From: Rhodospirillaceae bacterium
GTDB taxonomy: Bacteria; Pseudomonadota; Alphaproteobacteria; Rhodospirillales; Rhodospirillaceae
DNA length: 64,000 nucleotides
Reading direction: 5' to 3'
Assembly: GCA_033763995.1 (NCBI GenBank)
Contig: JANRJL010000056.1
Coordinates: 45,718 to 109,717, forward strand
Shown: piece after piece, positions 1 to 64,000 of the stretch
How the letters are laid out: each line of letters opens with the position of its first letter
How positions within the stretch are numbered: the first letter of the stretch is position 1
Translations under genes and position numbers: made by a program
Notes under the pieces: model-generated
What the model saw: only the letters and a program-made list of their open reading frames with translations
Told to the model about the DNA's origin: nothing
The model's database searches: none

Positions 1-377
1 CGCTCCATTTGCCCTTCGACGCGATCAAAGCCCGGCGCGATGGCCAGGAGGGCGAGCGGCATGATCGCCACCATGATCACGCAAAACACCGCGAGGATCG
101 CCGCCAGCATGGAGGCCGCGTCGTCGGCGAAGGCCTTGGCTTTGGCGGGGCCGTCGCGCTCCACCGCCTGGGCGAAGATCGGCACGAAGCCCGCCGAAAA
201 GGCCCCCTCGGCAAAGAGACGCCGGAACAAATTGGGAAACTGAAAGGCGATCAGAAATGCGTCGGCCGCAGCCCCCGCGCCCAGGAAGGAAGCCGTCAGG
301 ATATCGCGCAGAAATCCGGTGAAGCGCGACAAAAGCGTATAGGAGCCGACCGTGGTGAAGGCGCGCAGTAACGACAT
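1..377 (-). CDS. murJ: Lipid II flippase MurJ/MviN, N-terminal part (gene runs off the left edge)
   Basis: Not in the ORF track because there is no stop in the window. My own minus-strand translation from ATG 377..375 gives MSLLRAFTTVGSYTLLSRFTGFLRDILTASFLGAGAAADAFLIAFQFPNLFRRLFAEGAFSAGFVPIF..., a canonical MurJ N-terminus. It lies directly downstream of glnD, as in many alphaproteobacteria. Confidence 0.85.
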   Translation of the reverse strand, partial: MSLLRAFTTVGSYTLLSRFTGFLRDILTASFLGAGAAADAFLIAFQFPNLFRRLFAEGAFSAGFVPIFAQAVERDGPAKAKAFADDAASMLAAILAVFCVIMVAIMPLALLAIAPGFDRVEGQME

Positions 378-438
378 GATCCGGGTGTAGCCGAAAACCG
401 CGTCAAGGTGAATCGGCCTTGCGGCGAAAAGGCGAAGA

Positions 439-3234
439 TTATTCGGCCGCCGTGGCCTGAATCGCGGCGGGTTTGGGGCGCGAGGCCACGGCCACGTCGC
501 CGGCGGCGACGCCGATGGTCTTGCCCAAGGCATCGCGGATTTGGCGCAACTTGGTCTCGTTCTCGATCTTCATGCCGAAGACGTCCTTGACGTAGAACAC
601 GTCGACCACGCGCTCGCCGTAGGTGGAAATGTGGGCCGAGGCGATCTGCAGGCCGAGATCCGTGAGCGTTTTGGTGACATCGAACAGAAACCCGGGCCGG
701 TCATGGCCGTTGATCTCGATGACGCTGCAGACCTTCGACGCCATGTTGTCGATGAAGACGCGCGGCGGCAGCTCCAACGCCTGGGCGCGGCTCGGCACCC
801 GCAGAACCGCCGTGCGCGCCAATTCCTGATCGAGGCGGATGCGCCCTTCCAGTGCCATGACCAGCCGCGACTTGATGCGCTCCAGCCGCGCGTCTTGAAC
901 GATCGGCTCGCCGTCGTAGTCCTGGAAATAAAAGGTATCGAGCGCCATGCCGTTGGCGAGCGTGAGAATCTTGGCATCGACGATGGACACGCCCGACAGC
1001 GCCAAGGCGCCGGCGATCTTGGCGAAGAGGCCGGGGTGGTCGGGCGTGTAGATCAGCATGGAGGTGGCATCGCGCGTGGTCTCGACGCTGAAGCTGACGG
1101 CGATTTTTTCGCCCTTGGCTTCGGCGGCGCGAATAAAGCGCGCATGACGTTCCTGGCTGTCGGTATCATAGGCCAGCCAGTAGGCCGGCGAGGCCGACGC
1201 GGCGACGATCTCGCGCGATTGCGCAGACCAATCGGACAGCCGCGCCAATAGCGCCTCGCGTTTGGCGGCCACGCGGGCGTCGCGGGTGGCGGTGTTTTGG
1301 GCGCCCGACATGACTTCCTCGGCGCGATGAAACAGCTCGCGCAGCAGCGTCGCTTTCCAATTGTTCCACACGTTGGGGCCCACCGCGCGAATGTCGGCGC
1401 AGGTCAGGACCAGGAGCAGCCGCAGGCGCTCGGGCGACTGAACCGCCTCGGCGAAGCGCGCGATGGTGAGGGGATCGTCGAGATCGCGCTTGAAGGCGGT
1501 ATTGCTCATCAACAGGTGATAACGCACCAGCCAGCTCACCGATTCGGTTTCTTCCGGCGTCAGGCCGAGGCGCGGGCAAAGCTCGTTAGCAATGTCGGCC
1601 CCCAACTCGGAATGATCCCCGCCGCGGCCCTTGGCGATATCGTGCAGCATCACCGCCACGTACAGCGCGCGGCGGGATTGCACCTTGTGAATCACCTCCG
1701 ACGCGATCGGCAGTTCGTCCTTGAGCTTGCCTTGCTCGATGCGGTTGAGGATGCCGATGGCCCGGATGGTGTGCTCGTCGGTGGTGTAGACGTGATACAT
1801 GTCGTACTGCATCTGCGCCACGACGCGCGCGAAATCGGGGATGAAACGCCCGAACACGCCCGCCTCGCTCATCAGCCGCAAGGTGGCCTCGGCGCCGGTG
1901 GGATCGGTGAGGATCTCCATGAACAGAGCGTTGGCCTCGGGCACGTCGCGCAAGGCCGTGGCCGCCATGGCCCGGCGGGCAACGGCGCGCAGGGATTTGG
2001 GCTGAAAGTCGAGTTTGTTGACCTGGGCCGTGCGGAAAATGCGGATCAGCGCCACCGGGTCGCCGTCGAGGTCCTTCTCGCTCTTCAAACCGATGCGCCC
2101 GGCGTCGACCACAAAACCGTCGACATTGCGCCGGCGCAGGGCGGCGGGGAGCTGCAGCAGCGGCTTGCGGCGGCCCTTTTCCTCGAGCATGGCGATAAAC
2201 ACGCGCGTGAGATCGCCGACATCGCGCGCGATGAGGAAGTAGTGGCGCATGAAGCGCTCGACCGCCGTGGAGCCCGGCCGGTCGGCATAGCCCATGCGCC
2301 GGGCCACCTCGCGCTGAAGATCGAAAGTCAGCCGGTTGTCGGGCCGCCCCGAGAGGTAGTGAATGTGGCAGCGCACGGTATTGAGAAATTCGTGGGCCTT
2401 GGCGAAACGCGTGGCCGCCGTGTCGTCGATCAGTCCCATGTCGGCCAGGCGGCGGACATCGGAAACACCGTAGAGATACTTCGCGATCCAGTAGAGCGCG
2501 TGGAGATCGCGCAGGCCGCCTTTGTCGTCTTTCACATTGGGTTCGAGCCGGTAACGCGAATCGCCCTGCTTGGTGTGACGCGCATCGCGCTCGGCCAGTT
2601 TGGCCTGCACGAACTGCGCGCCCGAGCCCTCGACGATCTCCTTCTGAAATCGCGTCTTGAGGTCGGCCGCCAGCTGCTGATCGCCCCATATCCAGCGCGC
2701 GTCGAGCAAGGTCGTGCGCACCGTCATGTCGGCCTTGGCATGAAGCATGTTGTCGTCGATGGAGCGCACCGCCTGGCCAACCTTCAGGCCCAAGTCCCAA
2801 AGCGTGTAGAGGATGAATTCGATGACCTGCTCCGAGAACGGCGTCTTCTTGTAGGGCAGCAGAAACAACAGATCGACGTCAGACAGCGGCGCCAACTCGC
2901 CGCGCCCGTAGCCGCCGATGGCCAACACCGAGAGCCGTTCGCCGGTGGTGGGCACGCCGCGTCGCGCCAAGTGCGTGACAGCATGATCGAACAACACGCG
3001 GATGAGCTGATCATGCAAGAACGCAAGCTCGGCCACCGTGTCGTTGCCCGAGTGACGGCCGGCATCGAGCCGGCGGCGCACTTCGTCCTGGCCCGCTTTG
3101 AACGCAAGCTTCAGCGCCGCCAGCACCTGGGCGCGCCGATCGGTCTCGGTGGCATCGGAGTCCTCGATGGTGTCGAGGCGTTCGACGAGGGCTCGACGAT
3201 CGATGATCGCGCGGGGGTGAAGAATATTTCGCAA
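439..3234 (-). CDS. glnD: [Protein-PII] uridylyltransferase / uridylyl-removing enzyme GlnD
   Basis: 931-aa ORF with an N-terminal nucleotidyltransferase region (GGYGRGELAPLSDVDLLFL), a central HD domain (LHDIAKGRGGDHSELG) and two C-terminal ACT-like repeats. Size and order are typical of GlnD. Confidence 0.95.
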   Translation of the reverse strand: MRNILHPRAIIDRRALVERLDTIEDSDATETDRRAQVLAALKLAFKAGQDEVRRRLDAGRHSGNDTVAELAFLHDQLIRVLFDHAVTHLARRGVPTTGERLSVLAIGGYGRGELAPLSDVDLLFLLPYKKTPFSEQVIEFILYTLWDLGLKVGQAVRSIDDNMLHAKADMTVRTTLLDARWIWGDQQLAADLKTRFQKEIVEGSGAQFVQAKLAERDARHTKQGDSRYRLEPNVKDDKGGLRDLHALYWIAKYLYGVSDVRRLADMGLIDDTAATRFAKAHEFLNTVRCHIHYLSGRPDNRLTFDLQREVARRMGYADRPGSTAVERFMRHYFLIARDVGDLTRVFIAMLEEKGRRKPLLQLPAALRRRNVDGFVVDAGRIGLKSEKDLDGDPVALIRIFRTAQVNKLDFQPKSLRAVARRAMAATALRDVPEANALFMEILTDPTGAEATLRLMSEAGVFGRFIPDFARVVAQMQYDMYHVYTTDEHTIRAIGILNRIEQGKLKDELPIASEVIHKVQSRRALYVAVMLHDIAKGRGGDHSELGADIANELCPRLGLTPEETESVSWLVRYHLLMSNTAFKRDLDDPLTIARFAEAVQSPERLRLLLVLTCADIRAVGPNVWNNWKATLLRELFHRAEEVMSGAQNTATRDARVAAKREALLARLSDWSAQSREIVAASASPAYWLAYDTDSQERHARFIRAAEAKGEKIAVSFSVETTRDATSMLIYTPDHPGLFAKIAGALALSGVSIVDAKILTLANGMALDTFYFQDYDGEPIVQDARLERIKSRLVMALEGRIRLDQELARTAVLRVPSRAQALELPPRVFIDNMASKVCSVIEINGHDRPGFLFDVTKTLTDLGLQIASAHISTYGERVVDVFYVKDVFGMKIENETKLRQIRDALGKTIGVAAGDVAVASRPKPAAIQATAAE

Positions 3235-3240
3235 AACGAT

Positions 3241-3639
3241 TTACCGCAGGCGCAGGCCTTGTTCGCGGGCCTCTTTCTCGGGCACCTTGATCACGCGTTC
3301 GGTTTGTTTTTGCGGAATGATCGGCGGCTTGCGTTCGCCGCCGGCCGCGGGAAGACCACCAAGTCCGCCGAGGGCGCCCTCCATGGCGAAGCGCGACTTC
3401 ACCCGCGCGCTGATAACGGCCTGCAGCTCGAGCGTCTTGGCCTGGCCCACGAACAGCAGCGCGAACAGCAGCGCCATGATGGCGCCGGCGAAAGCATAAA
3501 CGTCATTGACCCACTCGTAGCCCGAGAAAGCCAGCAGCAACGCCGAGATGCAGCCGATCATGCAAAAGATGCCCATCCACTGCAGGATCGTCGCCATGGC
3601 GGGAATGTCGGGTTTATCGGGGTCGATGTGAAACACCAT
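3241..3639 (-). CDS. Small integral membrane protein, function unknown
   Basis: 132-aa ORF with two clear hydrophobic helices (ILQWMGIFCMIGCISALLLAF, AFAGAIMALLFALLFVGQA) followed by a charged tail. Its stop is 7 nt upstream of the glnD start, so it is probably co-transcribed. No family recognised. Confidence 0.55.
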   Translation of the reverse strand: MVFHIDPDKPDIPAMATILQWMGIFCMIGCISALLLAFSGYEWVNDVYAFAGAIMALLFALLFVGQAKTLELQAVISARVKSRFAMEGALGGLGGLPAAGGERKPPIIPQKQTERVIKVPEKEAREQGLRLR

Positions 3640-3736
3640 GGCGGCCTCCCGGCCGGAGCCTGTGAGGGGTCAAACGCAAGCAGCTAGCAGAATGTAAGTA
3701 TATCAGAGCCCAGGCGCCATGCAGACACCATGCAGA

Positions 3737-6484
3737 TTAACCGCGCGAGATCAGCCCCTTAAGCCGGTACAGGGCCTCAAGGGCCTCGCGGGGGCTTAAG
3801 TTGTCGGGGTTGAGCGCCTTGAGCACCTCATCCAACTCGCGCGACACCTGGGCCTTGGCGGGTTTGGGCGGATGGGCCAGAGCGGCAAAGAGGGGGAGAT
3901 CGGCGGCAAGCTTCCTGGCCGATCCGATCTGATCGCTTTTCTCAAGAATTTCAAGGACTTCCTCGGCCCTGGCGATGACGGGCGCTGGCATGCCGGCCAA
4001 GCCCGCCACATGAATGCCGTAGGAGCGGTCGGCCGTCCCGGGGCCAATTTCGTGGAGAAACACCACATCACCCTGCCAGTCTTTGACCTTCATGGTGTGG
4101 GGCGCCAGTTCGGCCAAGCGGCCGCCCAGGACCGTGAGCTCGTGATAGTGGGTCGCGAACAGCGCGCGGCAGGCATTGACGTCGTGCAAGTGTTCCAGCG
4201 TCGCCCAGGCGATGGACAGGCCGTCGAAAGTGGATGTGCCGCGCCCGATTTCATCGAGGATCACGAGAGAGCGCGGCGTGGCTTGGTTGAGGATCGCCGC
4301 CGTCTCGACCATTTCCACCATGAAGGTCGACCGGCCCCGCGCCAGATCGTCGGCCGCACCCACGCGCGAGAACAACTTGTCGACCGCGCCGATGTGCGCC
4401 GCCGTGGCCGGAACATAGAGGCCCGCCTGGGCCATGATCGCGATCAGCGCGTTTTGGCGCAGGAAGGTGCTTTTGCCCGCCATGTTGGGGCCCGTCACAA
4501 GCCAAAGCCGCCCGGCGCCGGAGTCCGTCTTGCTGCGCAAGTCGCAATCGTTGGCGATGAAGGCCCCGGTGCCGTCGCGTTTCAACGCCGCTTCGACAAT
4601 GGGATGGCGCCCGCCGGAAATCTGGAAGACGGTGCTTTGGTCGATCACCGGGCGGGCATAATTCATCTCAATGGCCAGTGCGGCACCGGCGGTGGCGACA
4701 TCGAGTTCGGCCAAAGCGCGCGCCATGGCCGAAAGGCCATCCGCCGCAGCCGTCACGGCCTGCGTTAATTCCGCGAAAATAGAAAGTTCGAGCGCCAACG
4801 CCTTCTCGGCGGCGGAGCGAATGCGGTCTTCCAACTCCGAGAGCTCGATGGTGGTAAAGCGCATCGCATTCGCCAGAGTCTGGCGGTGAATGAACTTGGC
4901 GGCCCCGCCGTCATTCTTCGCGTCGCGGCCATCGGTCACCCACTTCTCGCCGTGCTTGGCATTCACCTCGATGTAGTAGCCCAGCACGTTGTTATGCCGA
5001 ATCTTGAGCGAGGGAACGCCGGTGGATTCAGCATAGGTGTTCTGAAGTCCGGCGATGAGCCGCCGGCTGTCGTCACGCAAGAGCACGAGTTGGTCGAGGT
5101 CTTGCGAGAATCCCTGCCGCACGAAACCGCCGTCGCGCGCCAGCAATGGCAGGCTGTCGCTCAAGGCATCGCCGAGCCGCCGCGCCAAGCTCGCGTGATC
5201 GCCGAGGTCGGACAGGGACTGTTGAACGCCTGGCGGCGGCGGCAACAGCGAGGCGCCGGCGGCCGCAATAGCCCGGTGCAAATGCGGCGTCTGCAACAGC
5301 GCATCACGCACGGCGGCGAGATCGCGTGGGCCACCGCGCCCCAGCACAAGACGCGACAAGGCGCGCTCAAGGTCGGGGCAGGTGGACAGGCGCTCGCGCA
5401 GCACGTCACGCACGCCACTCGCCGCGATGAAAAACGCCACGGTGTCATGGCGTGCCGCAATGTGCGGCGGGTCCGTGAGGGGTGCCGCCAGCCGCGCGGC
5501 CAGCATCCGCGCGCCGGAAGACGTCAGAGTGCGGTCGACGGACGCCAGCAGACTTCCGCCGCGCTCGCCGGTGAGCGTTTGGGTGAGTTCGAGGTTGCGC
5601 CGCGTCGCGGCGTCGATTTCCATCACCGCGCCGGTCGCATTCTTCCGCAACGGCGCGATGCGCGGCAGTTTGCCTTTCTGCGTCAGCTCCACATAGTCGA
5701 CCAGGGCGCCGGCGGCGGCCACTTCGGCGCGGGAGAAATTGCCGAAGGCATCCAGCGTGGCGACGCCGTAGAGTCTCTGCAAGCGCAGGCGGGCGTTTTC
5801 GGAATCGAACCGCGACGAGGGCTGCGGCGAGATGGAAAAGCCCGTGCTCTTCAAAGTTTCGCGAAACTCAGCATCTTCGAGTATTTTTTCCGAGACGATG
5901 ATCTCGCCGGGAGCGACGCGGGCCAGCACCGCCGCGAGACTCGGCCCCAGAATCGTTTCAACGAAAATCTCGCCCACGGAAATGTCGATCCACGCCAGGC
6001 CCAACGCCGTTTCGGTCTCGGCGCGAACCTGGGTGATGGCGGCGAGATAGTTATTGGCGCGCGCGTCCAGCAGCGTGTCTTCGGTCAGGGTGCCCGGCGT
6101 GATCAGGCGCACCACATCGCGTTTGACCACCGACTTGGAGCCGCGCTTTTTGGCCTCGGCCGGATCCTCCATCTGCTCGCAAACCGCGACCTTGAAGCCC
6201 TTGCGGATCAGCCGCGCTAGGTAGCTCTCGTGGCTGTGCACCGGCACGCCGCACATGGGGATGTCGTCGCCCGCATGCTTGCCGCGCTTGGTGAGCGCGA
6301 TATCCAGCGCCGCGGCGGCCTTGACCGCGTCGTCGAAGAATAGCTCGTAGAAATCGCCCATGCGGTAGAACAACAGGGCGTCGGGATAGCCGGCCTTGAC
6401 CGACAAATACTGCGCCATGAGCGGCGTCGTGCCTTCGGCAGCGCTGGCGAGGTCGGCGGAATCGGGCGAGCGGGAGTCGTTCAT
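3737..6484 (-). CDS. mutS: DNA mismatch repair protein MutS
   Basis: 915 aa. N-terminal mismatch-binding motif ([34 protein letters not shown]), Walker A ([13 protein letters not shown]) and a C-terminal dimerisation region. Confidence 0.97.
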
Positions 6485-6616
6485 GGCGAGGCGGTTTTAT
6501 AGCACGGCGCGCTCAGCGCAATGACAGTGTTATGACGCCCAGCCACGCCTCGGAACGGCCTTTGCATCCTTCGCCCGGTCGCGCAGAATGTGAACTTCAG
6601 AAGAGAAGGTTTGCTT

Positions 6617-8896
6617 ATGCCCAAACGCATGCAACGCAATCTTGACCGCGAGGCCTTGGCCTTTCATGCCTCGGGCCGGCCCGGCAAGATCGAGATCACG
6701 CCGACCAAGCCCTTGACCACCCAGCGCGATCTGTCGCTGGCCTATTCGCCGGGCGTGGCCGCGCCCTGTCTTGAAATCGCGCGCGATCCGGCCCTGGCCT
6801 ACGACTATACCGCCAAGGGTAATTTGGTCGCCGTCATTTCCAACGGCACGGCCGTGCTGGGCCTGGGCGATTTGGGCGCCATCGCCGGCAAGCCGGTCAT
6901 GGAGGGCAAGGCGGTGCTGTTCAAAAGATTCGCCGATGTCGACGGCATCGACCTGGAGGTCGACACCAAGGACGTGGAGGAGTTCATCAACTGCGTGCGC
7001 TTCCTGGGGCCGACCTTCGGCGGCATCAACCTGGAGGACATCAAGGCGCCGGAGTGCTTCATCATCGAAAGCCGCTTGCGCGAGATCATGGACATCCCCG
7101 TCTTCCATGATGATCAGCACGGCACCGCCATCATCGCCGCCGCGGGCCTGATCAACGCCTGCGACCTGACCAAGCGAAAATTATCCGAGATCACTTTGGT
7201 CGTGAACGGCGCCGGTGCCGCCGCGGTGGCCTGCGTGGAATTGGTGAAGTCATTGGGCGTGAAAAACGACCGCGTCATCATGTGCGATTCCAAAGGCGTG
7301 ATCTACAAAGGCCGCACCGAGGGCATGAACCAATGGAAATCGGCCCACGCGGTGGACACCAAGGCCCGCAGCTTGGCCGACGCGATCAAAGGCGCGGATG
7401 CGTTTTTCGGCCTCAGCGTCAAGGGCGCGGTGACGAAAGACATGGTCGCGTCCATGGCCAAACAGCCCATCATCTTCGCCATGGCCAACCCGGACCCCGA
7501 GATCACGCCCGAGGATGTGGCCGAGGTGCGCAAGGACGCCATCGTCGCCACGGGCCGATCGGACTACGCCAATCAAGTGAACAACGTGCTGGGCTTTCCG
7601 TTCATCTTTCGCGGTGCATTGGACGTTCGCGCGCGCACCATCAACGACGAGATGAAAGTCGCCGCCGCGCGCGCCCTGGCCGATCTCGCGCGCCAGGACG
7701 TGCCCGACGAGGTGGCCGCCGCTTATGCCGGGCGGAAGCTCAGGTACGGCCGCGAATACATCATTCCCGTGCCCTTCGATCCGCGCTTGATCGCTACCGT
7801 GCCGGCGGCCGTGGCCCAAGCGGCCATGGATTCGGGCGTGGCGCGCAAGCCTATCGTCGACATGGCGGCCTACCGCAAGGAACTGGCCGCGCGCCTCGAC
7901 CCCACGGTCGCAAGCCTGCAAACCATCGCCGCAGAAGTGACGCGCCGCCCGCAAACCGTGGTGTTCGCCGAGGGCGAGGAAGAACGCTCCATCCGCGCCG
8001 CCATCGCCTATCGCAACGCCGGCTACGGCAAGGCCATTCTGGTGGCGCGGCGGCGCAAGTTCGAGAACACCTTGGCCGAGTTGGGCATGAAGGCCGAGGA
8101 TTTGGAGGGCATCACCATCACCAACGCGCGCGAGTCGGACGCCAACGACGCCTATACCGATTTCGTCTATCGCCGCCTGCAACGGCAGGGAGTGCTCAAA
8201 CGCGATTGCCAGCGCATGGTCACCATGGACCGCAACATCTTCGGCGCCTGCATGGTGGCGTTTGGCCATGCGGACTGCATGGTGACGGGGCTCACGCGCA
8301 CCTATCATACGGCGCTGAACGAGGTGCGTCGCGTGGTTGACGCGAAGCCTGGCAGCCTGGTCTTCGGCCTCAACATCATTGTCGTGCGGGGCCGCACACT
8401 GTTTGTGGCCGACACCGCCGTGATCGAGCGGCCGACACCGGAGGAGTTGCGCACCATCGCCATCGAGAGCGCGGCGGCCGCCCGCCGCCTGGGCCATGAG
8501 CCGCGCGTGGCGTTGTTGTCCTACTCGAACTTCGGCAATCCGCCTGGCGCCGTGGCTGAAACCATGACGGCGGCCGTCAAGCTGTTGGATGCGGCGAAGG
8601 TGGATTTCGAGTTCGACGGCGAAATGGGCGTGGACGTGGCGCTGGATCCCGACTTGCGCAAAATCTATCCCTTCTGCCGCCTCACGGGACCGGCCAACGT
8701 GCTGGTGATGCCGGGGCTCCATGCCGCGAATATCTCGACCAAATTGATTCAACGCTTCGGCGCGGCCACCACCATCGGTCCCGTGCTGTTGGGTTTGGAG
8801 AAAAACGTGCAGATCGTCTCCATGGACGCCGGGGTCGCCGACCTGGTGCAAATGGCCTTGATGGCCGCTCACAGCGGCGTCGGCCGCTTGATTTAG
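6617..8896 (+). CDS. maeB: NADP-dependent malic enzyme (malic enzyme domain fused to a phosphate acetyltransferase-like domain)
   Basis: The track ORF starts at GTG 6590. ATG 6617 has an AGAAGG Shine-Dalgarno-like sequence 7 nt upstream. Malic enzyme core ([22 protein letters not shown] Rossmann motif) plus a ~330-aa PTA-like C-terminal domain, as in MaeB/Tme/Dme. Confidence 0.93.
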
Positions 8897-8906
8897 GAAG
8901 ATATCT

Positions 8907-10310
8907 TTGTCCGATCAGGATTCCTTGCCCGCGAAATCCGCCCGCCGCTTGCTCGCGTGGTCGTTGGGGCCCTGCGTGCCGGCCTGGGCGGTGTTGCTGG
9001 CGCTTTACGGCTTGGAGCGGTTGACGTGGGTCGAGGCGCTGGTCTCAGCCGCGCTCGTTTTCGTCTTGATGGCGGTGCTCGTCTTTGCGCGGCTCGCGGA
9101 TTTCGAACGCCTGATCCGTTATGCCGAGGCGCTGTTCAATAATCCTGAAACACCCGCGCCGCCGATTTTTACTTCGGCCACGGCGCAGCGTCTGCTGACG
9201 GCGCTGAACGCTTTGCGGCGGCTATGGACGGAACGGCGCGACGAGGCGCAGGTTCTGGCGCGATCGCGCCAAGACATTCTCGATTGTTTGCCCGATCCGC
9301 TGCTGTTGCTGGACAAGCAGCGCCGCGTGATTGAGGCCAATCAAGCGGCGCAGATTCTGCTGGAACGCGGTTTGACCGGGCTCGACTTGGCCAGCGTAAT
9401 TCGCGATCCCAAAGTGTTGGAGGCCGCGGACGCTGCCTTGCGGGAGGACAGAAGAACCGAGACGCAATTCACGCTCACGACGCCGGTGGAGCGCACCTTT
9501 GGCGCGCTGTTGGTGCCGCTCAAGACGCCGGTCAAGGACGGCACGGCCTTGATCTTGGCGCTGCAAGAGCAGACGGAGCGTCTCAAAATGGATCGGATGC
9601 GCGCCGACTTCGTCGCCAACGCCAGCCACGAACTGCGCACGCCCTTGACGGCGGTGTTGGGATTCATCGAGACCCTGCGTGGGGCGGCGAAGGACGACGC
9701 CGAAGCGCGCGAACAATTTCTCGACATCATGTTGAAGCAAGCCACGCGCATGACGCGATTGATCGACGATTTGTTGTCGTTGTCGCGCATCGAGATGCGG
9801 GAGCACGCGCGGCCGACGGAAGCCGTTGACCTGGGTAACGTTTTGCGCGGCACGGCGGACTTGCTCGATACTCAAGCCAAACAAAAGCGCTGCGAGATTC
9901 GCATCGACGTTCCTGCAACCTTGCCCAGGGCGATCGGCGATGCGTCAGAGCTCGGGCAGGTGGTGTTCAACCTCGCCGCCAACGCGATCAAGTACGGCGG
10001 CGAGGGCGGCCCCGTGGAGTTGTCCGCCGCGCTCGTGCCCGTTCGTCCGTTGTCCATGCCCGGACAAGGCCCGTGCCTGAAGATCGCCGTGCGCGACTAT
10101 GGTGAAGGCATCGCCAAGGAACATTTGCCGCGCTTGACCGAACGTTTTTATCGCGTGGACACCGCCCGCTCGCGCGAGTTGGGCGGCACGGGCCTGGGCC
10201 TGGCGATCGTCAAGCACATCACCAACCGTCACCGCGGCGCGCTGGTGATCGAAAGCGAGGTCGGCAAGGGCTCGACGTTCTCGGTGTATCTGCCGATCGC
10301 GTCGAGTTAA
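8907..10310 (+). CDS. phoR: PhoR-like sensor histidine kinase (2 TM, PAS, HisKA, HATPase_c)
   Basis: 467 aa. H-box FVANASHELRTPLT, N/G boxes (NLAANAIKYG, GGTGLGLAIVKH), an N-terminal membrane anchor and a PAS-like segment (LPDPLLLLDKQRRVIEANQAA). The only in-frame start is TTG at 8907, so the start is uncertain. No adjacent response regulator. Confidence 0.7.
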   Translation: MSDQDSLPAKSARRLLAWSLGPCVPAWAVLLALYGLERLTWVEALVSAALVFVLMAVLVFARLADFERLIRYAEALFNNPETPAPPIFTSATAQRLLTALNALRRLWTERRDEAQVLARSRQDILDCLPDPLLLLDKQRRVIEANQAAQILLERGLTGLDLASVIRDPKVLEAADAALREDRRTETQFTLTTPVERTFGALLVPLKTPVKDGTALILALQEQTERLKMDRMRADFVANASHELRTPLTAVLGFIETLRGAAKDDAEAREQFLDIMLKQATRMTRLIDDLLSLSRIEMREHARPTEAVDLGNVLRGTADLLDTQAKQKRCEIRIDVPATLPRAIGDASELGQVVFNLAANAIKYGGEGGPVELSAALVPVRPLSMPGQGPCLKIAVRDYGEGIAKEHLPRLTERFYRVDTARSRELGGTGLGLAIVKHITNRHRGALVIESEVGKGSTFSVYLPIASS

Positions 10311-11992
10311 GGCTTTTCCTTGGATTTGGTCCGGTGAACGACAAGCCAGGTCAATAGGATTCCGCTCAGGCCCGCCACGAACGTGTAAACGAAGAATACG
10401 ACGTACCCTGCGCCTAGCGCCGCCGGCGCAACGCCTAATTTAGCCGCACCCTGCGCCAAGGAACCCGCCGGCAAATGGGCGAAGAGAGACGTGAGGGATG
10501 CAAACGGGCCGCCGCCATCAACCGAGCGCGCGGCGGCCTCCACAATTCTACCCGACTGCGAGCCCGCGAGTTTTCCCGGGATCGCGTAGAGCGAGGAGAA
10601 TAGCGCGTACTGCGTCGCCGTGAAGCCCTCCGCCGTGAGACTGGACATATAAGCAATGAGACACGTGCCGGAGAACCCTTCGGAGATGTTGTCGATGCTG
10701 ATGGCCACGGTCAGCGCGAAGAGATCGGGGCCCTGCGTGGCCAGCCAAGCGAAGACGAGGTTGCTGATGGGGCCGATCAGCGCGCCCACCAACAGCGGCC
10801 CCATCAGGCCCCAGCGGGCGATGGCGTAACCCCCGGCAAAGACACCGATCATGGACATGGCCGTGCCGTAGAGTTTGCGCACCTCAGCGATCTCGGTGAG
10901 CGTGAAGCCGAGATCGATGTAGAACGGGTTCATGATATTGAGCGTGAAGTCGGCCAGGCGATACAGGCAGATCAAGGCCAGGATGAGCGCGGCAGTGCCG
11001 CGATAGCGTCCGAAGAAGTCAGCCAACGGATCGCCAAAGGCATGGGAGAGAAGCGCCCCGGGGCGCGTCGGCCTGCCGCGTAAGGGCCAGGCCGCCACAG
11101 CAATCAGGGCTCCGCCCACCAACACACCGAGCAACTGAATCCATACGCCGCTGCCGGGCGCCGTCCATATCGCTTTGAGGGGTTCGGCCACGGCGGCAGG
11201 AAGAACAGAGGCAACTGCGTCCGCCTTGCCTGAAAGTCCCGACCCGAGAACGAGCGCTCCGGTCACGAGCACCATGAGGCGAAGCAGCCATTCGAAACGT
11301 TCGGTCCAGGGCCGCGACGGCAGACCGCCGTCGGGGATCGGCCGCACCACGTGCTCGCGTTCGCGGGGCGCGAACAGCACGGCCAAGATCCCGACCGCCA
11401 TCAACGCGCCCATGACGGCATAGGACAACGACCACGTATAAAGCTGCGCGAGAATCAAAGGTGCGGCGCCGGCGACGATGCGCGCCGCGCGGTAGCCCCA
11501 GGTGTACGCGGCCACCATGGCGCCCTGGCGTTCTTCGCCCACGGCCTCGATGCGCCAGGCATCGATGACAATGTCCTGCGTCGCCGAGGAAAAACCCGTG
11601 ATCACGGCAAACAAGGCCATGAGGCCCAGATTTGACGCGGGGTCCGTGCCGGCGATCAGCCACAATCCGGCGATGACGGCACCCTGCGCCACCAGCATCC
11701 AGGAGCGACGATGACCCAGAAGCTGCGTCAACACGGGAACCTTGGTGCGATCGACCCACGGCGCCCAGAGAAACTTGAAGGCATAGGCGATGGTGGCGAG
11801 ACTGAAAAAGCCGATGACTTCCAGCGAAAGTCCGGCTTCGCGCAGCCACGCCGACAGCGTGTCAAAGATCAGCAGAAAGGGAAGGCCCGCGGAAAACCCC
11901 AAGGCCAGCATCACCAGCGTGCGCCGCTCGAGAAAAACGCCGAGCGCGGCGATCGTGCCGTTGACGCGGGAAGACTCTGCGGCGGGAACCAT
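10307..11992 (-). CDS. ampG: AmpG-family muropeptide/MFS permease
   Basis: 561-aa polytopic protein. N-terminus GFSAGLPFLLIFDTLSAWLREAGLSLEVIGFFSLATIAYAFKFLWAPWVD matches the AmpG signature. It overlaps the phoR stop by 4 nt (TTAA). Confidence 0.85.
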   Translation of the reverse strand: MVPAAESSRVNGTIAALGVFLERRTLVMLALGFSAGLPFLLIFDTLSAWLREAGLSLEVIGFFSLATIAYAFKFLWAPWVDRTKVPVLTQLLGHRRSWMLVAQGAVIAGLWLIAGTDPASNLGLMALFAVITGFSSATQDIVIDAWRIEAVGEERQGAMVAAYTWGYRAARIVAGAAPLILAQLYTWSLSYAVMGALMAVGILAVLFAPREREHVVRPIPDGGLPSRPWTERFEWLLRLMVLVTGALVLGSGLSGKADAVASVLPAAVAEPLKAIWTAPGSGVWIQLLGVLVGGALIAVAAWPLRGRPTRPGALLSHAFGDPLADFFGRYRGTAALILALICLYRLADFTLNIMNPFYIDLGFTLTEIAEVRKLYGTAMSMIGVFAGGYAIARWGLMGPLLVGALIGPISNLVFAWLATQGPDLFALTVAISIDNISEGFSGTCLIAYMSSLTAEGFTATQYALFSSLYAIPGKLAGSQSGRIVEAAARSVDGGGPFASLTSLFAHLPAGSLAQGAAKLGVAPAALGAGYVVFFVYTFVAGLSGILLTWLVVHRTKSKEKP

Positions 11993-12045
11993 GCCGCAGT
12001 TGTCTCATACTCTTGGCGCCGAGTGAATCCCCCGGCGCGTAAAGA

Positions 12046-13866
<1,821 letters not shown>

Positions 13867-14013
13867 GGCGGAGCCCGGCGGATACCCTTAACCCATTGCT
13901 CTAGATAACAAAAATGGCGCCCGCCGAATCGGCGTCGCCCCGCGACCTGTGCGCGGGCGGTTATATACTGGTAGGCTGGCCCGAAAGCAAGGCGAGCCGC
14001 TTCTAGGACATTT

Positions 14014-15009
14014 TTACAGGTCGTGCTGGCGCAGCAGGTCCCTGAGCGGCGTTTCGGGCCTGGCGCCCATGTGGCTGATGATCTCGGCCGCCGCCATGGC
14101 GCCGATCTTCGCCGAGCGCACCAAATCGCGGCCATGGGTATAGCCGTACAGAAAGCCCGCGGCGAACAGATCGCCGGCGCCGGTGGTGTCCACCACCGCC
14201 TTCACGGGCGCGGCCGGAACCGTGTCGATGCCCAACGTGTCGACCACCACAGCGCCGCGCGCGCCGAGCGTCATGCAGGCGAGCGTGTTGGACTGGCGCA
14301 ACTTTTTCACCGCCGTGTCGAAATCGTTGGTGCGATAAAGCCGGAAGACTTCTTCCTCGTTGCCGAAGATGAGATCGACGTGATGAAAAATCAGGTCCAG
14401 CAAATCGTCGCGGTGACGGTCCACGACAAAGGGATCCGACAGCGACAAGGCCACTTTTCGCCCGGCCCCCTTGGCGACCGTGCACGCCTTGCGGATGGCG
14501 GCCTTGGCCTGCGGCGTATCCCATTGGTAGCCCTCGATGTAGGTCACGTCGGCGGCGGAGATGACGTCCGCGTCGATGTCGTCGGGGCCCATTTCGGTGC
14601 AGGCACCAAGATATGTGTTCATGGTGCGTTGCGCGTCGGACGTGACGAGAATCAGGCACACGGCGGTGGGCAGCTTGGTGGAGTTCTTGGCGCCGGCGTG
14701 AAAATCAACGCCGACCACCTTGATTTCATGGCTGAAGATTTCGCCCAGCTTGTCCGCGCCCACCTTGCCGATAAAGGCGGGCTTGCCGCCCAACGAGGCG
14801 ATGCCGGCCATGGAATTGGCCGCCGAGCCGCCGGACATTTCCACGCCATGGCCCATTTCGTCATAAAGTTGTTTGGATTGTGCGGCGGTCATCAGCGCCA
14901 TGGTGCCCTTGGTCATGCCGTGACGGCCCAGAAAATCTTCGTCGGCGCGGGAAATGATGTCGACAATCGCGCTGCCGATGCCGACAACGTCGTAACGGGC
15001 TTGAGCCAT
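14014..15009 (-). CDS. PfkB-family carbohydrate/adenosine kinase
   Basis: The track ORF (to 15207) is over-extended. ATG at 15009 gives MAQARYDVVGIGSAIVDII..., the typical PfkB N-terminus. C-terminal TGAGDLFAAGFLYG is the ATP-binding motif. Confidence 0.85.
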   Translation of the reverse strand: MAQARYDVVGIGSAIVDIISRADEDFLGRHGMTKGTMALMTAAQSKQLYDEMGHGVEMSGGSAANSMAGIASLGGKPAFIGKVGADKLGEIFSHEIKVVGVDFHAGAKNSTKLPTAVCLILVTSDAQRTMNTYLGACTEMGPDDIDADVISAADVTYIEGYQWDTPQAKAAIRKACTVAKGAGRKVALSLSDPFVVDRHRDDLLDLIFHHVDLIFGNEEEVFRLYRTNDFDTAVKKLRQSNTLACMTLGARGAVVVDTLGIDTVPAAPVKAVVDTTGAGDLFAAGFLYGYTHGRDLVRSAKIGAMAAAEIISHMGARPETPLRDLLRQHDL

Positions 15010-15124
15010 GAAGGACCTATATGACGTGCATGAGTGAAAGAGCGGGCAAAAGTCTAGCCGCGTCCAGTATAGCCGTGGTGGGCGCGGTCTCAAGTCATCC
15101 GGCGTCACAGCGAACGAGCGAGAA

Positions 15125-15799
15125 ATGATCCACGCATTCACCCTGGGGTTCTTGCAGCTCAAGGACCCGCGCATCTTGCGCCTCGTCGTTATCAGCGTGC
15201 TGTGCACGATTGTCGTTTATGCCGCCCTCTTCGCCGGGGTGGGATGGCTGCTGCGAACCACCACCGTGACCGAGCTGCCCTGGCTCGATACCCTGTTCGA
15301 TGCCGGGGCGGGCGTGAGCGCGGCCATTCTGGCGTGGCTGCTGTTTCCGGGGATTGTCACGGGCGTGGTCGGAGTCTTCTTGGATGACGTCGTGGCGGCG
15401 GTGGAGGCGCGGCACTATGCCCAAAAAGGCGCTGGTCGGGATGTGCCGACCATGGAGATCGTCGGTTCGTCCCTCAAGCTGATGGGAGCGACCATCGGCC
15501 TCAATCTTCTCATGCTGCCGCTTTATGTGCTGCTGGTGTTCCTGCCGCCGCTGAATTTGGTGCTCTACTATCTCGTCAACGGACGGCTTCTGGGCCGGGA
15601 GTACTTCGAAACGGTCGCCTTGCGCCGCCTTGACGCCCGGGCCATGGCCGAGATGCGCCAAAGCCACCGCTGGACGGTCTGGGCGGCGGGCGCCCTGACC
15701 ACGGCCCTGCTGACGGTGCCCTTCGTGAACATGGTCGCACCTGTCGTCGGGACGGCCGCCATGGTACATCTTTTCCATAAATTAACGGTTCGGACGTAA
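15125..15799 (+). CDS. EI24/CysZ-like membrane protein
   Basis: 224 aa with 4-5 TM segments. Pattern (LLFPGIVTGVVGVFLDDVVAAVE, NLVLYYLVNGRLLGREYFE) recalled from the EI24/CysZ family. Confidence 0.65.
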   Translation: MIHAFTLGFLQLKDPRILRLVVISVLCTIVVYAALFAGVGWLLRTTTVTELPWLDTLFDAGAGVSAAILAWLLFPGIVTGVVGVFLDDVVAAVEARHYAQKGAGRDVPTMEIVGSSLKLMGATIGLNLLMLPLYVLLVFLPPLNLVLYYLVNGRLLGREYFETVALRRLDARAMAEMRQSHRWTVWAAGALTTALLTVPFVNMVAPVVGTAAMVHLFHKLTVRT

Positions 15800-15890
15800 G
15801 CTCGACCGGATAAACCAAGACCAAGTTCGGGGCGCTGTGGCACCCGAGATTCTGCCGCGCCAAACCCGATCGATCGAGGGACCGCGACCC

Positions 15891-16526
15891 ATGCCGGATC
15901 AAATCGCCGATTCATCGTCGACGCCTGCGTCTGCTGAATCCTCCGCGCAGACACCCGCGTCATTACCTCATTTTGCATTGCGCCCGGGCGGGGCCCGTCC
16001 GCCGGCCAAGCCCTTCTTCAAGGTCGCCACCAGCGCCGAGAAGTCCGTCGCCGACAAGGCGGCGTTGGAGCGTCAAAGCGGCGACCGCAGTTTCATCGAG
16101 CGCATGGGCGTCATGGCGCCGACCTCGAGCTACACACCGCCGCCCCAGCGCCGCGTGACGGAAATTCCAAATCTCGCGGCGGCGCGGGCGGCCGAACCCG
16201 ATGTCGACGGCAAGAAGCTCGTCATCGGCAAGCATATCAAAGTGACCGGCGAGATTTCGGGCTGCGACAAACTCCACGTCGACGGCCGCGTCGATGCCGC
16301 CATGAACGACATCGTCACCTTGGACGTGTCCGTGGGCGGCGTGGTGAGCGGCAGCGCTACGGTGGAGCGTGCGGTCATCGCCGGGATATTCGACGGCACG
16401 TTGATCGTGCGCGGAGACCTTGACGTCACTGCGACCGGCAGCGTGCGCGGCACGATTTCCTACAAGAACGTCACGGTCGCCGCCGGCGGCAAGCTCAGCG
16501 GCAACATCACCTTGCTCGACGCTTAG
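15891..16526 (+). CDS. Bactofilin-family polymer-forming cytoskeletal protein
   Basis: C-terminal beta-helical repeat region (KLVIGKHIKVTGEISGCDKLHVDGRVDA ... GDLDVTATGSVRGTISYKNVTVAAGGKLSGNI) preceded by a Pro/Ala/Ser-rich tail. ATG 15891 preferred over the track start 15837. The 3' end overlaps the nth 3' end by 20 nt. Confidence 0.8.
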   Translation: MPDQIADSSSTPASAESSAQTPASLPHFALRPGGARPPAKPFFKVATSAEKSVADKAALERQSGDRSFIERMGVMAPTSSYTPPPQRRVTEIPNLAAARAAEPDVDGKKLVIGKHIKVTGEISGCDKLHVDGRVDAAMNDIVTLDVSVGGVVSGSATVERAVIAGIFDGTLIVRGDLDVTATGSVRGTISYKNVTVAAGGKLSGNITLLDA

Positions 16527-17223
16527 CCGATTTCGACGCTTTCTTTTTGGCCTGCGTTGATTTCGCTGCGGCGGAATCGGGCGCCGGTGTTTTCGGCTTG
16601 AAGGCGCAAAACTCGGCGACCACGCAACGCCAGCAATCGGGCTTGCGGGCCTTGCAGATATAGCGTCCGTGCAAGATCAGCCAATGATGGGCGTGGCGCT
16701 TGAACTCGGCCGGCGTGATCTTCTCGAGTTTTTCTTCCACATGAAGCGGTGTTTTGCCCGGCGCCAGACCGGTGCGGTTGCCGACGCGGAAGATATGCGT
16801 GTCCACCGCGATGGTGGGCTCGCCGAAGGCGACGTTGAGCACCACATTGGCCGTCTTGCGGCCGACGCCGGGCAGTTTTTCCAACTCGTCGCGCGTGCGC
16901 GGCACTTGGCCACCATGCTGGTCGACCAGGATATGCGATAGCGCGATGACGTTCTTGGCCTTGGCGTTAAATAGGCCGATGGTCTTGATGTAATTCTTCA
17001 GCCCCGCCTCGCCCAAGGCGATCATCTTGTCCGGCGTGTCGACCACCTTGAACAGCGGGCCCGTGGCCTTGTTGACGCCCACGTCCGTGGCCTGGGCCGA
17101 CAGCACCACGGCCACCAATAACGTATAGGCGTTGACGGATTTCAACTCCGTCGCCGGCTCGGGGTTCAATTCGCGCAGACGGCGATAGAACTCGTGAACG
17201 GCCGCGGGTTTCATTAGGAGCAT
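16507..17223 (-). CDS. nth: Endonuclease III (DNA glycosylase/AP lyase) with a Lys-rich C-terminal tail
   Basis: HhH-GPD core (LPGVGRKTANVVLNVAFG, AVDTHIFRV), [4Fe-4S] cysteines (CKARKPDCWRCVVAEFC) and a KKKASKSAKRRAR tail. The start may instead be ATG 17214 (MKPAAV...), because 17217..17223 belongs to a repeat element. Confidence 0.92.
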   Translation of the reverse strand: MLLMKPAAVHEFYRRLRELNPEPATELKSVNAYTLLVAVVLSAQATDVGVNKATGPLFKVVDTPDKMIALGEAGLKNYIKTIGLFNAKAKNVIALSHILVDQHGGQVPRTRDELEKLPGVGRKTANVVLNVAFGEPTIAVDTHIFRVGNRTGLAPGKTPLHVEEKLEKITPAEFKRHAHHWLILHGRYICKARKPDCWRCVVAEFCAFKPKTPAPDSAAAKSTQAKKKASKSAKRRAR

Positions 17224-17277
17224 TTTTCCGACAAGTGAGAACCGGTTGGCGTGGAAAATGCGACCGATAAAGAATCG
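17217..17277. repeat. Dispersed intergenic repeat, copy A
   Basis: GGAGCATTTTTCCGACAAGTGAGAACCGGTTGGCGTGGAAAATGCGACCGATAAAGAATCG. By hand alignment it is about 80% identical to 51064..51138, apart from a 16-nt indel. It shares the GTGRGRACCGGTT and GCGACC blocks with 56691..56740. Confidence 0.8.
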
Positions 17278-17316
17278 CGACGATGACCACTCGTTCGTTT
17301 GCGCCGCGACATCAAC

Positions 17317-18126
17317 CTAAAGTCCGAGCACATCGCGCATGGAATAGAGCCCGGGGCCGCGGCCGCGCGCCCACAGCGCCGCGCGCACGGCGCCCTTGGC
17401 GAAGACCGCGCGCGAGGAGGCCCTGTGCGTGAGCTCGATGCGTTCGCCCTCGGCGGCAAACATGACCGTGTGATCGCCGACCACGTCGCCGCCGCGCAAG
17501 GTGGCAAAGCCGATCTCGCCCGTGGGCCGCGGACCCACCTGGCCGTCGCGCGATTTGCGCCACACGTTGGCCAGCTTGACGTTGCGGCCCTTGGCGGCGG
17601 CCTCGCCCAAACCCAAGGCCGTGCCCGAGGGCGCGTCGACCTTGTGGCGGTGATGCATTTCGAGAATGTCGATATCGTAGTCGGGGCCCAGGGTGGCGGC
17701 GATTTTTTCCGTCACTGCGAACATGACATTCACGCCAAGGCTGAAATTCGGCGCATGAACAACTGCGGCCGTCTTGCCCGCCTCGGCCAAGGCGCCCAGG
17801 ATCGATTCATCGAGCCCCGTGGTGCCGACGATCAACGTCTTGCCGGTCTTGGCGGCGAGCCGCGTGTGCCACAACGTTGCCGCAGGGACAGTAAAGTCGA
17901 TAACCGTGTCGGATACGGCAAACAGCTTCTCGGCATCGGCCATGACCGATACACCGACAGGCTTGGGGCCGACCAACAGGCCCAGATCGCTGCCCACGGC
18001 GGGGCCGGCAGGCTCTGTGCCCCCGGCCAGCATGCAGCCGGGCGTGGCCAGGATCTCTTGAATCAGCATGCGGCCCATGCGGCCGGCGCAGCCGACGATG
18101 CCGATTTTGAGGGGGGACGAGGTCAT
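17317..18126 (-). CDS. dapB: 4-hydroxy-tetrahydrodipicolinate reductase
   Basis: 269 aa. N-terminal Rossmann motif (KIGIVGCAGRMGRML) and the DapB signature EMHHRHKVDAPSGTA. Confidence 0.95.
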   Translation of the reverse strand: MTSSPLKIGIVGCAGRMGRMLIQEILATPGCMLAGGTEPAGPAVGSDLGLLVGPKPVGVSVMADAEKLFAVSDTVIDFTVPAATLWHTRLAAKTGKTLIVGTTGLDESILGALAEAGKTAAVVHAPNFSLGVNVMFAVTEKIAATLGPDYDIDILEMHHRHKVDAPSGTALGLGEAAAKGRNVKLANVWRKSRDGQVGPRPTGEIGFATLRGGDVVGDHTVMFAAEGERIELTHRASSRAVFAKGAVRAALWARGRGPGLYSMRDVLGL

Positions 18127-18473
18127 GGGCGCTCCGAATTTGCGCCTTTATATCTCAATCTCGCGGTCGGGCCATCCCATGAACGGCGTCGTGGCCGCGG
18201 CCATGCAATCGCGTAATCCCTTGGTTATAAAGACTGATTTGGCCTTTCATCGCGGCGGCGCAGACCCCTTACAGCGCCATTAATCAAGGATTTGCGCCAA
18301 AAGGAATTGTATTTTCCTGAAAACCGCCTAGATAGAGACGCCTTGAGTTCTATGCTTCGCCTTGCAAGACACCCTTCCGGGGTCCTCCCAAGACAACGCT
18401 GAATTCGGACACGGCTTCGCGATCGTCGCGCGGCCAAACATACGCATACATGCGTTTTCTAAAGGAGGCCAAC

Positions 18474-18677
18474 ATGGCCAACGGAACGGTAAAGTGGTTC
18501 AACGCCACAAAAGGATTTGGTTTTATTCAGCCCAGCACGGGCGGCAAGGATGTGTTTGTGCACATCAGCGCCGTTGAGCGCGCCGGCTTGAGCACGCTCA
18601 ATGAAGGTCAGGCGATCAGCTATGACGTCGTCAATGAGCGCGGCAAGGATGCCGCCGCCAACCTGAAAGTCAGCTAA
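18474..18677 (+). CDS. cspA: Cold-shock protein (CspA family)
   Basis: MANGTVKWFNATKGFGFIQP...VFVHISAV, with RNP1/RNP2 motifs. AAAGGAGG Shine-Dalgarno sequence just upstream of ATG 18474. Preceded by a 347-nt gene-free leader region. Confidence 0.95.
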   Translation: MANGTVKWFNATKGFGFIQPSTGGKDVFVHISAVERAGLSTLNEGQAISYDVVNERGKDAAANLKVS

Positions 18678-18706
18678 CACCGCCATCGATTTTCTGGCGA
18701 AAGTTT

Positions 18707-18744
18707 GGGCCCGTCACCTTCCGGTGGCGGGCTCAATGCTTTTG
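18707..18744 (+). terminator. Candidate intrinsic terminator of cspA
   Basis: GGGCCCGTCACC-TTCC-GGTGGCGGGCTC stem (one G.T pair) followed by CAATGCTTTT. The T-tract is interrupted. Confidence 0.45.
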
Positions 18745-18856
18745 GCAATGATGCAATGCCTTGCTGCTCGGCTTGATTGGGCCCTTGCATCGACGATTGA
18801 CTGTCAATCAAGATATGCCGCGCCTATGTGACACTCGACAACGTGGGATCGTGTGC

Positions 18857-20017
18857 ATGAGCATCGCCATTATCGGTGCGGGATTGGGCGGGCTGGCCGC
18901 GGCATTGGCGCTGCAACGCCTCGGGCATCCGGTATCCGTTTATGAGCGGTCGGCCCACATGAGCGAGGTGGGTGCGGGCATCACCCTCCACCCCAACGCG
19001 ACCAAGGCGCTGACGCACCTGGGTTTGGGCGAGGCCATCGCCGCCACGGGCGTGGCGGTGCAACATACGGCCATCAAGCACTACAAGACCAACCAGGTTT
19101 TGGTGGAAACCAAAAAGGGCGGCGAACATGTCGCGAAATTCGGCGCGCACTTGTACCAAATTCACCGCGCCGACGTGCATCATGCCTTGGAACGCGCGGT
19201 GCGCGCCCACGATCCTCATTGCATCAAGACCAATCACGCCTTGATCGACATCCAGAATTTGGACGATGCCGTGGCGCTGTATTTCGACAGCGACGTCACG
19301 GTGATGGCCGAAGCCGCCATCGGCTGCGACGGCATCAAGTCGACCGTGCGCGCCAAGATGTTCTCGCCCGCTCCGCCGGTGTTCACGGGGCGCATCGCCT
19401 ACCGCGGCGTATTGCCGCGCACCCTTGTCAGCGACGAGATGATCTGGCCCGGTTCGGGCGTGTGGATCGGGCCTGAGCGGACGTTCGGCGCCTATGTGAT
19501 GCGCGCGGGCACCCTGGTGAATTTCGTCGCCACCGTGCGCAAGCACGCCTGGACCGAGGAAGGCTGGAGCATCAGCGCCGACCGCGACGAAGTATTGGCG
19601 GAATTCAGCGAGTGGCACCCTTTCGTCCAAGACATCATCCGTCGCACGCCCGGCGAAGCCTTGTTCAAGTGGGGCCTATTCTCGCACGCCCCCTTGCAGA
19701 ATTGGGTGCACGGACGCGTGGCGGTACTGGGCGACGCGGCGCATCCGATGTTGCCCTTCATGGGTCAGGGCGCGGCGCAAGCTTTCGAGGATGCGGTGAT
19801 TCTAGCGCGTTGCATTGACGGAAGTCCCGGCCCGGCCGCGGCCTTGCGGCGTTACCAGGCCGCGCGCCAAGAGCGCGCCACCTTCGTGCAGTTGGAATCC
19901 GCCGCCAAGGCCGACCGCTGGGAAAGCGCCAACCCGGAAAATTACAGCCCCGCCAATCATCGCAATGAAGACACCTTGGGCGTGGTTGCCTACGATGCGG
20001 CCACCGCGCCGATTTAA
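18857..20017 (+). CDS. FAD-dependent aromatic-ring monooxygenase (salicylate/3-hydroxybenzoate hydroxylase-like)
   Basis: ATG 18857 gives MSIAIIGAGLGGLAAAL (GxGxxG). Also has GCDGIKS and the C-terminal VAVLGDAAHPMLPFMGQGAAQAFEDA FAD motif. Confidence 0.85.
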   Translation: MSIAIIGAGLGGLAAALALQRLGHPVSVYERSAHMSEVGAGITLHPNATKALTHLGLGEAIAATGVAVQHTAIKHYKTNQVLVETKKGGEHVAKFGAHLYQIHRADVHHALERAVRAHDPHCIKTNHALIDIQNLDDAVALYFDSDVTVMAEAAIGCDGIKSTVRAKMFSPAPPVFTGRIAYRGVLPRTLVSDEMIWPGSGVWIGPERTFGAYVMRAGTLVNFVATVRKHAWTEEGWSISADRDEVLAEFSEWHPFVQDIIRRTPGEALFKWGLFSHAPLQNWVHGRVAVLGDAAHPMLPFMGQGAAQAFEDAVILARCIDGSPGPAAALRRYQAARQERATFVQLESAAKADRWESANPENYSPANHRNEDTLGVVAYDAATAPI

Positions 20018-20033
20018 TTCAAGTGAGCAAGAC

Positions 20034-20807
20034 ATGCGCCCGCATATCGCGTTTCTCGACAGCAACACCATCGATTGGAAAGAACTGGCGCCGGGCATTT
20101 TTTCCAGGCCGCTGAGCCGCGATCCCGACACCGGCGCACGCACCGCGCTGCAGCGCGTGGTGCCGACGACGCCCGGCTACAAGGACCAGCCCACCGCGCA
20201 TTTTCACGGCACGACGGAGGAGTTGCTGGTGGTCAAGGGCATGATGGCCTTCGACAGTCGCACCTGGCTGCACGGCGCGGCCTATTGCTTTCATCCCGCG
20301 CACTATGTGCACGGCTTCAAGAGCAGGGTGGCGGAAGAGACCTGGTTCGTCAGCCGCGTGGGACGCGACCTGGATTTTACCTACGTCACCGAGCCCAAGG
20401 ACGATTTCCCCTATTTTGTCGGCGAGACGCCGCCGCGCCGGGACCTGACCCTCATCCCCGCGCCCTTTGGCATGCGATGGACCGCGCTGAAGGATGACGC
20501 CGGCAAGGTTATCGGAAAATATCTCGTGCTCAGCCGCGATCCCGTCAGCGGCGAGGGCGCGATTCATGTGAGATTATTCCCAGGGTGCTCAGTCAGGCTG
20601 GGCGCCTTTGGCGACAACCCGCCGAACGATCTCAAAGCCTATGCCGAGGTTTTCATATTGGAAGGTCAGCTCACGACAGAGTCGGGCCTTGTCTTCGCCC
20701 CGGGGTGTTATTGTCATTTGCAGCCGGGAGCGAAACGTCCCGTGTTCACGGCGCAGGGCGAATCATTGTTTTATTTATGTGTGGGCGGAGTCGAAGGCCC
20801 AGCCTAG
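20034..20807 (+). CDS. Cupin-fold protein of unknown function (bicupin-like)
   Basis: ATG 20034 lies 16 nt after the monooxygenase stop. The track ORF from 19815 overlaps the upstream gene and is over-extended. Two cupin-like halves (HFHGTTEELLVVKG..., AEVFILEGQLTTESG...). It resembles the protein at 31779..32630 in layout. Confidence 0.6.
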   Translation: MRPHIAFLDSNTIDWKELAPGIFSRPLSRDPDTGARTALQRVVPTTPGYKDQPTAHFHGTTEELLVVKGMMAFDSRTWLHGAAYCFHPAHYVHGFKSRVAEETWFVSRVGRDLDFTYVTEPKDDFPYFVGETPPRRDLTLIPAPFGMRWTALKDDAGKVIGKYLVLSRDPVSGEGAIHVRLFPGCSVRLGAFGDNPPNDLKAYAEVFILEGQLTTESGLVFAPGCYCHLQPGAKRPVFTAQGESLFYLCVGGVEGPA

Positions 20808-20816
20808 GCGAGCAAA

Positions 20817-21944
20817 TCACTTCGCCATTTCGTCGAGGAAGTCCTTGATGCGGTCGAAGAACCCTTGCGCCTCGGGGCTGTAGGTTTTGCGCTCGCTTTC
20901 CTTCTCGAACTCCTGCAGCAGTTTTTTCTGCTTGTCGGTGAGGTTCACCGGCACCTCCACCGCCGCCTCCAGGAACAGATCGCCGCGCGCGGTGGAGCGC
21001 AGCACGCTCATGCCCTTGCCTTTGAGGCGGAAGCGATGGCCCCGCTGGCAGCCCTTGGGAATGGTCACCTTCACGCGCCCGCCGTCGATGGAGGGCACTT
21101 CCACTTCGCCGCCCAAAGCCGCCGTGGTCATGACGATGGGCATGCGCATGAACAAATTCGCCCCGTCGCGCTGGAACATGCGGTGGGGCTGGATCGCGAG
21201 GAAAATATAAAGGTCCCCGGGCGGCGCGCCGTTCATGCCCGCTTCGCCCTCGGAGGCCAGGCGAATGCGCGTGCCTTCCTCCACGCCGGGCGGGATAGTG
21301 ACCTCAAGCGACTTGTCCTTGCGCGTGCGGCCCGAGCCCCGGCACGACGGGCACGGATCGGCGATCACTTGGCCCGCGCCCTGGCACATGGGGCAGGTGC
21401 GCTCGATGGTGAAAAAGCCCTGCTGGCTACGCACCTTGCCCGCGCCGCGGCAGGTGGGGCACGCCTTGGGCGCCGCGCCGTCCTTGCCGCCGGAGCCCTT
21501 GCAGGCCTCGCATGACACCGAGGCGGGCACGGTGATCTTGGCCTTCTTGCCGTGGAAGGCCTCTTCCAGCGTGATCTCCATGTTGTAGCGCAGGTCTTGG
21601 CCGCGCGCGGGCCCGCCCCGGCCGCCGCGACGGCCGCCGCCCATGATGTCGCCGAACATTTCATCGAAGATGTCGGCGAAGCCGCCGAAGCCGAAACCGC
21701 CCGCCCCGCCGTTGCCTTGTTCGAAGGCGGCGTGGCCGAAGCGGTCGTAGGCCGCGCGCTTTTGCTCGTCCTTCAGGACGTCATAGGCCTCGTTGATCTC
21801 GCGAAACTTGGCCTCGGCGGCCTTGTCGCCCGGGTTCTTGTCCGGGTGATGCTGCATGGCGAGCTTGCGGTACGACTTCTTGATGTCGTCGAGGGACGCG
21901 CCCTTCGCGACACCGAGCAGCTCGTAAAAATCCTGCTTCGCCAT
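20817..21944 (-). CDS. dnaJ: Molecular chaperone DnaJ
   Basis: J domain (DFYELLGV...HPDKNPGD), G/F-rich linker and four CxxCxGxG zinc-finger repeats. Confidence 0.97.
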
Positions 21945-21974
21945 GGCGATACTTTAGAAATTTCGAAACCCGTC

Positions 21975-22060
21975 ATCGCCCGGTTGAGCCGGGCGATCCA
22001 CCGTTCCACGCACGCGGATCATTGCGGTTGAAACATGGATGGCCCGATCAAGTCGGGCCA
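21975..22060 (-). other. Two 9-bp-stem hairpins in the dnaK-dnaJ intercistronic spacer
   Basis: ATCGCCCGG-TTGAG-CCGGGCGAT (21975..21997) and ATGGCCCGA-TCAAG-TCGGGCCAT (22038..22060). Both arms are perfect. Located between the dnaK stop (22116) and the dnaJ start (21944). Confidence 0.6.
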
Positions 22061-22115
22061 TGACATGGTGATGGTTGGATTGATCTGGCGACCACATCGG
22101 AAGACGCCGACGCCG

Positions 22116-24029
<1,914 letters not shown>

Positions 24030-24162
24030 GACATTTCCTTTCTGCGGCGGACGTCCGAAACCCTGCTCAGGCGTTTACGGATGTCCCCGTTGGTTTTAGC
24101 GTTACGGTTCATCCAAACCGGGTGCGGCGGCTCAGCCGTCGCGCCCTTGAAGACGGGGGGTT

Positions 24163-24190
24163 ATATAAGGGGGGTGATTGAGCCCGCAAC
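24163..24190 (-). promoter_or_regulatory. Candidate RpoH (sigma32)-type promoter of dnaK
   Basis: Minus strand reads GTTG-N17-CTTATAT. The -10 matches the alphaproteobacterial sigma32 consensus CYTATNT exactly and the -35 matches 3 of 4 positions of CTTG. It lies about 130 nt upstream of the dnaK ATG. Motif match only. Confidence 0.35.
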
Positions 24191-24271
24191 AGCCCAAACC
24201 GCTGGAATCCGAGTCTTTTTTCCGGGTTTTAGGGGGCTTGGCGGGCAAAACGGCGGTGAGAGCGACTCCGA

Positions 24272-24928
24272 ATGCCCCCTCAAGCTGGAAAATCGGCCCT
24301 GCAGGGCGACTTTTTTGCCCCTCACCTGCCCGAAGGTCTGGTTTACCGGCCCGCTTGGGTCGACGTGGCGGGCCAAAAGCGCCTCTTGGCCAGACTGGCC
24401 GGGATCGAGGCTATGGCCCCCCTGGCCCGGGCCCGCACCCGCAATGGCCTGACCTCGGCGGCCATGACCAACTGCGGCCGGGTCGGCTGGTGGAGCGACC
24501 TCAAAGGCTATCGCTATGAACCGGTGCGCCCGCCGACGGGCCGGCCGTGGCCGCCAATGCCGGAGGTTTTTTTAAAATTGGTCTCGGGTGTGGTGGCCGA
24601 TACGCCATGGGCGAGATTTACGCCCGACGCCTGCCTGATTAATTTCTACGCGGCCGGCACCAAGATGGGCCTGCACCAAGATCGCGATGAAAAGGACTTC
24701 AGCCAGCCTATCGTGACGGTGTGCCTGGGGGACGACGCGGATTTCATGATCGGTGGAATAAAGCGCGCCGACAAGACGCAGGCGCTGGTCGTCCGTTCCG
24801 GCGATGTGCTGATCATGGGCGGCGAGAGCCGCTTGCGTTTTCATGGCGTGCGCAAAATCTATCCCGGCACGAGTCCACTGCCGTCGATCAATGGCCGTTA
24901 CAGCCTGACGTTTCGCAAGGCGCTCTGA
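24272..24928 (+). CDS. alkB: Alpha-ketoglutarate/Fe(II)-dependent DNA dioxygenase AlkB
   Basis: 218 aa. INFYAAGTKMGLHQDRDE (HxD), GDVLIMGGESRLRFHGV (distal His) and RYSLTFR. Confidence 0.9.
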   Translation: MPPQAGKSALQGDFFAPHLPEGLVYRPAWVDVAGQKRLLARLAGIEAMAPLARARTRNGLTSAAMTNCGRVGWWSDLKGYRYEPVRPPTGRPWPPMPEVFLKLVSGVVADTPWARFTPDACLINFYAAGTKMGLHQDRDEKDFSQPIVTVCLGDDADFMIGGIKRADKTQALVVRSGDVLIMGGESRLRFHGVRKIYPGTSPLPSINGRYSLTFRKAL

Positions 24929-24929
24929 G

Positions 24930-25826
24930 TTAATCCACGTAGAGCATCAAGCCGTAATCGGCGATGGCGACGAAGCCCAAGGCGCGGAACAGCTTGTGCG
25001 CATTGGCCTGGGACTTGGGCGTGAGCAGGATGGCCCGGGTCACGCCTTGGTCCTTGAGGCTTTGCAGGGCGCCCGCGACGGCGGCCGCTTCGGGCCCGGT
25101 GCCGCGATGGGCGGCCGGCGTCCACACCCCGTCCAACTGCACGATGCCCGACAGCCGCGCGTCGATCACGCCGATGGCGATGGGCCGGTCGGTTTCCACC
25201 GTGAAGAGTTGGCCGCGCTCGATCAGGCCCTCGGTCTCCTTGGCCACGCTGTCGCGCAAGTCCGGTGTGTTCTTGGCGCCGAAAGATTCGATGAAGCTCG
25301 CGGTGCGCCAGCCCGACGCCCAGCCGTGGTCCTTGGCCGTGAGCACGCGGTAGCGGATTTTTCCCTGCAGCAACGGCGCCGGCACGCGCAGATTGACCAT
25401 GTCGATGGCCATGACGACCTTGGGTGTGCCCGCGAGTTTGCGCCGCTGCGACTTTCCCGCGGCCGTGACCGCGGCCTCGATTTGGTTCCAGGGGCCGACG
25501 AAGCCCGTGACGTTGCGTTTGGACGCGGCGATGGTCGCGCGCACGACACTGGCCAGCGAGCGCGGCGCTTGCACAGCCACCACGCCGTTCCAAAAATGCG
25601 CCGCCACGGCAACCATCGTCGCGCGGTCAAAGGCCGCCGCGTAGGTGCCTTGAAACGGCTGGCCCTGATCGACGATGCCCGCCGCGTGCGCGTTGGCGCG
25701 CAGGATCATGGACGTCGCAAAGTGAAAGCCGAGGAAATCATCGAGCGCCGCTTCATCCCCCGGCATCAGAACGCGGGTGGTGAGCGGCGGTGCGCTGGCT
25801 GAAGACGACGCGATGCCAGCCAACAT
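24930..25826 (-). CDS. GNAT-family N-acetyltransferase (two-lobed, ~300 aa)
   Basis: C-terminal acetyl-CoA binding region (VWTPAAHRGTGPEAAAVAGALQSLKDQGVTRAILLT...NAHKLFRALGF). GGGAGGA Shine-Dalgarno sequence 5 nt upstream of ATG 25826. Confidence 0.75.
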   Translation of the reverse strand: MLAGIASSSASAPPLTTRVLMPGDEAALDDFLGFHFATSMILRANAHAAGIVDQGQPFQGTYAAAFDRATMVAVAAHFWNGVVAVQAPRSLASVVRATIAASKRNVTGFVGPWNQIEAAVTAAGKSQRRKLAGTPKVVMAIDMVNLRVPAPLLQGKIRYRVLTAKDHGWASGWRTASFIESFGAKNTPDLRDSVAKETEGLIERGQLFTVETDRPIAIGVIDARLSGIVQLDGVWTPAAHRGTGPEAAAVAGALQSLKDQGVTRAILLTPKSQANAHKLFRALGFVAIADYGLMLYVD

Positions 25827-25878
25827 GGGTCCTCCCGGTCCGCTGAACGCGGATCACTTGTGGTCTGGTTGTGACGGA

Positions 25879-25990
25879 AGAATAGCAACTATTAGGAGAA
25901 TAGCAAATTATATAAGATCGTTTTAGTAGTAAATAATAACTCAAGGTTAATAGATATTGAGATAAATACAACTTAAAATAAGAAGCGTGA
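25879..25990. other. Strongly AT-rich tract (about 22% GC over 25881..25980 by hand count) with a 10-nt direct repeat
   Basis: AGAATAGCAA occurs at 25879..25888 and 25897..25906. The rest is A/T runs (TATATAAG, AAATAATAA, AAATACAACTTAAAATAAG). Lies between the ASCH gene stop (26130) and the GNAT start (25826). Confidence 0.8.
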
Positions 25991-26129
25991 CCAATTCTTC
26001 CTGCGATTTCAATAGGAGGTGCCGGGGCCTTGGACTTAACAAACGGTCCAGCTAGCCCATTGGTTGCAGCCGGAAGGCTTCGCCAGGGGAAGAAGAGCCG
26101 CTGGGCCGACTCGGCGGGACGCGGACGAA

Positions 26130-26639
26130 TTACGATTGGCTGTGCAGCAAGTCGAAGGCTTCAACCCAGACCGGCATGTCGTCGCTCACGCTCAGGCCAA
26201 AGGGCTTCAGGAGCGCGTTCCAGTACACGGTGTGCATGGGCTTCCACACGGCCAAGTCGCGCACGGGCGAGCCGTCGACCGCGATATCGGCGGCCGCGAT
26301 CTCGCCGAAGCGAACGGCATGGACCTTGGTCAACCGCACCAGCAGCGTCGGCGTTCCGTCGAAGTCGATCAAGACAATGTCGTCGCCTGCCTTCGGCGCG
26401 GCTTCGCCGGTGCGCGCGACGATCCAGGGCAAGGTGAAGGTGCCGGTTTTATCGCGCGCCGTGATGAGATCGAAAATCTGCCGCGTGGTCGGCGCATCAA
26501 GACCGATCCACCGCACTGGAACGTCCTTCCCGATCTGAGCCGACGGGTTGGCCGCGCGCGCGGCCGCAAGAAACGCATCGAGCGCGGCCGTTGTCGGGCG
26601 CGAAGGGCCATCGGGAAGATATCCATCATAAACCGGCAC
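26130..26639 (-). CDS. ASCH-domain protein, paralog A (169 aa)
   Basis: Core KTGTFTLPW...DDIVLIDFDGTPTLLVRLTKV...DMPVWVEAF fits my recollection of the ASCH (ASC-1 homology) beta-barrel pattern. Clear paralog of the next gene. Confidence 0.65.
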   Translation of the reverse strand: MPVYDGYLPDGPSRPTTAALDAFLAAARAANPSAQIGKDVPVRWIGLDAPTTRQIFDLITARDKTGTFTLPWIVARTGEAAPKAGDDIVLIDFDGTPTLLVRLTKVHAVRFGEIAAADIAVDGSPVRDLAVWKPMHTVYWNALLKPFGLSVSDDMPVWVEAFDLLHSQS

Positions 26640-26670
26640 CGCATGACTCCGCTGGGAAGGCGACCCCGGA

Positions 26671-27180
26671 CTAGATCACGGTGGTCGGAATTTTCGGATA
26701 CACGACCTTGAAGCGTTCCACGCACACGGGCATGTCTTCGCTCGCCGTCAGGCCCACGGCGGCTAATTGACCGCTCCACAACTGCCAATGCACCTTTCGC
26801 CAAGCGGTCACGTCGCGCATGCTGGGACCATCGAGCGCGGTGTGCCCGGGCCCGATGTCGCGCCAGGCGACCAACTCGAGGCCGGTGGTGCGCAGCAGGA
26901 TTTTGGGGTTGCCCGCGTAGTCGCACAGCACCACTTGTTCGGCGATGTAGGGCCGCGTCTCGGGCTTCTTCTCGTGCAGCCACACCAGCGAGAACGTGCC
27001 GGTCTTGTTGCCCGCGGCGACGATGTTCAGAATCGTGGCCGCCGTTTCCGCGTTGAGCCCGATGCAGCGCGGCCGTGCCTGGGCGCCGATGCGTTCATGG
27101 GGCATGGCCGCGCGGCAGGCATCGAGAAACGCGGTAATCGCTTCCGGCTTTGCCGGCGTGGGTTTGGGGATGTCCGACAT
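26671..27180 (-). CDS. ASCH-domain protein, paralog B (169 aa)
   Basis: The track ORF (to 27423) is over-extended. ATG 27180 gives MSDIPKPTPAKPEAITAFLDACRAA... Shares the pattern A..AFL.A.RAA.P..IG....IGL.A.T...I......KTGTF.L.W...DG...RD...W...H...W...GL..S.DMPV.VE.F with paralog A. Confidence 0.65.
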   Translation of the reverse strand: MSDIPKPTPAKPEAITAFLDACRAAMPHERIGAQARPRCIGLNAETAATILNIVAAGNKTGTFSLVWLHEKKPETRPYIAEQVVLCDYAGNPKILLRTTGLELVAWRDIGPGHTALDGPSMRDVTAWRKVHWQLWSGQLAAVGLTASEDMPVCVERFKVVYPKIPTTVI

Positions 27181-27194
27181 GAGAGAACCTCGAT

Positions 27195-28430
27195 TTACTT
27201 TCCGGTGTAACTCACGCGCCAAACGACATCGGCGGTGTCGTCTGCGATGAGCAAACTGCCGTCCTTGGCCACGGCCACTCCGGCGGGACGGCCCCACACT
27301 TCGGCCTTTTGATCGCCCTGATGCCAGAAGCCCGAGGCGAAGACGATGTAGCTGTCGGAGGGCTTGCCATTGACCCACGGCACATAGACGACGTGATAGC
27401 CGCGTGGTTGCGCCGCGTTCCATGAGCCGCGCAAGGCCACGAAGGCGCCGCCGCGATACTCCGCCGGAAACTGAGTGCCGGTGGCGAAGGCGAGCCCCAC
27501 GGGCGCCGAGTGCGAGCGGAACGGCGTGTCGGGCACGATGGCCTTGGCCACCAGGTCCGGGCGCTTGTCGGCGAAGCGGGGCTGCGGATTTTGGCCCATG
27601 TAGCTGTAGGGCCAGCCATAGAATCCACCATCTGCGACTTTGGTCAGATAGTCGGGAACCAATTCATCGGCCAACCCGTCGCGCTCGTTCACCACGGTGT
27701 AAAGATCGCTGGTGCCGGGATAAAAGCGCGTGCCCACGGCGTTGCGCAGGCCAGTGGCGAATGTGCGTTGGCCTGAGCCGTCAATGTTGAACTCCTGCAT
27801 GGTCGCGCGCGGCTCGGGTTCCTCGTTGATGTTGCCGCGCGAACCGATGGCCACGTAGATCTTGGTGCCGTCGGGATGCACCGCGATGGTGCGCGTGGAA
27901 TGCCCGCCGGGATCGCCCAGCGCGCCGTCCTTGGTGATCTGTTGCGCCTTGGCCGAGGCCTTCAGATCGCCCGGCTTGTAGGGCAGCTTCCACACCGCGT
28001 TCAGATCGCCGATCAACAGCGCCTCGCCGAGAAAGTCGAGGCCGAAGGGATTGCGGAAGCCCTCGGCGAAGGTCTCGATCTTTTCCGCCTTGCCGTCGTT
28101 GTCGGCGTCGCGCAACAGCACGATCTTGCCCAGGCCCGACATGGTGAGAATCACGTCTCCATTGGCGGCCGTAATCAGATTGCGCGCGTCTTCCAGCCCT
28201 TCGGCGAAAATATTGACCTGAAAGCCCGCCGGAACCCTCGGCATGGCGTCCTTCGGCCGGGCAATGGTGCGCGGCGGGTTGGCGGGGCTGGGCGGCTGAT
28301 AGGGCGCGGGTAACGCGGCCAAGTCGATTTTGATCCTGGTGCCGGGCGCTTGCTCGAAGGTTTGCGCCGGCGCGGCGCTTGCAAAGCCACAGGCCGCGAG
28401 CGCGACGATTGAAATGGAAAGCCGTTTCAT
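27195..28430 (-). CDS. Periplasmic PQQ-dependent sugar (glucose/sorbosone) dehydrogenase-family beta-propeller protein
   Basis: ATG 28430 gives the signal peptide MKRLSISIVALAACGFASAAPAQ. Motifs RNPFGLDF, GLRNAVG and GGFYGWPY are typical of the soluble aldose/sorbosone dehydrogenase family. Confidence 0.85.
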   Translation of the reverse strand: MKRLSISIVALAACGFASAAPAQTFEQAPGTRIKIDLAALPAPYQPPSPANPPRTIARPKDAMPRVPAGFQVNIFAEGLEDARNLITAANGDVILTMSGLGKIVLLRDADNDGKAEKIETFAEGFRNPFGLDFLGEALLIGDLNAVWKLPYKPGDLKASAKAQQITKDGALGDPGGHSTRTIAVHPDGTKIYVAIGSRGNINEEPEPRATMQEFNIDGSGQRTFATGLRNAVGTRFYPGTSDLYTVVNERDGLADELVPDYLTKVADGGFYGWPYSYMGQNPQPRFADKRPDLVAKAIVPDTPFRSHSAPVGLAFATGTQFPAEYRGGAFVALRGSWNAAQPRGYHVVYVPWVNGKPSDSYIVFASGFWHQGDQKAEVWGRPAGVAVAKDGSLLIADDTADVVWRVSYTGK

Positions 28431-28552
28431 TCCGCTTCTCCCCGTTCGTGAGCGACTACGCCGCAATTCGCGCGCCGATGTTGCCCGGGAACTCCTGCGT
28501 TCTCAAGCGAAGTCGGGGGGATGTTCGAGAATCGGAAGCGGCGCCTTGAGGA

Positions 28553-29179
28553 TCAAGCGGTGGTGTTGATGCCCGGGGATGTCCCTTGGGCGGACTTGGC
28601 GTCGCGCTTGGGGCCACCCTTGGAGACGATGACCATGGCCGGGCGGAGCAGTCGGTCGCTCATGGTGTAGCCCTCGATCAAAACTTGCACGATGGTGCCC
28701 GAGGGAACCGACGTGTTCTCCACTTCCTGCACGGCGTTGTGCAGATTGGCGTCGAAGGGCTGGTTGAGCGAGGCAACTTTCTTCACGCCCTGGTCTTCGA
28801 GGACCTTTTGTAGTTCTTTCTCCGTGAGTTCGACGCCGATGGCGAGGTTCTTCAAGGGCTCGTTGGTGGTGCGCTGATCGGCGGGGGCCGCCATGAGCGC
28901 GCGGCCCAGATTATCGGCCACCTGCAGCAGCGCTTTGCAAATGTTGGAGGTGGCGAACTTGGCGTTCTCGGAAATGCGCCGGTCGGCGCGCTTGCTCGCG
29001 TTGTCCGCCTCGGCCATGGCCAGGAGGCGTTCTTTCTTGGCGTTCTCCAACTCGGTCTCAAGGGCGGCAATACGCTCGTGCAACGCCGTGACATCGTGCT
29101 CCATGGGCAAGCTCTGGGGTTCCGGGTTCGCGGCGGCGGCTTGTGGATCGGGCATCACGTTTTCAGCAGGTTTGGTCAT
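28553..29179 (-). CDS. grpE: Nucleotide exchange factor GrpE
   Basis: 208 aa. Coiled-coil N-terminus (LENAKKERLLAMAEADNASKRADR) and C-terminal beta domain (GYTMSDRLLRPAMV). Confidence 0.95.
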   Translation of the reverse strand: MTKPAENVMPDPQAAAANPEPQSLPMEHDVTALHERIAALETELENAKKERLLAMAEADNASKRADRRISENAKFATSNICKALLQVADNLGRALMAAPADQRTTNEPLKNLAIGVELTEKELQKVLEDQGVKKVASLNQPFDANLHNAVQEVENTSVPSGTIVQVLIEGYTMSDRLLRPAMVIVSKGGPKRDAKSAQGTSPGINTTA

Positions 29180-29224
29180 GGCGTCCGTGGTGAATGACAG
29201 TGTTCGTGGTGGAGGTGCGGCGGG

Positions 29225-30280
29225 TCAGGTGCCCAGCAGTCGGCTGACCAGCTTGGCGGTGTAATCGACCATGGGAATGATGCGGGCGTAGTTGATGCGC
29301 GTGGGACCGACGACGCCGATGGCGCCGACGATCTGCTCGCGCGCGTTGACGAAGGGGGCCACCACCATGGAGCAGCCGGCCATGCCGAACAGCTCGCTTT
29401 GCGCGCCGATGAAAATCTGCACGCCGTCGGCGTGGCCGACCAGATCGACGATGCGCAGCATTTGTTCGCGGGTCTCAAGGGCTGAAAACAATTGGCGGAT
29501 GCGCGCGAGGTCTTCCAGCGCGGTGATGTTGCTGAGCAGATGCGATTGCCCCTTGATGATGAGCGCGCCGTCATTGGCGCCGCCGGTGCGGGTGGCGAGC
29601 CCCGCTTGCACCACCTTGGCCGTGAGTTCGTCCAGCTGCGCGCGGCGGCTTTCCAGTTCGTCCAGAATCTCGGCACGCGCCTCGACCAAGGTGCGCCCCG
29701 CGAGCCGCGCGGAGAGGAAGTTACCCGCCTCGATAAGCGCCGAGACCGGCAGGTCATTGGGCAGTTCGACCAGGCGGTTTTCCACCACGCCGTTCTCGCT
29801 GACCATGACCACCAGCACGCGGCCGGGCTTGAGCGCCACGAATTCGATGTGTTTCAGCGGCGCTTCGGTCTTGGGGGTCAGCACCAGGCTGGCGCATTGG
29901 GCGAGGCCCGAGAGCGTGGTGGTGGCCTGGCTCAGGACTTCTTCGACCGAGCGCCCGGCGGCCTGACAACGCGCCTCGATGGCTTGGCGCTCGTCGGCAT
30001 CGAGCCCGCCGACCTGCAGCAAGCCGCTGACGAACATGCGCAGGCCCACTTCCGTGGGCATCCGCCCGGCCGAGGTGTGGGGCGCATAAAGCAGGCCGGC
30101 CAGTTCCAGGTCCGACATGACGTTGCGGATGGTGGCGGGCGACAAGGAGCCGTTCAGCTTGCGCGCAATGGTGCGCGAGCCCACGGGTTCGCCGGTTTCC
30201 ATGTAGGCATCGACGATATGGCGAAAAATCTCGCGGCTGCGCTCGTTGAGCGCCGCGACGCTGTAGGTTTCATCCGTCAT
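29225..30280 (-). CDS. hrcA: Heat-inducible transcription repressor HrcA
   Basis: 351 aa. N-terminal winged helix (IFRHIVDAYMETGEPVGSRTIA) and the conserved C-terminus (GPTRINYARIIPMVDYTA). Upstream of grpE as usual. Confidence 0.95.
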   Translation of the reverse strand: MTDETYSVAALNERSREIFRHIVDAYMETGEPVGSRTIARKLNGSLSPATIRNVMSDLELAGLLYAPHTSAGRMPTEVGLRMFVSGLLQVGGLDADERQAIEARCQAAGRSVEEVLSQATTTLSGLAQCASLVLTPKTEAPLKHIEFVALKPGRVLVVMVSENGVVENRLVELPNDLPVSALIEAGNFLSARLAGRTLVEARAEILDELESRRAQLDELTAKVVQAGLATRTGGANDGALIIKGQSHLLSNITALEDLARIRQLFSALETREQMLRIVDLVGHADGVQIFIGAQSELFGMAGCSMVVAPFVNAREQIVGAIGVVGPTRINYARIIPMVDYTAKLVSRLLGT

Positions 30281-30287
30281 GGCGGGC

Positions 30288-30316
30288 TATGTAAGCATCG
30301 CTGGCCATCGCGTCAA
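30288..30316 (-). promoter_or_regulatory. Candidate sigma70-type promoter of hrcA (TTGACG-N17-TACATA), predicting a nearly leaderless mRNA
   Basis: Minus strand: TTGACG (30316..30311), a 17-nt spacer, then TACATA (30293..30288). The hexamer ends 7 nt before the ATG. A CCCTTGAA sigma32-like -35 also sits at 30351..30344 without a convincing -10. Motif match only. Confidence 0.3.
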
Positions 30317-30433
30317 TGCGAGAGGGCCCCGACGGCCTTGGTTTTCAAGGGCTTCAGGGCGTCCCTTGGGACCGGGGCGCGGCCATGTTAGACGGGCGCG
30401 CGATTTTCACTGAGCCTTCTTGGATTTGCCCCC

Positions 30434-31177
30434 ATGCCCCCGACTCGTCCCAATGGTCGTCCTTCCGGTCGTGCCGCCGACGCCTTGCGCGCCGTGACCC
30501 TCGATGTCGGCTTCGCCAAGCACGCCGAGGGGTCGTGCCTGGTCAAGTTCGGCGACACCCACGTGCTGTGCACGGCCTCCGTCGAGGACAGCGTGCCGCC
30601 GTTTCTGAAGAACACCGGCAAGGGCTGGGTGACGGCGGAGTACGGCATGCTGCCGCGTTCCACCCACACGCGCACGGCGCGCGAGGCGGCCAAGGGTGGG
30701 CAGTCGGGCCGCACCCAGGAGATCCAACGCTTGATCGGGCGCGCCTTGCGCGCCGTGACCGACCTGACGGGCTTCGGCGAGGTTCAGGTGCGCGTCGACT
30801 GCGACGTCATCCAGGCCGACGGCGGCACGCGCACCGCCAGCGTGACCGGCAGCTATGTGGCGCTGCATCAGGCGTTTCATAAAATGGTCGGCATGGGCGT
30901 GATCGCGAAAATTCCCCTGCGCGAGCCCGTGGCCGCCGTGAGTTGCGGCCTGTACCAAGGCACGCCGGTGCTCGACCTCGACTACGCCGAGGATTCCAAC
31001 GCCCAAGCCGACGCCAACTTCGTGCTCACGGCCTCCAACAAAATCGTCGAGGTGCAGGGCACCGCCGAGCATCACCCCTTCGAGGATTCTGAATTCGCCG
31101 CGCTCATGGCACTGGCCAAAAAAGGCGTCGCCGAGTTGGTGACGCTGCAGCGCGCGGCCTTGGCGCAGCTTAAATAA
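30434..31177 (+). CDS. rph: Ribonuclease PH
   Basis: 247 aa. [25 protein letters not shown] and [14 protein letters not shown]. Confidence 0.95.
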
Positions 31178-31777
31178 ATGCCGCGGCGGTTTTCATCGCC
31201 GCGCCTGGTGGTCGCCAGCCACAACCCCGGCAAGGTGCGCGAGATCGGCGAGCTGCTGGCGCCCTTCAAGGTCGAGGCGGTGGCGGCGGGGAGCTTGAAT
31301 TTGCCCGAGCCCGAAGAAACCGAAGCCACGTTCATCGGCAACGCCAAGCTCAAGGCCCTGGCGGCGGCCGAGGCCAGCGGCTTGCCGGCGCTGTCGGACG
31401 ATTCGGGCCTGGCCGTGAGCGCCTTGGGCGGAGCGCCTGGCATTTATTCGGCGCGGTGGGCGGGGCCCACGAAGGATTTCATTATCGCGATGCAGAAGGT
31501 CGAGCGCGAACTGGGCGCGGCAACCGATCGCTCGGCGAAGTTCGTGTGCGCGCTTGCGTTGTGCTGGCCCGACGGGCATTGCGAAACTTTCGAGGGCGAG
31601 GTCCATGGCACGCTCACGTTTCCGCCGCGCGGCACACACGGCTTCGGCTACGATCCGATTTTCGTTCCCGAGGGCCACACCATGACCTTCGGTGAGATGG
31701 ACCCCGCCGCCAAGCACGCCATGAGTCACCGCGCGCGAGCCTTCGCGCAGTTGGTGGCGGCGTGTTTCAAATCATGA
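31178..31777 (+). CDS. rdgB: Non-canonical purine NTP (dITP/XTP) pyrophosphatase RdgB
   Basis: 199 aa, Ham1 family. [20 protein letters not shown] and GFGYDPIF. Starts immediately after the rph stop. Confidence 0.93.
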
Positions 31778-31778
31778 A

Positions 31779-32630
31779 TCAATATCTCGCCGCACCCTCG
31801 TAGGGCTTCGCGGCAAACACGGCCATGTCCTTCGGCACCACTGGGCGGTAGGGCACATCGAACGAATATGGAATTTGCTTGTCGCCCCACACGTTGACGT
31901 GGGGGCCATGGCGGAATCGAATCAGCGACATGCCGCCGTCGCGGGTGCCGAAGGGTCCGTGGGCGATCTCGGCCGGTCGCCAGAAATAGGCGCCGGGCGT
32001 CATGCGGCCATGGGGCCCGGTCATGTCGCCCGCCAGCATGAAGGATTCTTCCACGCAGGGATGCGTCAGCGTCGGGCACGCCCAGTTCTCGGGATAAATG
32101 TGCGGCGGCGTCGAAATGATGAAGGTGGCCTTTTGCTTGTGCACCGGGTCCATGCGCAACACCTTGCGCCGGTTGCCCATCCATTCGAGCGACGGGTCGG
32201 CGGGCTTGGCGTCCCAACGCATGGCGTAAACGTCGAGCCCTTCGATCAGCGGCATGGCCGGGTCGGGCTTGGCGCCGGGCGGCGATTCCGACGGCGCGGC
32301 GTCGAAGAACGTGAGCGCCACGCAGCCCGTATCGGATTTCGCGGCGCTGCGCGGATAGTGGCGAGGTAAACAGGCGTAGCCGTCGCGGCCATAGCTGTGG
32401 CCGTTCACGGTGATCTCGCCGTCGAGCACATAAAACTCTTCCTCGGCGGCGAGCGCCTCGGGCTCGGGGCGCGACCAGCCGGCGGGATAGCGCACGATGG
32501 CGGTCAGCTCGCCGCTGCCCGTGTCGCGGCTGAGAATTTTGGCGTCGACATCGTCGCGGGCGCCGCCCGGCAGGCCGAGGCCCCAGGGCAAATGTTGCGC
32601 AAAAACAAATTCGATCAACGGGCGTGCCAT
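31779..32630 (-). CDS. Cupin-fold protein of unknown function (bicupin-like)
   Basis: ATG 32630 with GGAG 5 nt upstream gives MARPLIEFVFAQHLPWG... Has cupin-like EEEFYVLDGEITVNG and a second barrel half. Interrupts the usual rph-rdgB-hemW arrangement. Confidence 0.65.
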   Translation of the reverse strand: MARPLIEFVFAQHLPWGLGLPGGARDDVDAKILSRDTGSGELTAIVRYPAGWSRPEPEALAAEEEFYVLDGEITVNGHSYGRDGYACLPRHYPRSAAKSDTGCVALTFFDAAPSESPPGAKPDPAMPLIEGLDVYAMRWDAKPADPSLEWMGNRRKVLRMDPVHKQKATFIISTPPHIYPENWACPTLTHPCVEESFMLAGDMTGPHGRMTPGAYFWRPAEIAHGPFGTRDGGMSLIRFRHGPHVNVWGDKQIPYSFDVPYRPVVPKDMAVFAAKPYEGAARY

Positions 32631-32712
32631 GGTGGATCTCCTTATATACAGCCAAGCATTTCGCGCGGGCGAGTAGGATTCAAGGCCGTTCGTGATCACT
32701 TTCGTGGCCCTA

Positions 32713-32781
32713 GTGTCCCGATTCCGAAGTTCGCATGACTCCCCGGCAGGCTGGTTCGCGAACTTCGGAATCGAAGGACAC
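32713..32781. repeat. Extended hairpin H1 (22 bp stem, 2-nt bulge, 23-nt loop)
   Basis: GTGTCC-CGATTCCGAAGTTCGC ... GCGAACTTCGGAATCG-aa-GGACAC. All 22 pairs are Watson-Crick. Confidence 0.85.
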
Positions 32782-32800
32782 GAGTAACCTATTGATCGCG

Positions 32801-32870
32801 TGTGGCTTTGGTTCAGAAGTCCGCATACTGGACTCGCGGCTAGAACAATGCGGGCTTCTGAACCGCCACA
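32801..32870. repeat. Extended hairpin H2 (23 bp stem, 3-nt bulge, 21-nt loop), homologous to H1
   Basis: TGTGGC-ttt-GGTTCAGAAGTCCGCAT ... ATGCGGGCTTCTGAACC-GCCACA, with one G.T pair. The left arm resembles the H1 left arm (TTCcGAAGTtCGCAT versus TTCaGAAGTcCGCAT), and the right arms carry compensating changes. Confidence 0.85.
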
Positions 32871-32891
32871 CTCGCCTGATATAGAGAGCCC

Positions 32892-34097
32892 ATGACGACA
32901 GCCGCCACCTCCGCTTCAGCCACCGATCCGCACGACGAGGGCTTCGGGCTCTATGTCCATTGGCCCTTTTGCGTCTCCAAATGCCCTTATTGTGACTTCA
33001 ACAGCCATGTGGCCGAGCGCATCGAGCAGCGGGCGTGGCATGAGGCTTATTTGCGCGAACTCGGCCATTTCGCCGCGCAAACGGCCGGGCGCACGCTGAC
33101 CAGCATTTTTTTCGGTGGCGGCACACCGTCGCTGATGGATCCAAGTACGGCCGAGGCCGTGATCGCGGCGGCCAAAGCCCATTGGTCGGCCTTGCCCGAT
33201 CTCGAGATCACGTTGGAAGCCAATCCTGGCACGGTGGATGCGGCCCGCTTTCAGGCGATTCGCGACGCCGGCGTCAATCGCCTGTCCATGGGCGTGCAAT
33301 CGCTGAACGAGCGCGACCTCCAGTTTCTGGGCCGCAAGCACTCCGTCGACGAGGCGCGCACGGCGTGGCGCGCCGCGGCGAAGATTTTCCCGCGTGTGTC
33401 TTTCGATTTGATCTACGCACGGCCAGGTCAAGACGGCGCTTCATGGCGCGGCGAATTGGCCGAGGCCTTGCGCGAGGTGCGCGACAACGGCATTTCGCAC
33501 CTGTCGCTCTATCAGCTCACCATGGAAGAGGGCACCGCCATGGCCGCCGATCATGCGCGCGGGGCATTTGCACTTCCGGACGATGACACCGCGGCCGACA
33601 TGTTCGAGGCCACGCAAGAACTGTGCGAGGCCGCGGGCTTTCCCGCCTACGAGATTTCCAATCATGCCGCGCCGGGACAGGAGTGCCGCCACAATCTCAT
33701 CTATTGGCGCGGCGGCGATTACGTCGGCATCGGGCCGGGAGCGCATGGACGACTGACGCTGCCGACCGGCGCGGCGGCGACGCGGCAGATCAAAGCGCCG
33801 GCGCTGTGGCTCAAGCGCGTGGCCGCCGACGGGCATGGCACACAGGACGTCGAAGCCATCGATACTCACGCGCGCGCCGAAGAGTTGATGATGATGGGAC
33901 TGCGCCTGACCGAAGGCGTTCACATCGCGCGCTTCGAGAGATTGGCGGGCGTGACTTTCGACACCGTCATTGACGCTGCGGCATGCGAACGTCTGATGGT
34001 GCAAGGATTCCTGGAAAAGAAAAACGGCCGCCTAATTGCGACACCCGGCGGCCGTCTTGCCTTGAACGAAGTCTTGCGCCAACTCCTGGCGCGGTAA
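32892..34097 (+). CDS. hemW: Radical SAM heme chaperone HemW (HemN-like, oxygen-independent coproporphyrinogen oxidase family)
   Basis: 401 aa. LYVHWPFCVSKCPYCDF (CxxxCxxC), GGGTPS and a HemN_C-like C-terminus. Confidence 0.9.
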   Translation: MTTAATSASATDPHDEGFGLYVHWPFCVSKCPYCDFNSHVAERIEQRAWHEAYLRELGHFAAQTAGRTLTSIFFGGGTPSLMDPSTAEAVIAAAKAHWSALPDLEITLEANPGTVDAARFQAIRDAGVNRLSMGVQSLNERDLQFLGRKHSVDEARTAWRAAAKIFPRVSFDLIYARPGQDGASWRGELAEALREVRDNGISHLSLYQLTMEEGTAMAADHARGAFALPDDDTAADMFEATQELCEAAGFPAYEISNHAAPGQECRHNLIYWRGGDYVGIGPGAHGRLTLPTGAAATRQIKAPALWLKRVAADGHGTQDVEAIDTHARAEELMMMGLRLTEGVHIARFERLAGVTFDTVIDAAACERLMVQGFLEKKNGRLIATPGGRLALNEVLRQLLAR

Positions 34098-34098
34098 G

Positions 34099-35262
34099 TT
34101 ACTTCGTTCCCGAGACCATGAACCAGGAGACGTGCACGCCCTTGGACTCGTCGAAGAACCCCTTGGTGCCTTTCTTGGCCTCCTTGGTCGCGTCCTGAAA
34201 ACCCGTCTGTACGTCCTTGAAACCGGCATCCATCACCAGCTTCTTGAAGTCGGTCGTGAGCGCGCCGCGCCAGAAGGGCTCGTTATTGTAGAAAATCTCG
34301 AAGTCGCCGCGGATGCGGCCCCAGGTGTCGAGCGTGCCGTAGTGGCCCGGCACTTCCAGGTGAATCATCACACCGCCCGGCTTCAGAATACGCCGGCACT
34401 CGGCCATGATGCGCGGCAGCGCGGCATGCGAGGTTTCGTGCAGCACGGCGGAGGAATAGACCAAATCGAAGTGATTGTCGGGGAAGTTGGTCGTCTCGGC
34501 ATTTTGTTGGGAGTAATGCACGCCCACGCCCACGTGCTCGGAGCGCGCCCAGGCATAACGTAAGAGCCCCGCGCCCACGTCGATGGCGTGAACCTCGGCC
34601 TTCGGGAAGTAACTCGCCACGGCGACGGTGGTGTGACCCACGGTGCAGCCGACGTCGAGAATGCGTTGCGGCGCATGGTCGGGCCAGCGCTCGAAGAAAT
34701 GCGACACGATGGTATGGCCGCGGATATCGTTCATGAACCCGCCATTGCGGCCCATGTGATAGATCGCCGCCGCCCGGTCGAACACCGCGCCCTGGCGCAC
34801 GTCGTTGGCCTTGGTCACGGCGTGATAGTTGCCCGGCATGCAGTGAATGTCGAAGGCGTCGATGTAGCGCGGCACGACGAAATTGGGATCGAGCGTCAGC
34901 GAGCCCTTGGGGTTCTTGACGTCGGCCTTGGTGATCAACTCATCGAGTTGGCGATCGACGCAAGTGCCGACGCTGTCCCACATCATTTCTTGGGCCGTGC
35001 GCACCAGGGTGGCCCAGTCCTGATAGTCGACTTCCTTTTCCATCTCGCCGCGCACTTGAATGTGGTTCTCGGGCGCGCGGCCGCTCTTTTTGGTCATCTC
35101 AGGAATGACTTTGTTGTTCATGAGTTTGGCCTGGGCCGGCTCGATCTCACGGAATATGAATGTTTTCAGGTCCGAGACAAAAAATTGCTCGGCCATCTCG
35201 TCGTGACTGACCTTGGGCATCATCGGATGCGGCTCGGTCATGGAGGCGTTGGGGATCGACAT
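34099..35262 (-). CDS. Class I SAM-dependent methyltransferase with a ~190-aa N-terminal extension
   Basis: Motif I ILDVGCTVGHTT, post-I AIDVG and motif III-like LKPGGVMIHLE. GGAGAG Shine-Dalgarno sequence 6 nt upstream of ATG 35262. Substrate unknown. Confidence 0.8.
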   Translation of the reverse strand: MSIPNASMTEPHPMMPKVSHDEMAEQFFVSDLKTFIFREIEPAQAKLMNNKVIPEMTKKSGRAPENHIQVRGEMEKEVDYQDWATLVRTAQEMMWDSVGTCVDRQLDELITKADVKNPKGSLTLDPNFVVPRYIDAFDIHCMPGNYHAVTKANDVRQGAVFDRAAAIYHMGRNGGFMNDIRGHTIVSHFFERWPDHAPQRILDVGCTVGHTTVAVASYFPKAEVHAIDVGAGLLRYAWARSEHVGVGVHYSQQNAETTNFPDNHFDLVYSSAVLHETSHAALPRIMAECRRILKPGGVMIHLEVPGHYGTLDTWGRIRGDFEIFYNNEPFWRGALTTDFKKLVMDAGFKDVQTGFQDATKEAKKGTKGFFDESKGVHVSWFMVSGTK

Positions 35263-35284
35263 GATGACTCTCCGATAGAGCGAC

Positions 35285-35689
35285 CTAGGCCGCGTTGATT
35301 TCCTTGACGAGGCGTTCCAACTCGATTTCGTCGACGGGCGTTTCGTAGCGCGCCAGGTCTTCCTTCAGGACACGGAAGACCTTGCGCAGCAATCGTTGGC
35401 GCTGCGCCGAGCGTTCGGCCACCACGGCGGGCGCCGGTTGGAAGGTTTCGACATCTTCCTTGCGGAACAGCTTGCGCGCCTCGGCGATGCGTTCGTGAGT
35501 ATCGAGCCGATCGCGCAAGATCGACACCTCGGCGGTCAGCGCCGTGACCATGGCCATGAGCTGATCGATGGCGCGGTCGTCGTGAAACTGGGGCTGCTTG
35601 CCCTTGGCGACCCAAACCTTTTCCTTCGGGCTTCCGAGGCCCGGCGCGGCAACCATGTGCTTCCCCATCGTTGGCAAAAGACGAGGCAT
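35285..35689 (-). CDS. Small helical/coiled-coil protein of unknown function
   Basis: 134-aa ORF whose stop is 22 nt upstream of the methyltransferase start. Predicted helical segments (IDQLMAMVTALTAEVSILRDRLDTHERIAEARKLF; QRQRLLRKVFRVLKEDLARYE). The start could be ATG 35656, which has GGGGAAG upstream. No family recognised. Confidence 0.5.
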   Translation of the reverse strand: MPRLLPTMGKHMVAAPGLGSPKEKVWVAKGKQPQFHDDRAIDQLMAMVTALTAEVSILRDRLDTHERIAEARKLFRKEDVETFQPAPAVVAERSAQRQRLLRKVFRVLKEDLARYETPVDEIELERLVKEINAA

Positions 35690-35732
35690 TGTGCCCGAGT
35701 CGAGGCCATGCCTTCCAATGCGGTTTTACGTT

Positions 35733-35747
35733 ATAGTCATGCCTTAT
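35733..35747. promoter_or_regulatory. Candidate LysR-type T-N11-A box (ATAGTCATGCCTTAT)
   Basis: ATA-N9-TAT dyad in the 94-bp divergent spacer between the small-protein/methyltransferase operon and the LysR gene. Confidence 0.35.
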
Positions 35748-35783
35748 TAGTATGACTTCTCCGACTCGCCACGGGAGACCGGC

Positions 35784-36731
35784 ATGGATTTCGAGCGCCT
35801 GAGGCAGTTCGTCATGGTGGCCAAACGCGGCTCCATCGGCCAGGCGGCCGCCGCGCTCAATATCACGCAACCGGCGCTGACGCGCAGCCTGCAGCGCATG
35901 GAGAAAGAGCTGGGCGGACGGCTGTTCGAGCGCGGCCCGCGCGGCGTGGTGCCCACGGCCTTCGGCGAGGCTTACATGCCTTACGCCCAGGCGATTTTGA
36001 ACGAAGCCGAGCGCGCCGAGGCCGAACTGAAGGCGTTCAAGGGCCTCACGAAGGCGCGCGTGCGCATCGGCATTTCGCCGAATTTCGTTTCGTACATCGT
36101 GCCCGACGCCGTGCGGCGCTTGTTCGCAAAGCATCCGGGCGTGACCGTGAGTCTGGCCACGGAAACCTACGAGAATCTCACGCGCATGCTGCGCGGCTAT
36201 GAGATCGATGTCGTGTTTTCGCAGTTCTACGACAACCCCGCCAATCTTGACGTGGCGCCCGGCGAGAACCTGCGCCGGGAAACCCTGTTCGAGAGTTTCT
36301 CGCGCGCCTATGTGCGCGCCGATCATACGCTGGCGAAAAAACGCCGTGCCGGCTTGGCGGAGCTCGTGAAGTATGAGTGGGCGATTCCGTTGCAGATGTC
36401 GCTGGTCTATCGCTTTGAGCACGCCTTCCGCGTCGCGGGGCATGCGGGGCCCGTGCAGAAGATCAACACCTCGTCCATGAGTTTCATGAAATCGGCGGTG
36501 ATGGATTTCGGCTTGCCCGCAGTGGTGCCCGACCATGTCGTGGCGACGGAGGTGGCGGCGGGAACGGTCGTCGCCTTGAGCGCACCGGAGCTGATCTTCG
36601 ATTATCAGGTGGGCCTGTCGTGGCGGGCGCGGGGCACCCACACCCCGGCCATGACGGCCTTGGCCACATTGCTGCGCGAGGTCTCGCGCGAAAAAGAGCC
36701 TGGAGCCCGCAAGCCTAAAAGTCGAAATTAG
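35784..36731 (+). CDS. LysR-family transcriptional regulator
   Basis: 315 aa. N-terminal HTH (FERLRQFVMVAKRGSIGQAAAALNITQPALTRSLQRMEKELGGRLFER) and a LysR substrate-binding domain. Confidence 0.9.
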   Translation: MDFERLRQFVMVAKRGSIGQAAAALNITQPALTRSLQRMEKELGGRLFERGPRGVVPTAFGEAYMPYAQAILNEAERAEAELKAFKGLTKARVRIGISPNFVSYIVPDAVRRLFAKHPGVTVSLATETYENLTRMLRGYEIDVVFSQFYDNPANLDVAPGENLRRETLFESFSRAYVRADHTLAKKRRAGLAELVKYEWAIPLQMSLVYRFEHAFRVAGHAGPVQKINTSSMSFMKSAVMDFGLPAVVPDHVVATEVAAGTVVALSAPELIFDYQVGLSWRARGTHTPAMTALATLLREVSREKEPGARKPKSRN

Positions 36732-36938
36732 ATTTAATATATCTTTGTATTTCATATACTTATCAGGATTTTCTTTTTCTGCGCCGCTTGCTGCTTCAAG
36801 ACCTGAGAAAAGCCCTGGAGACCTCTGAAAAATAGAGACTTTTTGCCTTTCCTTCACGATTCCTTTACGCTGAGCGGAAAGGATGAGGGCCGAAGCGACG
36901 GTAGGGCGGCACGACCAGGGAGCAACCCCGGCGGGCCA

Positions 36939-38174
36939 ATGCTCTACGACCCAGGGGCGCGATTCGGCATGTACAACACCCGGCTCGACGGGCTGACGGA
37001 ATATCCTTTTCAGCGCCTGGCTGCGCTGTTGGCCGGCACCTCGCCCGAGGTGGCGGCTGGCGATCAGATCGTCATGTCCATCGGCGAGCCGCAGCACGCC
37101 CCGCCGGCGTTGCTGCACACGGCCCTCGCGCAAAACCCGCTCGACTGGGGCAAGTATCCGCCGACATCCGGCACACCGGACTTCCGCAAAGCCGTGGCGG
37201 CATGGGCGACGCGCCGCTACCACCTGCCCGCCAACATGCTCGACGGTGACAAGCATTTTTTGCCCGTGGCCGGCAGCCGCGAGGCGTTGTTCATGGCGGC
37301 GCAACTTTGCGTGCCGCCGACGAAGCAAGGCCGCACGCCCACTGTGCTGATGCCCAATCCATTTTATCAGGTGTACTTCGGCGCGGCCGTCATGAACGGC
37401 GCCGAGCCGGTGTTCGTGCCCGCCACCAAAGAAACGGGATTTCAGCCGGACTACGAGAGTGCCAGTGCCGATGCGCTGAGCCGCGCGGCCATGGCCTATG
37501 TGTGCACGCCGGCCAATCCGCAAGGCACGGTGGCGACGTTGGAGCGCTTGAAAGCGGCGATCGGGCTCGCGCGCAAACATGACTTCGTTTTGATTTCCGA
37601 CGAATGCTACTCGGAGATTTACGCCGACACCCCGCCGCCCGGCGCGCTGGAAGCCTGCGCGGCGCTCGGCGGCGACTTGAAAAACGTTCTCGTCTTCAAC
37701 TCGTTGTCCAAGCGCTCCAGCGTGCCGGGCTTGCGCTCGGGCTTCGTCGCGGGCGATGCGGATCTGATCGCCAAGTTCAACAAGCTGCGCTCCCACGGCG
37801 GCGCGGTGCAGCCCGTGCCCGTGCTTAGTGCGTCCATCGCGTTGTGGAACGACGAGCATCATGTCGACGACAACCGCGCGCTGTACCGCGCCAAGTTTGA
37901 CGATGCCGCGCAGATCTTGGGCGGACGCTTCGGCTTCGCGCGGCCCCAGGGCGGATTCTTCCTGTGGCTCGACGTGGGCGACGGCGAGAAAGCCGCGCGC
38001 GCCTTGTGGGCCAAGGGCGGCATCAAGGTGCTGCCCGGCGGCTTCCTGGCGCGGCCCGATGCCGCCGGGAAAAATCCCGGCGCTTCTTACATTCGCGTTG
38101 CTTTGGTGCATGACCGCAATCGCACTGCCGACGCCGTCCAGCGCCTGCGCCGCATTCTTGAAACCAGTTTTTGA
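36939..38174 (+). CDS. dapC: Succinyldiaminopimelate transaminase-like class I aminotransferase
   Basis: N-terminus (M)YNTRLDGLTEYPFQRLAALL...IGEPQHAPP...YPPTSGTPDFRKAVAAWATRRY...LPVAGSREALF fits my recollection of DapC. PLP lysine region SLSKRSSVPGLRSGF. The start is either ATG 36939 or ATG 36969. Confidence 0.8.
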   Translation: MLYDPGARFGMYNTRLDGLTEYPFQRLAALLAGTSPEVAAGDQIVMSIGEPQHAPPALLHTALAQNPLDWGKYPPTSGTPDFRKAVAAWATRRYHLPANMLDGDKHFLPVAGSREALFMAAQLCVPPTKQGRTPTVLMPNPFYQVYFGAAVMNGAEPVFVPATKETGFQPDYESASADALSRAAMAYVCTPANPQGTVATLERLKAAIGLARKHDFVLISDECYSEIYADTPPPGALEACAALGGDLKNVLVFNSLSKRSSVPGLRSGFVAGDADLIAKFNKLRSHGGAVQPVPVLSASIALWNDEHHVDDNRALYRAKFDDAAQILGGRFGFARPQGGFFLWLDVGDGEKAARALWAKGGIKVLPGGFLARPDAAGKNPGASYIRVALVHDRNRTADAVQRLRRILETSF

Positions 38175-38207
38175 CCCCCTGCCTTTGATGAAGTTGAGGT
38201 GAGTTCC

Positions 38208-40658
38208 ATGCCAGCCGCATCCCGCGCCGAGAACGTGCCCTTCCTGCCCCCCGCCTGGGAGGCCCTGCTGAAACGCACGCTGTGGACCTGCTGCGGCATC
38301 GCCGTGCTGCTGCTGCTCGGCGCCGTGGCCGCGGCCCTCGTGACCTATCACCCCGCCGATCCGTCCTTGAACACCGCTTCCAGCGACGCGGCGCGCAACG
38401 CGCTGGGCCTGCCTGGCGCCTACGTGGCCGACATGCTGCTGCAGCTGGTCGGGCTCGGCATCGCGGGGCTGATGTTCGCGGCCATTTCGTGGGGCGTGCG
38501 TCTGGTGCGCGGCGAGGCCGTGGACTGGTTGTGGCTGAGGGCACTTGGCGCCATCGCCGCCGCCATGTGCTTGGCGACCGCCTGGGCGGCCGTGCCGACA
38601 CCGCAAGGCTGGCCCATCACGGCGGGCCTGGGCGGATCCGTCGGCCGCGTGGTGATGGGCTTGGCCACGCTTGAATCCTTCGCGCGCTACACCACCGTAC
38701 CCGTGCTGGGCGATATCCAAGGCCTGATCGCCGCCGGCCTCATGACCGGGCTTGGCTTGTGGCTGATGTTCCTGGCCGCCACCGTGAGCGTGAGGGCCAC
38801 GCTGTCGGGCATGGGCGCCATTGGGCGCGCGGTCTGGGCCGCGCTGAGCGCTTTCGGTGCCACCATAGCCGCGTGGATCTCGCGCCCGAGCGCCGCGACC
38901 GCTGAACCGCCGACCAAGGCCCCACGCCAACGCATCGAACCCACGCTTGATCGCCACGGGATGGAGCGCCCGGCCATGGAACGCACGGCCATGCCCGCCG
39001 ACGAGGACACGGACGACGAAGACGATTTCGCCGACGCGCCCAAAACCAAAGATCACGTCGTCATTCAACACGCGCAGGTCAAGCGGCCCACCAAGAAGGA
39101 ACTGGCCGCGCGGCAAGGCTCGCTGTTGCCCACCGCCAAGAAAGGCTTCTCGCTGCCGCCGCTCGACATGCTGGCCTTGCCCATCGTCGAATCGCGCAAG
39201 ACCGTGAGCAACGAATCGCTCGAAAGCAACGCGCGCATGCTGGAAAGCGTGCTGGAAGATTTCGGCGTCAAGGGCCAGATCGTCAAGGTGCGCCCCGGCC
39301 CCGTGGTCACGCTGTACGAACTGGAACCGGCGCCCGGCACCAAGACGTCGCGCGTGGTGGCCTTGGCCGACGATATCGCGCGCTCCATGAGCGCCGTGGC
39401 CGTGCGCATCGCGGTGATTCCGGGCCGCAGCGTGATTGGAATAGAACTTCCCAACGCTCATCGCGAGACGGTGTACTTCCGCGAGATGCTGGCCACCGAC
39501 GACTTTGAAAAAACCGACGGCAAGTTGATGCTCGCACTCGGCAAGGAAATCGGCGGCGCGCCGATCTTGGCAGACTTGTCGCGCATGCCGCACCTCTTGA
39601 TCGCGGGCACCACCGGCTCGGGCAAGTCGGTGGCGGTCAACACCATGATCATGTCGCTGCTGTACCGGAACACGCCGGCCGACGTGCGCTTCATCATGAT
39701 CGATCCCAAGATGCTGGAACTGTCGGTCTATGACGGCATCCCACATCTGCTCTCGCCCGTGGTCACGGAACCCGGCAAGGCGGTGATGGCGCTGAAGTGG
39801 GTGGTGCGCGAGATGGAGAACCGCTACCGCGCCATGAGCCAACTGAGCGTGCGTAATGTGGCCGGCTACAATCAGCGCCTGATCGAAGCCTCGAAAAAAG
39901 GTCAGGTGATCAAGAAGACGGTGCAGACCGGCTTCGACCCGGGCACCGGCAAGCCCATCTACGAGGAACAAGACCTCGATCTCACGCCATTGCCCTACAT
40001 CGTCGTGATCATCGACGAAATGGCCGACCTGATGCTCGTCGCCGGCAAGGACGTGGAGGCGGCCGTGCAACGCCTGGCGCAGATGGCGCGCGCGGCGGGC
40101 ATTCACGTCATCATGGCGACGCAACGCCCGTCGGTGGACGTCATCACCGGCACCATCAAGGCCAACTTCCCGACGCGCATCTCGTTCCAAGTCACCTCCA
40201 AGATCGACAGCCGCACCATCCTGGGCGAGCAAGGCGCCGAACAACTGCTGGGCCAGGGGGATATGCTGTACATGGCCGCCGGTGGACGCATCACCCGCGT
40301 TCACGGGCCCTTCGTCACGGATAAGGAGGTGGAGAAGATCACCAACTATCTGCGCGAGCAGGCCGAGCCCGACTACCTCGAGGACGTCACCGAGGAACCC
40401 GACCTCAGCGACGTGCCGGGCTTCGCCAATGGATCCTTGGGCGGCAACACCAGCGGCGAGGAAAGCCTGTTCGACCAGGCCGTCGCCGTGGTGGCCCGCG
40501 AGCGCAAGGCCTCCACCAGCTTCATCCAGCGCCACCTCCAGATCGGCTACAACCGCGCCGCGCGGATCATCGAGGAGATGGAAGCCCAAGGCATGGTCGG
40601 CAAACCCAACCACGTGGGCAAACGCGAGGTGCTGCTGCCCGAACCCGTGGGCATGTAG
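38208..40658 (+). CDS. ftsK: DNA translocase FtsK
   Basis: N-terminal 4-5 TM segments, a Pro/Asp-rich linker, a motor domain with Walker A (GTTGSGKSV) and Walker B ([11 protein letters not shown]), and a C-terminal gamma winged helix ([25 protein letters not shown]). ATG 38208 preferred over GTG 38199. Confidence 0.95.
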
Positions 40659-40662
40659 GCCG

Positions 40663-40809
40663 CCTGATATCGCCGGTGGAAATGGCTCTAAACCGCCATT
40701 TCCACCTGTTATGCCTGTTCCTGCAGGGGGGCCCCCAAAAGAACAGGCCCCGGGCCACCTAAGCCTTTGATAAGGCTCAAAACCCGAAAGACCCTGTTTT
40801 GATATCAGG
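40663..40809. repeat. 147-bp cluster of nested palindromes bounded by a 9-bp inverted repeat
   Basis: Outer inverted repeat CCTGATATC (40663..40671) and GATATCAGG (40801..40809). Inner hairpins: GGTGGAAATGGC/GCCATTTCCACC (40675..40706, 12 bp), CCTGTTC/GAACAGG (40714..40747) around GGGGGCCCCC, and AGCCTT/AAGGCT (40762..40777). The first hairpin may terminate ftsK but lacks a T-tract. Confidence 0.7.
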
Positions 40810-40992
40810 GAATTCACGACGCGCGTACTCCGTCATGATGTCAACGACATCGTTTGCCCACCGGGCCAGCACAGACTTTGGTGAAACAGATTGGCGCCGA
40901 TCACAATGTTGGCGCACTTGGCGGCGATGATCTTGATCGGCGCGGAGCCAGCGCGGATTGATCACGGCACAACACGCAGTATACATCACCTC

Positions 40993-41616
40993 ATGAAGAA
41001 TTTCATTCGACTCCTTCTCGCCCTCGTGTTGCTGCCCACCGTGGCCCAGGCGCTTAGCCCTGAGGAAACGGCGGCGGTGAAACGCGCCGAGGACTACATG
41101 AACGCGCTCGGCAATTTGCGGGCGCGCTTCCTGCAGGTGAACCCCGACGGCTCGACGCATGAGGGCAACCTCTACGTGGCGCGGCCGGGCAAGATGCGCA
41201 TCAACTACGACCCGCCGGCCGAGATGCTGGTGGTGGCCGACGGCAAATGGCTGATCTACGTCGACAAGGAAGTGGACGAGACCAGCTATCTCGACTTGGA
41301 CGACACGCCCGCCGGACTGCTGCTGAAGGCCGATATTTCCTTCACCGATAAGGCCGTGAAGCTGCAGGGCGTGCGCCTGGGCAAGAACACGGTGGAGATC
41401 ACCGCCGCCCAGGCCAAGGACCCAGCGGCGGGCAAACTCACCTTCGTGTTTTCCGACGCGCCCTTCGAGCTGCGCCAATGGCGCGTGCTGGACGCGCAAA
41501 ACCAAGAGGTGAGCGTGACGCTGTTCGAGCCGCGCTTCGGCGGCGTCCTCGACAATAAATTGTTCGAGCACGAGCAACCCAAGGACACCCGCGACCCGGA
41601 CCGAAGAGGGGATTAG
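40993..41616 (+). CDS. lolA: Outer-membrane lipoprotein carrier protein LolA
   Basis: ATG 40993 gives the signal peptide MKNFIRLLLALVLLPTVAQA. Has FLQVNPDGSTHEGNLYVARPGKMRINYDPP. Conserved ftsK-lolA synteny. Confidence 0.85.
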   Translation: MKNFIRLLLALVLLPTVAQALSPEETAAVKRAEDYMNALGNLRARFLQVNPDGSTHEGNLYVARPGKMRINYDPPAEMLVVADGKWLIYVDKEVDETSYLDLDDTPAGLLLKADISFTDKAVKLQGVRLGKNTVEITAAQAKDPAAGKLTFVFSDAPFELRQWRVLDAQNQEVSVTLFEPRFGGVLDNKLFEHEQPKDTRDPDRRGD

Positions 41617-41651
41617 GTCCTCACCTCGTCCATAGATTCTCGTTTGCCGAC

Positions 41652-42587
41652 TTAAATCTCCAACGCCGCGAGCGCCCGTTGCAGGCGGGGTGCGGCGAAA
41701 TCGATGAAGGCCCGCAGCTTGGGCGCCATGAGCCGCGCGGGCGGATAGATGATCTGCACCGGCAGGGCCGCCGGCTCGAAGCGCGCAAGCACGCGCACCA
41801 GGCGGCGCGCGCGGATGTCCTTGGCCACCATGTACGACAAGGCCGGCACGATGCCTTCGCCCGCCGCGGCGGCGGCGATGGCGGCGGCGGCATCGTTGAC
41901 CTCAAGCCGGGGCGTGAGGGTCACGTGGTGTTCGCCTTTTTTTGCCCTGGCTCCTGTGTCGGCAAAGCGCAGCTCGCGGCCGGGCATGAGGCTGGTGAAA
42001 GCGATCACGTCGTGGCCTTTGAGTTCCGCCGGTGTCTTGGGCGCACCGCGCGCGGCAACGTAAGCTGGGCTTGCCACCAGCACGCGGCGCACGAGGCCCA
42101 AGTGGCGGGCGAGTAGGCTTGAATCCGGCAAGTCGCCAATACGAATTCCGAGATCGAGGCCTTCCTCCACCAGGTTGACCACGCGGTCCAACAGCACGAG
42201 CGAGGCCGTCACGCGCGGGTGGGCCTCGAGAAAGCGCGCGACGACGGGCGTCAGCACCTCGCGGCCGAAGGTAGCGGACGCCGTGATGCGCAAATGGCCT
42301 TGAGGCACGGCTGCCTCCCCGGCCGCGTCCTTCTCGGCCGTCTCGACATCGGCCAGCACGCGCCGGCTTGCCTCCAGGAACCGGGTGCCCGCCTCGGTGA
42401 TAGCCAAGCGACGGGTGGTGCGGGTGAACAACCGCACGCCCAGCCGATCCTCCAGCGTGGCGATGATGCGCGTGACGGCCGGCGGCGAGAGGCGCAAACG
42501 CGCGCCTGCCTTGGCAAAGCCCCCGGCCTCGGCGGCGGCGGCAAACACGGTCATCTCGCGCAGGCGGTCCATGGAGACGTGTCTCAC
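41652..42587 (-). CDS. LysR-family transcriptional regulator
   Basis: 311 aa. HTH (MTVFAAAAEAGGFAKAGARLRLSPPAVTRIIATLEDRLGVRLFTR). Divergent from a detoxification-type operon. Confidence 0.9.
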   Translation of the reverse strand: MRHVSMDRLREMTVFAAAAEAGGFAKAGARLRLSPPAVTRIIATLEDRLGVRLFTRTTRRLAITEAGTRFLEASRRVLADVETAEKDAAGEAAVPQGHLRITASATFGREVLTPVVARFLEAHPRVTASLVLLDRVVNLVEEGLDLGIRIGDLPDSSLLARHLGLVRRVLVASPAYVAARGAPKTPAELKGHDVIAFTSLMPGRELRFADTGARAKKGEHHVTLTPRLEVNDAAAAIAAAAAGEGIVPALSYMVAKDIRARRLVRVLARFEPAALPVQIIYPPARLMAPKLRAFIDFAAPRLQRALAALEI

Positions 42588-42730
42588 TATTCCATTTATC
42601 GGAATAATTTATTGCAAACGTAGGACATTATTTCAATCGGTTGGTTGAGGCATATCTCGGGGCATCGGCGATGGCGGGCCCGAGGGCTTGGCCAGCGCCG
42701 CAACATCAAACCCCAAAGCGGAGAATCCCC

Positions 42731-43276
42731 ATGTCACGCCTCACCGTCATCGACCCCGCCACCGCCACCGGCGAAACCAAGCGGCTTCTGGATGCCGTGA
42801 AAACGGCGCTGGGCGCCGTGCCCAACTTCATCCGCGTGCTCGCCAATTCGCCGGCGGCCTTAGCCGCGTTTCTCGGCCTGCGCGGCATCGCCGGCGCCGG
42901 CGTGCTGGACGCCAAGACACGCGAGCGCATCGCGCTGGCCGTGGCCCAGCAGAACGCCTGCCAGTATTGCGTCTCGGCCCACACCGCCATCGGCCGCAAG
43001 GCGGGCCTGGACACCGCCGAGATGCTGGCGAACCGCCAAGGTAGTTCGACAGACGCCAAAGCCGCCGCCGCCATCGCCTTCGCCAATGCACTGGTGGCCA
43101 ACATGGGCCAGGTGACCAAGGCGGAGTTCGAGGCCGCGCGCAACGCCGGGCATTCCGACGCCGAGCTGGTGGAGATCATCACCCACGTGGCGCTCAACAT
43201 CTTCACCAACCTCTTGGGCAAGGCCACGGAACTTGAGATCGACTTCCCCGTGGTGGAACTGCGCAAGGCCGCGTGA
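42731..43276 (+). CDS. Carboxymuconolactone decarboxylase/AhpD-like family protein
   Basis: ATG 42731 (GGAGAA upstream) gives MSRLTVIDPATATGETKRLLD. CxxC-type motif QQNACQYCVSAHT. Confidence 0.85.
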   Translation: MSRLTVIDPATATGETKRLLDAVKTALGAVPNFIRVLANSPAALAAFLGLRGIAGAGVLDAKTRERIALAVAQQNACQYCVSAHTAIGRKAGLDTAEMLANRQGSSTDAKAAAAIAFANALVANMGQVTKAEFEAARNAGHSDAELVEIITHVALNIFTNLLGKATELEIDFPVVELRKAA

Positions 43277-43321
43277 GTCTGCCGACCCGGAAACCGCCGT
43301 GTTTTTCGCCAGGAGAGGTCC

Positions 43322-43933
43322 ATGGGACATAAGTTCGCCGAGATCGCCTTCAGCGCCGAAGCGAAAGCGTTGCAGGTCCAGCACGGTAGCCGCGACAGCT
43401 ACGCCCGCATGGAAGGCGGCCCGGACGTCAATCATCTTCTGAGCGCGCGCGAGGCCGAGTTCATCGGCGCGCGCGATAGCTTCTATATGGCCACGGTGGG
43501 CGCCAACGGCTGGCCCTACGTGCAGCACCGCGGCGGGCCGGCCGGCTTTGTCCGCGTGCTCGACGAAACCACGCTGGGCTTTGCCGACTTTCGCGGCAAT
43601 CGCCAGTACGTCAGCGTCGGCAACCTCGCGACCGATGATCGCGTCTCGCTGTTTTTCATGGATTACGCCCATCGCCGGCGTCTGAAATTGCTGGGTCGCG
43701 CCGTGATGGTGCCCACCGAGGACACGGGGCTATTGGCGCGGCTGGAACTGCCCGACTATCGCGCGCGGGTGGAACGAGGCATCCTCATCAAGGTCGAGGC
43801 CTTCGACTGGAACTGTCCGCAACACATCACGCCGCGCTTTACCGCCGCCGAGATCGAGCAGGCCGCCCAGCCGCTGCATCGGCGCATCGCGGAGTTGGAG
43901 GCCCAAGCGGCGCGACTGAAAACGGCGGGCTGA
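43322..43933 (+). CDS. Pyridoxamine 5'-phosphate oxidase-family (FMN-binding split-barrel) protein
   Basis: 203 aa. DSFYMATVGANGWPYVQHRGGPAGFVRVLDETTLGFADFRGNRQYVSVGNL is typical of the PNPOx-like split-barrel fold. Confidence 0.8.
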   Translation: MGHKFAEIAFSAEAKALQVQHGSRDSYARMEGGPDVNHLLSAREAEFIGARDSFYMATVGANGWPYVQHRGGPAGFVRVLDETTLGFADFRGNRQYVSVGNLATDDRVSLFFMDYAHRRRLKLLGRAVMVPTEDTGLLARLELPDYRARVERGILIKVEAFDWNCPQHITPRFTAAEIEQAAQPLHRRIAELEAQAARLKTAG

Positions 43934-43964
43934 GGGTGAACAGCGCGAACAAAGGGAAAGACTC

Positions 43965-44564
43965 ATGATCAAACTTTATGACTCGGCCCTGTCGGGCAAC
44001 TGCCACAAGGTGCGCATGATGCTGGGCTTTCTCGGGCTCGCCTATGAGAAGGTCGACATGAACTGGGCTCGGGGCGATCATCGCCTGGACTGGTTTCGCG
44101 CCGTCAATCCGCGCGCGCAGTTGCCCGCTCTCGATGACGCCGGAACCATCGTCTGGGACAGCCAGGCGATCTTGGTTTATCTCGCGCGCAGCCACGGCGG
44201 CGATTCCTGGTTGCCGCTGGAGCCCCTGGCGCTGACGCGCGTCATGCAGTGGCTGATGCTGGCCAACGAGGAAGTACGCGCGCTGTCGTGGGCGCGCGTG
44301 GCCGTGCTGATGAAACAGCCGCGCGACAAGTTGCCGGACTTGCAGGGCGCGGGCCGCGCGGGGCTGGCGGTGTTGGAGCGGCATTTGCAGGGTCACGCCT
44401 GGCTCGCGGCCGATCGCGTCACGATTGCCGATATTGCGTGTTTTCCCTACGTGGGTTTGGCGCCCCAGGGCGAGGTTTCGCTGGACCCCTATCCGGCGGT
44501 GCGGGCCTGGATCGCGCGCATCAAGGCGCTGGCGAATTACGTGCCGATGCCGGGATTGGAATGA
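43965..44564 (+). CDS. Glutathione S-transferase
   Basis: 199 aa. N-terminal thioredoxin-like domain (MIKLYDSALSGNCHKVRMML...QLPALDD..TIVWDSQAILVYLA) and a C-terminal helical domain. Confidence 0.9.
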   Translation: MIKLYDSALSGNCHKVRMMLGFLGLAYEKVDMNWARGDHRLDWFRAVNPRAQLPALDDAGTIVWDSQAILVYLARSHGGDSWLPLEPLALTRVMQWLMLANEEVRALSWARVAVLMKQPRDKLPDLQGAGRAGLAVLERHLQGHAWLAADRVTIADIACFPYVGLAPQGEVSLDPYPAVRAWIARIKALANYVPMPGLE

Positions 44565-44815
44565 GCCCAGGCCCACGCCATTACGTCAGTACCCATGCCG
44601 CATGTTGCGGCGCGGTCTCGCTTAGAACGGTTCTAATGGCTTGATTCGTCATGGAATTTGGCGCGCGATCACATCGGCGCGACCGTGTCGATTTTTCGCC
44701 GGCGCATTCTTGAGATTGCCGCGCGGCACCCCATATCATTTCCACAAACGTCGGCGCCGCAATGGTGCCTACGGGCCGGTTGTCGGTATCCCCTGCCGAA
44801 TCGGCCATCCAAAGA

Positions 44816-44854
44816 GCGCCCGGTGTTTCCCCCAAGCACCGGGCGCATTTTTTT
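44816..44854 (+). terminator. Strong intrinsic terminator with no obvious cognate gene
   Basis: GCGCCCGGTG-(11-nt loop)-CACCGGGCGC followed by A and then seven T residues. It is 252 nt after the GST stop and 40 nt before the xthA ATG. On the minus strand there is no T-tract. Confidence 0.7.
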
Positions 44855-44893
44855 GTGTTCAGGGCCGCGGTTCCGCGCCATGACAACGCCCCC

Positions 44894-45712
44894 ATGGCAA
44901 ACTTTCGCATTCTCTCCTGGAACATCAACTCCGTCCGCAAGCGGTTGGATCATCTGGCGCGCATCGCCGAGACTACTGCGCCCGACGTGATCTGCCTGCA
45001 GGAGACCAAGGCGGCGGACAGGGACTTTCCGGCTGAGGCCGTGCGCGCGCTGGGCTTCGACCATGCCGCGATTTACGGATTCGGCGGTTACAACGGTGTC
45101 GCGATTTTATCGCGGCATCCCTTGAGCGACGTGCGCCGCCACGCCCGGCGCGGCAAGGACGACGGCCGGCACATCAGCGCGCGCGTCACGCCCCAGGGCG
45201 GCGCTGCCATCTCGGTGCATTCAATCTACGTGCCCGCCGGCGGCGAGGAGCCCGACCCGCGCGTCAATGCGAAGTTCGCCGACAAGCTCGCGTTCATCGA
45301 CGATGCCGCCGATTGGTTCGCGGCCGAGCACGGGTTTCGCGATCGCGTGGTGCTCACGGGCGATCTCAACATCGCGCCCCTGCCCAGCGACGTGTGGGAC
45401 CATCACAAGATGCAAAAGCGCATCGGCCACACGGACCATGATATCGCGGCACTGGACCGCCTGCGCCGTTCGCTCAACTGGGTGGACGCGGTGCGCGAGA
45501 TCATTCCGCCCGACGATCCGGTGTTTACGTGGTGGAGTTACCGGCAATCTGAGTTTCGCGTCGACAGCCGGGGCTGGCGGCTCGACCACATTTGGGTCTC
45601 GCCGGGGCTGAAAGAGAACATCCAAAGCGCGGAGGTGTTGGTGGACGTGCGTCACTGGACGCCGGCCTCCGACCACGCGCCGGTGGTGGTGAGTTTGGCG
45701 GACTATTGGTAA
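44894..45712 (+). CDS. xthA: Exodeoxyribonuclease III
   Basis: ATG 44894 gives MANFRILSWNINSVRKRL...VICLQETK. Has LTGDLNIAP and C-terminal SDHAPVV. Confidence 0.93.
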   Translation: MANFRILSWNINSVRKRLDHLARIAETTAPDVICLQETKAADRDFPAEAVRALGFDHAAIYGFGGYNGVAILSRHPLSDVRRHARRGKDDGRHISARVTPQGGAAISVHSIYVPAGGEEPDPRVNAKFADKLAFIDDAADWFAAEHGFRDRVVLTGDLNIAPLPSDVWDHHKMQKRIGHTDHDIAALDRLRRSLNWVDAVREIIPPDDPVFTWWSYRQSEFRVDSRGWRLDHIWVSPGLKENIQSAEVLVDVRHWTPASDHAPVVVSLADYW

Positions 45713-46188
45713 ATCGTGATCGTGAACTCACCGCTGCGGCTAAAGTTCATGTCGCAGCGCTTAAGAATATCCATGCCCACAATGACGTCGAATCCAGCGT
45801 TGCTCTCGATAGCAATCGCGTCTTGCGGCAGAGCAAGTTGGAAATAGGTTTCGCCGTTCTCGTCATGCGGCCGACCGAGAGGCTTGCAGAAAAATCCGAG
45901 ATAAAACCAATACCGGCGATGCGGCCATGTTCCACCCGCGCCAGTGACATCAAGCTTGCCGTGACTCGTCAGCCCCAGTTGCGAAACGGCATTATGCGAA
46001 ATGGCCGACATTTGCGCGCCCCTGTCGACCAGGCCTAGGTAGCTCGCGACCTGGTACTGTGCCGGGACGAAAACGGGTTGAACGGCCGGAGCTTGCGGCA
46101 GGAACTCCCTTAGACCAACGCGAACGATCGCCTGATCATTTACGATCGTGCCCGAGACTTCCCACATGAGAATAAAACCCGAGGTCAA
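45703..46188 (-). CDS. Retropepsin-like (clan AA) aspartic protease homolog with DRG in place of D[TS]G
   Basis: LGLVDRGAQMSAIS...LGL (residues 51-) and the C-terminal FDVIVGMDILKRC match the bacterial retropepsin-like pattern. The Arg codon AGG is at 46023..46021. The start may be ATG 46167. The stop overlaps the xthA 3' end by 10 nt. About 53% GC. Confidence 0.6.
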   Translation of the reverse strand: MTSGFILMWEVSGTIVNDQAIVRVGLREFLPQAPAVQPVFVPAQYQVASYLGLVDRGAQMSAISHNAVSQLGLTSHGKLDVTGAGGTWPHRRYWFYLGFFCKPLGRPHDENGETYFQLALPQDAIAIESNAGFDVIVGMDILKRCDMNFSRSGEFTITIYQ

Positions 46189-46405
46189 TCGGCGTCACGG
46201 TCACTTTTTGAATCGAGAAGAGGCCGTCGGGGAATTTTTTATAGCCTTCGATCAGGGCCGCAACGGACGTGTCGTAAAACGAATCGACCTGTTGATGCCG
46301 CAGCAGCGCGTGTTGGCCGGCGTGTTCGGCCATCAAGCTTGCGACGACGCCTTGGAAGTAATCGAAATTGCGGTCCACTTCCGCTTCATGCTCTTGAATA
46401 TTCAT
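46136..46405 (-). CDS. Small (89-aa) protein of unknown function, upstream partner of the protease homolog
   Basis: GGGGAG Shine-Dalgarno sequence upstream of ATG 46405. It overlaps the downstream gene by 32-53 nt. The pattern GQHALLRHQQVDSFYDTSVAALIEGYKKFPDGLFSIQKVT resembles small antitoxin-like proteins, by recollection only. Low GC like its partner. Confidence 0.5.
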   Translation of the reverse strand: MNIQEHEAEVDRNFDYFQGVVASLMAEHAGQHALLRHQQVDSFYDTSVAALIEGYKKFPDGLFSIQKVTVTPIDLGFYSHVGSLGHDRK

Positions 46406-46495
46406 CGCGGCTCCCCACTGCTCAACGCCAAAATACCACGTATCGAGTCGTGGGTGAATCCTCTAAATCGTTCAATGAGTTAAGAGGTTAGCCCC

Positions 46496-47554
46496 TCACA
46501 CCCCATAAAACCTGGCCGCGTTGGGCCCGACGATCTTGGCCGCGACGCCCGCGCCCAGATCCTTGCGCGCCAGCAGCACCTCGTGGGCGGCGAGTTCGGT
46601 GGACGTGTCGGCGTGGCCGTAGTCGGTGCCGAGCATCAGGTTGTCCTCGCCCGCGGTGCGCAGCACTTGCGGCAGGTCCTCGTGGATTTCGCAGGTGACG
46701 AAAAACCGCAGGTCCGAGAGCATTTTTTCGGTGCGGTCCTTCTCGCCGAAGCGCTTGGCCCAGCGCCGCGTCCGGTTGACGGCGAAGGGCAGCCATTCGG
46801 ACCCGCCCTCGATGAAGCCGAAGCGCAGTTTCGGGAATTTGGTCGGCACCTCGCTGGCCATGAGCGCGCTGAAGGCCACCATGGTGGGCATGATGGTGGC
46901 GACGATATTGCCGCGAATGCCGGTGCCGTGGGCGATATTATGAAACGACGGGCTGGTGGTGCCGATGTGCACGCAGACCGGCATGTCGAGATCCTGGGCC
47001 TTGGCGTAGATCGGATAGAGATCGGGGTCGTCGAGCGCGCGGTCGCCCTCGTAGCCGCGCAGCAGCACGCCGCAGGCGCCGTGCTGTTGGCCCCAGGCGA
47101 TCTCGGCGAGCGAGGCATCCATCAGGCGCGGGGCGGGCACCACCAGCCAGCGCATGCGGCCCTTGGTGGGCGCGCACACATCGGCGAGCCAGCGGTTGTA
47201 GGCCTTAGACAGCGCCATTTCAGCGGCGGGATTCTTGACCACGAGATTGAGAAAAACGCTGGGGTAAATCACCTGCTTGTCCACACCCAAACGGTCCATG
47301 TGGGCGATGCGCGCGGGAACGTCGGTCAAGTCGCGCGTGCCCGGCGCGTACATGTCGGTCGGCAATCCGCCCAGGCCGTACATCTTGCCGTCGATCAACC
47401 AGAACTTGCGCCCCGACATGGCGCGTTGCTTGAACGCCTCGGGCACCTCGTCCATGGTGATGGTGGCGGGGCGATGGATCGCGTCGTCCTTCGCCAGGTA
47501 ATCCCAAATGCAGGCGGCTTCGACCACATGGGTATCGGCATCGATGATGGGCAT
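46496..47554 (-). CDS. Amidohydrolase-2 family metal-dependent hydrolase/decarboxylase
   Basis: ATG 47554 (GGAG 8 nt upstream) gives MPIIDADTHVVE (the metal-binding DxH). Also has HIGT and MLGTDYGHAD. The track ORF to 47773 is over-extended. Confidence 0.85.
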   Translation of the reverse strand: MPIIDADTHVVEAACIWDYLAKDDAIHRPATITMDEVPEAFKQRAMSGRKFWLIDGKMYGLGGLPTDMYAPGTRDLTDVPARIAHMDRLGVDKQVIYPSVFLNLVVKNPAAEMALSKAYNRWLADVCAPTKGRMRWLVVPAPRLMDASLAEIAWGQQHGACGVLLRGYEGDRALDDPDLYPIYAKAQDLDMPVCVHIGTTSPSFHNIAHGTGIRGNIVATIMPTMVAFSALMASEVPTKFPKLRFGFIEGGSEWLPFAVNRTRRWAKRFGEKDRTEKMLSDLRFFVTCEIHEDLPQVLRTAGEDNLMLGTDYGHADTSTELAAHEVLLARKDLGAGVAAKIVGPNAARFYGV

Positions 47555-47593
47555 GGCTGGCTCCGAATGAATCATTGGCGGCACCGTGCACCC

Positions 47594-49111
47594 ATGACCG
47601 GAAAAAGGAAATGCAATCCGGCGCGGTGGTTCGCATGCTGGGCGTTGGCCCTGCTGTTGACGGCGCCCGCCGTCGGCGCCATGGCCGCGACCTTGAAAAT
47701 CGCCGCCGGGTCCATGCCCGAGAATTGGGGCAATCCCTTCGCCTCCACTTCCATTACGCGGCTGCCGCTGCAATCGGCGGTGTTCGACGCGCTGACTTTT
47801 GTCGATTCGACCGGCGCGCTCACGCCCTGGCTGGCGACAAGCTGGGACCGCACCGGCCCCACGGCCTGGACGATCCGGCTGCGGAAAAACGTGACCTTCT
47901 CCAACGGCACCGCGCTGACGGCGGCGGGCGTGGTGGCGGCTTTCGATTACCTGTCGAGCGAGCAGGGCAAGCGCGAAGCCGTGGGCCGCGAGCTGGTGGA
48001 CATCGTTTCGACCAAGGTCGTTGACGATCTATCTTTCACGCTCGAAACCCGCGTGCCCGATCCGCTGTTGCCTTATCGGCTGTCGCTGGTGACGATTCCC
48101 GAGCCCAATTTGTGGCGCGCGATGGGCCGCGAGGCGTTTCAGAGGGCCCCCATCGGCACCGGGCCCATGACATTGGGTCGTGTCGAGCGCAACCGGCTGG
48201 AGCTCATCAAGAACCCGTCGTCGTGGCGCAAGGCGTTGATCGAGGGCGCCACGTTCTTGATTCTGCCGGAACCGGCGCAGCGGCGCACGGCGCTGGTCAC
48301 GGGTGCCGCCGACGTGGCCATCACCGCCGTGCTGCCGTCAGAGTTCGACGATTTGCGCGCCGAGGGCGGCAGCATTTTGATCGACCGCATTCCCGCCGTG
48401 GTGGCGGTGGCCTTCAACACCCAGATGTTCGCAGCCTTTCGCGACGCGCGCGTGCGCCGGGCCATCACCCATGCGGTCAACCGCGAGGCGATTGTGGCCG
48501 CCATCATGGGCGGCGAGACGGTGGTGGCCAGCCAACCGGCGGGGCGCAGTTGGTTCGGCTACAACCCCGATCTCAAGCCGCTGGCCTACGATCCCGACAA
48601 GGCGCGGGCGTTGTTGCACGAGGCCGGTTACGAAAAAGGCTTCGCCTTCGAGTTTCTCTTTCCCTCGGGCGCCGTGGCCTACCCCGATGTGTTCCAGACC
48701 GTGGCGGCGGACCTGGCGCGCGTGGGCATCGTCATGACCTCGCGCTCGGTGCCGCAGCAGAAGTTGTTCGAGAACATCCAGACCGGCGTGTGGGACGCGC
48801 CCGCCGCGGCGATTCCGTTTTCCACGCCGGTGTTCGACGCGCTCTATCCGCAGCGCCAGCATTCGTGCCTGTGGCATGCGCCGTGGTTCTGCGACCGGGA
48901 TTTTTCAGACGGCGTCGCGGCCGCCTTCAACGAGGGCGACACCGAGCGCCGCCGCGCCGCCACACAGGCTCTCATGGCGCGTGCCCACGACATGGCCCAG
49001 GCGCTGTTCTTGTATGAAACCGTGTCCTTCACGGGCCTGGGTCCGCGCGTGGAGGCCTTTCCCATGGACTTCAGTTTCATCCGCTACGAGGGCGTGAAAC
49101 TGAAGGACTGA
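47594..49111 (+). CDS. ABC transporter substrate-binding protein, family 5 (peptide/nickel type), no cognate permease or ATPase nearby
   Basis: In-frame ATG 47594 within the 842-aa track ORF gives MTGKRKCNPARWFACWALALLLTAPAVGAMA, a signal peptide. The body (FSNGTALTAAGVVAAFDY, NPDLKPLAYDPDKARALLHEAGY) is typical of SBP_bac_5. Confidence 0.85.
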   Translation: MTGKRKCNPARWFACWALALLLTAPAVGAMAATLKIAAGSMPENWGNPFASTSITRLPLQSAVFDALTFVDSTGALTPWLATSWDRTGPTAWTIRLRKNVTFSNGTALTAAGVVAAFDYLSSEQGKREAVGRELVDIVSTKVVDDLSFTLETRVPDPLLPYRLSLVTIPEPNLWRAMGREAFQRAPIGTGPMTLGRVERNRLELIKNPSSWRKALIEGATFLILPEPAQRRTALVTGAADVAITAVLPSEFDDLRAEGGSILIDRIPAVVAVAFNTQMFAAFRDARVRRAITHAVNREAIVAAIMGGETVVASQPAGRSWFGYNPDLKPLAYDPDKARALLHEAGYEKGFAFEFLFPSGAVAYPDVFQTVAADLARVGIVMTSRSVPQQKLFENIQTGVWDAPAAAIPFSTPVFDALYPQRQHSCLWHAPWFCDRDFSDGVAAAFNEGDTERRRAATQALMARAHDMAQALFLYETVSFTGLGPRVEAFPMDFSFIRYEGVKLKD

Positions 49112-49187
49112 GAGCAAAGCCGCGCCTTGCGGACGAGCCGCAAAACCCCCATCTTGAACCCCACACCAACAAGAATCACGCACAATC

Positions 49188-49739
49188 ATGATGGCTTCCA
49201 ACGACCCCACCAACTGGCACGGCACGACGATTTTGTCCGTCCGCAAGGGCGGCAAGGTGGTGATCGCCGGCGACGGTCAGGTGAGCTTCGGCAACACCGT
49301 CATCAAATCCAACGCCCGAAAAGTCAGGCGCTTGGCCGACGGCGCCATTCTGGCGGGCTTCGCGGGGGCCACGGCCGACGCCTTCACTTTGTTCGAGCGC
49401 CTGGAAGCCAAGCTGGAAAAACACCCGGGGCAATTGATGCGCGCCTGCGTGGAGCTGGCCAAGGACTGGCGCACGGACCGTTACTTGCGCCGGCTCGAGG
49501 CCATGATGGCGGTCGCCGACAAGGATGTGTCGTTGATCCTCACGGGCACGGGCGACGTGCTGGAGCCGGAAGACGGCCTGATCGGCATCGGCTCTGGCGG
49601 ATCCTTCGCCCTGGCCGCCGCCCGCGCCTTGATCGACCAGGACAGCCTCAGCGCCGAGGCCATCGCGCGCAAGGCCATGGGCATCGCCGCCGATATTTGC
49701 GTGTTCACCAACCGCGAAGTCGTGGTTGAACTTTTATGA
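49188..49739 (+). CDS. hslV: ATP-dependent protease subunit HslV
   Basis: [23 protein letters not shown]. The catalytic Thr is preceded by a 12-residue N-terminal extension. GSGG motif present. Confidence 0.95.
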
Positions 49740-51055
49740 CAACCACCAGCGCTTTCTCCCCCCGCGAGATCGTGTCCGAACTGGACCGTTTCATCATCGG
49801 CCAGAACGACGCCAAGAAGGCCGTGGCGATTGCTTTGAGAAATCGCTGGCGGCGCCAGCAGTTGCCCGAAGGCTTGCGCGAAGAGGTGATGCCCAAGAAC
49901 ATCCTCATGGTGGGTCCCACCGGCGTGGGCAAGACCGAAATCGCGCGGCGCCTGGCGAAGCTGGCCAACGCACCGTTCCTGAAGGTCGAGGCCACCAAGT
50001 TCACCGAGGTGGGCTACGTCGGCCGCGACGTGGATTCCATCGTGCGCGATCTGGTGGAAATCGCCATTACCATGACGAAGGAGCGCCTGCGCAAGGAGGT
50101 CACGGCCAAGGCCGAGATGGCCGCCGAGGACCGCGTGCTCACCGCGCTCGTGGGCGACAACGCCACGCCCGAGACGCGCCAGAAATTCCGCAAGATGCTG
50201 CGCGAGGGCGCGCTGGCCGAACGCGAAATCGAAATTCAAGTGCAGGAGCCCGTGAGCGCGGCAATGCCCGCGATGGACGTGCCCGGCATGCCCGGCGCCT
50301 CCATGAGTATGATCAACTTGTCCGAAATGCTGGGCGGCATGCTGGGCAATCGCACCAAGGCCCGCAAGATGACCGTGGCGCAATCCTACGAGACGCTGCT
50401 GCGCGAGGAATCGGAAAAGCTGCTGGATCAGGAGCGCGTCACGCGCGAGTCCATCGCCGCGGTGGAGAACAACGGCATCGTGTTTTTGGACGAGATCGAC
50501 AAGATCACCGGCCGCGAGGACGTGCGCGGCGCCGACGTGAGCCGCGAGGGCGTGCAGCGCGACCTGCTGCCCTTGATCGAGGGCACGACGGTCAACACCA
50601 AGCACGGCGCAGTGAAGACGGATCACGTCTTATTCATTGCCTCGGGCGCGTTCCACTTGGCCAAGCCTTCGGACCTGCTGCCGGAACTGCAGGGCCGACT
50701 GCCCATTCGCGTGGAGCTGAAGGCGCTGACGCGCGATGACTTCGTGCGCATTCTGACGCAGACCGAAGCGAGCCTGATCAAGCAGTACAAGGCGCTGCTG
50801 GGCACCGAGAACGTGACGCTGGAGTTCGGCGACGACGCCATCGGCGCCATCGCCGACCTGGCCGCCGAGATCAATAAAAGCGTCGAGAACATCGGCGCGC
50901 GGCGCCTGCACACGGTCATGGAAAAACTGCTGGAAGAGATCAGCTTCACCGCCACGGACCGGGCGGGAGAAACCTTCCAGGTCGACGCGGCCTACGTGAA
51001 GACCCAGGTGGGCGACCTCGCCAAGAAAGGCGACCTGAGCAAGTTTATCTTGTGA
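49736..51055 (+). CDS. hslU: ATP-dependent protease ATPase subunit HslU
   Basis: 439 aa. [15 protein letters not shown], Walker [16 protein letters not shown], Walker [13 protein letters not shown] overlap with hslV. Confidence 0.97.
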
Positions 51056-51063
51056 AGTTAATT

Positions 51064-51150
51064 GGAGCTTTTCCCCGACAAGTGGGGACCGGTTGGCCCA
51101 AGAAAACAAGTCGGTGGAAATGCGACCAAAAAGAATCGGGTTTGATTCTA
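51064..51150. repeat. Dispersed intergenic repeat, copy B, with a terminal 6-bp hairpin
   Basis: GGAGCTTTTCCCCGACAAGTGGGGACCGGTTGGC[CCAAGAAAACAAGTCG]GTGGAAATGCGACCAAAAAGAATCG followed by the hairpin AGAATC-GGGTTT-GATTCT. The right arm runs into the TetR stop codon (CTA 51148..51150). Confidence 0.8.
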
Positions 51151-51762
51151 GTGCCTGACTCTGGCCTTGCGTGCCTTGGCGCGCGGCTTCGCGCCCAGCA
51201 ACCTCACAGCTTCCCGGCGACACGCGTCGAGAACCGCTTTGGCAGTTGCGGGCGTGTCCGCCGTGCGCGCGATGGTCACGCCCCCGATGCACAACGCCAG
51301 CACCGCCAGCGTGCGGGGATCCTGCGCGGCACCGGTCATGCCGCGCTTGAGTTGGCCCGCCAAATCTTCGACCACGTGGGTCAAGGCCGCGCGGCCCGCG
51401 TGGCCCGCTTTGTCGACGTCGCGCGACAGGCTCACCATGGGGCAGGTGGAGGCCACATGGGGCACCCGCGCGGGGTCGAGATAGTTGCCCAAGACCTCGA
51501 GCGCGCTGTCCATCAGCTCGCCGCGGGTTTCGCCGGGGCGCTGGGCGAGCATGCGATTGAAGGCCGGTTCCACCGCCAAGACATCGGCGAACAGCGCGGC
51601 CTTGGAGGCGAAGTGGGCATAAAAGCCGCCGCGCGTGAGGCCCGCCTTGGCCATGATCGTGTCGATGCCCACGCCGTCGTAGCCGTGGCGGCGAAATAAT
51701 TCGCCGGCGGCGTCGATAATTTTGCGGCGGCTTTGGTCTTTATGGGCCTTGGACAGGGGCAT
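51148..51762 (-). CDS. TetR/AcrR-family transcriptional regulator
   Basis: 204 aa. N-terminal HTH (RRKIIDAAGELFRRHGYDGVGIDTIMAKAGLTRGGFYAHF). Confidence 0.9.
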   Translation of the reverse strand: MPLSKAHKDQSRRKIIDAAGELFRRHGYDGVGIDTIMAKAGLTRGGFYAHFASKAALFADVLAVEPAFNRMLAQRPGETRGELMDSALEVLGNYLDPARVPHVASTCPMVSLSRDVDKAGHAGRAALTHVVEDLAGQLKRGMTGAAQDPRTLAVLALCIGGVTIARTADTPATAKAVLDACRREAVRLLGAKPRAKARKARVRH

Positions 51763-51824
51763 CGGTCACGTTTGGGGCATGGGTCGCTTTGGGGCGGAAA
51801 TAAGGCGGCCTGATCACAGGATTG

Positions 51825-51842
51825 TATGTTGATTAACATACC
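51825..51842. promoter_or_regulatory. Candidate TetR operator palindrome GTATGTT-GATT-AACATAC
   Basis: Perfect 7-bp inverted repeat in an AT-rich part of the 131-bp divergent spacer between the TetR gene and the GST-like gene. Confidence 0.3.
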
Positions 51843-51893
51843 ATAGTATACTTAACATTTTATCCGGTAGCGTCGAAATTCTGCGGGGGCAGG

Positions 51894-52643
51894 ATGAATC
51901 GAATCGAGCGCGTGGCGTTAACCGACCCGCGGCCGGCGCCGGTCCCGCGCGGGCTATCGCGCACCCGGCGCAGCCTGCCGCCGGAACTCATCCATGCCAT
52001 TGATCTGGAACGCCTGAGCTGGACCTTGCAGCTCAAGGGCGTGCCCGCCGCCCACGTCGCCATGATCGCGCGGCCGCGCCGCATGGGCGTGTGCCTGCGC
52101 CCGCCGGAATCCCTCGCTCCCGGCCCGGTGCTGGGCCTCGGCACGGCGCTGAGCGAAATCGACCGGCTGTGGCCGGCGCCTAGTTTGTCCCCACGCGAGC
52201 CCGGCTTGCGGACCCGCGCCCAGGCCATCGAGCGTTGGCTGGCGGGCGAGGTCGCCGCCAGCGTGCTGCTGAGCCTGGTGCAGGTGGTGGGTGGGCGGCG
52301 GCGGGGTCAACAGGCCGCGGCGCATCAGTTGATCATGGACCCCGCGAGCGCCGATGTGATCCGGCGCGCCTTCGACCTCATTTCGGGGCTGACGCAACGC
52401 CACGCTTATGTGCTGGGCGATGAATTGAGTTTCGTCGACCTGACGGCGGCGGCCGTGCTGGCGCCCATCGCGCGCAAGGAGGGGTGGGTGTGGGCCGGAC
52501 ATGGATGGCCGCCGCTATCGGCCGTGGCGGGGCGTTGCGAGCTGGCCCAGCATCGCGGCGCGGCGTGGGTGCGCGGCATTTACGAGCGCCACGCCCGGCA
52601 GCGCGTCGTCACGCCGCACAGCTCGCACAGTTGGTTGCCGTAA
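51894..52643 (+). CDS. Divergent glutathione S-transferase-like protein
   Basis: 249 aa. Weak GST-like pattern: LKGVPAAHV...PVLGLGTALSEIDRL in the N-domain position, and LGDELSFVDLTAAAVLAPI in the C-domain. Arg-rich and unusual, so the coding status is only moderately supported. Confidence 0.45.
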   Translation: MNRIERVALTDPRPAPVPRGLSRTRRSLPPELIHAIDLERLSWTLQLKGVPAAHVAMIARPRRMGVCLRPPESLAPGPVLGLGTALSEIDRLWPAPSLSPREPGLRTRAQAIERWLAGEVAASVLLSLVQVVGGRRRGQQAAAHQLIMDPASADVIRRAFDLISGLTQRHAYVLGDELSFVDLTAAAVLAPIARKEGWVWAGHGWPPLSAVAGRCELAQHRGAAWVRGIYERHARQRVVTPHSSHSWLP

Positions 52644-52644
52644 A

Positions 52645-53157
52645 TCAGCGCGGGCGCTTCAGCATCACGTAGAGCGCGCCGCCGCGCGAAGAGGGGGCGT
52701 CCATCGTCGCCCAGATCAAACCCCGCAGCGGCGCCGAATTCAGCCAGTGTCCCAGCTCCGCTTTGATGCGCCCGCCGCCCGTCGGACTCCCCTTGCCGCT
52801 GATCACCAGCACGCAGCGCGCGCCGCGTGACGCTTGCGCGCGCAGGAAGGATGTGAGCGCGCCGTGGGCCTGGGCCAGCGTCAAGCCGTGGAGATCGAGC
52901 GTGGCGTCGCACGGGATTTTTCCCCGGCGCAATTTCTTGGCGGTTTGCGTGTCGGCGATGGGAATGGGCGACGGCCCCGCAGCACGCGCCGGCACGTGCG
53001 GCACCGCGCGCCAGTGTGCCGCCTGCGGCATTGGCTCGGCGTGAAGCTGCGCTGGGGTTTCATCGCGCGCCGGGTGGCGATGCAGCGGCGTGATGCCGCG
53101 CGTCACATGGGCCCACACCCGCCGATCATCGGCGGATAAAGAATGCCTGTCCTTCAC
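52645..53157 (-). CDS. Smr-domain protein
   Basis: 170 aa. C-terminal Smr domain (TLDLHGLTLAQAHGALTSFLRAQASRGARCVLVISGKG). Confidence 0.85.
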   Translation of the reverse strand: MKDRHSLSADDRRVWAHVTRGITPLHRHPARDETPAQLHAEPMPQAAHWRAVPHVPARAAGPSPIPIADTQTAKKLRRGKIPCDATLDLHGLTLAQAHGALTSFLRAQASRGARCVLVISGKGSPTGGGRIKAELGHWLNSAPLRGLIWATMDAPSSRGGALYVMLKRPR

Positions 53158-53165
53158 GGCCCGGC

Positions 53166-53774
53166 TTACATGTTGATATCTTCAACGGGCTTGTCGGATT
53201 TGTCTTTCGGATCGGGCGGCAGCGGCTTGTTGAACGACGAGTAAACCTCAAGCCCCTCGATTTCCATTTCCGGCAGATAGCGCGTGACGAAGGCGCGCCA
53301 ATCGCCGTCGGGCGACACGCAGCGGGTCTTGTTCATGAAATTGAGCGTCAGCACCAGCCCGCCCAGTTTCCACAGAATGTTCCAGTTGTGCAGATTGTCC
53401 ACGGCGGCGTCGATGGCGCGGCGATAGACGCGCTGCGAAATCCACGGGCGCACCACGAACAGATAGAACAACACGCTGAACACCATCACCGCCGTGCCGA
53501 CCATCAAGTGCACGACGAACATGATGACCAGCGAGCCCACCAGCAGGATCAACAGGGGCGCCACGTTTTCCCAGGCGTTGAAAATCGGCGAGCGCGGATG
53601 ATTGAGGCGGTCGAAGTCGACGTAAATGCCGACACGGTCGGCCTGATAGGATTCGATCAGCCGGGCATACAGCGCGCGGTCGCGCTTTTTCTCCGACTGC
53701 TTGGGCGTGCCCGTGGCTGTGGCGTTGGATGCGGCGGTGTTCATGGCGGTGTGTGAGCCCGGGTGGGCCGACAT
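53166..53774 (-). CDS. Membrane protein of unknown function
   Basis: 202 aa with two central TM helices (VAPLLILLVGSLVIMFVVHLMVGTAVMVFSVLFYLFVV). Lies between mltA and the Smr gene in an apparent operon. The start may be ATG 53744. Confidence 0.55.
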   Translation of the reverse strand: MSAHPGSHTAMNTAASNATATGTPKQSEKKRDRALYARLIESYQADRVGIYVDFDRLNHPRSPIFNAWENVAPLLILLVGSLVIMFVVHLMVGTAVMVFSVLFYLFVVRPWISQRVYRRAIDAAVDNLHNWNILWKLGGLVLTLNFMNKTRCVSPDGDWRAFVTRYLPEMEIEGLEVYSSFNKPLPPDPKDKSDKPVEDINM

Positions 53775-53837
53775 CAGAATCCTCTTAAGACCCTGAAAAA
53801 TAGCGCGAAATCGTTACCCGTTTCTAAACCCCTCGGG

Positions 53838-55124
53838 CTAGGGTTTGCCTTGGTTTTGAGCCGTTTTGGGCACCAGAGCAAAGTAGCGCCCGGGGCTTTT
53901 CATGCGCGCGGCCTTGGCGAAGGCGCCCTCGCCCGACCCCCAAAAGAAGTCGCCGCGCACCACACCGGTGATCGCCGCGCCCACGTCCTGGGCGACCATG
54001 AGGCGTTGCAGGGGCTCGCCGTCGGGCCCGGTGCTGTCGAGCCACAAGGGCGTGCCCAGGGGAATGTGCCGCCGGTCCACGGCCAGCGAGCGGCCGGGGG
54101 TGAGGGCGACGTTCTGCGCGCCGATGGGCCCGTCGCCCTCGATGGCGCGGAAGAAAATGTAGCGCGCGTTGCGGTTCATCAGCTCGGCGGCCCGCGCGGG
54201 ATTCTTTTTCAGCCACTCGCGGATGGCGATCATGGACGCGTTGTCGCGGTCCACCGCGCCCTCGTCGATGAGGATGCGCCCCAGGCCGCGAAAGGCATGA
54301 CCGTTATGGCCGGCAAAGCCCACGCGCATCATGCGCCCGTCGGGCAGCGTCACCTGGCCGGACCCTTGGATGTGCAGAATGTGCGCGTCCACCGCGTCGT
54401 CGACCCAGGCGATGACCTCGCTTTGGCCGGCGATGGCATCGGCCCCGTCGATATCGGCGCGCGTGAAATAGGGCTTCAAGCGTCCGTTCACGGCGCGGCC
54501 CACCACGGTCGCGGGCACGTCGGCGCGCTCCAGCGTCGCGGCCGGAATGAAATCGCGCAAGACGACGTTGATCAAGTCGCGCGGCAAGCCATAGAGCGGC
54601 ACCTGATAGGGCCCCTCGCGCGTTAACGACCCGCGTAAAGTTGCTTCATAGTAGCCGGTGAACAGCCCATCGGCTTTTTCGCCGTCGCCGACGCCGTAAG
54701 GAACGAACGCATCCATCAGCGCTTGGCGAAAAGCGCCCGGCTCACGCGGTGCGGCGAGCACACGCTCGCAGGCCGCGCGCCAGTCGGATTTGGAAATCTC
54801 GAGCGATCCGATGCGGTCGGTTTTCTCGCTGTCGGTGTTGGCGGACGCCGCGGCCGCAAGGCGCGCGCAGCTTTTTTCGAGCGCCGGGCGCGCCTCCAAG
54901 AGCGCGTCCTCGGACCAGCCCGGCAGGTCGGAAAAGGCGCGCGGCGTGAGGGTCAATGCCGGGGGCGGGGCGGGCGGCGGCCCCGGCGGCGGGGCCACGG
55001 GGCGCGCGAGCCAATAGGTCAGCGCGGAGCCCAGGCCGAGTCCGATCAGAAGCGTGAGCGCGTATCGCAGGAGTGTCGTCGGCGATGTCGTCACGGGGGC
55101 CAAGTGTCGACGCGGCAAGTCCAA
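53838..55124 (-). CDS. mltA: Membrane-bound lytic murein transglycosylase A
   Basis: 428 aa. MltA-specific and 3D domains (FTGYYEATLRGS, GRMMRVGFAGHNGHAF, LAVDRRHIPLGTPLWL, MVAQDVGAAITG). Confidence 0.9.
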   Translation of the reverse strand: MDLPRRHLAPVTTSPTTLLRYALTLLIGLGLGSALTYWLARPVAPPPGPPPAPPPALTLTPRAFSDLPGWSEDALLEARPALEKSCARLAAAASANTDSEKTDRIGSLEISKSDWRAACERVLAAPREPGAFRQALMDAFVPYGVGDGEKADGLFTGYYEATLRGSLTREGPYQVPLYGLPRDLINVVLRDFIPAATLERADVPATVVGRAVNGRLKPYFTRADIDGADAIAGQSEVIAWVDDAVDAHILHIQGSGQVTLPDGRMMRVGFAGHNGHAFRGLGRILIDEGAVDRDNASMIAIREWLKKNPARAAELMNRNARYIFFRAIEGDGPIGAQNVALTPGRSLAVDRRHIPLGTPLWLDSTGPDGEPLQRLMVAQDVGAAITGVVRGDFFWGSGEGAFAKAARMKSPGRYFALVPKTAQNQGKP

Positions 55125-55127
55125 GCG

Positions 55128-55832
55128 CTAGTCGACGCTGCGCGTGGCCACCAGGGTCCAGTTGGGATCGGGACTGCGGGTGTCGCGCGAGAAGGTCCAG
55201 ATATCGGTGATGCTCTCGACATGATCGGCCGAGCCCTCGACGACCTGGCCCGTGGCGTTTTTCACCACGTTGGATTGCTCGCTTTGGAACATGACCGAGA
55301 CGTTGGCGACGGAGCCGCGCATCTCGACCGCGTCGATCTTGGGGGGCTTCAGGACCACCAGTTCCGTGTGCAACGTTTCGCCGCGCTCCTCGCGGCCCTG
55401 AATGGCATTGGCGAACTGCGCGTAAACGTCGGGGCTGAGCAGCGGACGTAATGCATCAGTGTCGTTCTTGGCGTAAGCCGTGATGATCATCTCGAAGGCC
55501 TGCGCCGCACCGCGCAAAAACTCCTCGGCCGAGAAGGACGGATCGGCCGCCTTCAGCATCACCATGCCGGGCTCAAGAGGCGTGCCGACATACGCGGGTT
55601 CGATGTCGGTGTTTTGCGCGCGGCGGCGGCCGAGACCCGTGGGCAGCGAAACGATGTTGTCCGCGCCCGCGCCGCGCGCGGCGGGCGTGCCCGGCACGGC
55701 GGGACCCGCGGCGGGTCCGTCGCGATCGGGCTCGTGCCCGGTGCGGCGGCCCAGCACGCTGCGCAAGCGCAGCACGATGAACCCCGCCACCATGGCGAGA
55801 AGGATAATGTCGATGAACTGGAAGCCTTCCAT
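55128..55832 (-). CDS. Tim44-like domain protein
   Basis: 234 aa. N-terminal TM segment (FIDIILLAMVAGFIVLRL), a Pro/Gly-rich linker and a C-terminal Tim44-like fold (FLRGAAQAFEMIITAYAKND...WTFSRD). Conserved neighbour of secB and mltA in alphaproteobacteria. Confidence 0.85.
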   Translation of the reverse strand: MEGFQFIDIILLAMVAGFIVLRLRSVLGRRTGHEPDRDGPAAGPAVPGTPAARGAGADNIVSLPTGLGRRRAQNTDIEPAYVGTPLEPGMVMLKAADPSFSAEEFLRGAAQAFEMIITAYAKNDTDALRPLLSPDVYAQFANAIQGREERGETLHTELVVLKPPKIDAVEMRGSVANVSVMFQSEQSNVVKNATGQVVEGSADHVESITDIWTFSRDTRSPDPNWTLVATRSVD

Positions 55833-56139
55833 GGATTCACTTTGACCTTGTGCCGGGAAGCCGCGACCGCCGCCGCGCCGCGCGAGCGGGACCGGGATGA
55901 GGCGGATTCAACATAGGCTCTTGACCCCAAAAGGGCAAGGCGAGGGCCCAACGACGGCACGCGCCCGACGGCCTTGCCGCGGGTCCACGGCAAGGCGTCC
56001 GGCAAGCGATTTTGCCTCTGCTTGTAAGGGGTTGCGAAGCGTGTTACCTCCCCGCTGCTTTCGCGATGACCCTCGCCGTTGCGGCGATGATCGAGGCCGG
56101 TTCCCGCAGCTTTCGGGGTTTCATTTTCTTCCCAATCGG

Positions 56140-56670
56140 ATGTCAGACATGAGCGACAGTTCAGCCACCGGCGCGGCCGCGCCCCAGGTCGAGGCCCCCG
56201 TCATGCCCTTGCGGTTCCTGGGGCAATACATCCGCGACCTGTCGTTCGAGGTGCCCAACGCCCCCTCGGTGTTCAACGAGGTGCGCAAGTACGCGCCGGA
56301 GATTCCCGTCAGCATCGACACCGCCGTTCGCCACCTGGGCGCCAACCACTTCGAGGTGTCGCTGACGATCAATATCGAGGCCACGGTCAATCATCGCCCG
56401 GCCTTCGTCGCCGAGATCGTCTATGCGGCGGTGATTGAAGTGGACGAGCGCGTCATTCCGCAAGAGCAGTTGCACGCCGTGCTCCTGATCGAGGTGCCGC
56501 GCCACCTGTTCCCCTTCGTGCGGCAAATTGTCGGCGATGTGACGGTCGGCGGCGGGTTCCCGCCGTTGATGCTGCAAATGGTCGATTTCGTGGAAATGTA
56601 TCGCCGCAAGTTCGGCGACCAGCCGCAGACCATCGAGCGCAAGCCCGCGCCGCAAGCGGCTACGGCTTAG
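56140..56670 (+). CDS. secB: Protein-export chaperone SecB
   Basis: ATG 56140 gives MSDMSDSSATGAAAPQVEAPVMPLRFLGQYIRDLSFEVPNAP. Has LLIEVPRHLFPFVRQIV. The track ORF from 55897 is over-extended. Confidence 0.93.
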   Translation: MSDMSDSSATGAAAPQVEAPVMPLRFLGQYIRDLSFEVPNAPSVFNEVRKYAPEIPVSIDTAVRHLGANHFEVSLTINIEATVNHRPAFVAEIVYAAVIEVDERVIPQEQLHAVLLIEVPRHLFPFVRQIVGDVTVGGGFPPLMLQMVDFVEMYRRKFGDQPQTIERKPAPQAATA

Positions 56671-56690
56671 GCGCTAGAGCGTCGTGCGGG

Positions 56691-56780
56691 AAAGTGGGAA
56701 CCGGTTTTCCGCAACAACGACGCGACCAAACAATGACATAGAGCAAGCAGCCCGATTCCAGCTTAACGCTGCTTGCTCTA
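56691..56780. repeat. Dispersed intergenic repeat, copy C (variant core), with a perfect 13-bp terminal hairpin
   Basis: AAAGTGGGAACCGGTTTTCCGCAACAACGACGCGACCAAACAATGACA followed by TAGAGCAAGCAGC (56739..56751), a 16-nt loop and GCTGCTTGCTCTA (56768..56780). The right arm contains the dnaQ stop codon (CTA 56778..56780). Confidence 0.75.
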
Positions 56781-57470
56781 AGACGTCTTCGCGTCGGCTT
56801 TGAGCCAGATTGGGTTTTTAAGTTTCGCCATAAACGCTTGGTGAGCCGCGATCTCGTCGGCCGTTGGCGCGTGGGGGCGAACGGGACGCACGGGCCGAGC
56901 CTCGGCGGGGCGCAAGTCCGTCTTGGGCGCGGCGTTGGCCAGCAGCGACAGCCCCGGTTCGCGCCCGCCGATGAGCTCCAGATAGACCTTGGCCAAGAGT
57001 TGCGCGTCGATCAGCGCGCCGTGCTTGGCGCGGCCCGAGAGGTCGATGTTGAAGCGCCGGCAGAGCGCGTCGAGGCTCGCCTGCGCGCCCGGAAACTTGC
57101 GCCGCGCCAGGAGCACGGTGTCGATGGCGCGCTCGAGCGAAAAGGCCTGGCGGCCGACGCGCTTCAGCTCGGCGTTGACGAAACCCAAATCGAACCCGGC
57201 GTTGTGCGCCACGATCGGCGCGTCGTCGACGAAGGCCAGGAATTCGTCGACGATGGCGGCGAACAGCGGCTTGCCCGTGACGAACTCGGTGGTGAGCCCG
57301 CTCACGGCGGCGGCCTCCTCGGGCACGTCGCGCTCGGGGTCGAGGTATTGCTGATAGGTGCGCCCCGTCGGCATGTGGTTGATCAATTCCACGCAGCCGA
57401 TTTCGATGACGCGGTGGCCGTTGAGGGGATCAAGCCCGGTGGTTTCGGTGTCGAGAACGATTTCGCGCAT
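56778..57470 (-). CDS. dnaQ: DNA polymerase III epsilon subunit (3'-5' proofreading exonuclease)
   Basis: 230 aa. Exo I (IVLDTETTGL), Exo II (VAHNAGFDLGF) and Exo III (HGALIDAQLLAKVY). Confidence 0.95.
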   Translation of the reverse strand: MREIVLDTETTGLDPLNGHRVIEIGCVELINHMPTGRTYQQYLDPERDVPEEAAAVSGLTTEFVTGKPLFAAIVDEFLAFVDDAPIVAHNAGFDLGFVNAELKRVGRQAFSLERAIDTVLLARRKFPGAQASLDALCRRFNIDLSGRAKHGALIDAQLLAKVYLELIGGREPGLSLLANAAPKTDLRPAEARPVRPVRPHAPTADEIAAHQAFMAKLKNPIWLKADAKTS

Positions 57471-57475
57471 GGGGT

Positions 57476-58102
57476 TCAGTTTATCCGCTTTCGCACGCGG
57501 CGCAGGGTTTTTTTGAGACGACGATAGGTGTCCGCCCGGCCCAGGCCGCTGGGGATGATCACATCGGCGCGCCGGCGTTTTTGAAAATCGGGAACTTGGC
57601 GGGCCAGAACGCCCCGCAATCGCTCAGCCGTCATGCCCGGGCGCGCCAGGGCTCGTTGCCGCTGCAGGAACGCGGGCGCGGTGACAACAATGACGACGTC
57701 GCATTTTTTTTCCGCCGCCGTCTCGAACAGCAGCGGGATATCGAACACCACGACCGGTTCGCGCCATCGTGTCGCTTGGGCCATGAACGTTTTGCGGGCG
57801 GCGTGAACGTGCGGATGAACGATGCGCTCGAGGGCGGCGAGTTCGCCGGGCGCGCCAAAGACCTGCGCGGCGAGGGTTGGCCGGTCGATGTGGCCGTTTT
57901 TCATCACGCCGGGAAATCGGGCCGCGACGTGTGCCACGGCCGCACCGCCCGGCGCGGTAACGGCCCGCGCGGCGGCGTCGGAATCGAACACCGGCACGCC
58001 GAGACGGCGCAACATCTGGGCCGCCGTGGACTTGCCCATGGCGATGGAGCCCGTGAGGCCGAGGATGCGTGGGGCGCGGGCGCGCGGACGGCGAACTTTC
58101 AT
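57476..58102 (-). CDS. coaE: Dephospho-CoA kinase
   Basis: ATG 58102 overlaps the aroE stop (ATGA). ILGLTGSIAMGKST P-loop. The track ORF to 58159 is over-extended. Confidence 0.92.
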   Translation of the reverse strand: MKVRRPRARAPRILGLTGSIAMGKSTAAQMLRRLGVPVFDSDAAARAVTAPGGAAVAHVAARFPGVMKNGHIDRPTLAAQVFGAPGELAALERIVHPHVHAARKTFMAQATRWREPVVVFDIPLLFETAAEKKCDVVIVVTAPAFLQRQRALARPGMTAERLRGVLARQVPDFQKRRRADVIIPSGLGRADTYRRLKKTLRRVRKRIN

Positions 58103-58953
58103 GATGCAAGCACGTGGACGCGCAGCTCGGCCGTTACCTCGGGCTTGACGCCGAACCAACCCTCGAAGCCCGCCTGGGCCTGATAGAGCAACATGCCGAG
58201 CCCATCGACGACGCGGTGGCCGCGCGCGCGCGCCGCAGCCAGCAGCGGTGTTTCCAGGGGCGAATAAACCAAGTCCGTGACCAGCGCGGTTTTCGGCAAC
58301 GGGGTGAGATCAAGATCCAGCGGCGGTTGGCCGCTCATGCCCAGACTTGTGGCGTTCACGACCAGGGCCGCATCGGCCATGGCGCGCGCAAGATCGTTCC
58401 ACGCCACGGCGGAGACCACGGGCGCCCATTCGGACGCCAGCGCCTGAGCCTTCGCAGACGTGCGATTGGCCACGCGCACAGCCGGACAGCCCGCGTCTCG
58501 CAGGGCTACGCAAACGGCACGCGCGGCGCCGCCCGCACCGATGACAAGCACCGGGCCCGCGTTGGCATCGAACCCGCCCGGGGAGCGATTCAGGTTTTCC
58601 AGAAAGCCAAAAGCATCGGTATTGGTGCCGTGCAGCGTTCCGTCGGGCCGCACAAAGATGGTGTTGATGGCCCCGATGGCCCGCGCCGTGGGGCTGATGT
58701 CGTCGACAATCTTCAGTGCGGCTTCCTTGTGCGGCACGGTCAAGTTCACGCCCGCGAACCCCAACGCCGGCAGGGCGCGCAAAGCGGTTGCCAGATTCTC
58801 CGGCTTCACGGGCAGCGGCACATAGGCGCCGTCGATGTTGTGGGCCCGCAGCCAGAAGCCGTGCAGTGCCGGAGACTTGGAATGGCCCACGGGCCAGCCC
58901 ATGACGCCGGCCACTTTGGCCTTGCCGGAAATCGGGTGGGGCGCGCTGCTCAC
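58099..58953 (-). CDS. aroE: Shikimate 5-dehydrogenase
   Basis: 284 aa. GWPVGHSKSPALHGFW, NLTVPHKE and GAGGAARAV Rossmann motif. Confidence 0.93.
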   Translation of the reverse strand: MSSAPHPISGKAKVAGVMGWPVGHSKSPALHGFWLRAHNIDGAYVPLPVKPENLATALRALPALGFAGVNLTVPHKEAALKIVDDISPTARAIGAINTIFVRPDGTLHGTNTDAFGFLENLNRSPGGFDANAGPVLVIGAGGAARAVCVALRDAGCPAVRVANRTSAKAQALASEWAPVVSAVAWNDLARAMADAALVVNATSLGMSGQPPLDLDLTPLPKTALVTDLVYSPLETPLLAAARARGHRVVDGLGMLLYQAQAGFEGWFGVKPEVTAELRVHVLAS

Positions 58954-58971
58954 GACAAAATGCTCACGGCT

Positions 58972-59568
58972 CTATGTTTTCAGAACGCCATGTTCGCGCA
59001 GAAACGCCAGCAACGGAAGCAGCGGCAAGCCCAGGACCGAGAAGAAATCACCCTCGATCTTGGTGAACAGCTGGCTGCCCGGGCCCTCGAGCTGATAGCC
59101 GCCGACGGAATGAAAGACGTTCTCGCCGACTTGGCCCAGATAGTCATCCAGAAAGCCGTCGCTGAAGGCGCGCATCGTGATGGCCGGGCTGTCGGCGAAA
59201 TGCCAGATCCGCGCGCCCCTCAAGGCCACGACAAGACTATTGACTAATCTGTGGGTCTTGCCGCGCAAGGTGAGCAACTGACGGCGCGCGGCGGCGCGGT
59301 CGGCGGGTTTGTCGAACCAAACACCCTCGCACTCCAGCATCTGATCGCCGCCGATCACCAGCGCCTCGGGGTGTCGCGCGGACACCGCGACGGCCTTCAT
59401 CTCGGCGAGTTTTTCGGCGCAGGCCGCGGCGCTGGCCCCGGCGTTGCGCAGGACGGTTTTTACCGCCTCTTCGTCCACGCCCGGTGCGGCTTGGTCGAAG
59501 ACCAGCCCGGCGTTGCGCAGCACCATGGCGCGGCTTTTGCTGGTGGAGGCGAGAATGACCTGGCGCAC
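58972..59568 (-). CDS. maf: Maf-family nucleoside triphosphate pyrophosphatase
   Basis: 198 aa. VILASTSKSRAMVL and GGYQLEG. Confidence 0.9.
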   Translation of the reverse strand: MRQVILASTSKSRAMVLRNAGLVFDQAAPGVDEEAVKTVLRNAGASAAACAEKLAEMKAVAVSARHPEALVIGGDQMLECEGVWFDKPADRAAARRQLLTLRGKTHRLVNSLVVALRGARIWHFADSPAITMRAFSDGFLDDYLGQVGENVFHSVGGYQLEGPGSQLFTKIEGDFFSVLGLPLLPLLAFLREHGVLKT

Positions 59569-59571
59569 AGT

Positions 59572-60411
59572 TTAGGTCGCCGCGTGGCGTTGATGATGCA
59601 GCTGAATGATCGTCGCCGCCGTTTCCTCGATGGAGCGGCGCGTGACGTCGATCACCGGCCAGCCGTGCTTGGTGAACAGCCGGCGCGATTCGGCCACTTC
59701 CTCGCGCACGTTGTCGATGTTGGCGTAATTTTCCCCGCGCGTGTCGTTCATGATGCGCAGGCGGCTTTGACGGATGTCGCTGAGACTCTTGGGCTCGCGC
59801 GTCAGGCCCACGATGAGGGGCTTGGCCGCGTGAACGATCTCGTCGGGCAACACCAGGCCCGGCACCAGCGGAATGTTGGCCACCTTGTAGCCGCGATTGG
59901 CGAGATACATGCAGGTGGGCGTCTTGGAGGTGCGCGACACGCCGATCAGGATGACGTCGGCCTCGGTCATGGTGGCCATGGATTGGCCGTCGTCGTGTTG
60001 CATGGCGAAGTGCATGGCGTCGATGCGCTGAAAGTAGCCGTCGTCCATGACGTGCTGGCGGCCGATCTCGCTGGAGGCCTCGCGCTTGAAGTAGCGCCCC
60101 AAGGCCTGCATGACGGGATCGAGCGCCGAGACGGCGGGAATTTTCAATTCGCGGCAGGCTTTTTCCAACAGCACGCGAACCTCGGAATCGAGCAGCGTGT
60201 AAATCACCAGGCCCGGCGATTGTCGGATGCCCTCGATGACGCGGCCCATTTGCCCGGCGGTCCGGATCAGCCACCACGAATGCTCGCTCACCGGCGTGCC
60301 TTCGTATTGCACCAAACACGCGCGCGCGATGTTGGTCACCGTCTCGCCCGACGAGTCGGAGACAAGATGCAAATTGTAAGGGGCCGGCGCGGGCTTGGGA
60401 TCGGTCAACAT
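59572..60411 (-). CDS. Pyruvate,phosphate/water dikinase regulatory protein family (DUF299, RP001-type) kinase/phosphorylase
   Basis: ATG 60411 gives MLTDPKPAPAPYNLHLVSDSSGETV. P-loop GVSRTSKTPTCMYLA. The track ORF to 60510 is over-extended. First gene of the conserved DUF299-maf-aroE-coaE-dnaQ cluster. Confidence 0.9.
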   Translation of the reverse strand: MLTDPKPAPAPYNLHLVSDSSGETVTNIARACLVQYEGTPVSEHSWWLIRTAGQMGRVIEGIRQSPGLVIYTLLDSEVRVLLEKACRELKIPAVSALDPVMQALGRYFKREASSEIGRQHVMDDGYFQRIDAMHFAMQHDDGQSMATMTEADVILIGVSRTSKTPTCMYLANRGYKVANIPLVPGLVLPDEIVHAAKPLIVGLTREPKSLSDIRQSRLRIMNDTRGENYANIDNVREEVAESRRLFTKHGWPVIDVTRRSIEETAATIIQLHHQRHAAT

Positions 60412-60499
60412 GACCTCATTTAGCCCTTGGGATGGAATAAGGACAACGGGGATAACACCCGGTTCTCCCCGATCTTCCAATAAATCACCCCGGCATGGC

Positions 60500-60800
60500 G
60501 TCTTTTCCACGGTGTTTCATCCTGGCGTCATCCGGCTGATTGGCGGGTTGGGAAAAAGGTGAATCCGACGCCGGGTTGAAAATCGTCCCACGGTTATCCG
60601 TCATGCGCGGAGTGAAGAATCGTCAATGGAGTCAGGGCCTGGCAAAAACCATCCACGATTCCATCACGATTATTTTTTCTGCGCGAGCGATAATGCGCAT
60701 ATGTGGATAGTCATGGGTTTATGTGAATCCCCATGATTCAGGGGTCCTACTACCGCTTCCATTCTCTTATTAAGAATCTTTATAAGAGTAGAAGGACAGC
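60500..60800. other. Candidate chromosomal replication origin (oriC)
   Basis: Lies in the largest gene-free region in the window (60412..60990). DnaA-box-like 9-mers: TGTGGATAG (60702..60710, which is CTATCCACA, 8/9), TTTTCCACG (60503..60511, 7/9), CCATCCACG (60649..60657, 6/9) and TGTGAATCC (60722..60730, 6/9). A/T-rich tracts at 60669..60680 and 60761..60793. Its position upstream of the DUF299 gene matches the conserved alphaproteobacterial origin context. Genes diverge from this point. Confidence 0.4.
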
Positions 60801-60990
60801 CGGGATGAATAACGTCTTCTAAACCCGTTTGACTTTGGCCGGGTCGTCGGCTAGGTATGGACCCGTCTAATCAAGGTCGGTTCCGACCTGTCCTTTCAAG
60901 TCTTCACGCCTGTTTCGTGTCCCGCCGCCCGGCGGATCAAAGGCGTTGGCTTTCTCCCCACGCGTCGCTCCAACTCACGGCACACATCCC

Positions 60991-62253
60991 ATGCATCTTT
61001 CAGAACTCAAGCGTAAACCACCGGCCGAGCTTCTCGCCTTCGCCGAGGAGTTGGGCATCGAGAACGCCTCGAATCTGCGCCGCCAGGACATGATGTTCGC
61101 GATCCTCAAGGTGCTGGCCGAGAAGGACACCACCATCGAGGGCGACGGCGTGCTGGAAATCCTCCAGGACGGCTTCGGCTTCCTGCGTTCGGCGCAGGCG
61201 AATTACCTGCCGGGGCCCGACGACATCTACGTCTCGCCCAGCCAAGTGCGCCGCTTCAGCCTGCGCACCGGCGACACGGTGGAAGGCCCGATCCGCGGCC
61301 CCAAGGAAGGCGAGCGCTACTTCGCGCTGCTGAAGGTCGACCGCATCAACTTCGAGGACCCCGACAAGGTCCGCCACCGCATCAACTTCGACAACCTGAC
61401 GCCGCTCTATCCCGACAAGAAGTTGACGATGGAGGTCGAGCAAAAAGACACCAAGAACAAGGACCTGACCGCCCGCGTCATCGAGCTGGTGGCGCCCCTG
61501 GGCAAGGGTCAGCGCGCGCTGATCACCGCCCAGCCGCGCACCGGCAAGACCATCATGCTGCAAAACATCGCCAACGCGGTCGCGGCCAACCACCCGGAAG
61601 TTTACCTGATCGTGCTGCTGATCGACGAGCGGCCCGAGGAAGTCACCGACATGGCCCGTACCGTGAAGGGCGAAGTGGTCAGCTCGACCTTCGACGAACC
61701 GGCCTCGCGCCACGTCCAGGTGGCCGAGATGGTGATCGAGAAGGCCAAGCGCTTGGTGGAACACAAGCGCGACGTGGTGATCCTGCTCGATTCCATCACG
61801 CGCCTCGCGCGTGCCTACAACACCGTGGTGCCCAGCTCGGGCAAGGTGCTGACGGGCGGCGTCGACGCCAACGCGCTGCAGCGGCCGAAACGATTCTTCG
61901 GTGCCGCGCACAATATCGAGGAAGGCGGCTCGCTGACCATCATCGCCACGGCGCTGATCGACACCGGCAGCCGCATGGATGAAGTGATCTTCGAGGAATT
62001 CAAGGGCACCGGTAACTCGGAAATCATTCTCGACCGCAAGCTTTCCGACAAGCGCGTGTTCCCGTCGATCGACATCACCAAGTCGGGCACCCGCAAGGAA
62101 GAGCTGCTGGTTCGCCAGGATCAACTGTCGAAGATGTGGGTGCTGCGCCGCATTCTCGATCCCATGGGCGTCCAGGACGGCATGGAGTTCCTGCTCGACA
62201 AACTGCGCGAAACCAAGAACAACAACGAATTCTTCGACCGCATGAACAAGTAG
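60991..62253 (+). CDS. rho: Transcription termination factor Rho
   Basis: ATG 60991 gives [30 protein letters not shown]-binding domain ([23 protein letters not shown]) and Walker A (PRTGKT). 420 aa. The track ORF from 60946 is over-extended. Confidence 0.97.
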
Positions 62254-62289
62254 CGGATCGGAGAATCTCAAGCGCGATCAATTACATAA

Positions 62290-62324
62290 ACGGGCCGCTC
62301 CCATGGAGCAGCCCGTTTTTTATT
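62290..62324 (+). terminator. Intrinsic terminator of rho
   Basis: ACGGGCCGCTCC-cat-GGAGCAGCCCGT (one mismatch) followed by TTTTTTATT. Confidence 0.8.
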
Positions 62325-62378
62325 GTCGTTGTCACCCCGAAGCCTAGATATGATGGCCCAGTAAAAATGGAGGCAACG

Positions 62379-62771
62379 ATGATCAAAACAGCAGTGGCGG
62401 CCATGGTGTTCTCCGTGGCTATGAGCGGCGCGGCCGCGGCGCAGGACGCCTGCGACAATCTCAAGGGCCCCGAGAAGGCCGCGTGCAAGCAAGCCGCCAA
62501 GGAAGCGGCCAAGGAAACAGGCGGCAAGGCCAACCTGGGCCGCTCCGAGGAGATGAAGGGCCTCGGCGCCCAAGGCAAGGGCCAAGGGGCTGAAAATCGT
62601 GCCGAGAAAGGCAAAGGCATCGCCGACAAGGACATGACCGAGGAAGCCAAGTCCATGGCCAAGGACAAGGCCGACAAGAAGGTCAAGGATCTGAAAGAAC
62701 AGGCCAAGGAAGACGTGAAGGACAAGGCGAAAGACAAAGCCGCCGACACGCTAAAAAAGCGCGGCGAGTAA
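62379..62771 (+). CDS. Secreted low-complexity Lys/Ala/Glu/Asp-rich protein
   Basis: GGAGG 5 nt upstream of ATG 62379. Signal peptide MIKTAVAAMVFSVAMSGAAAAQ followed by a repetitive KxxAKE/KDKA-type sequence with two Cys near the N-terminus. 130 aa. The track ORF from 62136 reads through the rho 3' end and terminator. Confidence 0.6.
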   Translation: MIKTAVAAMVFSVAMSGAAAAQDACDNLKGPEKAACKQAAKEAAKETGGKANLGRSEEMKGLGAQGKGQGAENRAEKGKGIADKDMTEEAKSMAKDKADKKVKDLKEQAKEDVKDKAKDKAADTLKKRGE

Positions 62772-62795
62772 AGTCGCCGTCAGCACGCCGAACAC

Positions 62796-62829
62796 AAAGG
62801 GCCGGATGAACTCCGGCCCTTTTGCTTTT
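62796..62829 (+). terminator. Intrinsic terminator between convergent genes
   Basis: AAAGGGCCGGA-tgaac-TCCGGCCCTTT followed by TGCTTTT. Abuts the qor stop codon. Confidence 0.65.
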
Positions 62830-63806
62830 CAGATCACCAAGATCGTCGAGCCCGTCGTGCGCCGGCTTTCCAAATCCGAGTGCGCATGGGGCGCTTGCTC
62901 CAGACCGAAGGACTGGCCCACCTCGATTTTCACCTTGCCGGTTTGCACGGCGTCGAAGAACTCCGCCGCGCCGCGCTCCAAGTCCGCGCGCTGGCCGGTG
63001 TAGTCCGCCAGCGTCGGGCGCGTGACGAACAACGAACCCTTGGGACCGAGCATCCCCACTTCCAAGGCCGGCGGCGGGCCCGAGGCATTGCCGAAGGACA
63101 CCATCAGCCCGCGCTTGGGCAGGCAATCGAGCGATTTGAAAAAGGTGTCCTTGCCGACGCCGTCATAGACCACCGACACGCCCTTGCCGCCGGTGATGGA
63201 ACGCACCTGCGACACAAAATCCTCCTCCTTATAAAGGATGGTGTAAGCGCAGCCGTTGGCCCGGGCGATCTCGGCCTTCTCCCTGCTGCCGACGGTGCCG
63301 ATGACCGTGGCGCCCAGCGCTTTGGCCCATTGGCAAAACAACACGCCCACGCCGCCGGCGGCGGCATGAAACAAAACCGTTTCGCCGGCTTTCAGTTGAT
63401 GGAGGCTGCGCAGCAGATACCAGGCCGTCAGTCCGCGCAGCATGGTGCCGCCGATCTGCTCGTCCTTGAGCTTGGGCGGAACCTTCACCAAGGTCGCCGC
63501 GGGCATGACGCGCATCTCGGCGTAGCTGCCCATGGGACCGTTGCCGTAGCACACGCGGTCGCCGGGCTTGAAATCCTTCACGCCCGGCCCGACAGCCTCG
63601 ATGAAGCCCACGGCCTCCATGCCGGGCGTGAAGGGTTTGGCCGCCACGGGGTAAAGGCCCGAGCGGTGATAAGTGTCGATGAAATTCACGCCCGCCACGG
63701 TTTGACGCAGGCGCACCTGGCCCTCGCCGGGATCGCCCACGGCCACGTCATCGAGTCTCAGAACTTCCGGCCCGCCGGTTTCGCGGCAGACAATCGCTTT
63801 GACCAT
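62829..63806 (-). CDS. qor: NADPH:quinone oxidoreductase (zeta-crystallin-like MDR)
   Basis: ATG 63806 gives MVKAIVCRETGGPEVLRLDDV. Nucleotide motif HAAAGGVGVLFCQWAKALGA. 325 aa. Confidence 0.9.
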   Translation of the reverse strand: MVKAIVCRETGGPEVLRLDDVAVGDPGEGQVRLRQTVAGVNFIDTYHRSGLYPVAAKPFTPGMEAVGFIEAVGPGVKDFKPGDRVCYGNGPMGSYAEMRVMPAATLVKVPPKLKDEQIGGTMLRGLTAWYLLRSLHQLKAGETVLFHAAAGGVGVLFCQWAKALGATVIGTVGSREKAEIARANGCAYTILYKEEDFVSQVRSITGGKGVSVVYDGVGKDTFFKSLDCLPKRGLMVSFGNASGPPPALEVGMLGPKGSLFVTRPTLADYTGQRADLERGAAEFFDAVQTGKVKIEVGQSFGLEQAPHAHSDLESRRTTGSTILVI

Positions 63807-63808
63807 GG

Positions 63809-64000
63809 TCAAATCCCCAACATCGCGCCTTCGAGTTTCAACAACGCGGCCTTTGTATCCAAACCGCCATCGCCCGAATAGCCCCCGAGCCCGCCATTCG
63901 ATGCCAGCACGCGGTGGCACGGAATGATGATCGGAATGGGGTTGGCTCCGCAGGCGCCGCCGACGGCGCGTGCGACCGAGCGCAAACTCTTGGCCAAATC
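63809..64000 (-). CDS. ogt: Methylated-DNA--protein-cysteine methyltransferase, C-terminal part (gene runs off the right edge)
   Basis: [22 protein letters not shown], with the active-site PCHRV. The stop is 2 nt upstream of the qor start. Confidence 0.85.

Follow-up and report, generated by a model that had tools for sequence, protein, structure and literature searches.

Two short genes lie in the window, by which we mean the whole 64,000-nt stretch of Rhodospirillaceae DNA analysed here, between xthA (44891-45712, forward strand) and an amidohydrolase gene. Both are on the reverse strand. The upstream gene, SFV19_10055 (46136..46405), is present in the ORF list and in the NCBI annotation and encodes an acidic protein of 89 aa (the small protein); the downstream gene, SFV19_10050 (45703..46167), encodes a cytoplasmic homologue of retropepsin-like aspartic proteases, for which NCBI gives 154 aa (P0001). 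They overlap by 32 nt (46136..46167, reverse strand), the protease being in the +1 frame relative to the small gene. The protease ATG (46165..46167, reverse strand) is made up of the last two bases of codon His80 (CAT) of the small protein and the G that follows. A longer protease ORF of 161 aa can be read from a TTG (45703..46188, reverse strand), and the initial annotation put the overlap at 32-53 nt. The lower figure stands and the higher one falls, since the TTG start at 46188, with its 53-nt overlap, was rejected in view of the 154-aa NCBI annotation and conservation of the ATG in 67 of 67 loci. The true protease start is almost certainly the ATG at 46167; in an alignment of 110 homologues the corresponding Met1 is at least 90% conserved.

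At its other end the protease gene runs 10 nt into the convergent xthA gene (45703..45712), as had been noted, and the same 10-nt overlap is present in the relatives L002-L005. A Shine-Dalgarno-like GGGGAG (46411..46416, reverse strand) is separated by 5 nt from the small-gene ATG; the sequence has none ahead of the protease ATG. A promoter scan found no sigma-70 consensus promoter in the 90-nt spacer, which has just one weak terminator-like hairpin, within chance expectation. A search for direct or inverted repeats flanking the cassette, as marks of insertion, gave only short chance matches, and an Rfam scan of 45000-47000 at E ≤ 1 gave no match.

The description of 45703-46405 as a low-GC block was confirmed by GC in 200-nt sliding windows (0.52-0.61 over 45700-46500 vs. 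0.62-0.72 outside), by gene GC (0.559 and 0.522 for the pair vs. 0.651 for xthA and 0.654 for the amidohydrolase gene) and by GC3 (0.645 and 0.611 vs. 0.832 and 0.873, respectively). The pair had also been called the only compositionally foreign unit in the window. It is not the only GC dip: others equally deep or deeper are found at ~18.1-18.4 kb, 25.5-25.9 kb and 60.2-60.6 kb. These, however, fall on or beside gaps in the set of plausible genes, ahead of a cold-shock gene and of rho, so that the pair remains the sole low-GC coding unit.

Distribution of the pair and its age at the xthA junction

Database, genome and metagenome searches showed that the locus represents a widespread two-gene module, unannotated and unnamed, that occurs patchily in more than 140 loci from at least nine bacterial phyla. 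Co-occurrence of the two genes across genomes, which the initial annotation had left to be checked, is well supported in all three kinds of data. The small gene was upstream in seven of seven protease-seeded database contexts and at 72 of 80 metagenome protease loci; seven of the other eight contigs were too short upstream to tell, and pairing thus holds in 72 of 73 evaluable protease-seeded metagenome loci. Searches seeded with the small protein gave 65 genome loci, in which downstream proteases were called by HMM searches. No description of the pair was found in the literature searched (for DUF5678, for retropepsin with toxin-antitoxin or antitoxin, and for PDC-M08).

The 83 loci that were grouped by genomic context fall into 35 contexts. 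Insertion sites include trmE/gidA, tctA/tctC and positions beside an IS1595 transposase or beside hicB. The possibility of defence islands had been raised, but no annotated context is one. With the window small protein as tblastn query there were no matches in 72,556 plasmids and none in 50,697 phages, and relatives were found on four of 2.9 million viral contigs. Given its 35 contexts and its patchy spread over at least nine phyla, the module is still accessory on this larger scale.

Low GC had been read as a sign of recent horizontal acquisition. This reading does not hold, because relatives have the same junction and the same GC deficit, and because the deficit is family-wide: the pair is about 10.6 points below its flanks, a deficit seen at 64 of 66 loci. 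In the closest available relatives (L001-L005) the deficit equals that of the window and synonymous sites are saturated. The gene order is hslVU-pair-xthA in L002-L005 and amidohydrolase-pair-hicB-xthA in L001. With the junction conserved and the divergence saturated in this way, we reject a fresh horizontal arrival of the pair at xthA. In the window lineage the pair has long resided at this junction and, as far as L001-L005 reach, has kept its composition there; the cassette is real and accessory-like but old at its locus. An ancient pair at this locus had been named beforehand as an outcome that would count against the initial annotation, and in part this is what was found. Similar persistence is seen in Sphingomonadales, where the pair has long been stable at two housekeeping loci, lolA-xthA (which it adjoins in about 22 genomes) and trmE-gidA. 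Pairwise divergences of the two proteins are correlated (0.83), in line with their co-evolving as a unit, and both proteins evolve faster than LolA and XthA.

The small protein, its tail and the protease

The small protein consists of an N-terminal helix, a core of beta-hairpin, helix and strand with a distant likeness to DUF5678, and a C-terminal tail that is disordered (AF2 pLDDT 79 overall, below 50 for residues 76-89). It has 13 close homologues and, at E ≤ 1e-3, 1405 representatives at 50% identity. Members of the family have about 88 aa and a median pI of 5.1, and pN is far below pS when the window protein is compared with those of relatives. Comparison with the PDB by sequence profile and by Foldseek gave no significant match, Pfam and NCBIfam gave no match for RHH, HTH, AbrB or Phd domains, and searches of NCBIfam and PHROGs with both window proteins gave nothing usable. 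The resemblance to DUF5678 (PF18929) comes from weak matches of 31 of 99 relatives (best E 9.1e-5) and from the AF2 model, which matches BFVD DUF5678 proteins with TM 0.56-0.61, probability 1.0 and E ~1e-2. The window protein itself, however, has no Pfam match, and small proteins of the pair differ from DUF5678 in having a long N-terminal helix and a conserved tail. A full-text literature search for DUF5678 returned one unrelated paper.

The tail ends the family small proteins with the motif D-L-G-F-[YF]-S-[HY], which in the window is D74-L-G-F-Y-S-H80 (codons at 46166..46186, reverse strand) and lies in the part that is disordered in the AF2 model. Its conservation is at the amino-acid level: in 67 distinct loci the motif is kept as protein while its synonymous sites vary without constraint, with six codons used for Leu, four for Gly and six for Ser. 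The last codon is the exception: at all 67 it is CAT or TAT with a G behind it, and CAC and TAC do not occur. Overlap length across the family is 8-32 nt and always congruent to 2 modulo 3. Some small proteins are duplicated in tandem, and the tails of these are inconsistent; an argument from the duplicates for one tail per dimer was dropped on that account.

A protease that always overlaps the upstream gene in the +1 frame calls to mind a gag-pro-like polyprotein made by +1 ribosomal frameshifting, that is, a retroelement relic, and the best-scoring Pfam family for the window protease bears the name gag-asp_proteas. Such an origin is nevertheless extremely unlikely. The protease has its own ATG, conserved in 67 of 67 loci, there is no significant RNA structure in the overlap or around the protease start (z = +0.72) and no Rfam match, and no reverse-transcriptase or integrase family occurs among the Pfam-annotated neighbours in the contexts examined.

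That the downstream product has a retropepsin-like fold, as the initial annotation proposed, is supported by its AF2 model (pLDDT 91, pTM 0.84). Foldseek matches to this model include Rickettsia APRc (5c9f, E 1.5e-4), Ddi1 and the entries 2rsp, 1bai and 3ogp, among them the RSV and FIV proteases, all with probability 1.00. The family profile matches Ddi1 at 4.5e-6, with the GMD segment aligned to the Ddi1 sequence LIGLDML. In Pfam the window protease falls below the cut-offs (PF13975, 22.2 bits vs. 28.2; PF13650, 20.3 vs. 24.3), and all 110 protease relatives match PF13975 at E ≤ 0.01. Of the two hallmark segments claimed for it, the C-terminal one is there: the second retropepsin signature, hh-G-x-D, reads I-V-G-M-D, with G131-M132-D133 at 45769..45777 (reverse strand). 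Across the 110 aligned homologues G131 and M132 never vary, and 106 have D133; we take these three residues to be equivalent to G86-R87-N88 of HIV-1 protease. The other hallmark, hh-D-[TS]-G-A, is not matched, the window having L-V-D-R-G-A.

Relatives of the window protease share with the clan AA retropepsins (APRc, the RVP domain of Ddi1, the retroviral proteases, and the NCBIfam families TIGR03698/TIGR02281) a single-lobe fold, an hh-D-T-G-A psi-loop motif and hh-G-M-D. They differ in being soluble proteins of ~150 aa with an extra N-terminal beta-hairpin, whereas APRc is membrane-anchored, and in always being encoded with an overlapping, dedicated small partner gene. The window copy departs further, having Arg for the Thr of the catalytic triad and scoring under the Pfam gathering thresholds. 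By analogy, the family protease is presumed to be a homodimer, which should have a single substrate cleft.

The catalytic triplet of the window copy

Direct reading of the sequence confirms the D-R-G triplet noted earlier: D48-R49-G50 is encoded by GAC AGG GGC (46018..46026, reverse strand), with the AGG at 46023..46021. The family consensus is D-T-G. In 110 database homologues the three columns have D in 109, T in 108 and G in 110, Arg being found in the window copy only. Every intact protease partner at the 65 genome loci has D-T-G, as do 69 of 70 distinct metagenome homologues (the other has D-A-G), and in the relatives L001 and L002 the Thr codon is ACT. The protein cluster to which the window protease belongs has one member, on one contig, and the call of Thr to Arg comes from a single MAG consensus.

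The Thr of D-T-G forms the 'fireman's grip', and mutants of T26 in HIV-1 protease lose dimerisation and activity. Because of this precedent the window module is most likely disarmed, with its antitoxin-like gene intact and its protease presumably made catalytically dead by the change of Thr to Arg, unless the Arg is a MAG error.

Such an error, whether of consensus or of assembly, would mean that the real gene has D-T-G and a protease predicted to be active. We consider this improbable, though several observations would fit it. The protein cluster is a single member on one contig; the rest of the gene is intact and conserved, and R49 is the only deviation from the family consensus that is not common to close relatives; and ACG is one base away from AGG. 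Nothing positive points to an error, however, proteases of the family are often inactivated naturally (see below), and the ACT of the relatives is two changes away from AGG, although synonymous sites are saturated.

The initial annotation had suggested that the Arg marks either an inactivated protein or a repurposed one. Inactivation is plausible, the Arg being abnormal for the family. The second idea, that the fold has become a non-catalytic binding scaffold kept by selection, draws on the intact ORF, which is under purifying selection apart from this residue (dN/dS 0.07 vs. L002). That low value, however, reflects long shared history and not the time since the mutation. Moreover, no clade carries Arg, and no second instance turned up in the 110 database proteins, the partners at the 65 genome loci or the 70 distinct metagenome proteins. 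With the Arg confined to one contig, a scaffold is far less probable than either a disabling mutation of recent date or an error in the MAG consensus, and we regard it as very unlikely. The most likely source of the D-R-G of the window is an isolated disabling mutation or an error, not a new active-site chemistry.

Possible functions of the pair

Disrupted proteases recur in the family. Of 62 evaluable small-seeded loci, 14 have an intact small gene next to a protease gene that is frameshifted, truncated or deleted, and at one further locus both genes are partial, so that the protease is disrupted at 15 of 62. Conversely, the small gene is broken or missing at two of 69 protease-seeded loci. 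The asymmetry is significant (Fisher p = 4e-4), with the reservation that the comparison spans two different seeds and two databases and that some frameshifts may be MAG errors.

The toxin-antitoxin-like architecture noted earlier is supported by the small, overlapping, co-directional genes and their obligate pairing. As in type II toxin-antitoxin systems, two short genes are always together, the first of them encodes a small acidic protein with a conserved, disordered C-terminal tail, the distribution is patchy over many contexts with GC below that of the host, and decay falls preferentially on the downstream 'toxin' gene, with the upstream gene retained. There are also differences. Type II antitoxins typically autoregulate, and since the small protein has no recognisable DNA-binding domain, autoregulation of this kind is unsupported, though a protein that lacks a known domain may still bind DNA. 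The window small protein has no tblastn match in the 72,556 plasmids or the 50,697 phages, only four of the 2.9 million viral contigs have a relative, and the protease is not basic (pI ~6.4), all of which count against a toxin-antitoxin-like reading. In Sphingomonadales, moreover, the pair is more stable at its loci than many such modules are.

We favour, with a probability of roughly 45%, the reading that the pair is a toxin-antitoxin-like module in which the protease would act as effector and the tail of the small protein would occupy its cleft, the window copy being probably a disarmed example. Such a module would operate in the manner of a type II toxin-antitoxin or addiction pair. The small protein, made in excess from its good ribosome-binding site, would place its hydrophobic Phe-Tyr/Phe tail in the active-site cleft and so restrain a potentially harmful protease; the tail might be a pseudo-substrate or a slowly cleaved substrate, with F77-Y78 as the putative scissile pair. 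Were the small protein lost, the protease would be free to act on cellular targets. It is possible, and we advance this part more tentatively, that the module is the first toxin-antitoxin or abortive-infection family with a retropepsin-like toxin whose cleft is plugged by a C-terminal pseudo-substrate tail, the last codon of that tail doubling as the protease start. To our knowledge no described toxin family is an aspartic protease, and the literature searched turned up none.

The long stability in Sphingomonadales would also fit a physiological role. The two proteins could be a dedicated pair of protease and substrate or regulator with no toxin involved: the protease might trim the small protein at Phe-Tyr/Phe to switch it on or off, or the small protein might be an adaptor or chaperone, and the module would be kept for a housekeeping or stress function. 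Vertical stability at lolA-xthA, at trmE-gidA and at the xthA junction of the window clade is in keeping with this, as are strong purifying selection on both genes and neighbours that are housekeeping genes and not defence islands. There is also a precedent in APRc and RimB/Rlo, bacterial retropepsin-like enzymes with physiological roles (PMC4140852, PMC12239564). That said, if the small protein depended on the protease for maturation, the small gene should disappear in turn once the protease is gone; the 14 loci where the small gene is intact although the protease is broken or deleted contradict this. The spread over 35 contexts and at least nine phyla, the family-wide GC deficit and the fast, in-step evolution of the two proteins compared with their neighbours also speak against a physiological pair, which we think somewhat unlikely.

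A role in defence is another alternative to the toxin-antitoxin-like reading. The pair could mediate anti-phage abortive infection and be related to PDC-M08, a PADLOC candidate system, with infection removing or titrating the small protein and so freeing the protease. PDC-M08 is likewise a two-gene cassette, its B component is a homologous retropepsin-like protein, and 77 of 110 protease relatives match PDC-M08B (best E 8.4e-7). PDC systems are candidates that were picked up inside BREX, DISARM and type I R-M loci (Payne et al., bioRxiv 10.1101/2024.01.29.577857), a provenance that lends the idea some weight, and the pair has occasional mobile or defence-type neighbours (hicB, the IS1595 transposase and a faint DUF4145 with an HTH). 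The loci of the pair, however, are not embedded in R-M, BREX or DISARM systems, and defence islands are absent from the annotated contexts. Against the PADLOC models the small protein gives no match, not even to PDC-M08A at E ≤ 10, the window protease reaches only E 0.03 against PDC-M08B, and PDC-M08 is itself still a candidate. On balance, abortive infection of this type appears unlikely, and more so than a physiological role.

If the proposed toxin-antitoxin-like mechanism is true, aspartic proteolysis would be added to the toxin activities known from two-gene conflict modules of bacteria, and the protease would be a compact natural retropepsin controlled by a dedicated peptide-tail inhibitor, which would bear on the regulation and origins of retroviral-type proteases. 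The pair also offers a first way into the function of a DUF5678-like family on which no literature exists. For annotation, the module can be recognised by a simple rule: the tail motif at the end of the small protein, together with a protease start inside the final His or Tyr codon of that tail.

A retropepsin-like protein and its small partner

The two overlapping genes at 45703-46405 lie on the minus strand of a Rhodospirillaceae MAG. The upstream gene (46136..46405, preceded by the Shine-Dalgarno sequence GGGGAG) encodes an 89-aa protein identical to NCBI SFV19_10055. The downstream gene runs from 46188 to 45703 if it starts at TTG (161 aa), or from the ATG at 46167 (154 aa); its product is identical to NCBI SFV19_10050 (154 aa), and inspection of the sequence revealed no Shine-Dalgarno element for it. 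This gene converges on xthA (44891-45712; PF03372, E 1.4e-29), whose 3' end contains the protease stop 10 nt inside it, and an Amidohydro_2 protein is encoded upstream of the pair. Both ORFs, their low GC, the xthA overlap and the D-R-G catalytic triplet had been described in the initial annotation, and every one of these factual elements was confirmed. Of its interpretations, the retropepsin fold, the gene pairing and a layout resembling that of toxin-antitoxin systems held and an inactivated protease is plausible, whereas recent horizontal acquisition and a repurposed scaffold were not supported.

Is the downstream product really a retropepsin? Its own Pfam matches are sub-threshold (PF13975, E 2e-4; PF13650, E 9e-4), and single-sequence searching found only three homologues. 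A profile (A3) made from these three plus the partner genes adjoining distant small-protein homologues pulled in 341 proteins, mostly with PF13650/PF13975. Each of the 110 aligned relatives hits PF13975 (E<=0.01), and 31 also hit TIGR03698; the family profile also matches the Ddi1 protease domain (E 4.5e-6), and the AF2 model (pLDDT 91) has Foldseek probability 1.00 to Rickettsia APRc, the RSV and FIV proteases and Ddi1. On these profile and model matches the retropepsin assignment can be considered sound, placing the protein among the clan AA retropepsin-like proteins, although the window copy lacks the clan's catalytic motif and scores below the Pfam thresholds. The characterised bacterial examples that a literature search found, APRc and RimB/Rlo, are either secreted or anchored in the membrane and, unlike the present protease, have no small partner (PMC4140852, PMC12239564). 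Archaeal small retropepsins have been linked to type III CRISPR loci (PMC3973734).

The small protein had no family match of its own in Pfam, NCBIfam, PADLOC and PHROGs searches. A profile search of 1.84 billion representatives gave 1405 relatives at E<=1e-3, of which 438 reach E<=1e-10. Weak matches to DUF5678 (PF18929) occur in 31 of 99 relatives, and the structures closest to the AF2 model (pLDDT 79) are DUF5678 proteins in BFVD (E ~1e-2, TM ~0.6); the PDB contained no match, and a literature search gave no relevant mention of DUF5678. In the model a long N-terminal helix leads into a hairpin-helix-strand core, which is followed by a disordered tail (residues 76-89). Four homologues (P0134, P0136, P0145 and P0162; 168-234 aa) carry tandem duplications of the domain in one polypeptide, with degenerate or absent tails, which hints that the globular domain acts as a dimer.

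Location, age and base composition

In 200-nt windows, GC is 0.52-0.61 over 45700-46500 against 0.62-0.72 outside; by gene, GC is 0.559 and 0.522 for the pair against 0.651 and 0.654 for the flanking genes, and GC3 is 0.645 and 0.611 against 0.832 and 0.873. Across related loci the pair is lower in GC than its flanks in 64 of 66 cases, by a mean of 10.6 points, so the deficit is a property of the family and not a mark of recent transfer. Pair GC stays at ~0.5 in these 66 loci while host GC ranges from 0.39 to 0.73, even when the pair is vertically inherited through saturated synonymous divergence; something besides recent transfer must maintain it, perhaps selection for weak expression or silencing. 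Similarly deep dips (minimum 0.52) occur elsewhere in the window, at ~18100-18450, 25500-26050 and 60200-60950. These were rejected as rival accessory genes because they lie on or beside gaps, respectively upstream of a cold-shock protein gene (18450-18677), near 25.8-26.0 kb, and upstream of rho (60946-62253); they resemble leader or regulatory sequence of higher AT content.

Recent import to this locus was likewise rejected, since the junctions are kept in relatives, synonymous sites are saturated between the three lineages and all three retain low GC3 in the pair. The order in the window is lolA ... xthA / pair / amidohydrolase ... hslV-hslU. The closest amidohydrolase-linked relative (locus L001) has amidohydrolase (81% identical) / pair / hicB / xthA, and a third lineage (L002-L005) has hslU-hslV / pair / xthA-lolA, where the tails again overlap by 10 nt. 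The L001 insertion (2166-2609, between the protease gene and xthA) is a HicB-like antitoxin gene (PF15919/PF15970); the xthA junction seems to accumulate small toxin-antitoxin-type genes.

The pair adjoins lolA-xthA in two alphaproteobacterial orders in different arrangements. Comparing window positions 41095-51762 with L021-L059 (~22 loci), the order in ~22 Sphingomonadales genomes is small gene, protease gene, lolA, xthA, whereas the window pair converges on the xthA 3' end. A second, paralogous type lies at or between trmE (mnmE) and gidA (mnmG) in ~10 other Sphingomonadales genomes (L013-L015, L042, L063, L071-L075, L080).

At larger scale the module is clearly accessory. The 83 loci fall into 35 context groups, and hosts comprise Alphaproteobacteria, Myxococcota and 'delta' lineages, Chloroflexota, Acidobacteriota, Gemmatimonadota, Nitrospirota, Latescibacterota, Methylomirabilota, Fibrobacterota and Binatota. 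Besides trmE-gidA, insertions are found between tctA and tctC and next to an IS1595 transposase. In L016:3647-7110 and L089:1021-4520, one copy is directly downstream of the IS1595-family transposase and upstream of an HTH_3 protein and a faint DUF4145 protein, and another sits within a tripartite tricarboxylate transporter operon, separating tctA from tctC. Plasmids gave no match to the small protein, and among 2.9 million IMG/VR contigs only 4 have the module. Two of these four have nearby ORFs that appear terminase-like by eye (L085:4701-5694; L087:4980-5261, where no protease partner was detected), so that (pro)phages may sometimes carry the module.

Linked translation, one-sided decay and a possible mode of action

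The small gene is directly upstream of, and overlaps, the protease gene in 7/7 protease-seeded database contexts, in 65 genome loci found via the small gene, and in 72 of 80 protease-seeded metagenome loci, seven of the other eight contigs being too short upstream to judge. In 67 distinct loci the small protein has the terminal motif D-L-G-F-[YF]-S-[HY]. Codon choice within it varies freely (six codons for Leu, four for Gly, six for Ser), indicating that selection acts on the peptide and not on RNA; the overlap has no significant RNA structure. Because the protease ATG begins inside it, the final motif codon is CAT or TAT followed by G in every locus; CAC and TAC do not occur. What follows the motif is variable, which gives overlaps of 8 to 32 nt. 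Translation of the pair is linked, in a layout that favours a surplus of the upstream product.

Divergence of the two proteins is correlated (Spearman 0.83) and outpaces that of adjacent housekeeping genes: in Sphingomonadales the pair averages 44% and 57% pairwise identity, compared with 66% for lolA and 75% for xthA. Among 62 evaluable small-seeded genome loci, 15 have a protease gene that is deleted, truncated or frameshifted, and 14 of these keep the small gene intact, whereas damage to the small gene, or its absence, was seen in only 2 of 69 protease-seeded loci (Fisher p = 4e-4, in a comparison that mixes two seeds and two databases). Two cultured isolates, Sphingomonas naasensis KIS18-15 (L028) and Sphingomonas sp. 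ZT3P38 (L059), carry a frameshifted protease gene downstream of a small gene that is intact.

Together, the obligate linked pairing, selected tail, co-divergence and one-sided decay suggest that the two products interact as a conflict-type pair, with the protease as the partner that is dispensable or dangerous, as would be expected for toxin-antitoxin modules. The terminal peptide is flexible and under strong protein-level selection, and its Phe-Tyr/Phe centre would resemble the hydrophobic P1-P1' pairs bound by aspartic proteases in general. We infer that the most likely working of the pair is as a toxin-antitoxin module, in which the tail would sit in the active-site cleft and restrain a protease effector; binding mode, toxicity and targets are all inferred. 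A physiological protease-substrate pair would suit the long stability at two Sphingomonadales loci, which speaks against the toxin-antitoxin reading, as do the lack of a recognisable DNA-binding domain in the small protein, the absence of plasmid matches, the scarcity of viral ones and the mixed basis of the decay comparison.

A literature search found no paper linking a retropepsin to a toxin-antitoxin system. A known system with a related component is PADLOC's PDC-M08, a two-gene phage-defence candidate proposed through 'guilt by embedding' and untested (bioRxiv 10.1101/2024.01.29.577857). Its B component is homologous to the protease (PDC-M08B is matched by 77/110 relatives, best E 8.4e-7), but the small protein matches no PADLOC model and the pair is therefore not PDC-M08 as defined. 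We propose that the family is a two-gene conflict-type module with an aspartic-protease effector.

The D-R-G active site

The triplet is encoded by GAC-AGG-GGC (46026..46018, minus strand). The Thr of the consensus D-T-G is present in 108/110 database relatives, in every intact genome-locus partner and in 69 of 70 distinct metagenome relatives; the non-DTG triplets are one NTG (Thr kept), two DAG and the DRG of the window. The two closest relatives (64-76% identical) have D-T-G, with ACT, and share the protease's other deviations from consensus, so R49 is a single private change to a gene that is otherwise intact. The gene is under purifying selection (pN 0.14 against pS 0.72, compared with L002). 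In HIV-1 protease this Thr forms the 'fireman's grip' between subunits, and mutants at T26 neither dimerise nor retain activity; Arg buried at this position would be expected to do as much damage or more. The T-to-R allele could then be a further way to disarm the toxin. R49 comes from one MAG consensus (cluster size 1), making a sequencing or consensus error possible, and D-R-G is probably a trivial one-off.
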